Below, piece after piece: positions 1-51,245 of a stretch of DNA of 51,245 nucleotides (positions within the stretch are counted from its first letter, which is position 1; the number at the start of each line of letters is the position of its first letter). The stretch is from Elsinoe ampelina. Its lineage: Eukaryota. The notes under the pieces were generated by a model. It ran no database searches. It was not told the DNA's origin and saw only the letters and a program-made list of their open reading frames with translations. The translations under genes and the position numbers were made by a program. Where the stretch lies: assembly GCA_010093995.1 (NCBI GenBank), contig ML992507.1:875353-926597 (forward strand). Reading direction: 5' to 3'.

Positions 1-524
1 GTACTGAAGAACTGGTACTGATGAGTCAGCGCACGCACAGTAGATAAATCGGTTATTGTAACTCTCTGAATGAAACACACGTCTCTCGATCCGATTTGCT
101 AGTTACAACAAGCCCGACCGTCTTCCGTTCCTCTTCCCACTGCTCTCGCAGCTCCAATGTCTTTAATAAGTTATGCACAAAGGCACGAGCGGATCGCAGC
201 TCTGATCTTGCCTGGAGCTGGTCATCAGCTGCGATACGACGCCACGCTTTGTGCCTATTTTACAGCTGAGGGGTACGCGGCATCTTGCAGATACATGCAA
301 GCCACACAGTAGTAGTCTCTCCCTGTAGTCTTGGAGGATCCAGCATGCTGTTTCGCATGGGGCCCATCCATACTTGATCTCCATCACTTCGCCTTTCCAG
401 AGGGTGCGCCACCATGCTCTCAGCTCATCAGCTCTTCAAGCGGTCCTTTCACAATGCTACGCTCTTGTACGTCGAAAAACTTCGATCATCGATTTCGGCT
501 CCTATCATCCGGATACGAGGGACT

Positions 525-2043
525 CTACAGATACTGTGCCTCCACGAGGACCACTTCGGGGTTGAGGACCTGCCCTGCCTCGTCCAATCTTTTCACCAGG
601 GCTGGACTCTTCGTGCGCCTTGTTCCAGCCTTCTGCCAATCGAACAGCAACGTGGCTGGCTGCTGAAACAATAGAATCCCAGCTTCGCTAGCAGCTCGGA
701 GAATGCTTCTCAGGCTTTCGGCTTGTTTCTCGCTCCCCTTGCGAGGTTGCTCCCAGGGTGCAAATGCCTCGGCAAAATCGATGACGGCGGAATCAATGAT
801 ACCGCCAACATGCTTTGCGAAGCTCCTGCTCGTGCTTGGATCTGGCGCTAGATATGCCGTTAGGACACGCCATTGCGCGAACGCTTGGGCTGCGACTGAG
901 AATATGTGAGCATGATATGGTCAATGTCTCGCTATTCGTACCTTTCTGGGAGGCGACATTGCGCCTTGGTATCCTCCCATCTGTCTGCAAGGTCTGCCCA
1001 ATCGCCGCCGGGAAGACAACAAAATCTCGGGGCAATAGGGACTCTTCGACAGCTGATGACAGCGCTATACGCCGGACTATCCATGCGACAAAGATGGTCT
1101 CGAGGACAGGCAACGCCCTCTCAGATTGCTGCAGCAACATTTGCAAGTCCTGCGGTGCAATGCGATCCAGTCTATCGGCCTGCATTGTGCGGGTTTCATC
1201 CGCTCGATCTTGATAGTGAGCTTGTACGTGTATTTGGACCAGATCAAAAAGCGTGGCGACTCTCCGCGCAATGGTACGGTCATCTTTCTCCTGCGGCAGG
1301 TGCTTTTGCCATCCACTCATGCTGGTAGACCGGCCGATTGTGCTTTTCTGGTAGGAATTTACGTCGGATATGGCAAATCCAGTTGGACACGTTATGTTCG
1401 TTCGCTTTTCGCCAGACTGTTGTGCCTTGAGCTCATCCTGCAAGCTCCCACGCAGTCCCTTGGAGCCCGGTCTCTGCACCGCTCTGCGACGGAGACAGAG
1501 CCAGATCAGTGCTGATGCGAGCAGGATACCAGCAACAAAAGTTGCAACTGCCACACCTGCGATAATGCCAGTGCCGCTACCGGAAGAGGAGCTTGTTGCC
1601 GATACTACCGGGCCAGTCCCGTTCGAGCTGGGCGAAGTCTGGTTCGGCAGACCGTCAAACGGAGTTGTGGTCGTCCCTGGAATCATCCCGTCACTGGGAC
1701 TGGGAGATGTTGGCTGGTCTCCTGGTCCAGTTGTCACGGACTCGTTCATGGGCGACAACAGACCGATCGCCTGGGCTGCATTGATGAAACGCTGTCCCTG
1801 ATCGGCAGGTCGCGGGTAGAAAACTGTCAAATTTGCTGTTGGCAGTACAAGCACATTGGTGGGTGTACCGGGTGTCGATTGAGTGCGCGCAGAGACCGTC
1901 GTCTCTGGTGCAGTATTAGATGGATCCCCAAGCGATGACCGTAGAAGCACTGGCACGTCCGCCAGAATAATGGTCAATGACGCAGTGTCCTGAGCTGTCG
2001 AAATGCCATCCAAATTGATGGATGTGTATGTGTAATCAGCCAT
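525..2043 (-). CDS. Single-pass membrane protein: S/T/P-rich N-terminal stalk, one TM helix, cytoplasmic helical/beta C-terminal domain (possibly GrpE/Mieap-like); 2 exons
   Basis: ATG at 2043. TM segment GIIAGVAVATFVAGILLASALIWLCL followed by RRR. Phase-1 intron 941..896 (GTACGA...CTCAG) gives an open second exon VAAQAFAQWRVLTAYL...AGILLFQQPATLLFDW...SPALVKRLDEAGQVLNPEVVLVEAQYL, ending in TAG at 527..525. Confidence 0.8.
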
Positions 2044-2552
2044 TGCGAAGAAAGACTTCGTGATATCTGGAGGAGACCTGTCTTCCTGTGCGAGCGGAGA
2101 GGTGGGTATTGAAATGAACAGTGTGTTGCAGAGCGCGCCAGAAATATAGGAAAAAGTGACATTAATCTGAAGGCTCCGGTGGTGACCCTCAGAGAGTCAA
2201 TACAAAGAGGTTACCTCCACCCCAACCGGGAAAGGCAACGAATTCGACGCCCTGTCGATCTGCATGCTCCCTCAACTGCGAGTTCTAATCATTCATAGGC
2301 GCCTTCGACGGATCGCTTATGGCGAAGATTGACCTTCTGGACCAAATTAGAACTCGCACGACTCGCGACACAATCTTCAGCTGCGGCTGTAACCCCTGTG
2401 TGATTGCACACAGGTGGGACTAGTATGCAGGCAAAAGGTGGCTTACAGCTGCACTATTGGGTGGCACACCTCAAATATTGACCTACCTGGTGTCCAACCA
2501 AGCTTTCGCAAGTCGTACAATTCTTCGCAACGCTCGCTCCATCGTCGCATCT

Positions 2553-4573
2553 ATGGATGACACGAATTTTTACCGCCCAGGGAAGCCTGATATTGTCGTC
2601 GGCATTGATGTCGGGCAGACTTGCTCGGTAACTAGCTGATCTGTTAGTACAAATGGTCACTGACTGATCATGCTAGGGTATCGCATACTCGATCGGTCCC
2701 GACTGGAGCGAACCGAGAACTTTGAACAAATGGCCGAGCAATGAAGGTATCGAGAAAGCCGACAAAGTTGCAACGTGCGTCGGATATGCAAAGAGTGACG
2801 GGCGGCTTGTCAATTGGGGCTTCAAGTCCGACTTCCGGGACATTAATGTGGTCGTCCACGAGCAGTTCAAGCTTTTCCTGGACGCAGAGTACGATGAAGA
2901 AAGGAAAGGCAGCTGTGAGGAAGCTCGACGATGGTACTTTGACTATCTACGCTGCCTATACTATGAGATTGAGAAGTTCTTCGACTCGACAATCCCAGCT
3001 TGGCGGTCACTACAAATTGAGTACAACTTCAGCACTCCGACAACATGGAGGAACCCAGCGATGATAGCAAGTATCGAGAAGCTCATCTCCAGGTCCGGCT
3101 TCGGTAGCACCAGGCAGCAGACTGTGCGCATGGCTCTCACCGAGGCCGAAGCTGCTGCGATTGAAGCATCCACGACACAGTACAAGAAGGGGGACGTATT
3201 CCTGATCTGCGACGTAAGTGACACCAGACTCCAACGGCAGTTCCATAGTTGATTCGACCAGGCTGGAGGCGGCACAACCGACGTCAACATACTCAAGGTC
3301 AAATCCTTTGACCGACAGATAGAGCTGGAGCCTCTTGACCACGTCGAGGGTGTGCCGATTGGATCCACACTCATCGACTTCAAGGTCACGCAATATATCG
3401 TCGAACGTCTGGGACTCATCAGCGACAAGCTCGAAGGTGATGTCTTCTTTCTTGCGGAGCAAATGCTTAAAGGTCGATTCCAGACGATCAAGCACTCATT
3501 CCCCGACCCGGTCATCGATGAATTCTACCTCGACGTTAAAGGGCTTCCAGGCTCACAGACCTTTCCGGAAGCAGATATCACAAATTCCAAGATGAAGATT
3601 CCTCGCACGGTACTCCAGGCCATTTTCGACCAACAGATCGGAAGGATCGTCCAGCTCATCGACGAGCGGCTGCTGCATTTACAAAATATGTTTCCAAGCG
3701 AAGAGGTCTGCTACATCATCCTCTCTGGTGGACTCGGCAGTTCGCCGTATCTGTATCAAGCGATCAAGAACCGGTACCAGTTCCGCTTTGACATGCATCT
3801 GCGGAACACCCGACGGCTGACCGTGATGAAAGTCCTCGAGCCGTGAGTGCACCCTATTCGAGCTTGAAATCATTCCTAACATCATACCAGCCAGCTCGCC
3901 GTCGTCTACGGTCTCGTCAAAGAACGCACACAACAGATCGGTACCAACACCTCCCTCGGCGAAGAAGTCTTCTCCACCCGCTGCTGCCGCAACAGCTACG
4001 GCATCGTCGTCCGCGAACTCTACGACGAAACCCGGCACGCCGGCCTGCCCTTCATCGAAGACGCCAACGACGGCTGCAAATGGGCGCCCAACCTCATCGA
4101 GTAGGTACCCCGCTACCTCCGTTCCTCCCCGACTAACCTCCTCCTCCTCCAGTTGGTTCATCCGCCAAGGCCAACGCATCAACGTCGCCGAAGGCATCAA
4201 ACGCCCTTACAACGCGACCATCACGCACGGGGCCCAACACGCCCCCCGCCGCGCCCAAATCGTCATGTCCTCTCTTCCCGCACACCAACTCCCTCGCGCC
4301 CTCAGCCGAACAGGCTGGACCGACGTGGCAACCGTCGTATACCAGCTCACGGACAATGACCTCAAGCTGAAGAACCGGCAGCTGTGGAAGGTGAAGAAGA
4401 AGTACTGGCGGGCGAATTTCGATTTCGTGGTGTTGCTTGGGCCGGCGGATTTGAGGTTCCAGATCAGAGGGAGAGACGGGGTGATTAGCAGTGATCACGA
4501 GAGGATGGGGGTGGAGTTTGTGGACCCTGGGGAGGTGTGGAAGGTGGATTCGAAGGAGGTGGTGGGGAAATAG
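2553..4573 (+). CDS. Hsp70-family actin-like ATPase, HSPA12-like; 5 exons
   Basis: Introns 2628-2676, 3214-3261, 3843-3890 and 4101-4152 (all GT-AG) join the ORF fragments. Motifs: VVGIDVGQTCSGIAYS (phosphate-1), FSTPTTW, TEAEAAA, ICDAGGGTTDV (phosphate-2), IILSGGLGSSPYL (adenosine), PQLAVVYG. No canonical DnaK lid or EEVD. Confidence 0.9.
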
Positions 4574-4725
4574 GTACCACGAGAAGAGGATAGGGGGGTT
4601 TTGGAGAACCACAAGCGTCTTGAAGGGGAATCCAAGCGGATCTGACCTCGGTCGGTTTGTAACATTCGATTGGCTCATCTCGCGTATCTACCATTACCTT
4701 CCTCCCCCCCCTCCCATTTGCCCAT

Positions 4726-5559
4726 CTACAACAACAACATCGCAAAAGCCCCCACGCCCAATACCGGCACCGCAACCCCCAACTTCCCCGCCGCCCCCGT
4801 GAAGCTCGCCACAGGCGGCCTCGTCCCAGTCGCACTCGCGCTCCCACCAGGCGCCACTGAAGCCGTCGCATTAGGCGTGAACCCCGGCGCCGTCTTCACC
4901 GCCCCAGTATTATTCGCATTCTGGACCACGAAATAGTTCGCCTCCAACAACTCCACACCCTCCTGCTCCGTGATCGCGCTGATGGAGAAATTGTTCCTCT
5001 GCGATGATGACTGCGGGCGGAGAGCACCGCCTGCGAGCGCGGCGGGCACGGTGAAGGTCGAGGGTTGGTTGAAGAGGTACCAGGTGTAGATGTGGGGGAT
5101 GTCGCCCTGGGGTGGTTGGGGGCCTGCGTAGTCTGCTACCGCGGGCGTGCCGGAGGGGGTGAGGAGGCCGGAGGCGCCGACGGTGAGGTTGGTTTGGAGC
5201 CAGTGCAGGCGGGTGGTGCGGTCGGAGCCGATGCCGGGTGCGACGGGGCCGGGGGCGGGGGGGAGGCGGCTGAGGGGGAGGGAGAGGTCGAGCATCACGA
5301 GCATGTAGGGGCCGGGGGCGGGTTGGCGGGTGTTGACTCGTGGTTGGGTTTGGGCGACTGGTGGTGGTTAGCAGGAACGGGGATGGGAGCGGTGGTACTA
5401 CTTACGGGCTTGAGGATACTCGGTGCCGGGGTTGATGGGGGTGTTGCCGTAGGTCACATCGAGGCGGCTGTCGGTGTCTGGTTCACTGTCGTCTGGAGTC
5501 TGCGCAAGGACTCTGGATGCGCAAAAGAGCAGCGCAGCGGCGGCGTTGCGGATATACAT
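4726..5559 (-). CDS. Secreted, probably GPI-anchored PEBP (phosphatidylethanolamine-binding) family protein; 2 exons
   Basis: Signal peptide MYIRNAAAALLFCASRVLAQ. Intron 5405..5358 (GTAAGT...CTAAC...CAG). PEBP motifs YMLVMLD, LHWLQ, YAGPQPPQGDIPHIYTWYLFNQP. C-terminal FTGAA plus hydrophobic tail. Confidence 0.85.
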
Positions 5560-6324
5560 GGTAGGTAGTAAGGACGAGCAGGTAGGGGCTACGGGTGAGG
5601 ATGAGGAGAGGTAGATTGACCTACCCAAGGGCGTCTGCACTATATATGACCATTACAGCCATCACGACAGCCAAGCCGGCGGCGCGGACAAACAGTGCCT
5701 GGCGGGAACGTGCTGGGATGGCTTGTGAGGTGCATCTGGTGCTTGGATCGAGAAGTGTGCAGGGGCAGATCGCGAGTCAGGAACAGGTTGGAGAAGCGGT
5801 GATCAACAGATGAGATGACGTCTGTGATGCAGCCATTTCTCCGCATTTGGTCACCTCAAGATGCACCACGACGTTTTTCAAGCTCGATTCAACGTCGGTT
5901 GCAGAGGAGAGCAATGTTGCAAGCAATCTTGCCGGCTGGCAGACACTGCCGTGGTCAATTGACTTTGAGTCTGGTTGAGGCTCCGTCACTGCCCCCAGCG
6001 GCTCTGCTCGGACGAGAATGAGAAGCATCATCGAGGCGGGCAACCTAGCTAGGATCTATGAGCTAGGCAGCCTGGGCCTTCGTCAGAGCTTCCCAGAACC
6101 AAGTTCCTGGAGCCGGAGAACATGTTCCTCTGTTGCAATAGAGTTCAAAGCTGGGGCATTGCAGAAGTATGTACAGCTTCATTAGGCTCATCCAAGTGAA
6201 AGAGCTCTGGTAAGAAATAGGCTTGCTATGAAATACGGAGTCATTAGCGATCCAACTTTTGTATTACTGCCAACCTGCCAGTTCCACCTGACATTTGTCG
6301 AGTCATCATCATGGTCTGTGATGC

Positions 6325-7652
6325 CTATTCTGAAGCCCACCTGCTTTCCCTCAGCGGCATCTCCTTGCCTTCTTTCGCCCTGGACCCGTCTGTTTCGGCT
6401 TTCCAGGCGTAGTATTCTCCGAGTCTCACCTCTGCGTAAGAAGGGTAGTCAAAGTCGATTTGCGATATCTGTGCCTGTATGAGAGCCCAGACGCCCCAAT
6501 AGAAGCCAGGTACACCTCGAAAGAGATCGACCTGCGCATACAGATGCTCCACTGCCTCAGCTTGAGATGCTTCTGAGCTGTCCGGATTTACATGATGGCG
6601 GTAAGATGCAACATAATGCTCGATGAATTCTCTCCTTTGCGATTTGGTCGGCATGGCATTGTAGTCGCAGTCGAATCCACCCCACTCAGCAAAATGGTTG
6701 GCGATGTCGAATGCAGCTGGCGCAGGAGTGGCATATTCGTAGTCGATGAATCCGATCTTGGGCTTGGTGTTCCCGTTGGCGTGTCCATTTGCCCTTGACT
6801 TCTGCACAATGACATTGCCGCAAAGCAAATCGCAGTGGCTGAAGATGTAATCCTTGCCGTACAAGCCGTGTGACTTGATCAATTGCGATTTGAGCTGATC
6901 ATTTTCGACTTGCAATGTCTTTATCCGCTGACGCTGGCTGTCGTTCTGGGCCGGAAGCGCATCAATCCACGACTGCAAGACTGACCAGAGATTTGGAAAC
7001 GGAACCGAAGTTTTTGCAGCCCCATTCACTTGCCCGTTTGTCCTCGCCTGAACATCCTGGACATCACTGATTGCATCGATTGACAAAGATCCGTGCCATT
7101 GACCTAGCTTTTCCGCTACAGCGCAGTATATCTCTTGTCTTCGAATGTCTTGGGGGGTGCAAACGTCTCCGGCGATGAATTTGTAGAGCAGTCCATTGTT
7201 GAATCGAGCAAAGAGGGGTGGGGCGAGACCTTTGCAGGCAAGGAGAGAATGTGCTCGGATTTCTCCTGTTTTGCTATCAGCAATTGTACGTCACGAGACC
7301 TTTTGTTTACTCACGTTCCCGATCAATGAGCACGTCGGTGCCCTCTCCGTATGCCCGGAGGAGAATAGCTTCCTCGTCAATGTCATCCTGAGAATAGCCC
7401 GGCCGCTTCTTCTCTGCTTTCAAGAGCTGTACCTGTCAGGACGCGCGTCTGTGAGTACAGGGTGGGGGCACTTGCCGTGTTCGTGATACCATCCGTGAAG
7501 CGGACAAAGTTGATCTCTCCTTCAGACTGTTGCCATTCTGGCAGTAGGGTATACAGCAGAAGTAACGCAGATTTCTCCGAATTAAAAGGGTCATATGAAA
7601 GCTCCAATTGTCGAACGGCGAGGGGAGAGTCTGCCCTTGGAGTAGGCACCAT
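6325..7652 (-). CDS. EKI1: Ethanolamine/choline kinase; 3 exons
   Basis: FTDGITNT|LLK, LLRAYGEGTDVLIDRERE, Brenner motif HCDLLCGNVI, FIDYEYA, AFDIANHFAEWGG. Introns 7475..7427 (GC-AG) and 7314..7266 (GT-AG). Confidence 0.92.
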
Positions 7653-8611
7653 GTTTACAGGGATCTCAAGGAGGCCGAGGTTGTAGGAATAAAGGCAATT
7701 GCAATAACCTGTTCGTCCAGTGCAGCATGAAGTAGTGGCCAGTACAGGGTTAGTCGCGCAATCGCGAAGAACAAATACAGACAATGTAGAAAGGGTGCGA
7801 TGGGAAACGTGATCGAGGTCTGGCGCCCGTTTAAAATGGACGGGCATGTGCGTCTTGGGACATGTGTCTGTGTGTGTCCAGCGGTGGGGTCTTTCGGGTC
7901 TTTCCCCTCTGTGCAACTACAGTCAAAGCTGGATATAGTGATATCTTTTGCCAGAGGCCTTTTTATCACTATAAAGAGCTTATCACTCTATCGAATTGAG
8001 GCTCAAATTGGCTTAGCAGTCAATCTCTATTGCGTGAGGAAGTAACTATCTAGAGATCTCTATATTATGCCCTTAATTGCTCTCCTTTTTAGCTTCTTCT
8101 CTTACCTTCTTAGTGCTCTTATCTAGTCGTAATCGTAGTCGTTAGCTTGCTCTTTATGCAGCTAGAGTTAAGCTAGAAGTTATAAGGCCTTAGAGGCCTT
8201 TATATAAGGTAGCTCCTTACTAATCTCCTTATTAGACTTCTTCTCTAGAGTAGCTATAAACTACTTAGCTAGAGTCTCTAAAAAGGCCTTATTAACGCTC
8301 TCTAAGGTGTCCTCTACCCTCTCTTCTAGTAGAGCTAGTAGCTCGTTAATATCTATAGCTTAATAAATAACCTATTAGTGTTTAAGGCTAGTAAGCTAAG
8401 CCTTTAACTACTTCTCTAGCTAGTGCTACTTATCTATAGATATACTAAAAGACTTAGCCTACTAGTAAGTAATTAGACTAGCTATAAGGAGACTAGTATA
8501 ACGCTAGTAATTTGCTATAGTGAAAGGTGTAATAGTATTCTAAGCCTATATAAGGTTTCTTATAGCCTTAAGAATATTTATACTCTTATAAGGATCCCTA
8601 TAAAGAGTAAC

Positions 8612-8798
8612 TATTAAAGCCTTATATTAAAGCTATATATGTCGTAATATAGAGAATGCCTATTTAACTAAATAGTTTATTAGTAGTAGAACTAATTACT
8701 ATTAAGTTTAAGACGTAAGTGCTATATAAGATAAGTAGGTATATTACGTAAGCGGGACTAGCCGCTACTAAGTGCCGCCCTAATACTAGGCCCTTATA
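8612..8798 (-). repeat. 3' LTR of the Gypsy element
   Basis: Direct repeat of 15115-15301 with 17 mismatches, all transitions. Termini TA...TA are RIPed TG...CA. Adjacent to the PPT. Confidence 0.95.
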
Positions 8799-9236
8799 AT
8801 TGCCTCCTCCTCTAGGAGAGCTATCCTTAGCTCTTAACTAGAAGTATATAATGTATAGCGCCTTCTAGAGGTAATATAGACTTAAGGTAGTTAAGGTATT
8901 TATATAAAAGCCTCGTATATGTCTCGTATACTACTTAGTAGTAGTAATCCTAGGGATCTAGTTCCTATAGGGGCGTTTGTCTAGTCGCTATAGTACTAAA
9001 GCTAATCGGCAGTAATAATATTACTTTTCTTAGAATTTCTAGTAGTATTATAGGAGATATACGCCTTATACTAGCGGCTATAATAAAGATATAGTATACT
9101 AGAGGTTAGTCTATATAATCTTGTTATTCTCCCTTATATTCTCTTTTTCTATCTAAAATATATCTATATTTTATTAATCTCTTACTATATAAGTATACTA
9201 CCTACGACTATTATATTATCTAACTCTAGCCTCTCT

Positions 9237-10008
9237 ATAGCTAATACTCGTAGTATAAGGTTAGCTAGCGCCTAGGGAGCTATTACTACTAGCGCTAACC
9301 CTACGACTCTCTTACTTTCTAAAGAGAAGACTAATACCTATACTAGGTGCACTAATAGCGTCGCTAAGAGTAAGCTAATAGAGCTCTTATAAGAGACATA
9401 ACTAATTCGTAGTAGATTATATCTATACTAGAGGTAACTTTAGTATCTTCTTCTATTATAAGTATAAATACTACGCCTATAGTAAGTACGTATATAAGCT
9501 ACTTCTATCTATTCTATATAACGTCTACGTCGACGTCTTTAATATAGTTACTAAGCTTAAGGCCCCTAACTAGGCTAGTATTACTATAGCTAAGAAGTAT
9601 ATATATACTATAGCCTATAAGAATATCTCTAAGGTTAAGAAGTTTAAGACTATACTTAAGGTATACTACACTAATAAGAATAAGGTTATTAGTAAGGTCT
9701 TAACTCCTTATATAGAGCCTATAGGCGGCTCGCTTAGTAGTGTTACGCTCGAGTATAAGAAGGTTAAGGAGCTATAGAAGATTAGGCGTAGCCTTTATAG
9801 CTTAATTACTATTAGTAAGGAGGTAAGTTAGACTATGCTCTATATACGTTACGAATATAGCTAATAGGTTTAGATAGTATATAACTCCGATAGTTCTACT
9901 ACTAAAATAGACTATATTATAGCTAGTAGGCAGCTTATAGCCTCTATAGTACCTATAGGGGAGAATCTTAGTATAGAGGTAAACGAGGAGAATAGTAAGG
10001 ACAAGTAG
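9237..10008 (+). pseudogene. RIP-mutated, intron-containing extra gene antisense to pol inside the Gypsy element; Zn2Cys6-like Cys cluster
   Basis: One reading frame is kept across introns 9370-9412 (GTAAGC...CTAAT...TAG) and 9823-9873 (GTAAGT...GCTAAT...TAG), with only three internal TAG stops, each explainable by transitions. De-RIPed reading: MANTRS...CTRC...C...KCEYCARGKHAC...acidic tail. Confidence 0.6.
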
Positions 10009-13000
10009 GCGTATATAAGCTAGGTATATATCTCTAGCGCTATACCTATAATAAGGCCTTATATAGAGTATATTAGAGTATAGAGTTTAGGTTAGTACCT
10101 ATAATAGTAGCGTAAGTATAGCGCTTTATTAAAATATATTTCCCTAGGTAAAGAGTCTACTCTTTACTCTATTTATATATTTATATAATCTATCTACTTA
10201 TATACTCTATAATCTGCGCCTTCGGCGACCTTTCTTAGCTACTCTTAGCTATAACTTATATATAGTAATTAGCTCTCTTATATTTACGTAATTCTCTTTA
10301 GGTTTCTAGCTATTAAACTCGATAGGCTAGTCCTTCTACTTTACTAAGTAGAATACCTTACCCTTCGTAGTTCTCTTACCTAGGATCTTCTCTACTATCT
10401 ACTTATTTACTTTGTTAGCGAGAGATATACTCTCTTCTAGCTTCTTACTAGCTTTACCTATTTATAGTTTAAGAATAGATATATAAAAGACATTATAGAT
10501 ACAATACTAACTCGGTAAAGCTAGGCGATATACCTGCGATCTAATTACGTTAAGTATACGGAATAGGCTAAGAAATTGTAGTTCTATCTTCTTCTTTAGT
10601 ATAGGTACCTATAAGTTCTTAGCTAAGAGTAGTACTAAGTTATCTACGCTATATACCCTTAGTATATACTTCCTATTATAGTACTTAGCCTAGTAGGTAG
10701 AAGTCTCTTTCTATTACTCTACTAGCTTTATATATATATCTCGTAAGTGTTATACTAACTCTACTACTACTAGTACTCTTCTCTCTAAAGTCTTGTCCTA
10801 AGACTTAATAGCTATTACCTCTAAATCTAGATAGTAGCTATATATTATTTAGAAAGGGCTTATATATAGCGTAGTATAAACGCTATTATTACTTACAAAT
10901 TCTGCTTATAATAGACATTTAGCCTAGTTATTCTATAGCTCTATATAGTAGTACCTTAGGTACTATTCTAACGTCTAGCTTTACTACTTAGTTTAACTAT
11001 CTATCTATAGGTAAAAGGCTATACTAAGCCTACGCTTTATACGCGTTTCGTAATAGAATTTACTCTAGAACTAGCTAGTAAAGACCAATTCTTAATTACT
11101 TACTATCTCTCTTAGAACACTATAATAGTAAATAATATAGTTACGTAGGATCTCTACTAGCTCTATAGACGTATACTTCTTCGTAGTAGAGATATATAGT
11201 AACATCTTAGTATAACGGTCTATAATTACTAGTACTATATTATAGACGCTACTACCTTACTTACTTAGTAGTAGGTTAGTAATAAAATCTATTATAATTT
11301 CTTACTATAGGTAGTCTAGTATTAGTAGCATATATAGCTCGCTATAGAGGTAATAGCGGTATACCTTATATTTCTAGTATACTTAGTATAACTATATATA
11401 GTTATTAATATCTTTCCTTATAGTTACCTAGAAGTACTTCTATAAGAGGAGTTTAAGTATCTTATCCTTACTAAAGTAACTAGCCTATTCGCTATTATAG
11501 TGTATATATAGTACCTACGCCTTAAGCGTACTATTATTTAGAACAACTAGTAACTCTTTATAGAAGAGAAGATTATCTTATATATTCTATAGCGCTTTAC
11601 TCTTATCTCTACTACTTCTTACTTATAAATATAGCTTTATAATCTCGAGGTCTTATCCTTATAGTAGCTCTACTACTAATATTAGGTTAGTAGATAGATC
11701 TTTAAAGGGATTCTCCCTTATAGTTACTATAACTACGACTCGCTAGGTCGTTATAAGCCTCTAGAAGTTCTTAGAAGAGAAGTTGCTACTATATAGCGTA
11801 TAGGTAGCCTAGGCCTATTCTAGAGTAGCCTCGTATATAGCGTAGATATATCTAATAAGTAGAGTAGCTTCCTTAATATCGGTAGTCTAGTCTTATATAT
11901 AAAGCTTATTCTAAAGGGTAGAAAGGAGATATAATACCTCTTACTCTTCCGCTACGTAGTTAGAGCGCCTCGAGGGCGTATTAGCTAGGTTCCTCGTACC
12001 TAGCTAATACTCTATTATAAAGTTAAAAGTAGTAAGAAAGGTAGCCTAGTAAGCTTATTAGCTATTTAGCTATTTTAGCTTTATAAATCCTTAGAGATTA
12101 TTATAGTTAGTAAGTACTTAAATTATATATAAGACACCTTCGAGGTAGTATTACTATTACTTAAATATATATACGATTACTAATAGCTCTTAGTTATATA
12201 TCTTATAATTATACTTAGCTAGGATAAACTTTCTCGACTAAAAGGCTATTAGGTACTAAGTACTATCGAATAGTTAGGATAGAATTACTACTACTATAAA
12301 CTTTAATATATTACTTTTAATACGTAGAGGTAGCGTAGAATTATAGTAGCAAAGAATAGAGGTACGTATAAATACGTCCCTAATATCTTTAAATGCCTAC
12401 TATTCGCTTATACCCTATATAAAAGAGCTATACTTATAACCTTTAACTAAGCCTTTAAGGAGGCTAGAGAGGGGAGTAATAATCTTAGAGTAGTACTATA
12501 CGAAGTAATAATAGAAGTTTATAAAGCTAGTAAACTACTAGACCTTATAATAACTCTTCGGCCTTAGCTAATTCTTAATTATAGTTACTCTACTAGGATC
12601 TATTAAGACGCCTATAGTAGAGATAATATAGCTAAAGAATTCTACCTCCTTAGTAAAGAATTTATATTTCTTAAGGTTAGTATATAAAGTAAACTTCTAT
12701 AGCCTTACTAGAATCTTATAAATATAATATATATAGTTCTCTCTTAAATCGCTATAGATAAGAATATTATTAAGGTAGATAATATAGATAGTATTAACTA
12801 GCCTACCTAGTGCCTTATTAATATATACTTAGAAGGTAGCTAGAGCGTTAGTTAATCTAAATAGTATAACTAAGTACTTAAAATAGCTATAGTATATATA
12901 GAATATAGTCTTCTACTTATCGCTATACTTAATAGAGATCCTATAGTAGGCATCCTTTAGATCTAACTTCGAGAACTACTAGGCTTACCTAAGCTAATTA

Positions 13001-15114
13001 AGCATCTCGCTAATAAGTAGAAGTAGGTAGCGATTCTTAATAGTTACTTTATTTAAGCCCCGATAATCTATATATAAGTATAGACTACTATCTTTCTTAG
13101 GCACGAATAGGATAGAAGTACCTACCTCGCTTATAGAGCGCCTAATTTACCTATTTAATTAAGTAGTCTCGAGATAGTCCTTAAGTACTTTAAGCTCCTT
13201 AACTAAAAGATTATATAAAGGCTAGAATAGAGACCTTCTACCTAGCTCTAGCTTAATTATATACTCGGCGCCTAGTAGGTATAGTAGATTTATAATATCC
13301 TTATAGATAAAGACGTTAAAGAACTCTACGAACTTTAATAGTAGAGCCGAGTTACCTATAGTATAAGTATAGTCCTTAGATAGAGTCTATACTATAGTAT
13401 ATACTCTTAGCTCGTTCTTAAGGTCCTTTATAAAGTCTTCTAGTTCGCGTAAGTAAACTATATATAAGAAGTAGCTATATAACTAGTTATCTATAGTACT
13501 ATTTATAATTACGTACTATCTTCTCTACTATAGACGCTCTAAAATAACTAGAGGGTCTAGTCCTAAGTCTATAGCGTAGAAGAGGCTAATTATCTCTCTA
13601 AGGCTACTATAGGAGTCTACTAGGCATATACGAAGCTAGTATACGCTATAGTAGAATCTAGCTTACTCTATAAAGGAAGAAATACTTAGATACTAAGTAT
13701 ACTTAACTCTTAGTAGATCGTAATAAAGGGTAAATACCTAAGATATAAGATTAACTTCTATATAATCGTCTATAAGAAATATATAGTCTTTACGCTCTAT
13801 AGGCGCTATAATAGCGCTATAATAGAGCGGCGATAGATAAGTATTAATTAGGAGAGGAAAAGGGCTTAGTTATACTCTTTAGCTAAGCTCTTAAAGTTTA
13901 CTAACTTAGAGTTATCGACCTTGTCTATAGTAGTAACCTTATATACCGCCTATAACTCGTAGTCTTTCTATAAGTACTTCGATCTATACTCTAGCTTAAT
14001 ATAACTAGTTTTACTATAACTATAGTACTTAGCGTTCTTTTTTTACTTATTAGAGAAACCTCTCTAACTACTAAACTATTTAATAGGTAGGTTAGTAGCT
14101 TTACGCTTATAGTAAGCTTAAGAGCTACTACTAGACTAGTAGTAGTATCCTTCTTAAGGGCTACTATAACTACTATACTTACGTAGGTAGTTACTTTTAT
14201 CTTCTTATATAGTACGCTTACTACTAGTATAGTCTATAGACTTAATATATAAGTCTAAAGAGACTAACTCCTAGCGCGTAGCTAGAATAGTATAGTATTT
14301 AATAATAGTAGTACGTAGTATAGACTATAGCTTAGTAAGGAGATAGTATACTCTCTACTCTTTAGAGTAGAGAGCTAGTTACTCCTTAAGGGTAGTAAGT
14401 TCTAAAGCGAAGGCCTAGATAGATTAGCCTTTATATTATTAGGCTCCTTTATATATAAGAGTTACGCGTACTCTACGATTAATAGAGTTATTAACTACGT
14501 CCTATACGAACTAGCGGAATTGCTCCTATATATAGCCTTCTAGGCTATCTATATAGTAGTAGTAATACTATATCTTATCTAGCTTACCTACGAGAAATAT
14601 AACTCTATAGAGTACCTTCTACTAGTCGGTAGAATAAGCCTTAGAGGCTAGAGTAAAAATAACCTTAAGATTCTTTAAGAAGGATCTTATCTCTTTTAGA
14701 GTCTTACTCTAGTAGAGATAGAGTTCCCTTAGTTAAGGTCGTCTAGAGAATAGCCTTACGAATAGTCTACTACTACTATATATGCTCTATATACTAGTAT
14801 TACTTACTATAGGCTTAGTAGAAGTACGCGAGCTATAGTCGAAGCCTCCTTAGTAGTATTCTATATCGTATATATAGTATATTTACTTAATCTCTTTCTC
14901 GAGGCTCTAAGCCTTAAGCTTTAGCTCTAAATGCTTACGCTCGGCGCGTAGGTATAGTAGCTACTCTATAAGAGTCTCTTCTTCCTCTAGAGGAGTCTAC
15001 TTAATAGAGTCTATCTCTATAACATTAATTATATAAGGTACTAGCGCCTCGCTAATAGAGTTCTAGTTATCTATAAAGTCTAATAGATTACGACTATAGG
15101 GGAGTAATTAGAAC

Positions 15115-15301
15115 TATTAAAGCCTTATATTAAAGCTATATATATCGTAATATAGAGAACACCTATCTAACCGAATAGTTCGTTAGTAGTAGAACTAATT
15201 ACTATTAAGTTTAAGACGTAAGCGCTATATAAGATAAGTAAGTACGTTACGTAAGTAGGACTAGCTACTACTAAGTGCCGCTCTAATACTAGGCCCTTAT
15301 A
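15115..15301 (-). repeat. 5' LTR of the Gypsy element, with a self-priming PBS next to it
   Basis: Direct repeat of 8612-8798. AGTAATTAG (15103-15111) is an inverted repeat of CTAATTACT (15195-15203) inside the LTR. Confidence 0.93.
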
Positions 15302-17432
15302 GTAACCTTATCTAGTATCTATATAAGCTAAGTCCTTTAGTAATAAGACTTAAAAGCATAAATAATACTTTAATCTAGAGGCTAAGTCTTACTTATTAAG
15401 TTAGCTAGAAGCTAGTAGATTTTAGTATTAATAAGGCAAGTAGTAGTAATAGTAGCTTAATAAGTATAGAAGTTATCGAGGAGAAGTATTACTTATACTA
15501 GAGATTAGATAAGATTATAAAAATCTCTATAAAGTATCTTTATATATCTTTCTTCTACTTATATATAGATTAAACTACTCTAACTACTCCTTTATAAGTA
15601 TAGTATTTATCTAAGCCTTCTTATTTAACCTCTAGACTAAAGTGTACTAGTTGTAGATATTTATACTAGCTTTCCTAAAGGGGATTAGCCTCTTTATACT
15701 ACTAATTACCTATAATAAGATCTTCTTAGTACTATTACTATTATAGTAAAGATAGATAGTAAGACGCACCTTATCTCTTTTAATACTAGGGAGCTATTTA
15801 GAGGCTAATAAGTAATTAGGTACTATCTTCTAGAAGAGGCTAGTCTTATTATAATTAAAGCAATTATATAGTAGAAACTATACTAGCTATACTTTTATCT
15901 TATCTATCTCTTTCTTAATTAAAGCTAGATTAACACTACTAGCCTTGCTATAATAAATGTGTAATTTTATACTATATCGAGCTTTAAATCTAGCTAGCTA
16001 GCCGTTACTAAAATAAAGTAAACTTTAGTAGTAATAGTAAGAAAGAGCTTACTATATCCTTAAGGCTTAAGCTTAAAGAACTTTACTAGTTATTAGTACT
16101 ACTATTTTATAGGCCTTTTACTATATAAAAAGAGCCTCTTTAACATCTAGATACTTAGTAAGGCATCTCCTTTTATACTTACGAAGAAAGGGGCCTTTAT
16201 TAAGCTAGCTAAACTTGTTACTAAGGATATTAGCTATAGTAGATTAAGTAATTAGCTGCTTAAAGGTTTACTTAAACTACCTCTAGAGGTTGTTCTATTT
16301 AGTAGAAGAATAGTTACGCTTAAACTAATAGATAGTAGCCTTCTCCTTATTTAAATAAGCTTACTATTTAGCTATAGTTAATAGTATAAAAAGAGCTTAA
16401 ATAATAGTAAGATTATAACTCTACTAAAAAGAGGCCTCCTTAAAGAGGCCTTAGCTAAAAGGCCCTTACTAAAAAGGCTAATTTGCACTAAAAAAGGCAG
16501 TTGGATATAGTGATAGCTAGCCTCTAACACTATTACTATTACTATAGCTAGCTTTATTACTATCCTTATATAAATATTCACTGGATTAAGCGATTGCACC
16601 ACTGTAAGCAACTTATCACTATCGAGCTAATCACTATAGAGAGATTTGACTGTAATAATTAACTTAGCGGCCCGCCCAAGCAAAGGCACTTAGGTAGCGA
16701 CCCGCAGCCTGCGAGCGTTCGTTGGACTGTCGTTCCTGGCAGCAGCGGAGCCAGTAAAGATCGCCCTGCAGGTGACGTCGAGCAATTCGAGACTCTGTTT
16801 CACGCCCGCCTTGACCTCTGCCCTTTTGCCCCTCCTTTGACCGTCGCCTCCTGGCAGTTGAACATGCCGAGTCAACGGCCTTGAGAGACTCGACCCAATG
16901 AAAGGGGGATAGGCAGAAAGCTGTGTGCGCATTTCAATACTTTTCGTATGCCTGGTCCACAGGTCGCGTGCCTCACCGCCCGTCCCAAAGTTTTGCCCGT
17001 CAACGATGGACAAAGAATATTTCCTCAAGTGCAGCCCGAATGGTCCCCGCACAGCCCAACTGCCCGATCGGGTCGCTCATTTCGGCTCTTCATCTCTGGC
17101 GTGGGGTCATTTTGGCTCTCTGCTTGTGAAGGCATGTGACGACGTTTATCCTCTTCATCAATCGGGTGTATATCCCATCGAAAACCTCGTAATGTTGATG
17201 TATTGCTGAATCAAATGCTAGATCTTGAATCTCGAATCTCGAATCTCAAACGCTGACTCAGCCGTCGATGCATCTCCGTCTGCCTTATCTATCCAACCAG
17301 CGGAACGGCTGGGCACTGATAACAGATCATGGTGGCTTGCGTTCACCAGAGGGGAAAGACAGGTAGGTATGGACGTCCTTGACTTCACAGCCTCCTCCCG
17401 CATATCATCCACTGTCCTCAATCCAGGCAGTC

Positions 17433-19852
17433 ATGACTGACCAACGCTCGACTGCCGATGAGAGAGCCCCATTGCTACCAGGTCGAGTCGAGGAAATGCA
17501 GCAGAGAGACCGTGATGAAGAGGCAGACTCGTTTGTCAAGTCACACCTGAGTGTTACTGAAGCAGCCATGGGCTCAAGCACTGTCGGTGAGCGTCTCGCG
17601 TACAACGATTATACTACAATCGACTGGATGCACGATCTGGTAAGATGCCTATCTTGAATTCTTGCCAACCTACTAAACCAGTGTAGGTCAAAGATTCCTA
17701 CCGCTACCGCTCCCTTCATGTCTCGAAGAGCTTGCGATCCCGCTTGTTTCGCATGGTCGATGCTTCCTCTGGCTGGTTCGCCGCTGCACTCATCGGCACT
17801 CTAACTGCCTGCGTGGCATTCCTCGTCGACATTGCTGTTGCCACCGTCAGTGACTGGAAGCTCGGCTATTGCAAAGGCAATCTGCTTGCGAATCGAGATG
17901 CTTGCTGTGCAGGCAAGACACCTCTGCTAACACTCGGAGTGCCTTCCCAGCTCGATGAAAATTGTCCAGACTTTCAGCTATGGTCGGAAACGTACGTATC
18001 ATCTTACGCCATTTACGTCGCATTTGCATTGGCCTTTGGTATCGTCAGCGGGAGCGTGACGATGACGACCAAGAGGAATTTGCCTGTAGCTTCGCCGGGC
18101 ACAGGAGATGAGCATCAATACGACAAGGTCGCCGAACCCGTCACTGCTGGCAAGGTCATGTATATGGCTGCAGGTTCAGGCATTCCTGAGATCAAGACCA
18201 TTCTGTCAGGCTTCGTCATACCCAACTTCCTCGACTTGAAGGTATTGGTAGTCAAAGCGGTGGGATCCATCTTTGCCGTGTCCACCGGAATGTGCTTGGG
18301 CAAAGAAGGACCTTTCGTCCACATATCAACTTGTGTTGGCTATCTGGTGGCTGTTAGGATACCAAAGTACAGAGATAACAGCCGGAAGATGCGAGGTGGG
18401 TCGATCCTGGCTCCTTCACGCGATCGATGCTAATGGTCACCAGAAATGCTGTCAGCTGCTTGTGCTGCTGGCCTGAGTGTCGCTTTCGGCGCCCCAATTG
18501 GCGGAGTCCTTTTCAGCTACGAGGAGATTAGCACGTATTTCCCTCGAAAGGTACTCTGGCGAGCTTTCGTCTGCTCATTGTTCGCCGCCATGGTTCTGAG
18601 GGCATTGAATCCGACCGGTACCGGCAAACTTGTCCTTTTCGAAACGAGTTATGGAACATCCTACAGACCTGAACATTACCTCATCTTCATCTTGCTAGGC
18701 GTCGCAGGCGGCATCTTTGGTGGACTCTTTTGCAAACTCAACTTCATGTGGTCGAGATGGTTCCGCAGCTTCAAGATCATCAAAACCCAGCCAGTCTTCG
18801 AGATTTTCCTGGTTGTATTGGCAACTGCGCTACTTCAGTATCCCAACCCCATGATCAGGGAGCCTGGAGACGTGGTTATCAAGAATCTACTGGTCGATTG
18901 TCGGACCAAGGAGACTACCGACACCTGGGTCTGCAGGCAAGAAGCACGCACTGATGGAAACTGGGCCTATGTTGGTTGGCTAGTATACGGCACATTGGCC
19001 AAGCTGGTCCTGACTATCATTACTTTCGGTATCAAAGTGCCATCAGGAGTCATCATTCCAGCCCTGGACGCCGGCGCCCTCTTCGGTCGACTCATTGGAC
19101 AGTGGATTGGCACTATTTCACCCGGTATCTTTGCCATGGTCGGCGCTGGAGCCTTTCTGGCTGGCGTTTCCCGCATGACAGTCTCCTTGGTCGTCATCAT
19201 GTTCGAACTTACTGGTGAGCTGGAATACATTGTACCGCATATGATTGCCATCATGGTAGCGAAATGGGTGGCCGATGCTCTCTCCAAAGACGGCGTCTAC
19301 GATTTGGCACAGACAGTTCTTGGCCATCCGTTCCTCGATCTAGACCATGGCATGGCCCTCGTCAAATCAGAACCCACCCTTGTCGAACATCTGATCCCAC
19401 CAGAGCAGACCATGAAGGAGATTACCGTACATGTACCGCCATCGAACAAAGTACCCAGAAAACTCTTGGAGGAAAAGCTTCAACAGCTCGAAAGACGTGG
19501 ACTCATGGATGCCGGTCTTGTCCTCGTCCAAAACGACAACATCCTTCAAGGCTACTTGGCGGAAGGAGAGCTGAACTTTGGGCTTCGCGAGCTTGCGAAG
19601 CTATACCCCAAAGATGCTCAAGCAAGGCTGCTGGGTGAACCCGATGAAGGCGATCTTGATCTATCAAGCTTTGTCGATAGAACACCTTTCACCATCTCAG
19701 CCAAAGCGCCTATGGAGTACTGCGTAGAGATGTTCGGTAAGCTTGGGCTTCGCCACCTCATGGTACTTGAAGAGGGTACCGGCAAGCTGGTCGGTGTGAT
19801 CATCAAGAAGCGCCTCGTTGCTTATTTGGATGCCTTGAAGAGCTCGCATTAG
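17433..19852 (+). CDS. CLC-family Cl-/H+ antiporter (GEF1-like) with C-terminal CBS domains; 3 exons
   Basis: GSGIPE, GKEGPFVH (gating Glu), AFGAPIGGVLFSYEE (proton Glu), PSGVIIP, SRMTVSLVVIMFELTG. Introns 17640-17686 and 18396-18443. N-terminal ERAPLL fits a [DE]xxxL[LI] sorting motif. Confidence 0.95.
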
Positions 19853-20668
19853 TCTCGGATCACAGCCCGGATGGCGAAGTATCGGCTATGAATATCTGTA
19901 TCACGCATGTACTAGCATCAGCATGGAGTCCGCATCCCACTCTTGGTTTGAACAATTTGCATCTCCAAACCGTCCTTCGAATTCCCGTCAGCTCCTTCTG
20001 CTTGATCTGAGTGCAACCGGCGGCGTATAGGGTTAGGGTCGATAGGTGGCGCTGTAGCCAAGTTTTCTTGGTCTCTTGTCTGACGGAGCATGCCGACCAC
20101 CACCGCAGGCCCTCCCTGCTTAGCCACAGGCCACATTCATCAAGCACGCGATCAATTGCCCGATCAAGCCTTGCTGTTCTTTTTTCGACCCGGCTGTGAT
20201 ATGGGCCCCCTCGATTTTGGACCTTGCTGCCAACCCTGCCTTGACCACGAATGATGAACCACCGTTGCACATCGCGCTGCAGAGCAGGATTTGCTGGTAC
20301 CCACAGCCGGGTCTGGTAGGTCCTCACCATGTAGATCAGCCCTGGTCTTCGCTGGACACACGACACACTTCCTCGTAGAAATCGTGGCCAAGCTCGCGAG
20401 CCCCGTCACGGCCATCAAACAAAGCTTTCGTCATGTCTGACGACAAGCTGCCCTGTGTACGCAGCAGTCTGAGCCATAATCCCTGATCTCCTAGTGCAGC
20501 ACGCCTTTGTGTAGGTGGTAGTTGAGTGTCACAAGAGACTGTCTTGAATACACATAAATGACCGTCGAATTTCTAGCAGCACAAGTACAAATTCCATCAA
20601 CCTCGACACCTTCTGTCATCATCACGCATCATTCACCTCTGAATCACAGCATTCATCGTTCTACAAAT

Positions 20669-21511
20669 ATGTCCTACACCAACGGAGGCTACAACCCAGA
20701 CAGCCCTAAAGTATGGAAGCGCTACGCAGACCGCACTGCCGAGAAGTGCGCCCACTACCTCATCCCTTACCTTAAACCAACCGACAACATCATCGATGTC
20801 GGCTGCGGCCCTGGTAGTATCACGGTCGGTCTCGCCAAACGATGCCCTCAGGGTCGTACCATCGGCGTCGACCTCACTGATGGCCTCATATCCGAAGCCA
20901 CCAACCTCTGGAAGGGCACGCCCAACCTTACCTTTGAAGTCGGCAACGCCGAAGACCTCAGCCAGTACGGAGACAACAGCTTCGACGTCGTACACGCCCA
21001 CGCCTGCGTCGTCCATCTCTCCGACCCCATCAAAGCTTTCAAAGAGTTCCACCGCATCTGCAAGCCAGGCGGCATCGTAGCCACTGCCGACCCGCTCTTC
21101 CCTGCAGTACTTGACATCAAGCCCGAGATCCCCGGCCTGCGGGAATCCTTCCCCCTCAAAGCAAAGTGGATGAAGAAGCAAGGCTCGAACCCCGACGCCG
21201 GCATGGAGAAGGAAAAGTGGGCACGAGAAGCAGGTTTTGGTGGCGATGGTGGGGACATCAAAGTCATGGTCGAGGGATTTCCGCACACGAATACGCTTAA
21301 TCCGTTGAGGTTGTCGGATGAGTTTGCGGATGATGTTGTGAAGGATGGGCTGGCGACGAGAGAGCAGGTGGAGTTGTGGCAGGATGCGTGGAAGAGGTGG
21401 GAGGAGGCGGAGGAGAGGGAAGTGGTGACGCCGCATCAGAAGATGTTGTGCTGGAAGGCGAAGAAGGGTAGCGTCGGGAATGGAGCTGTGAATGGGTCGG
21501 ATAGTCATTGA
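20669..21511 (+). CDS. Class I SAM-dependent methyltransferase (UbiE-like)
   Basis: Motif I IIDVGCGPGSIT, SFDVVHAH, RICKPGGIVA. Likely start MSYTNGGY at 20669; an upstream in-frame ATG exists at 20558. Confidence 0.88.
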   Translation: MSYTNGGYNPDSPKVWKRYADRTAEKCAHYLIPYLKPTDNIIDVGCGPGSITVGLAKRCPQGRTIGVDLTDGLISEATNLWKGTPNLTFEVGNAEDLSQYGDNSFDVVHAHACVVHLSDPIKAFKEFHRICKPGGIVATADPLFPAVLDIKPEIPGLRESFPLKAKWMKKQGSNPDAGMEKEKWAREAGFGGDGGDIKVMVEGFPHTNTLNPLRLSDEFADDVVKDGLATREQVELWQDAWKRWEEAEEREVVTPHQKMLCWKAKKGSVGNGAVNGSDSH

Positions 21512-22019
21512 AGGTATAGGAGACGGTCGGTAGTTTAGCCGAGTGCATCATGGATTCGTCTTTCGGCGTTCTGGTAGTACCAAGTCCTGTCATTTCAGTA
21601 GCGACAATACAATTCATCTAGAATGAGACGATACAAGAATCTTCCGATCAATCAGTCAAATTCTGTCCTTGACGCAAAGATTTGGGATGGTAAATAGCCT
21701 CGTTGCCATCAAAAGAGGCGGCTCCTCGGCAAATCCACGGCAGAAATTTTGCTGATTTTCTGCAGCGAGCAAGACCGCAAAACATCACTCCTCTTCTCAA
21801 CCTCATCCCTCTCTTTTCGACTCTTCCTTCTCAAGTCTCAATCGACAGTCGCTCTTGCGACCAGTTGTCAAGACGTCGCTCTCCAGGTCTGCATTCCGCA
21901 CCTTCAATTCCTCGTCTGCAGCTGGTCTTGCGACAATCAGAGCTCAGCTCCTCGCGGAGTCAACCTCGACTGTTCACATTTTCGTTTGTACTCGAGCATA
22001 TTCAAGCAATCGGAAAAGA

Positions 22020-23410
22020 ATGCCACCCAAGAAGGCCGTCAAGGAAGAGAAGATCCTCTTGGGTCGCCCAGGAAACAGCTTGAAGAGTGGTATCGTCGGT
22101 CTTGCAAACGTGGGAAAGTCGACACTTTTCCAGGCCATCACGAAATGCTCGCTTGGTAACCCTGCAAACTTTCCCTACGCCACTATCGACCCAGAAGAAG
22201 CTCGAGTCATTGTACCAGATGATCGCTTCGACTGGTTGGTATCACAATACAAGCCAAAGTCGGTGGTCCCGGCCAACTTGACAGTCTACGATATCGCTGG
22301 TCTGACGAGGGGTGCCTCGACCGGTGCCGGTCTTGGAAACGCTTTCTTGTCACACATCCGCGCAGTCGATGCTATCTTCCAGGTAGTACGATGCTTCGAC
22401 GATGCAGAGATTATTCACGTCGAGGGTGACGTGAACCCCACAAGAGATCTGGACATTATCAGCGAAGAGTTGAGGATCAAGGATATCGAGTTCGTGGAGA
22501 AAGCACATGAAGCTTTGGTCAAGCAGACCAGACGAGGCGGTCAAAGTCTGGAGATGAAGAAGCTCAAGGAGGAGCAAGCTACAGTGGAGAAGATTCTTGA
22601 ACACCTCAAGTCTGGCAAAGACGTACGGAAAAATAATTGGGGTCCAAAAGAGGTATGTCTCCATTCCGTTTCGTGCCTAACCACACCCCCTACTTTCCTG
22701 ATGAACAAGAGCTACTAGCTCGAATAATCCCAGCTCTTCGAACTCCTCACACATACCAACGCGAGGAGACATGAGACGATGTCCCGTCTGATCCTTTGTC
22801 ACTCTTCTGCTAGCTATTTGCTCACGACATTGATGTGCTTCATGCTGACAGCAATCAGGTCGAGGTCATTAACCCTCTCATGCTGCTCACAGCCAAGCCA
22901 GTCGTCTTCCTGGTGAATCTGAGTGAGAAGGATTACATCAGACAAAAGAACAAGCATCTTCCCAAAATCGCAGAATGGTGCAAAGAGCACGCCCCTGGGG
23001 ACCCAATCATTCCCATTTCCGTCTGTTTCGAGGAGCGACTCACCCGATTCGAGACCGATGCCGCCGCCGAGGAGGAGGCGAAGAGCCTCGGCACCAAATC
23101 AGCACTTCCAAAGGTCATCACAACCATGCGCAAGGCTCTCAACCTTGGCAGCTTCTTCACGGTCGGACCAGATGAGGTACGGCAATGGACCATCAGGAAC
23201 GGAACCAAAGCGCCACAAGCAGCTGGTGTGATCCATACCGACTTTGAGAAGACGTTCATCCAGGCAGTCGTGTTCAACTACAATGTCCTCAAGGAGGAGG
23301 GCGACGAAGCTACGGTGAAGGCCAAGGGTAAGATCATGACAAAGGGCAAGGATTACGTTGTAGAGGATGGAGATATCTTGCTCATCAAGGCCGGTGCGGC
23401 AAAGTCATAG
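22020..23410 (+). CDS. OLA1: Obg-like ATPase 1 (OLA1/YchF); 2 exons
   Basis: [29 protein letters not shown] domain ([36 protein letters not shown]). Intron 22653-22858. Confidence 0.97.
22699..22791 (+). ncRNA. Candidate intronic box C/D snoRNA or other structured RNA in the OLA1 intron
   Basis: TGATGA at 22699-22704 and CTGA at 22788-22791. Internal hairpins AAGAGCT/AGCTCTT (22707-22738) and CTCCTC/GAGGAG (22743-22768). The intron is 206 nt versus ~50 nt for most introns in the window. Confidence 0.45.
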
Positions 23411-23655
23411 ACATGACCAATGTGGACGCAGTTCTCAGCATCGCCATCAACTCACGATCAGATGACTGGGTTGGATGCATTACCCTCTCGACATTAGCGA
23501 GAGAGTGACCCGAAGAAAGATACCAAATGTGAATAAACGATTTTCAATTCCCAAGCATCGCCAATACTAACCGATGCATTACAATTAATTTATTAGGTAC
23601 AAGTACATCCCCTTCTCATTTACCCCCTAGTCCCAAACCTCTCATTCCGTCACAA

Positions 23656-24837
23656 TTACAAAGCAGCAGCAAACAAAGCCGCCACGACCGCCACACCCGC
23701 ACCAACCTTCTCCTTACTCGCCGCACCCGTGAACCTCACCGGCCCCGAGCTCGTCGCGCTCGCCGCCTTCGTCGTCCCAGACGCAGTCATAGTCGCGACC
23801 GTCGTCCCGTTGGCCCCAGCAGTCGGCTTCACGGTCGCCGACGCCGAATTGGCGAGATAACTAGCCGAGTTCAAGAAGCCACTGCAGATCCCGTTCTGGC
23901 ACGTGTTGGTCGCGCACTGGGCGTCGCTCGTGCAGGCGGCGTTGAATTTGCCGCACGACTTGATCTGCATGCTGGTCGAGGCGAAGCATTGTGCTCCGTT
24001 GGCGCATTGGGTGGTGTCGGCGCAGTCGGCGCCGAGTGGGAGGGTGCCTGGTGCGGCGACGATGGGGGAGGCGGTGGAGGTGGTGGTTGATGAGGCGGAG
24101 GAGGATGAGGAGAGGAAGCCGTTGCAGAGGCCGTTGTTGCAGGTGTTGGTCGCGCACTGGGCGTCGCTCGTGCAGGCGGCGTTGAATTTGCCGCATGACT
24201 TGATCTGCATGCTGGTCGAGGCGAAGCATTGTGCTCCGTTGGCGCATTGGGTGGTGTCGGCGCAGTCGGCGCCGAGTGGGAGGGTGCCTGGTGCGGCGAC
24301 TACGGTGGAGGACGGGGCGGACGAGGGGCCGGCTGCGACGATTGAGGTGGCGGCGGAGGTGGTGGAGGAGGATGAGGAGAGGAAGCCGTTGCAGAGTCCG
24401 TTGTTGCAGGTGTTGGTTGCGCATTGGGAGTTGCTCGTGCAGGCGGCGTTGAATTTGCCGCATGACTTGATCTGCATGCTAGTCGAGGCGAAGCACTGCG
24501 CTCCACCTGCGCATTGGGTGGTGTCGGCGCATTCGGCGCCGAGAGGGAGGCTGCCGGCTGCTGCAACTACGGTGGAGGAAGGGGCGGACGAGGGTCCCAT
24601 GTTGGTGGCGGTGGTGGAGCTGGCGGTCGAGAGGGAGGCGGTAGCTGAGGCACAGTACTCGCGAGTCCTCGCATTATCCTCGCCGGTACAGGTAGCGAGA
24701 TCGCACTCACAGGCGACTGTGGCACGGCCGGAAGCCAAGCATTTGTTAAAGTCACCCTGGCAATCGCGCTGGCGCTCGATGAGGGTGGCGGAGGCAGCGA
24801 GGGCGAAAGCCGTGGAGAGGAGGATAGAGGTACGCAT
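23656..24837 (-). CDS. Secreted Cys-rich repeat cell-surface protein, probably GPI-anchored
   Basis: Signal peptide MRTSILLSTAFALAASA; N-terminal 6-Cys domain; three copies of an 8-Cys module LPLGA.CADTTQCA.GAQCFASTSMQIKSCGKFNAACTS..QCATNTC.NG.C.GFL separated by S/T linkers; FTGAA plus hydrophobic C-terminus. Confidence 0.9.
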   Translation of the reverse strand: MRTSILLSTAFALAASATLIERQRDCQGDFNKCLASGRATVACECDLATCTGEDNARTREYCASATASLSTASSTTATNMGPSSAPSSTVVAAAGSLPLGAECADTTQCAGGAQCFASTSMQIKSCGKFNAACTSNSQCATNTCNNGLCNGFLSSSSSTTSAATSIVAAGPSSAPSSTVVAAPGTLPLGADCADTTQCANGAQCFASTSMQIKSCGKFNAACTSDAQCATNTCNNGLCNGFLSSSSSASSTTTSTASPIVAAPGTLPLGADCADTTQCANGAQCFASTSMQIKSCGKFNAACTSDAQCATNTCQNGICSGFLNSASYLANSASATVKPTAGANGTTVATMTASGTTKAASATSSGPVRFTGAASKEKVGAGVAVVAALFAAAL

Positions 24838-27800
24838 GGTGAATGATGTTATGAGTGTTGCTGAGTCTGCAATGGAATGGTGCTGGAGTTATTGGCTGGT
24901 GGTGATGAGGATGATAGTGAAGCCAGGGTGCGGCCTTATATCTCTTCTCAGCCAGAGCAATTGTCTAGCGACCGAAGATCCAGACTTGACCGTATTCTAT
25001 GAACAAATGACGCTTTTAGACTTTGTTCTCGTATCCAGCGTTCGAAGATCGTCGCCGTTACGACGGAGGTTCCGTCTAATTCGTAAAGCTTAACTGTATT
25101 TTATGCAAGGAGTCGATCTTGTATTCTTCCTTACTTCCTCATCGAAGAAATTCTGCACTTGAAGATTTGAGCAATTACAAGGTGTTTGTTGTGTGTGAAC
25201 TCCTGCTTGTTAATTGTGAGATTCACGAATAGCTGCTCTGCGGATAGCCTTCACTCACCGATTTGAATTTGGTACCAGCAATATTGGCCACCATGAAACC
25301 AATAGCCGATGGATGATCGCCCGGGGGAAGAGATCTACACGATCCGACCTGCACAAGAAGAACCGGGCTCTTTTGAGACTCTGACATCATGTTTCCTTTT
25401 CAAATCCTATGCTGAGCTATTTTTGGCCCTGGACCTGGGGCAGGTCGAACGGTCCCGGTTGTAACATAGTAACCGTTAAGCCTCAATTCGCTCATCACCG
25501 GGCCATCAAACTTCCGCTCTTTAAAGGTGGCGGGCGAGCTCAGGGTGGTCCTAGCATCAATGGCATTCAGCGGGACTTGATCTAGCTTCATACCTTGGCG
25601 TACAGTCAACGGGAGAGCTGGCTATGCTGAAGCCCCGGGGTCCTGACGCACGGCAAGGTGGCCGCAGTCCAAGAGATTGCCTTGGTCGACCCGTGCTGCC
25701 CAAGAAAGCTTCCAGCGACTGTATGTAGATCCTCTCGTACCAGATACTCTCGTCTGCCCAGCTAGAGACGGCAGCGCGCTGCATCGTGAACCATGCATTG
25801 TTCACGCTGACGTACTGCGGTTTCGAGAGAAAGCGAGATTCCTGCATTGTATATTGGAGATCCCCAGCGACCCCAGATGAAGAAACGTCCTGCACTCTTA
25901 GTAGTAGCCGTCACTGAGTACGCACTGACTGGATTATTATATAAAGATTTCGACAATGCGGTTCTGTTCCGTCGGTTCTGTGGCAGGAGACAATCTGGCT
26001 CAGAGAATCCGAGATACAACGAATTGTTTGGTACTGTCGCCTCGGTATCCCCACCTCGGTCTTGGGTACAAGAGGCGGCTTGTTACCGCAACGCCAGCCT
26101 GCTGTGGCTCGATTGTGTTGCGCAGCCCAAGTGTCGTGAAGGTGCACGGGAGCAACGTCTCTGAGGTATTAGCATGCTCAACAGAAGTCGTATAGGACGC
26201 ATTCCTTGATCAACAGTCTCACTTCGACACGAGTATTGAAAGTCATGAGCCCGAGCCCAGAGGTTTCGATTGCCACACAAGATTCCTGGCATTCAATGGA
26301 GAGTCGTATTGACCGTTCCAAGAGCCCTGACAGCTTTGGCATGGTATAACTGCTCGGATACCTTCACTCAGCTAAGGCTCCAGCCAGCCACCCAGTCACT
26401 CTCGTATGACGATGCATGTTGCGGTGATCCTGCGGCAATCGTACTCCAACCTGGAGGATAGGATGTTCTCAATGCATTAAAGGTCGGACAAGGTGGTAGC
26501 GATCAGATCATGCGTAGGAGGGTGAGTAGTGCGGACTGAAGGCAATCGTGTGCCATCATAGATCATTGCTCGATTCGAGAAGGCGATGGCATATTAGCAG
26601 CCGGATGACATAAGATATAATAGCAGGACATACGTCCTCGTGGGTCTTGCCAGCCCTGATCGGTGGTATCGAGAATCGGAACAATGGGAAGAAGAACGCG
26701 AAGTGTTATTTAGGCAGGCTTCGACCCGGAGGCCTCAGAGGTCCGCAAAGTAGCTTTCACGCTATTCTTGCTCCCAAAAATCCCGGGATAAGCTTGGCGC
26801 GGCCTCCGCGAATTTGCGTGACTAGATACCAATTTACCCCTAAACAACACTCCTAACACGGTTTACACCCCCTATGAAGCTGTAATTAAGCTAGATAACT
26901 GACTAATATAGGGATTAAGAGTGTATTAATGTCCCTATTAACTAATATTTCCACCTAAGCTTAAATTAGCTATTAGCGTGCCCTTACTAATTTACTTAAC
27001 TTCTCTATAGTGTTACTACTACTAGATAACCTTTCTACTGTTTCCGAACAGTCTCTAACTCCTTAGCCTAAGAGTAGTTATAAGATTAATAAAGAGTAGT
27101 TAACTATATATCCTAGTTAATATATAATACAATTATATACTTCTCTAGATACTAGAAGGTTATTACTACTCTTAAACTTAAAGTAAATACCTACTCTGCC
27201 GAGCAATAGTAATACTTAGTTAAGTGCTTAAAATATTTAATTTTAAGAGCCTCTAGTATTAGAGAAGCCTATTAAATACTCTTAGAGTAACTTATATTAC
27301 TCCGGCTACTTAATAGCTAGTAAGTTACCTTTAACCTTTAAGCCTAAGCCTATCTATTTAAAACTACTAACTTATTATAAGAGAAGTAAGCCTTAAGCTA
27401 CTACTATAGAAACAAGTAAGGAGGAGAAGGCGCTAGTTATAAAGGCTATTAAGAAGACTCTACTAAAGTAGCTAATAAAAGAGACTAAAAGTGCTACTAG
27501 TCTAAGAACTTATACTTATACTAAGAGTAACCCTCGATAACCTCTCTAAGTACTATATAATAGTAATACTAATAAACGAATACTATAAGGAGCTTTAGAA
27601 GGTTAAAGAGGTGCCTAGTACTCTATTTCTAAGGCCTCTAGTACTTATAGTATAGTATTATTATTACTAAGGGGTCGATAGGTATTAAGCTAGTAAAAGG
27701 CTTTACTACTAGCTAGCTCGTAGCTACGAGTTATTAATTTCCTTTTAAGGTAGATTACTAACCTTAATAGAGATATAATTAGTAATATAGAGAGTGCTAG

Positions 27801-30733
27801 TAATACTAGTAAGAGTCTATTTAGCCTCTAGCTAGATTTATACTACCTTATCGACTAGATTACTAGCTAAAGGAGAGTTAATATATAGTTTAAGAAGCGT
27901 AATACTAAGCTCTTTAACTATGTAAATACTATTAAACTATATATAGTCTTTAAGGATTTTAACGCTCTATATAGAGTAGTTTTTAAGTTAGGTTAGGTAC
28001 TAGAATTACTACCTATAACCTAACCTATAGCGATACTAGTACCTAAAGCTTAGCAACTGTAACCCTCTAAGCCTTAGGTAGTGTTACTTAGCCTTAGGTA
28101 TATAGTTAGTTATAGTGTTACTTATAATACTACCTAATAGTACCTATAGGTACCTAAGAGTTAAGGAGTAGATATATATCTTAAGAACTTAAGATTTAGA
28201 AATTAAAATTTAAAAGTTAAAGGTTATAATTACGTTTATTAATTATGCTAATCTTGCTAGCACCTCCTATCTACTCTTATAGCCTATGCCTTACTTACTT
28301 ATCTACCTTTATAGAATAATTGTCCTTACTATAAACTATCTAATTGTCCTAGTTATATGTATTAAACTTTGTATAATAGCGACGAGCAAGCTATAAATCT
28401 TTCTAGTTAATAGTAACTTACTTAGTATAAATGCAATTAAGGTTTATATATAAGAATATTAGTATCTATAATAGCATTAAATTCAAATAATAGATACCTT
28501 CTATATACCTAACAATAAATGCCTCTATTACTTTCTAAAGTACTTTAAGAGCTTTAGATTAGATATAAAAGCTTTTACCTTAACGAATATAGTCTCTAAT
28601 AATCTTACGGATAAGGCAGCTAAAGAGAAGCTTATAGTAGAGAAGTTTAGTTAACTTCTAGTAGCGATAAATCTCTTAGAGAGCAATAGCTATATAGTAT
28701 TAGTAATATAACGTAATAATTAATTATAATAATTATACTACTAGTCTTAAACTTGTTCTTCTTTCTAGAAGTAATAGTTGTCTTACGAGGTTACTTAGTA
28801 GTAGAAGCCTTAGGTCTACTAGACAACTTGCCCTTATAACTATAACTATAGGTTAGTACTATAGTACCTCTCTTAGGAGGTATAGTTACTATTACTACTA
28901 AGGATAGAGTCTTAGGAGGTACTTATAATATAAAGTAATCTTATAGTAGTAAGGGTAAGGTAGTAGAGGGCATAGAAAGTAACGAGGTAGATATAGTAGT
29001 AGTATAAAGAAAGATAAGTAGAAAGAGAAGAGGTAAAAGGGGTAGAAGAAGAGAAATATATAATAAGAAGAGAAATACGTAATAATTTAGTAGCTAGTAA
29101 TAGCACGGCTAACAATAGAAATATAATATTATAATAGAAATATAAAATTAGCAAATTAGAAATATATAGTATATAGAATACTTACTTATTATAATATTAT
29201 TTATAATAGTAGGGCATATAATATTAGATTTGTTCGAACGCTTAGAAGAAGAGAAATCTAGACATTATAGGGTACTAACAATAAGTACGTAATAATCTAG
29301 CGTAATAATACAATACTAATTTAGTATACTATAATTCTTAAAAACCTTATATTTTATATTTTATATTCTACCCTAGCTACCTTATTATTACTTTATATAT
29401 AGTAGAAGGCTATATTACTCTCCTCTATTCTCCTTCTTCTTCTATTAACTTCCTTTCTTCTTGTCTCTACTGCTCTTTTATTTCTACGCTCTTAAGTTTA
29501 ACTTTTATATCTTATTTTACTATAGTAACCTCTCTAGATACTCCTATAGCTAATATACCTTCTAATACCTCTCCTAGTAGCTCTCCTAAGATTAAGAATA
29601 AGTTTAATAAGTTTAAAACTATAATAGAGGTAATTATTATAGCGTTTTATTACGAGTATTAAGCTAATAGGTATAGGGCTTTAGGTCTAAGTAGGCTAAA
29701 ATCGAATACTAGATCCTTTAGCGTAGTTAAGGCAGCAAGGCACATCACAGTTGTCTAACTAGTTTTAAAGCAGGTTTAAGTAAGCCTTTAAAGTAGAATA
29801 TTTAGAATATTATACGCCGAGATAAAGATACTTAATAGTCGGCTAAGGTTAAGGCACTTAAAGTAGCTAGAGATACTAATCGTAGCATAAAGAGGAATTT
29901 ACTTAAGAAGTTTAATATAAATACTAAAGTCTAGAACCTTAGTAAAGAAGTAAAGGTAGAACTCCTCGTAGAAAAGATTAAGAAAATAAAGTAGCGCCGT
30001 TTCAACGCCTAGTAAAGCTATATAATTATACTACTATATTATTACGTTTAACACTAATAGATTATAGATAAATAGCTATCTAGCAAGTTTAGAAAAGTCT
30101 ATATTAAATAGTAGCGCATTAGAAAATTTGCTATATGTTAAGAGTATATAGAAGTCCTTATAAAGGTAAAGGTAGCTTATACTACTAAGTCTAGCAAGGA
30201 GAATAATATATTAAGAGTAGCTAAGTAGATATATAGTTCTAGCGGAATTCTCGAGAAGCTTAAGTATAAGATCTATATAGCTAGTACTACTAAGCTTACT
30301 ATTAATAAAGGTACTAATAAGAATACTAAGAAGAAGTACTTAAAGTTTATCTAGAAACTTAGTAAGGAGAGTAGGCTTACTACTATCTCTAATCCTAACT
30401 AGTAGTAAGTTCCCTATTATTATTATATATTATTATTACGTTAGTATACTAACAAATAGTAGAGCTTATAATTCTACGCCTCTAGCTAAGTATTAACTAC
30501 TTAAGCTAATCTATCTTATAGATAAAGGTAAATATATAAAGCCTAACAACAATAACAAGTGTAAAGAAGTATATAAGCTAGACTATAACTCTAAGATCGA
30601 GAAACTAGCTAATAAGTATAAGACAGACAAGTAATATACGAAGTTTAAGAGGTTTTCCTCTAATAAGGATAAGATTATTAATAAGGAAGAGAGGGTTAAA
30701 GTAGAGAGTTCTTTAGAGAGTAGAGATAAGGAG

Positions 30734-30820
30734 AAGAATAATAATAAGAATAATAATAAGAATAATAATAAGAATAATAATAAGAATAATAATAAGAATA
30801 ATAATAAGAATAATAATAAG
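30734..30820 (+). repeat. 12-bp tandem repeat (AAGAATAATAAT) x7, probably a RIPed acidic (E/D) coding tract
   Basis: Directly visible tandem array. Reverting G->A changes gives GAG/GAT codons near the end of a plus-strand cargo gene remnant. Confidence 0.7.
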
Positions 30821-31949
30821 GAAAGAAATAAGGAAATAGTTAATACTAAGAAAGATAAATTTACTAGCTTTAACTAGTGGATTTTCTATACTATAATTAA
30901 CTACTAAGTAGTTTAATCTATAGTATAGTCCGGCCCTTTTATAGATTTAAGTTTTATAACGAGATCTCTTCCTATATAGCTACTATTGTTATTTATGCTT
31001 CTAATTGTTACCTCTAATAATAGTAAATTATCTATATTATTACTTCTAACGATAGATTTCTATTACTATTATTGCTACAAACAATAGGAGGTACTAGATA
31101 TATATACTATCTCGTTCCTATTTATTCTTCTTTCTAAAACCTCTCTTCCTTATTATTATAGCTTCTCGCGTATAACTCTATCTCGACCTAGGAGATCTAA
31201 TCCTCTACTAGCCTCGTACTATAACTCGTAGCGACTACGCTAGGCTACTATACTTACGTTAGTGTAAAGCTTATATCTACTATATAACTAAGTAATTTAT
31301 TAATAGCGAGAAAAGGTAGACTACTTATATCTATAATAATAATAGAGGCTCCGAACTTTACTATAAGGCCTATCGCTCTTATAATACCCCTTATAACTTT
31401 ATTAGTATTCCTAATCTAATACTACTACATTCTCTAATAAGTATTAGTATAATAGCTCCTAGACTAATAATATTTTTAACCTTATCGATATATAGCATAT
31501 ACTTAATCGTCGCTATCTTAATCTTATCTAGGATTAGATTATAATCTTTAATATATACTATAGTATTAAACGCTAGTAGGACGAGCTAGATAATTCTAAA
31601 TCCTAAGGATCTTAATAGTTCTAATTCTTCTAGTAACTAGTTTAGTAGTACAATGTAAATAAAGCGTCGGTAGGCTAATAGCTTTAGTAAGTTTTTTATA
31701 ATATAGATATACCTTTAATTTTACAAATTTTCTACTCTACTCTAATATAGATATGTCTTTAATTTTAATTATGTTACCTATTCCTTAGCTCCTATATAAT
31801 ATAAGTCTAGCCTATAGAAATTAATATACCTCTTACTTTAAAGTTTCTATAGTATAGTATAGAATTTATTATTACGTATTATAAATACATTAATAAACAT
31901 TCTATAACAAGTTATCTACCTTTATTAAATGACATAATCTACACTAATT

Positions 31950-34600
31950 AACATGTCTAGAGCTTCTAACTCTAAGTCGGTACTTAACCTATAACTTAGA
32001 GATACTATATATTTCTCTCTAGCTATTCTAGTAGAATTACGTAGCTTTATAATCTCCGCTTAGAATATTAGACACGATAGTAGAATATAACAATTATAAC
32101 TCCTTAAATGCTTGCCTTTTTAACCTAGTAAGAGATCTAAGAATTAACCTCTATAATAAGCCTAGAAAGACTAGTAGGGTCGAATAATTATAGTATCTAT
32201 ATATAGAGAGGGCACAAAAAATACACTAAATTAGAATTCTAAAGCACGTTCTAGAGGTCTATAGACAAATATTATAGAAGCTACTAAGATTTATAATAGA
32301 GAACTATAAGTTATTTATAATAGGTGTAGTAATATACTTACTTATTCTACTTACTATTACACTAGTAATAAAGTAATAGAGAGACATCTTAAGTCCTAGA
32401 AATACACTATAGTTATTAAGTACTACTACGAGTAAAGCTCTACCTAAAAAGCCCTTAAGTAATTATAATAGTATATAACGAGCATTTACTAAATTGTCTC
32501 TCTATTCTCTACTAATACTTTCTACCGTAAGCTTGTTTATATAGTTACTAACTATAACTAGTCTTTCCGTATAGTTAAGCGTCCTACCTTTAGCTAATTC
32601 CTCTACTTTCTCTAACCTAATATTACTATACCTAGCTAGACTCTTTTTTAAGTAATACTAGTAGTATAATTCGAGAGGTTATAAAAATTACTACTTTCTA
32701 ACCTTAGTAAGAATACTAAGCTTTTAATAGCGTTAGATAGATAGTCTACTAATAACTACTTAGGGTTTATTATAATTAAAGGCTATTTTATTAATAACTA
32801 ATAGCAATTATAAGAGCAGCTCCTAGAAATAACACTCCTTTAAGGTCGCTACACTAGTAAAGCTATAGTAAATAAGGTAATATAGGTACTAAAAGATATA
32901 TCGGTTAAGTAACAACTACTCGTAGTTATAGTAGATAATATATTAAACAATAGAACACTCCGAGAGTCTCTCGAAAGAAGCCTAGGTATACTAGATATTA
33001 AGTAAAACGCAAAGGAGAATATAATTCTATACCTAGTATATATTATTAATCTTATTATATAGGACATTATTAAGCATCTAAAACTTAAGACAAGTAAAGA
33101 GATTAACATAGTAGAGAGGTTATAAAACTACTATATCTAGGATATTATAATATTAGTCTCTATTCTAAATTTACTACGGAAGGTATATAACATTTATTAT
33201 ATTGTTTTATTACGTTCTAATATTAGTAAGCTCTATATAATATATATTACAATTAATAGTTCCCTATAATAGTTCAAACGATTTATAGACCTCTAGAAGT
33301 ATCTACTACCTAAGAAGAGGTACTAAGTTATATATAATATTAAGACACGCTAGAATTCGATATATAATATATATAAGTAAGTATTAAAGCTTAAACCTTT
33401 TATTAAGGATTAGCTCGAGAATAAGACTATACTTCGAGTACCGAGGACTTCTTCTAAGGTATTAATATCTAAACTACTCTCTAACGTTAATAACTGTAAC
33501 CTTACTAAGTTATTACTTAATCCGAATAAGTAGTAGCATCTTAAATCTATTATAGTAATACTAGAGAACTTTAAGAAAGTAATAACATAGCTAAGTACTA
33601 GTAGCCGATCTTTTCTCTAGTATATATAGACGATATATAATATACTCTTTAACTTCTTAGATAAAATTAAAGAGGGCCTAATTAGTACTAAGGATTATAA
33701 CAATCTACCTACATAGCTAGCTACTATATAAAAGGTAGTAGTAAAGGGATAAGAGAAGCTTAAGAAATACTATATATAAACTAAGGACAGGAAGGGTATA
33801 CTCTATAACTATATAATAATTCTTAACTCCTCTAAGAAGCTTATAGCATATAATATAAGCGCCTATAGTCTTTCTAGTAAGTAGTAGCTAATAACACTTA
33901 GGATATAGAGACTTAGAAACCTTACTATAAAGACGACTATTATAAGAAGTTCTTATAGTACCTTCGTTAGTATAATAAAATAGACCTCTTAATTGCTTTA
34001 CTAGCCTCTACCTCTAAGCTATTACGTTACTAGCAACGAGACTAGTTTAACTAACTAAAACGAAAGGAGCAAGGTTATACTCTATTACTATAAAGCGATA
34101 GTCTATACTCCTTATTTATTCCCTCGAAGCGTACTATAGTTAAAGAAGATAAGAACTACCTTACGATACTACTAGTCTATATTTAGAAACTTAATGTCTT
34201 ATAGTAGTAGAAAGAGAAGAAGAAAGAATATCTATTACTATTACATATAGTAAAAGATATTCTAGTAATCCTAATTATAGGGGTTAGAGTTAAGTAAGTG
34301 TTTAATATTATAAAGAATATTATTAGTGTATAGAGGCATAAATTAGTAGCCTAAACTATTCGGTAGCTTATAATATTAAAGTATAAGCTTAAAGTAGCCT
34401 CGCTATTAAAATAGATTAATATAGAACTAGAGATAGAGAATAAGGCTACTAATGCTAACGATTTACTTAAATTGTTATTAAGGACTAATATAAATTAACT
34501 AGACGATATTACTATAGTACTAAGCTATAGTAATAATAACTACTCTAAATTAGAGAGAGAGAGAGTATAGAGAGGTCGATAGTATTCTAGTAGAAAGCGT
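31950..34600 (+). pseudogene. RIP-inactivated hAT transposase (boundaries approximate)
   Basis: De-RIPed motifs ALDGWST (~32730), IPCLAHVINL (CxxH, ~33025), DVKTRWNSTYDM (~33340) and the dimerisation domain WWK...YPLL..MAKDILAIP.TGVGVERVF...R..L...TI..LM (~34200-34380). Confidence 0.85.
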
Positions 34601-36076
34601 CGGCGGATTTACTAGCTAAATTGTATTTGTACTTCTAGTATAATTTATATATTTAACTTACTACCTCCCCTTACATAATAAAGTAGCGTAATAAAGTTAG
34701 GCCTAAAAATTTGTAAGGTATAGTAACGCGCTAAGCTATAGAGTAAGCGCTTTAACTACTAACCTATTAGGTACTATTAGGTAGGTACTAGGTTAGGTAC
34801 CTCCCCCCCTAAGAGCGACACTATAACTATATACTAACCCTACCTACCTTAGTATAGTACCTAACCTAGAGCAACCTCTCTCTACTAAGCTTTTATACCT
34901 AACCTCTACCTAATATAGTACTATATCTACCTAAAAACTACTCTAACTAAGAAGCGCTTACTAATATACTAGCCTATCTAATTCGCTACTAGTACGCCTT
35001 ATATAGTATAACCTTAACGCTTTATTAAGCACCTTTTACTTACTATAGCCTTATTAATAAAGATAAGCTAGTTACTCTAATAGTGCTTAATGTTCTTATA
35101 CTAAGTACTATATAATTCCTTATCTCTCTAGCTAGTAATTCGACCTATTACCTTAAGTAGCAAATCTCGAGAAAGAAGGCTATAACTAATAGTAGATTAT
35201 AACACTATTATACTCTATTTAAGCTTAAGGTACTCTACGTACTTATCTAAGTATATATTAGACTTATCTACTATAAGGTATTTAAGATTATTAAGTATCT
35301 TATTAGTAAGGGTCCTTAGCTAGCCCCTATCTTAGAGAGTAATTAAAAGCTTAATATGCCTAGTATTATACTAATTTATATATCTCTAGCTAATAGTACT
35401 ATATAAGAGATAAGGTATAAGCCTATATATACTATCTATTGTTCTTCTATTCTTAAAAAAGGCTTAGAGATTATATTAATCTTAGATAGATAGCTAAGAT
35501 AGACTCGGCGCTATAGGAGTGTTAATCTAGCTTACGTCTAGTTCGTAGCTAAGATAGAGTTAAAGTTGTACTAGATAGATGCCTAGCTTAGCTGCCGAGA
35601 TAGATTAATAGTATAGACTAGTTCGGCCTTAAATGGATGCGAAATGGATATATAATTCACGAAATGGGCTAATATTGGTGGATTTTGGTGTACGCAGCTA
35701 TCTAGATTGCCAAGCTTATCCCGGGATTTTTGGGAGCAAGAATAACGGTACGGTCCGCTGGCGTCCGTCGCGTCCCGTAGATCTTTACAGAACAATCGCA
35801 TGCGCAGCCATCGACCCTGGACCAACAATCTGGTGCTTGCGACATTGAAGCTCTTGTGCCTAAACCAACATCTCGAAAGCATTGATCGCGACAATCGCTC
35901 TTCCAACCATCGTAGTTTCTCAGGTACCACGAGTCTTCCGAAGTATCCTCAATCAAGTCAACAAAATCATAAGCGGCCTCCAAAACTTGTCAGGCCCCAA
36001 TGATCTCTAGCGGAGCGATACAGACGAAGCGCATTCATCAGGACATGCTCTACGATAACTCCTACAATTAGTCTGG

Positions 36077-39000
36077 ATGCAACCAGTCAATCCATTTCTT
36101 CGCGCCTTCTTTCGAAGCGCTCTCCCCTCGCAATGCCTGCCTCATCACCATCATGTACGGCTGCACCCAACAAGGCGCATTGCGACAATGGCTAATCGTA
36201 CTACAGATCCTCCTAGTGCCGACTACAGATGTCCTCTTACATTCCCGAGATCGTGAGTCTGGAACTCACTTTTCCGACTTGGCTGGTACCGAAGACTTCC
36301 TTGCGAGTCATGTCTTGAGGGTCACAGGTGGAGTACCTCCTGGCTTCAAAGATGGTGGAAATGCAAGAGAGAACAAGTCAAAAGCGAAGCAGTATACCAC
36401 AATCAACGCACGGACTGTTGTTGTCAAGGACTCGTTTGTCTACAGTAATAAGGGTTTCAAATCCTTGAATCAGGCACAACTCTTGAACGACACCGTTTTC
36501 TATCCGGACGTCTCGGATAACCAGCAATGGATCGTCTACTACATTTCGCGACCTCTCATCGGGACTGTCGATCCTATTTCGATCGTTCCAGCAGTCTTGA
36601 TCACACGCGCTGAAAGAGAGAAGGCTGAAGCAGAGAAGCAAGAGGTGCTCAGTCCTGCTGAAAGCAGTAATACACCGATTGGTAATCCACATCGGAGGGA
36701 TGTCAAAACCTTCTCCGACTTGCTCAATGAGTTTCCCATGGTGGCAAGATCGATGCAAGCTGGTCTGGAGAGGATATTCAAAGACTTCACCGATCGTTTC
36801 GACAAGCCAATGTCCAAGAAGCCCTCGAGGCCCCCATCAGTGAGATCCCAAGGATCAGCTGCGTCTCTCGAAGATTCTCTAGCGACACTAAAGTCCTCCA
36901 TATCTAGCCAAGGCTCGACAATGCGGAACAATGCCTTCTCCCTCGATCCCGAAGAGGATGAGATGCGCAGTGCAGTCGAAGAAGCCATCAATACTGCCAT
37001 AGATCTCTTTCAGGGCGTAGACAAGCAACAACTCTCGATGGTCGGATCAACGACGAACCTCTCGGGACCTGCAGTCGAGCGATTGATTGAACGATATGTC
37101 TCAGAACAACTACACGAACGAGCACTTTTCCCGAGATTATGCCACATTAAGCGAGAGGAAGACCAAGAGCTGGAATTCCGAATGCGTCGTATGCTGGATA
37201 TTGATATTGCACAAGTCGGCATACCAATCGAGGGTGGCAAGGTCGGCAAACGAAAACTTGCTTTGCGTCTAGATGAGGCTGTAGCCATGTTCAAGAAGCA
37301 AGGTGTTGCGAGCAGTCCTCAAGAGATGATCGAGACACTTTTGGCCACAGAGAAGATTGTTGCCACCGGAAGTGCTGAGAAAGCCAAGGATGACAACGAG
37401 AATGAGAAACAGGCTCTAGCAATGACCATGAATGCCGATACACTGGTATCGATGCTATTAATCGTTATCATAAGGAGCGGTGTACGACATCTGAATGCTC
37501 GACTTTCATACATGAAGCACTTTGTCTTCATCGACGAGGTCGAGACAGGAGAGACCGGCTATGCTATCAGCACCTTCGAAGCTGTCTTGACATATTTGGC
37601 GAATGACTCGGATCCATTACGACGAGCAAGTCGACAAAATAATCAGCTCTGGTATGCTGCAAAGGATGGAAATCTAAGCAAGCTGCAATCTATTCTCGAG
37701 CCTTACGGTGGTCAAGAAACACAGCACTCCCCGATCGACGAGGAATCTCTTGCGAGTCGACAAGACAATGATAGTGTTGTCGACGAGTCCGACGCGGACG
37801 AAGGTCCAACGGCTCATATCAGAACCCCGAATGGTGAAAGACCGACCTCGCGATCAAGCTCGACCGGCAGGGACTTTGCAGCGGTCGGTGGATCTTTGGA
37901 GCATGTTTTCCCCTTTACTCGGCCACCAACGCCTCCACCTGAGAATGAAAGACCACGTACGAAGAGGGTTTCTATGGCTACTGTTAGGAGCGGATCCGTC
38001 TCATCGACGTACTCTTCCAGGACACACTCGAGGAGGGCAAGCTCGAATTCTGTTGCCAGCGGTGCAAGTGGTGGCGTTTCGGCAGACACATCACTCGAGA
38101 CATTGGCACAGACTCAGAACATGCAAGGTGATTCGCTACTCATGATGGCCATTGATGCAGCACGATATCCAATCTTGCAATACCTACTGACGCTGGAGGA
38201 GCATTATCCGATTGACTTTGTTCTTGAGGATTGCAACACTGAAGGCACTACCCTTCTCTGCGCCGCGATTCAGTCTGAGCGACCAGATATCACGGCTCTC
38301 CTACTCGAGCATCTTCTGGCGCATGTCAAGTCCCGCGACAGGATACAGACCTATTTGGCACGTCAAGATAGCAAGGGCAGATGCGTGGCGCATTATGTGT
38401 TCAATCAACCAGAACTCCTAGGAAGAGTCGGCGAGCTTCTTCCGTGGAGGCTACGTGACAAAAATGGTCAAACACCTCTCTTTGCGCTTTGTCGATCTTA
38501 CGACCACTCACAATATCATCCGATGGTCAGTAAAGCTCTTGAGCTCGCCGCCATGTCGCAACCGGATGAGGGGCCACTTCACCTAGACGACCACGTCGAT
38601 AGTAAAGGCAACACCTTACTTCACATCGTCAACGATCCTTCCATCACCGCTCGTATCCTGCAGCATGCTGATGCCGATGTTAATGCTGCGAATGACAAGA
38701 AGTTTACACCCTTCATGGTCGCCAGCAAGTACGGCAAGATGGATCTCGCTCGAGCTCTATTCGCCGATCCACGAGTCGAGCTACTAGCGAGAGACATGCG
38801 AGGTCTGACTGCAATCGAGCTTGCAAAGGACGACGAGATACGGAACAAGATTGACGATATGGTACTTCTCTCACGGCCTGTTGGAGAAGACGGCCGAATC
38901 ACAACCGTCGTTCGGTCATTCTTCGTTGAGGATGCAACTGTCCGACTTGTTCTCAAATCTGGCCAGCCGAATCCAGATGGCACTGTCACTGTTACGACAA

Positions 39001-39989
39001 GCCGACGATCATTGACCGACTTTGAGAATCTCGCCAAATGGCTGTCCATGGAGCAACCTGCTTCGTGGCTGCCGACACATTTCAATATGGCGTCACCATT
39101 CATGATACCTTCCAAGCCATCTCGATCAGTCCTTCGAGACATACAACTACGATTGGATAATTTCCTACGCAATCTCCTAACGCATGCCACGTTCTCGACG
39201 CACGAAATGGTATGGGAGTTCTTCCTGGTACCGGATATCGACCAAGCAATGCTGGCAGAGCGCAGCAAGCACAAAGCGGAACTTCGGGTAGAAAAGGTCA
39301 GAGATGAATTCGACCCCATCACCGACACGACTGAGGTGGAGATCTTCGTGTCACATGCTCACGAGCAGGTGCGGAAGCTTTCAAATATGACAAGAGCCTT
39401 GACTCGTCGGGTGAATAGGTACAGACAAGTCCAGTCCGACCTTTCAGATCTGGCGAGGTTCTCCTCGGCTGCTCTTTCGACGATCACTTTCCTACCGCCA
39501 AAGTACAAGACCGCATTCGAGCGGTACACAAAGACACTTGCTCAGACCGAGTCTTCACCTGTGACAGCATTCTACTATGCTCTGCACTCGATTGGCTCGA
39601 CATCCACAGCACTTTTGGTAGCTCTCAATAGGCCTACCCATTTGATCGGTAGCATGGAGTCGGCAAAACGCACACTTGACAGGGCTCTCGGATCTCTATC
39701 ACGACAGAGCAGATGGACGCCCAATATCGGCTTCTTTGATGAAACTAGGAAGGCAATCGCAGATCAAGCGCAGGAGCAAGCAGACAAGACTCGACGAGAG
39801 CTGGAAACTCTCGGCAGCGAGCTACGGTACACTCAGCAGACAGTGGCTGCAGAGATGGCTGGCTGGCAAGAACAGCATGTAAGAGAGGGACGACGTGTAC
39901 TGCGTGAACTCGCACGGGGTATGGTAGTAAGAGAGCGCGACCGACTCGATGGCATGAAGCGAGCCCTGCGCGAGCTAAGAAAGCCATGA
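36077..39989 (+). CDS. VRL1: VPS9-ankyrin-PX-BAR protein (UPF0507, Vrl1/VARP-like endosomal Rab GEF and sorting nexin); 2 exons
   Basis: Exon 1 MQPVNPFLRAFFRS; intron 36155-36206. VPS9 motifs MNADTLVSMLL and GETGYAISTFEA; ankyrin repeats (GQTPLFALC, GNTLLHI, FTPFMVASKYG); PX motif RRSLTDFENLAKWL; C-terminal BAR-like helices. Confidence 0.88.
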
Positions 39990-40111
39990 CCTTTTCCCCT
40001 CCATCACCTTGGCTCGGCGTTCAGGCAAGGCAACGGCAACGATACCACATCCCCATTTCCCACCCGTCCATAATAACGAATCAATGTACAGTACCCCTCC
40101 CGTACCCATCC

Positions 40112-41116
40112 TCATCCCTCTCTCCGCCCTATCTTCTCAAAAAACCCCACCCCTTCCCTCCCCAACGCCGTCCCCACCCCGACCACACTCGCCCCCGCAG
40201 CCCTCATCCTCCCCATGCCCGCCGCGTCCTCCACCCCTCCCACACCAATGATGTCCACCCCACTCAACCCCTCCTCCCCATCCAACAACGCCCTTATACT
40301 CCTCACATTCCCAAGCGCAAGCGGGTGCAGCGCCGCCCCCGCCATTCCCCCCATCCCTTGCCCCGACGCAGAACTCAACACCGGCATCCCCTCCCCGTCG
40401 AGCAGGAGACAGCTCCCCAACGTATTCGTCGCGGTGATGAAATCCACGGGCAGCACACCCCGAGGCAACCTGTCCCCTGCCTCCTTCAGCGCAGAGACCA
40501 GAGTGGCGAACTGATCATGGTACGTGTACGGCGGCGTCTTGACGCCGACTCTCACTCTGCGGTCCGCGAGGGCGAAAGCGGGGTGCGTCTGCAGCGCGAG
40601 GAGGTAGGTGAGGAGGGAAGGGCGCGAGTATGCCGGGGGAGGGGCGGAGGGGATGTTGGGGCATGAGAGGTTGATTTCGACCAGGAGGGGTTTGAGGGGG
40701 GGAAGGGTGAGGGAGTGCGTGTGGATGAGGGTGTAGGCTGTGAGGATTTGGGAGGGGGTGCCGGTTATGGAGAGGATGATGGGTTTGGGGGAGGGGGAGG
40801 TGGGGCGGAGGGAGGTGGTGAAGTCGAGGTAGGTGGAGAGGGGGAGGGGGGAGTAGCCTAAGGTGTTGAGCGAGGAGGAGTGCTGGGGGGTGATGGTGTA
40901 GTCGGGGGTGCTGCTGGGGATGGGAGAGTGGGTTTGTGGGTCGAAGAAGGTGTGTTGGTGGATGGAAGGGTCGTGAGGGAAGCCGTCGATGAGACTGGTG
41001 CGGGTGGTGATGGCGCCGGTGTGGGGTGAGTCGTATAGTGCTTGGAGGTCTTCAAGGGTGGTGCACCATGGGTTGGCGCTGTTTAGCAGAGGCGGGTCTA
41101 TGTCTGGGAGACCCAT
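40112..41116 (-). CDS. Class 1 dihydroorotate dehydrogenase-like FMN enzyme (URA1-like; possibly dihydrouracil oxidase)
   Basis: NTLGYS, IILSITG, EINLSCPNI (catalytic Cys), GVKTPPY, TATNTLG, GGMAG..LHPLALGNV, IIGVGGV. No N-terminal membrane or mitochondrial extension. Confidence 0.88.
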   Translation of the reverse strand: MGLPDIDPPLLNSANPWCTTLEDLQALYDSPHTGAITTRTSLIDGFPHDPSIHQHTFFDPQTHSPIPSSTPDYTITPQHSSSLNTLGYSPLPLSTYLDFTTSLRPTSPSPKPIILSITGTPSQILTAYTLIHTHSLTLPPLKPLLVEINLSCPNIPSAPPPAYSRPSLLTYLLALQTHPAFALADRRVRVGVKTPPYTYHDQFATLVSALKEAGDRLPRGVLPVDFITATNTLGSCLLLDGEGMPVLSSASGQGMGGMAGAALHPLALGNVRSIRALLDGEEGLSGVDIIGVGGVEDAAGMGRMRAAGASVVGVGTALGREGVGFFEKIGRREG

Positions 41117-41706
41117 CTTGATTGTCCCCGATATCTTCTGACGTGCTTATGAGAGTGGTTTCATACTAAATTGATCGACATTGAGACAGTGATGCCAGAC
41201 AAACGTCCTTGTCGACGCTCGTCCTGATAACGAATGGCTTACGTAAACGCCCGCCTGATATAGAAGTCTTTCTTTCACGACTTCTTTCTTCTTACCACCA
41301 CCACTACTACTTGTGTCAACATTTTGTGTACCGTTTCTGCATTCCACTCCTTCAGCGTAATCGCTTTGTTCGTCCAGCCCGATCGTGGCGAGAATGCTGC
41401 ACGAGTGGACCATGCCTTGATTCAGCTGTCCAAAAGACCGCCAATTTGAACACCCTCTGGACAAAATTGTCCCGACGGTTAAACAATGCTATCATGCCAA
41501 ACGCAGGATACCAACGTCCTTAGTCGATGACAAGGCTAATGTTCTAATTGAAAATGATACATTGTGGTGAGCAGGTCAACCAAGCTAGGGGTAAGCACTA
41601 GACCGTGCCGCTGATGTGAGGCGGGAATCTGCCATGGTTGTACAAAAGCAAAGTATTCACATCCTCGCTCTCTTATTCTTTGTTTAACTTGCACATTCGT
41701 CACTGT

Positions 41707-43537
41707 ATGTCTATTGCGATACATTCAAACATGTTGGCCACTCGGAGGTTTTTAACCAAAGGAGGCGATTTGAAAGGAACTCTGCCAGTGGTATCTTTCG
41801 AAAGGAACGTCGATGCGCAAAGCATCGCAATCACGTGTGTTGAGAGACTGAGCAACTTGAAGCCAACCGATCTGCTGGCTGATTCACTGTGGAAGGATAA
41901 CGTGTGCATTGCTGGCACGTTCCGAACCTTCCACTCGTCAAACATAATAGCTTCAACATGGGTCGACATGGTTTCTAAACAGATGGCAGAGCATTTCTGC
42001 CTGATTCCTCATACTGCACATACTTTTGAGTTGGCCGGAGTACCCGCATGGATATCAGCAGGTTTCAGCTTCAGCATGAAAGGCTCCCCAAGTCGTCAGT
42101 GTTCAGGATTCCTTAACGCAGCACCTGATGATCATGGAATCTGGAAGATCTTCTCTTTGACAACGATACTCGAAGCGATAGACGGTTTCCCCAATCCAGA
42201 TACGCCTCCTTCTACCGGTCCGCTTCCGGCTAAGGATGGTGTCTTTGACTGCTTGGTCGTCGGAGCAGGTGCTTGCGGTCTCTGCCTCGGCGCTCGATTA
42301 CAATCTGTTGGGCTGAGCTACTTGGTAGTCGACAAGCACACAACCGTAGGCGACGTCTGGAGGAAGCGGTACGATTCAACAAAGCTACATCTGAACAGCA
42401 CTTTCTCAGATTTCCCATACGAGCGACTCCTTGATCCGAACAAGTACTACCCCACTGGCGTTGACATGGCAAATGCACATCAAGCTTTCGCAGAGCAATG
42501 GCGCCTAAACATCCAGAACTCCACCGAGGTCAAGTCGGCGAAATGGCATCCCGACTCCAAGACCTGGACCATCCAAGTCATCCACTCCGGTAACGAAGAT
42601 ACCATCGTAGCCAAACACCTCGTCATGGCCACCGGCAGCGGCATCAGCCACCCCATCACCCCTTCCCTCGCCAACCGCGAGACCTTCCACGGCACCGTCC
42701 TCCACACCTCCGACTGGAAGAACGCCCACCCCTTCACGGGCAAGCGGGGCATCGTCATCGGGTCCGCCAACAGCGCCTTCGACATCATCGAAGACATGGT
42801 CCTCGCCAACCTGTCCTCCGTGACCATGATCCAACGTAGCCGCACCCGCGTCATCAACGGGAAACACTTCCGACAACTCACGGACCCTTTGTACAACAAA
42901 GACTCGAACATCGAATTGTCCGACCGTCTCATGATGGCCACGCCGTACCAGCACGGTCGATTGATGACCATGGCCAACGTGGCGGCCATGCAAGCTGGAG
43001 ACCAGGGACGGTATAAGAAGTTGGGGCAAGCGGGGTTTAGGTACGAGGAGAACACGGACTTCAACGGGGATTACATGGAGAGGGGAGGGGGACACTACTT
43101 GGATGTTGGACAGACGAGGTATATCGAGGACGGGAGGGTGGGGGTGAGGTCTGGGTTTGAGGCAGTAGCTTTTACAGAGGATGGGGTGAGGTTGGCGAGT
43201 GGAGAGGTGGTGGAGGGGGATGTGGTGGTGTTTGCGACTGGGTTTAGGTTTGGGATGAAAGAGGGGGCGATGGAGATTGTGGGTGAGGAGATTGGAGGGA
43301 GGCTGGATGAGTTTTGGGGGCTGGATGAGAATGGTGATACGAGAGGGTTGGCGAAGCCGATTGGACGTGAGTGCCTTTGTTCTTTTGAATGTATATGGTG
43401 GCTGACGTGGAGTAGATCCGAATATCTGGTATCTCGGGGGTGGCACTGGGCATGCGAGATTCTATTCGAGGTTTCTGGCTTTGCAGATACTGGCCGATGT
43501 TATGGGAAGTCCATTCGTTCCATATTCAGGGACCTGA
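41707..43537 (+). CDS. Flavin-containing monooxygenase (class B, type II/YUCCA-like, with N-terminal extension); 2 exons
   Basis: VVGAGACG (FAD), GDVWRKRY, ATG, FHGTVLHTSDW fingerprint, VIGSANSA (NADPH), VVFATGF. Intron 43367-43415 gives the C-terminus PNIWYLGGGTGHARFYSRFLALQI and TGA at 43535-43537. Start codon uncertain (41707 or 41731). Confidence 0.9.
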
Positions 43538-43597
43538 TAGTGCTACGCAGGCCGTCAATAGATGGCTATTTCATACTCATGCTGAGGAGATTACGCA

Positions 43598-44596
43598 TCA
43601 TGCTCCAAGTCCCAAACGCTGTGAGACCAAATCCACCTCGTCTGTTGTACCGCAAACGATTCCCGCTCGCTCATCACAGTCCTTGATTTGCCTCTCCAAG
43701 ATCCTCTCTCCAGTCTTTGAATCCAGAGCTTTCCCACCGGCACACTCAACAATCAATGCTATCGGTGCAAGCTCATACAGGCGTCGCAGTTTCGCTTTGC
43801 TCTTCTCCGTGACCGGGGAAACATAGACGCCATGGCCCTTCACAAGAGCATGTACGATATCCGGCACCAGTCCTCCACTGTATCTCAACGTGTACTTGTT
43901 GCGAATATAATGCGTAACCAGCTCCATATACTTTTGGTCTTCGGCAGCAGATCGTAGGTTTGCAGGTGCAAAGTAGCGGGTCTTGAAAGGTGGCGAGTCT
44001 AGCTGGATTCGTTCTCGTATTATGTCGCATGTACCATCGTTGATACCAAGCTCGAATGCTACGCTATCTGAAGTTGACGTGCGAATTGCTACCACCACAG
44101 TCGTTCGCGGACCATAGACTCCAAGAATTGCGGCGATCTGCTTGTCCGGGGACTGATTCAAGGCGGATTTGCCATCCCATAATCCGATGATAGTACCAAC
44201 GGACCAGTTCGGGGCGATTATGGAAGAGCCATCCAGTGGATCAAAGGCGATTGTGTAGATTTCGCCACCTTCGAGGTTCTGATTGACCACTTTCTCTACA
44301 GGGTCCTCCTCGCTGCTTGCTGCTGCTATCGAGGGGCTATTTGCAATGGCTTCCCGAATAATGTTCTCCGCAGCGACATCGACGTTGAGTTGATCGTCTC
44401 CGAATGCATTCGCGGTGCCGACCTGCGAGACTTGATGCGATGATCGGAGTGTCTCTGCTATGAGTTGAACGCTGTGGATCAATGCCGGCAGAACTTCTGT
44501 CCTCAGAGCGACTCGTTTATCTGGTAGCACTGACTCCAGAAATGATTGGAGCTCAGGGTAGGCGGGTACCGATGATTGTGGTGACATGCTGGTCAT
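43598..44596 (-). CDS. Sedoheptulose-1,7-bisphosphatase-like, class I FBPase-family phosphatase
   Basis: NAFGDDQLNVDV, SSEE, FDPLDGSSII, LRYSGGLVPD, KLRRLYE. The motif variants look closer to SBPase than to cytosolic FBPase. Confidence 0.88.
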   Translation of the reverse strand: MTSMSPQSSVPAYPELQSFLESVLPDKRVALRTEVLPALIHSVQLIAETLRSSHQVSQVGTANAFGDDQLNVDVAAENIIREAIANSPSIAAASSEEDPVEKVVNQNLEGGEIYTIAFDPLDGSSIIAPNWSVGTIIGLWDGKSALNQSPDKQIAAILGVYGPRTTVVVAIRTSTSDSVAFELGINDGTCDIIRERIQLDSPPFKTRYFAPANLRSAAEDQKYMELVTHYIRNKYTLRYSGGLVPDIVHALVKGHGVYVSPVTEKSKAKLRRLYELAPIALIVECAGGKALDSKTGERILERQIKDCDERAGIVCGTTDEVDLVSQRLGLGA

Positions 44597-45309
44597 GCCG
44601 TAACGTTGAGGGACAAGAAGTGGTGGAGACAGCTCCGGGTTTTCTCAACTACTTCACATCATCCTCATCACTTCACGACATCAGTCACGCGCGGATACAC
44701 ATCACTTCACGATCAACATCTGCTTCAAAATATCGTTTTGCGCTGCTGATTTCTCCCCAATCTACTCGTATGGATCCCTGCTGAACAGCGACCTGACCTG
44801 CTGGGTGGCGCGGTCGTGTGGACGATGCCACTGCATACAGAGGTAAGTGCCTCCGGTCAAGTTTTCTTCTCACCTTTGCTTCGCCTTCGGGCTATCTTGC
44901 AGCGGATACCAGGATGATTGTCCGATCTTTTGGATAGCTAAAGGACGGTGGCAAACTATTGCCATTCTACCGCGATTTCCAACAAAGGCCGATATGGCGT
45001 GCCAGACACAGCCGGGCCAGAATCACACTGCGACCCCGATCCTGGCCCCTCGGTCCCATTCATGGCGCCTGCGATTCGGGATCAACCCCGCCATGTTCAA
45101 TACTGTCCGGGCAATCGGCACCAAAAGTGCGGGGATCGCACCCTCTGATCTTCCGCCTCATTGTCATTCTGGCTATTGGTTGATCCAGTTGTTCAGTTGC
45201 TTGTCGAAATGCTTGTCCTAAAGCGGCAGCTCATACTCGTCATGAGCCGCCATAAGTACACATCAATCGCCATGTCTGTGGTATCTGCTCACATTTCGAG
45301 CTTGACAAG

Positions 45310-46737
45310 ATGGTATTCACGCTACAATCCCTTGTTGCTGTGGCTGCGGCAGTTGCTCTCTGTAGCGCTCAGAGTGTGCTCCAGGTATAGAACGTGACGT
45401 TCAACTCTACTTTCAGTCTATCTCAACAACAGATTCAAGATGCCAATCTCACCGATGTTGAGGCCAACAACTTCGAGATACTACTCAATTTCGAACGATC
45501 CAACTGGGCTGGTGGATCAGTACGAGGGGATACCTTCTATGATGTTCCGGATGACTTTGATCCGCTCAATCCACCTCCACCAGGAACAATCTTAAAAGTC
45601 GAAGCGAGGACCAATACTTCGTTATACACTATCGCACCCACGTTAGCTCTGTCGAGATTTCTTTACACGACTGAAACTCTGAATGGCACATCGATTCCAG
45701 CATCAGCATACTTGCTCTGGCCGTTCACTCCTCGAAAGTTCTCCAAGATCACCTGTAACAGCAATGGTACCGTCTTCCCACTCATCGGTATGGCTCATGG
45801 TACATCTGGTCAGAATGCTGAGTGTGCTCCGTCGCACATTCGATCTCTCTATGGAGACTTCTCGGAACCTTTCACTCTTGCATTAAACGGATACGCTGTG
45901 GTCGTACCGGACTACGCAGGCCTCGGAGTCTCTGGCGTTCCCACACCGTACTTTGTCTTCCCTTCTCACGCCAATGATCTCATGCATGCTATTAATGCGG
46001 CACAGTCAGCCTTTCCGAGCCTGAGTAAAGAATTCGTCGTCATGGGTCAAAGCCAAGGCGGAGGAGTCGCCTGGTCATATGCACAGCGACAAGCTCAGAA
46101 GCCAGCTGCGGGATATCTAGGCACAGTCGCGGTGTCACCTTTCACGGATCTGCCCGCCAATATCATGGCCAACGATATAGGCCAGCGAAATGGTAGAGTG
46201 GTTGGTATCGCTCAAGGTATCGACTCTGTCCTGCCCAACTTTACAGCCTCGGAATGGATAACTCCTGGAGGTCTCGGCAGATACAATCTGGTCAAGAACA
46301 CCTCGGCATGCAGCACCGCCGGTGGTAACCTCTTCCGCACAAGTGGTCAAATACTCAAGGACGATTGGGAGAAGACAGCTTCTGCGCAGTGGTACTTCAA
46401 CGTCTCGAGCAACGGCAAGAAGCCTTTCGCAGGACCCATGCTTGTTTTGCAAGGCAGTATCGACGCTAATGCCAATGTCAATGTGACAAGAAAAGCAGTG
46501 GACGAGACTTGTGCTTTATTACCGAACAACAGCCTGGAGTACATTGAGTATACTGGGGCTGCTCATGTGCCGACCCTGTACTCTTCGCAACATGTCTGGC
46601 TGGACTGGATCAGGGATCGATTCGATGGCAGGAGAGCACAGAAGGGCTGTTCGAAGGAGACACTCACTGCTGCTACTGGTGTTGCGAATGGGGCAAGTCA
46701 GAATTGGTTGATATTGTACGATTTGTATGGAGTGTGA
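45310..46737 (+). pseudogene. Secreted LIP-family lipase (alpha/beta hydrolase) with an in-frame TAG at codon 27
   Basis: ATG at 45310 encodes signal peptide MVFTLQSLVAVAAAVALCSAQ, in frame with the 45394-46737 ORF but split by TAG at 45388-45390. Motifs AHGTSG, PDYAGLG, GQSQGG nucleophile elbow, VLQGSID, GAAH. Confidence 0.75.
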
Positions 46738-47054
46738 GGACTGTAGGTAGACTCTGTTCAATTCCTCTGTTCCCAAATGCTATCATGCAAACGGTCACAG
46801 ACATGATACTTGTCCTCGAAAGAGGTATGGTGGGTCCTGCAGGCAGCCGAAGAGGTAAGGACGATTGTGGTTCCTGCCAATCCAAGCTTCTCGTTTGCTG
46901 CGCTAAATTGGGTCCCAGCTTCCCGGGACTCACAGAGCTCACTACCCATATCACATGTAAGTCTTCCTCCCGTCGACCACCTCCCACTTTGAAAACCTTT
47001 ACATCCTACACGACAATTTCTCACACAGCAGTACCTCACTACTAGGCCATCAGC

Positions 47055-47879
47055 ATGGCTTATGAATGCGACTACGGCAACTGCCACCGAACATTCACAA
47101 CATGGCATGCCTGCGAGCAGCACATGGATGCCAAAAATCATTGGGTATGGACATACGAATGTGACACCTGCTCAGACCGATTCTTCACAGAGCGCTCTGC
47201 CGAACAGCACATGGAAGCAAAGGATCACTATCGCTATGACTACGACTGCGAGCACTGCAATTACGCATTCCGAACCAGAGAAGGAAGAGACGGGCACGAG
47301 AAAGAAGATCATCCTTACTGCGAAGAGTGCGATCGATACTTTGACAACGCCGGCAACTTACGAAACCACCTCAACTCCAAGATCCACCAAGGGAAGAAAG
47401 TTAGGTGCCCCTTCTGCAAAGCAGACTTCACTGCAGCCTCCGGTGTGACCCACCATCTCGAAACTTCTTCCTGCCCGAAAGCCCCTCAGCTCAATCGCCA
47501 GGTCATCCACAGCGAGCTCAAACAGAGAGATCCAAGGGGAGTCATCACTGGAAGATATTTGGAGTACAATGATAGCTCGCTCAATCCTGACTGGGACCCA
47601 TACACGGCTTGGAACGGCCGCTACTACGAATGTTACGTCTGTCACAAAGGGTTCGACAAAGCTATGAGCCTGCGCCAACACCTCGACAGCCCAACGCATC
47701 AGTCTCCTCTATATCACTGTCCGAACAAGCGTGGCAATTGCAACAAGGAATTTCTCACACTGGGAGCTCTGCTCAATCACCTAGAAAGCGAGAGCTGTGG
47801 ATACGTCAAGTTCGCTACCGTCAGATCGAATGTTAACGGCTTTCTGTCTGGTGGCAAGCAGAATCTTGTGAAGTTCTGA
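47055..47879 (+). CDS. Multi-C2H2 zinc-finger protein
   Basis: About seven C-x2-C...H-x3-5-H/C units, e.g. CDTCSDRFFTERSAEQHMEAKDH, CEECDRYFDNAGNLRNHLNSKIH, CYVCHKGFDKAMSLRQHLDSPTH. Confidence 0.92.
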   Translation: MAYECDYGNCHRTFTTWHACEQHMDAKNHWVWTYECDTCSDRFFTERSAEQHMEAKDHYRYDYDCEHCNYAFRTREGRDGHEKEDHPYCEECDRYFDNAGNLRNHLNSKIHQGKKVRCPFCKADFTAASGVTHHLETSSCPKAPQLNRQVIHSELKQRDPRGVITGRYLEYNDSSLNPDWDPYTAWNGRYYECYVCHKGFDKAMSLRQHLDSPTHQSPLYHCPNKRGNCNKEFLTLGALLNHLESESCGYVKFATVRSNVNGFLSGGKQNLVKF

Positions 47880-48574
47880 TGAGGTTGTGGAGGAATCGTA
47901 GTCGCTGGCGAAGACATCTGCATCGCCAAGTGCAAAGTGAAGAAGGATCATGGAGCAGGCGTGGACATGGCCAGGAGCCCGCAAAGTATCGAAGCAACGG
48001 CAACACAGAGTGTGGACTAAGGTCGACGCAACCGTGAGATACACAGAAGCAATCACATCGTCTTGCAATCTCATTGACCAGTGGCCGCATCTTCATTGTT
48101 GTGAGCCATATGGAGAAGGCATCGACTGAAATGAAGTTTTGAGAAGTCGGTAACTCGTCCGACAAGAGTGTGGGGTTCAAGCTTTCTGCCCTGCATGGCA
48201 TGACATCATTTTCGAGATTCCCATGTCAGGATTTTTTGAGTCAAGAGCTGCAAACACTACATTTCTCGTTCGAAGACAGTTCACTCTTCCTGGTCTTTAT
48301 CCTATACATTCCCATCGGGCGGTGCGTCTTCCATCGACGCTACCTAAAATAACATACCGACTAGCTTTCGTGTTCGTAAGTACGGAGATCTCTCGGTTTA
48401 GCTTCAGTCGCTCTCCTTAGCTTGGTCGATCACTTCGTATTCGCATACTTCCCAGAAACATACGACACTGCACGAACAACTTGAGAAAATATTAAATACT
48501 AACTATAAAGCGCGACTACTGCGTAACTTAACGTTACCTGCCTATTCATGCTGCCAACTCTCGCAATAGTCATC

Positions 48575-49800
48575 ATGCATCTCTTTTTACACATGTTACT
48601 AAGCCATCTTGCACTTGCTGCCTCAGTCCCGCGCGGAGAAGCCTCTACATGCTCAAATCCCACCATCAGAAGAGAGTGGCGTCAGCTATCACCCGTTGAG
48701 CAGCAGAACTACATCGATGCAGTCCTCTGTCTCAAGACCAAGCCCTCAAGAATCGGGCTCAACTCCTCCCTGTACGACGACTTCCCCTACGTCCATAACC
48801 AGCTTAACCTGGAGAGTAAGTCCTTTCCCGACGATGATTGAGAGGACTAGTTGAATCATCTGACACATGTCACCTGCTAGTCCACTTCGTTGCCTCATTT
48901 CTTCCGTGGCACCGTTATTTTGTTCATATCTACGAGACAGCTCTAAAGACCGAATGCGGCTACAGTGGCAGCGCCGTGTAAGATTCTGATCATGAGAGAT
49001 GGCCTTCCTCCGGCTAATATAACCCTAGCTACTGGGACTGGACCCTCGACGTCGCCTCCGTCCCGTCGTCGCCTGTCTTCTCCCCCACATCCGGCTTCGG
49101 CGGCGATGGGAGCTGGAACAAGACCGTCAGAGTCGACCAATTCTCACTGCGAAGATGTGTCGTCGACGGCCCTTTCGCGGACATCACCAACGAATATTTC
49201 GGCGACTCTAGAACGCCTCACTGCCTCATGCGAAGTTTCAATAACGGGACAGAGCAAGTGGGAGACATGTTCAGCCCGAATTACACGCCACAGAAGATCG
49301 AGGAGATTCAACAGCTTCCCGACTACGATGCATATCGGAGGAAACTGGAGGGTACGCCTCATGGAGCGATACATTCGTCCTTGGGAGGGGACATGATTCC
49401 TTCCACGTCTCCAAACGGTGAGTTCACCCCACTTGACCGAGTTGCGACTCGTTTCTTAGCTGCACCTGTGGTAACTTATAAGTTACGCAACCACTGTTTC
49501 GCTCCACCACAACCGGTGCCGCATACACAGCACGTCCTCAACACCGCTGACTAGTGGAATATAGATCCTCTCTTCTTCCTCCATCACACTCAGATCGACT
49601 GTCTCTGGTGGCTTTGGCAGACGGAGAAACCGGAGAGGTTCGCCGAGTATGCAGGAATCAGGACGCAGGATCAGTTCAACGGTGTGACTCCGCCTGCTGC
49701 AAGCAAGACTGACCTGATGAAGATGGGAGGTCTGGCGGAAGATGCAACGGTGGAAGAATATCTGACCAGTTCGAAGAATGGAATGTGCTATGGATATTGA
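48575..49800 (+). CDS. Secreted short tyrosinase/catechol oxidase (type-3 di-copper); 4 exons
   Basis: Signal peptide; RREWRQLS; CuA YDDFPYVH...IH....FLPWHR; YWDW; CuB PHGAIH and SPNDPLFFLHH. Introns 48816-48880, 48978-49028 and 49418-49564. Stop at 49798-49800. Alternative start at 48548. Confidence 0.9.
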
Positions 49801-50745
49801 GATAAGTTAAGTTATAATTTAAGGAAGAGATCGGAAGAACGAATTCATCCGCCAAGTGTCACCGGCCGTTGTGCTCAAGAGAAATTGTATGGACCAAATC
49901 AAGACCGATAGAACAATTGGACGACTGCATAGACACGAATTGTTCTAAATTGACGTCAATAAAGAAGACACTCGTCGAGAAAAGAATAGCAAATGGCAGG
50001 GACAATCCTAGAAAGCAGAACCGAGCTCCAATGGGCGCAAAACAGCTGCGACGTCAAATGTGACGTCCATGACTGACCATCGAATGCAAGCAAGAATGGG
50101 AGACGGTCATCAGAAGCGACTGTCGCAATGTGTCGCTCATGCACAGAAGTCAAAATCGGGGGACAAATCTCTTGCTGTAAGTCGGCTTGACAGATGACCG
50201 GATTGAGCGATATACAGTTGCCTGTATCCCTACGTGCGCCGTTATTGTGTTCTATAGGCCGTGTAAACAAAGGTTGGCGAAGGTGGGGCTGTGTTGGCCG
50301 CGTCTTCATTTGGTGATCTGCTCCTGTCCAGTTAAAGATTCATTTCGAAACAATGTCTTGACCTTGATGAAGGTGTTTGATCAACGCGGATCGAGGTCTG
50401 TGGACGATGCGCTGCAGGACTTTTCAGATTGAATGTTCGTCAGTCGCGGCAATTTGTCTGGCCTCTCATGCGAGACCGAATCAGCTGAGTTAACTTAGTT
50501 AACTTAGGTTCAGTTAAGTTAAGTTACTGGCGCTCTCCAGAACGGGGTGCTCAGAAACTCCCGTTCTCAAAAGTGCCGTTCGCAAAGAATGTTCTGTTCG
50601 GAAGTCCCGCTTGCTTAAAAAGGTTCATTTCAAGAAGTTCGCCTGTTCTGCTGGTTCCAAGTCTCCTTCGTGCTGATATAAGTTACTGCCATGCCCAAAT
50701 CTGCCGTCACACTTCAACGAGGAAGTTCTTCCATGATGAATGTTA

Positions 50746-51245
50746 ACGTCGCGCGCCCACGAGTCGCGCACGCCCACAAGTCGCGCACGTAAAAAGGTAC
50801 TTTTGAACAAGAATAGTCAATTACTCTATCAAATTAAGCTAGCTCGTCTTCTGAGTCGTCAGGTACCTCAATAGGTTCTTCGTCTTCCGATACCTCCGGT
50901 GTAGGATCTGGCGTAAGTGATTTTTTACGCTTTTTGCCCTTCTTCTTCTTCGTCTCTTCTTCGGCTTTACGAAGGATATCGATCGTTTCTTGCTCACTAA
51001 AGACGAACCGGCCTTCGACAGCGACGCGCTTACTACTCTTCTTACGCTTACGCGTCTCTAGAAGCTGGCGCTGTTGGTGAACCTCCCGTTGAAGTAGTGA
51101 TAAGGCCGCCGTCGACGATTCTATCTGTGACGTCATTTTTGAGATATATCGCTTTACTGGTGATTCGACGTCGACGACGGCCATCCGTGCGTTCAGACTA
51201 CGGTTGACCGTACGTAAACTTGCGCCGGATTGTGGCGACCCTAAC
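50746..51245 (-). mobile_element. 3' end of a Fot1/pogo-like DNA transposon, not RIPed, continuing beyond the window
   Basis: TA|ACGT terminus with an internal direct repeat (CCCACnAGTCGCGCACG x2, ~50756-50789). The minus-strand ORF ending at 50834 has a basic/acidic transposase-type tail (RKRKKSSKRVAVEGRFVFS...KKKGKKRKK). Confidence 0.65.

What the first reader, a model, noticed from the sequence alone, without database searches (positions are those of the whole stretch)
525..4573. Head-to-head pair: membrane-anchored protein with a GrpE/Mieap-like tail and an atypical HSPA12-like Hsp70, a possible dedicated sensor/ATPase module
Seen: two genes diverge from a ~510-bp shared spacer (ATGs at 2043 and 2553). 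The left product has a S/T/P-rich stalk, one Mid2/Wsc-style TM helix and a cytoplasmic domain ending in a long helix plus short beta strands (GILLFQQP.T..FDW...PALVK..DE.G....VLVEA). The right product is an HSPA12-type Hsp70 with no canonical lid/EEVD and a variant phosphate-1 loop (DVGQT instead of DxGTT). Established: GrpE is the nucleotide-exchange factor of Hsp70/DnaK and ends in a helix plus beta domain. Inference: the left C-terminus resembles that GrpE-like layout, so the pair may be a co-regulated, membrane-tethered exchange factor and its private Hsp70-like ATPase (surface sensing, non-self recognition or defence). I know of no functional description of such a fungal system.
Basis: partly seen in the sequence, partly recalled or inferred. 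Interest (0 to 1): 0.78.

Follow-up and report, generated by a model that had tools for sequence, protein, structure and literature searches.

The report
Conserved membrane protein / Hsp70-like ATPase pair
Two back-to-back fungal genes, a single-pass membrane protein of an unnamed family and an atypical Hsp70-like ATPase, stay neighbours across many related fungi and so probably work together, but the membrane protein shows no detectable likeness to the Hsp70 exchange factor GrpE.

Summary
Both genes are real. The left gene (minus strand, 2043..525, one intron) gives a 490-aa protein. The right gene (plus strand, 2553..4573, four introns) gives a 607-aa protein. Each is 100% identical to a database protein named by its source as an Elsinoe ampelina hypothetical protein. 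RNA-derived contigs confirm all four right-gene introns.

The pair is conserved. Seven genomes carry consecutive locus tags for a left-family and a right-family gene. All 4 environmental loci show them head to head. One of the seven is a paralogous pair, and the two family trees mirror each other.

The right protein is an Hsp70-superfamily ATPase with invariant catalytic residues and no EEVD tail. "DVGQT" is a family trait.

The left family is large (793 clusters at 50% identity) and has no Pfam domain. Its cytoplasmic domain folds confidently into a helical bundle plus a small sheet. No solved structure matched it clearly, and GrpE appeared in no list.

Verdict: a real, undescribed two-gene module. 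The GrpE reading is unsupported.

The parts
942..2043 (-). Left gene exon 1 (residues 1-367 plus the first base of codon 368): disordered S/T/P-rich N-terminal part, TM helix, linker, first part of the cytoplasmic domain
   Evidence: Translation. Identical to the N-terminal 367 aa of P0007.
896..941 (-). Left gene intron (GTACGA..CAG, 46 nt). It is needed to join the conserved C-terminal exon in frame.
   Evidence: Sequence. P0007 joins ...ASQK|VAAQAF. Homologues in L001 and L002 read through without an intron; L003 and L004 change frame there. NOT seen spliced in 4 of 4 runs laid.
525..895 (-). Left gene exon 2 (residues 368-490 and stop): last three helices and the four-strand sheet, with the LFxQP and PALxK..DE.G motifs
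1480..1569 (-). Codons of the single transmembrane helix (residues 159-188), followed by RRR on the C-terminal side
   Evidence: AF2 helix 159-188, with block pLDDT up to 94. TM_ErbB1-type TM matches in 7 of 82 family members.
1279..1311 (-). Codons of the most conserved motif, W245-QKHLPQEKDD-255, at the start of the folded cytoplasmic domain
   Evidence: 16 identical residues against P0008. W245 and H248 are invariant in 14 orthologue-level sequences. This motif served as the pattern that found the environmental loci.
2044..2552 (.). Shared 509-bp spacer between the two start codons
   Evidence: No three-unit heat-shock element here or in the 4 homologous spacers, and no 9-mer shared by three of the distinct spacers (L001 not counted apart from L002). 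One 4438-base RNA-derived contig (X1) runs across it.
2102..2298 (+). Possible 5'-UTR intron of the right gene (GTGGGT..ATAG, 197 nt). If real, it puts the right gene's first exon within about 30 nt of the left ATG.
   Evidence: One contig of one run (X2, depth 2, 27 letters on the shorter side) skips 197 bases with GT..AG. Sequence. Weak.
2553..2627 (+). Right gene exon 1 (residues 1-25), including the phosphate-1 loop GIDVGQTCS
   Evidence: Intron 2628..2676 is skipped in 2 runs.
2677..3213 (+). Right gene exon 2 (residues 26-204): K55, E181 and D204 of the ATPase core
   Evidence: Intron 3214..3261 is skipped in 3 runs.
3262..3842 (+). Right gene exon 3 (residues 205-398): AGGGTTD (phosphate 2) and SGGLGSS (adenosine motif)
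   Evidence: Intron 3843..3890 is skipped in 4 runs.
3891..4100 (+). Right gene exon 4 (residues 398-468)
   Evidence: Intron 4101..4152 is skipped in 3 runs.
4153..4573 (+). Right gene exon 5 (residues 468-607 and stop): C-terminal region with no match to an Hsp70 substrate-binding domain or lid, and no EEVD

Best explanation
This is a conserved, divergently transcribed two-gene module of filamentous ascomycetes.

Gene 1 encodes a single-pass membrane protein. Its variable, probably glycosylated S/T-rich part faces outward. Its conserved cytoplasmic domain of about 250 aa (a seven-helix bundle plus a four-strand sheet) matched no solved structure clearly.

Gene 2 encodes a soluble Hsp70-superfamily ATPase of the DUF8340 type. 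It has an intact nucleotide-binding core and lacks a canonical substrate-binding lid and an EEVD tail.

Most likely mechanism (inferred): the cytoplasmic domain of the membrane protein is the private docking or regulatory partner, or the dedicated client, of the ATPase. The ATPase would then act at a membrane, and its ATP cycle would control the state of the membrane protein's tail. The module would be a sensor or anchor plus motor, not an exchange factor of the GrpE kind.

Shown: both genes and their models; transcription and splicing of gene 2; conserved adjacency and head-to-head order; co-divergence of two paralogous pairs; conserved catalytic residues; a confident fold without a clear solved relative.

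Inferred: physical binding, membrane recruitment, and direction of control.
For: Adjacency by locus tags. Seven of the 9 other genomes with both tags in hand have consecutive tags:
- LTR17_020907/020908
- B0A54_04027/04028
- CB0940_02019/02020
- LTR77_004674/004673
- LTR62_000844/000843
- AMS68_000481/000480
- LTR27_001103/001104
The other two are on one contig each, but adjacency cannot be read from their tags.

Environmental loci. All 4 loci found with the left-family motif carry a right-family gene directly upstream on the opposite strand. In L003 the flank on the right-gene side shares nothing with the window.

Paralogy. The LTR27 pair belongs to a second clade in both trees. In the right family, clade A has SH-aLRT 100 and clade B 99, and strain LTR85 has a member in each. 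In the left family the matching clades have support 99 and 98.

ATPase core. K55, E181, D204, G206-208, T209 and D211 are invariant in 51 of 51 sequences; D19 is present in 42 of 43. The family profile matches the DnaK nucleotide-binding domain at E=8.6e-10.

Left family. There are 793 clusters at E<=0.001. The conserved cytoplasmic domain has 10-residue block means above 90 over most of 243-490.

Transcription. RNA-derived contigs cover both genes, and one bridges the spacer.
Against: - No interface test exists. The complex job was not folded.
- Adjacency among orthologues may partly reflect retained synteny. L001 and L003 also share genes beyond the left gene.
- Only one paralogous pair could be checked (1 of 1). 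Neighbours of 13 other named distant left-family members could not be read.
- The right family is much wider than the left one, reaching Basidiomycota, Mucoromycota and bacteria by structure. The ATPase therefore does not need this partner in general.
- The word-based search listed no other Elsinoe species for either gene, so the distribution may be patchy.
- The left intron was unspliced in all 4 runs laid. In those samples the dominant transcript, if it is sense strand, would lack the C-terminal third of the domain.
- Contigs give no strand and no expression level, so co-regulation is not shown.
Confidence: 0.55

Rival explanations
1. Co-regulated neighbours only. The two genes share a bidirectional promoter and perhaps a pathway or condition, and selection keeps the promoter intact. 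The proteins do not touch each other.
For: - The head-to-head order with a short spacer is what is conserved.
- One RNA-derived contig bridges the spacer, and a possible 5'-UTR intron suggests the two transcription starts nearly abut.
- No interface evidence exists.
Against: - The spacers share no 9-mer and no obvious common element across 5 loci. Conservation of a promoter sequence is therefore not visible.
- The pair is retained in two paralogous lineages with mirrored trees. That is more than a shared promoter usually explains.
Confidence: 0.25
2. The left C-terminus is a GrpE-like, membrane-tethered nucleotide-exchange factor for its private Hsp70-like ATPase.
For: - The pair is conserved.
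- The C-terminus is a long helix followed by short strands.
- The partner has an Hsp70-type nucleotide-binding core.
- Exchange activity does not require the GrpE fold: known Hsp70 exchange factors have several unrelated folds (recalled knowledge).
Against: - No Foldseek match at E<=0.001 for the whole model or for the C-terminal subdomain.
- The VIA search of 48,161 chains gave a best Z of 4.8 and 6.1, to helical hairpins only, with no GrpE in the listed rows.
- No GrpE Pfam match in 14 of 14 members even at E<=10.
- No GrpE among 58 PDB profile rows.
- The helix packs into a compact bundle rather than forming a free dimerisation rod.
Confidence: 0.07
3. Non-self recognition or defence module. 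A fast-evolving surface protein is coupled to an ATPase switch and is related in logic to fungal NLR systems.
For: - The left family evolves fast. Orthologues are 25-31% identical and the median tip branch is 0.92, against 0.35 for the ATPase.
- One right-family relative (P0069) carries an N-terminal PigL_N/SesA domain of the kind found on fungal NLRs.
- In L003 the pair lies about 2 kb from a NACHT-ankyrin gene.
- The window pair lies 3.4 kb from an AT-rich block.
Against: - One fused relative of 113, and one neighbouring NLR in one lineage, are anecdotes.
- No PADLOC match.
- No polymorphism or allelic data were examined.
- Orthologues are kept one-to-one across an order-level span, which is unlike typical hypervariable recognition loci.
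Confidence: 0.1
4. Chance or purely neutral retention of an ancestral neighbourhood.
For: - Head-to-head neighbours are common in compact fungal genomes.
- L001 and L003 share further synteny.
Against: - Seven consecutive-tag genomes plus 4 of 4 loci.
- No shared flank on the right-gene side between L003 and the window.
- A second, paralogous pair.
Confidence: 0.03

Closest known systems
DnaK/Hsp70 with GrpE (bacterial and mitochondrial exchange-factor pair)
   Same: The ATPase partner shares the Hsp70 nucleotide-binding core. The family profile matches the DnaK NBD chain 1dkg_D at E=8.6e-10, and the catalytic residues are conserved. It is also a two-protein unit.
   Different: The left protein gave no sequence or fold match to GrpE. 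It is membrane-anchored and is a compact helical bundle. The ATPase lacks a recognisable substrate-binding domain, lid and EEVD.
HSPA12A/B, animal atypical Hsp70s
   Same: Both are Hsp70-derived proteins of about 600-700 aa without the alpha-helical lid. Their function is stated to be unknown in a 2026 review (PMC13580251; passages read). The 'SG' after the phosphate-1 threonines is recalled as shared.
   Different: Membership was not tested here. No dedicated membrane partner is mentioned for HSPA12 in the passages read. The fungal proteins carry DUF8340 (PF27033) by precomputed annotation of relatives.
Membrane anchors of Hsp70 motors (Tim44 with mtHsp70, Sec63 with BiP); recalled knowledge
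   Same: A membrane-bound protein positions an Hsp70-type ATPase at a membrane, and the nucleotide state governs the contact. This is the working model proposed here.
   Different: The left domain has no J domain and gave no Tim44-like match. No translocon context is known. The partners here are encoded as a conserved divergent gene pair.
Actin-fold ATPase with a single-pass partner (PilM-PilN, MreB-RodZ); recalled knowledge
   Same: A soluble ATPase of the actin/Hsp70 superfamily is bound by the cytoplasmic part of a single-pass membrane protein.
   Different: Those are bacterial systems with different subfamilies and short binding peptides or an HTH domain. No homology to either was found here.
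Wsc1/Mid2-type fungal cell-wall stress sensors
   Same: An S/T-rich outward-facing stalk, one TM helix and a cytoplasmic tail. TM-type Pfam matches occur in family members, including Mid2 in 1 of 82 at E=0.0038.
   Different: There is no evident signal peptide (read by eye, not tested). There is no Wsc domain. The cytoplasmic part is a large folded domain rather than a short tail. P0007 itself has no Mid2 match.

Membership tests
Hsp70 superfamily (nucleotide-binding domain) | Phosphate-1 (DxG), phosphate-2 (DxGGGTxD) and adenosine (GG..S) motifs, with catalytic K, E and D residues | tested here: met
   GIDVGQT, DAGGGTTD and SGGLGSS are present. K55, E181, D204, T209 and D211 are invariant in 51 of 51 sequences.
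Hsp70 superfamily (nucleotide-binding domain) | Significant sequence match to solved Hsp70/DnaK NBDs | tested here: met
   The family profile A4 matches 106 PDB sequences at E<=0.001. The best is the DnaK NBD 1dkg_D at E=8.6e-10, over profile positions 171-381 only.
Pfam HSP70 (PF00012) | Score at or above the gathering threshold (20.6 bits) | tested here: not met
   P0009 scores 14.0 bits, E=0.014, over residues 181-375. The relative P0025 passes with 24.7 bits.
Canonical Hsp70 chaperone | Substrate-binding beta domain, alpha-helical lid and (for cytosolic forms) a C-terminal EEVD | tested here: not met
   The C-terminus is ...KEVVGK, and none of the 15 family C-termini printed ends in EEVD. 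No Pfam or PDB match lies beyond about residue 389.
HSPA12 subfamily | Closer to HSPA12A/B than to other Hsp70 groups in a tree or reciprocal search | not tested
No HSPA12 sequence was available from any call.
DUF8340 (PF27033) | Match to the Pfam model | tested here: inconclusive
   The model is absent from the local Pfam copy. The precomputed field is '-' for P0009 but lists PF27033 for many of the 113 relatives. The nearest Atlas structural cluster (TM 0.88) carries it on 31% of its members.
GrpE (PF01025) | Sequence match to the GrpE model or to solved GrpE chains | tested here: not met
   0 of 14 left-family members match GrpE at E<=10. There is no GrpE among the 58 PDB rows at E<=10 for profile A2.
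GrpE (fold) | Long paired N-terminal helix, four-helix bundle in the dimer, and a C-terminal beta domain that contacts the NBD | tested here: inconclusive
   No match at Foldseek E<=0.001. VIA best Z was 4.8 and 6.1, with no GrpE in the rows shown. The strands of the subdomain were barely covered by the listed rows, so a distant likeness is not excluded.
Wsc/Mid2-type wall sensors | Signal peptide, S/T-rich O-mannosylated stalk, single TM helix and a short cytoplasmic tail that binds Rom2 | tested here: inconclusive
   The S/T-rich stalk and single TM helix are present. The Mid2 Pfam model matches only 1 of 82 members. No signal-peptide predictor was run. The tail is a 250-aa folded domain.

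The most novel reading that the evidence does not exclude
A previously undescribed transmembrane module found widely in Pezizomycotina. A rapidly evolving surface-exposed single-pass protein with a new cytoplasmic fold is hard-wired to its own Hsp70-superfamily ATPase. The two genes are inherited and duplicated as one divergent unit. The module would act as a membrane-to-cytoplasm signalling or self-defence switch. It would also give a first functional handle on the uncharacterised HSPA12/DUF8340-type branch of Hsp70s.
Probability: 0.3. Interest if true: 0.8.

Novelty: new variant of a known kind. Interest (0 to 1): 0.62.

Why it matters
The lidless, HSPA12-like branch of the Hsp70 superfamily has no established function or partner. 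A 2026 review calls HSPA12 function 'presently unknown' (PMC13580251; passages read).

A partner gene that stays beside such an ATPase across two paralogous lineages offers a concrete, testable hypothesis about what these ATPases act on and where.

It also defines a large family of fungal membrane proteins with no Pfam model (793 clusters) and a cytoplasmic fold with no clear solved relative.

Three literature searches found no description of the pair: 'DUF8340' returned 0 papers, and the listings showed nothing relevant. Only listings and abstract starts were seen for those two.

Tried and rejected
- Complex prediction (ATPase plus cytoplasmic domain 236-490, each with its alignment) was answered NOT FOLDED, and the job was counted. 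There is therefore no verdict on binding. I did not try it by any other route.
- The genome search 'own' holds no genome for this window. Paralogues within the genome could not be counted.
- The search of earlier findings returned nothing by relatives, sequence, words or genome.
- The word-based search with the left exon found only 2 proteins. That first suggested an orphan gene and a chance neighbour. The exhaustive HMMER search overturned it.
- The search for related loci with the 82-sequence alignment failed for lack of a conserved stretch. A 14-sequence alignment worked but gave only 4 loci.
- The genome-contig scan with the right family gave 9 prokaryotic loci. They match only around the phosphate-2 motif (25-33% identity over at most 134 residues), and none has a left-family match. 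It was uninformative and I dropped it.
- GrpE was absent from the rows shown by Foldseek and VIA for both models. I tell this here as an absence, not as proof of a different fold.
- PADLOC gave no match for either protein. NCBIfam gave only far-sub-threshold HscA/DnaK/YegD-type matches for the ATPase.
- The look-up of sequencing runs listed no holder on record as RNA. The runs laid nevertheless carry spliced contigs. Contigs cannot give strand or expression level, so co-expression was not assessed.
- The careful IQ-TREE search did not finish, so the quick tree was used.
- Literature searches for HSPA12 in fungi, DUF8340, gene pairs, E. ampelina transcriptomes and YegD found nothing on this pair.
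Full report
**1. What is in the sequence**

Stop-to-stop frames and the raw sequence give two divergent genes.

The left gene runs on the minus strand from the ATG at 2043.
- Exon 1 ends at 942.
- A 46-nt intron (941..896, GTACGA..CAG) follows.
- Exon 2 runs from 895 to the stop at 525.
- The product is 490 aa and is identical to database protein P0007, which its source names a hypothetical protein of Elsinoe ampelina.

The right gene runs on the plus strand from the ATG at 2553.
- Its five exons are 2553..2627, 2677..3213, 3262..3842, 3891..4100 and 4153..4573.
- The product is 607 aa, the length of P0009 ('actin-like ATPase domain-containing protein'). Only exon 3 was compared with P0009, and it is 100% identical.

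The spacer between the two ATGs is 509 bp.

**2. RNA evidence**

Contigs of four public runs from three studies were laid on 400..4700.
- All four right-gene introns are skipped with GT..AG ends at the predicted places, in 2, 3, 4 and 3 runs respectively. These runs therefore hold RNA-derived contigs, and the right gene is transcribed and spliced as modelled.
- The left intron is not skipped in any of the four runs; contigs run straight through it.
- One contig of 4438 bases (X1) covers the left gene, the spacer and the spliced right gene in one piece.
- One weak joint (X2, depth 2, 27 letters on the shorter side) removes 2102..2298 with GTGGGT..AG on the plus strand. This is a possible 5'-UTR intron, and it would place the right gene's first exon within about 30 nt of the left ATG.

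Contigs give no strand and drop minor forms. The unspliced left intron may therefore mean intron retention, antisense read-through or a minority spliced form. The spliced protein is nonetheless the conserved one. The exon-2 frame is open and 30-48% identical to relatives, and the homologues in L001 and L002 read across the junction without any intron.

**3. The right protein**

Pfam gives only a sub-threshold HSP70 match (14.0 bits against a cut-off of 20.6, residues 181-375). A profile of 51 family members, however, matches 106 solved Hsp70/DnaK sequences. The best is the DnaK NBD 1dkg_D at E=8.6e-10, always over positions of about 171-389.

Across those 51 members:
- K55, E181, D204, G206-208, T209 and D211 are invariant.
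- D19 is present in 42 of 43 sequences that cover it.
- SGGLGSS is nearly invariant.
- None of the 15 C-termini printed ends in EEVD.

Nothing beyond the NBD matches an Hsp70 substrate-binding domain or lid.

Relatives carry PF27033, which the Atlas names DUF8340. Structural neighbours of the whole protein include Ascomycota, Basidiomycota, Mucoromycota and actinobacterial 'Hsp70 family' clusters, with TM 0.63-0.88.

It is therefore an Hsp70-superfamily ATPase that is probably active and is of an uncharacterised lidless type. I could not test whether it is specifically HSPA12-like.

**4. The left protein**

Pfam, NCBIfam and PADLOC give nothing for it. A word-based search found only two proteins, which at first made it look like an orphan.

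An exhaustive HMMER search with a two-sequence profile changed that. It found 793 cluster representatives at E<=0.001, 273 at E<=1e-10 and 47 at E<=1e-30. Most cover the TM helix and the whole cytoplasmic domain. Many stop at the profile column that corresponds to the intron. Named members come from Dothideomycetes, Eurotiomycetes and Lecanoromycetes.

AlphaFold2 with 82 sequences gives:
- a disordered N-terminal part of about 150 aa;
- a TM helix at 159-188;
- a low-confidence linker;
- a domain at 243-490 whose 10-residue block means are above 90 over most of its length, with seven helices followed by four short strands.

The strongest motif is W245-QKHLPQEKDD at the start of that domain. 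The Atlas finds three clusters of Ascomycota hypothetical proteins with the same predicted fold (TM 0.69-0.75) and nothing named.

**5. Test of the GrpE idea**

Whole model:
- Foldseek against the PDB gave 0 matches at E<=0.001; the best was 0.55.
- VIA against 48,161 chains gave 0 at Z>=5; the best was 4.8.

Exon-2 subdomain alone (three helices plus the sheet; model pLDDT 89.3):
- Foldseek gave 0 matches at E<=0.001.
- VIA gave a best Z of 6.1, to helical hairpins of about 56 residues, and none at Z>=8.

Sequence searches:
- No GrpE Pfam match in 14 members at E<=10.
- No GrpE among the 58 PDB rows at E<=10; those rows were almost all matches to the TM and adjacent segments.

The resemblance comes down to 'a helix followed by strands'. 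The helix is packed inside a compact bundle. The GrpE reading is unsupported, although a distant likeness of the small sheet is not strictly excluded.

**6. Is the pairing more than chance?**

Yes. Locus tags from the two protein lists show consecutive numbers in seven genomes:

| Species | Right-family tag | Left-family tag |
|---|---|---|
| Elasticomyces elasticus | LTR17_020907 | LTR17_020908 |
| Friedmanniomyces endolithicus | B0A54_04027 | B0A54_04028 |
| Cercospora beticola | CB0940_02019 | CB0940_02020 |
| Saxophila tyrrhenica | LTR77_004674 | LTR77_004673 |
| Meristemomyces frigidus | LTR62_000844 | LTR62_000843 |
| Peltaster fructicola | AMS68_000481 | AMS68_000480 |
| E. elasticus | LTR27_001103 | LTR27_001104 |

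In two more genomes the partners lie on one contig, but the tags do not tell adjacency: Pseudocercospora eumusae on a 66-kb contig, and Myriangium duriaei on a 4.2-Mb contig.

A metagenome scan with the left-family motif returned 4 loci. All 4 have a right-family gene directly upstream on the opposite strand. L001 and L002 look like one lineage. By my rough ATG estimates the spacers are about 700-1100 bp.

In L003 the 4 kb beyond the right gene shares nothing with the window. L001 and L003 do share further genes beyond the left gene, so some of the orthologous signal is ordinary synteny.

The LTR27 pair is the key control.
- In a quick IQ-TREE of the right family, the window protein sits in a clade of 10 orthologues (SH-aLRT 100).
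- LTR27_001103 sits in a separate clade of 9 (SH-aLRT 99).
- Strain LTR85 of M. frigidus has one member in each clade, so the clades are paralogous (the careful search did not finish).
- A FastTree of 23 left-family proteins shows the same split. It has a clade of 11 with the window protein (support 99), and LTR27_001104 groups with Hortaea and LTR66 (support 98).

Two paralogous pairs that each kept their partner point to a unit under joint selection. Only this one distant pair could be tested.

**7. Mechanism**

I could not test binding, because the complex job was not folded. From the anatomy, the best reading is an anchor or sensor plus ATPase.

The membrane protein exposes a variable, sequon-bearing S/T-rich part. 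By the positive-inside rule, read from the RRR after the TM helix, this part faces outward. It presents a conserved folded domain to the cytosol. The neighbouring gene supplies a catalytically intact Hsp70-type ATPase with no client-binding lid of the usual kind.

The ATPase would be recruited to, regulated by, or act on that domain. I put this at about 0.55.

Alternatives:
- Co-regulation without contact: 0.25.
- A defence or non-self role: 0.1. Hints are the fast-evolving left family, one SesA/PigL_N-fused relative, and an NLR neighbour in L003.
- The GrpE-like exchange factor: 0.07.
- Chance: 0.03.

No three-unit heat-shock element occurs in any of the five spacers, so classical heat-shock control is not indicated.

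**8. Novelty**

No paper in the searchable library mentions DUF8340. The listings from the other searches showed nothing on this pair. A 2026 review states that HSPA12 function is unknown (PMC13580251; passages read).

The ATPase is a new member of a known superfamily. The left family and the conserved pairing appear undescribed.

I rate this a new variant of a known kind, namely an Hsp70-type ATPase with a dedicated membrane partner. There is a fair chance that it is something more novel.

Noticed in passing
window 896-941 (minus strand): The left gene's only intron is unspliced in contigs of all 4 runs laid, while the four right-gene introns are spliced in the same runs. This could be intron retention, antisense read-through or a minor spliced form. 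The donor GTACGA is off-consensus.
   Followed up: partly
window 2102-2298 (plus strand): A single low-depth contig joint removes 197 nt with GTGGGT..AG inside the spacer. This is a possible 5'-UTR intron of the right gene, and it would make the two transcription units start almost back to back.
   Followed up: partly
window 8000-16500 and 26500-35500: Two AT-rich blocks (27-34% GC against about 50-56% elsewhere) contain no open frame of 150 aa or more. They look like degraded repeat (RIP-type) isochores. The first starts about 3.4 kb from the right gene's stop.
   Followed up: no
window 4726-5367 (minus strand): The next gene after the right gene has a phosphatidylethanolamine-binding protein (PBP) domain (Pfam E=1.4e-7). 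It lies in a very GC- and proline-rich stretch and has a hydrophobic C-terminus. The frame at 6325-7290 (minus strand) looks by eye like a choline/ethanolamine kinase; I did not test that.
   Followed up: partly
L003 2206-3600, 8267-9295, 10181-14961: In one environmental relative the pair is flanked by an LRAT-like gene, a DUF6601 gene and a NACHT (NPHP3_N) plus ankyrin-repeat NLR-type gene. L001 shares the DUF6601/NLR side.
   Followed up: partly
protein P0069 (right-family relative, 752 aa): This relative carries an N-terminal PigL_N/SesA domain (E=1.6e-21) fused to the Hsp70-like ATPase. That domain is otherwise typical of fungal NLR-type proteins. Three other long relatives (P0020, P0098, P0107) had no Pfam match in their extensions.
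   Followed up: partly
L001 2185-2979 and L002 3856-4491, against L003 and L004: The intron of the left gene is present in the window, L003 and L004 but absent in L001 and L002. This is intron gain or loss within the family at one position.
   Followed up: partly
alignment A3, columns about 85-100 and 200-215 (N-terminal part of left orthologues): Orthologues share two short motifs of the type G-F-x-L-Y/W-x-P and x-L-F/Y-V/I-P-V/Y in the outward-facing part. Both are degenerate in the window's protein, and the AF2 model gives no confident structure there.
   Followed up: no
L005 (440-bp contig labelled Achromobacter sp.): A tiny contig in a bacterial assembly encodes 132 aa that are 33% identical to residues 131-254 of the right protein. 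That is a better match than any other prokaryotic locus found. Its origin is unclear.
   Followed up: no
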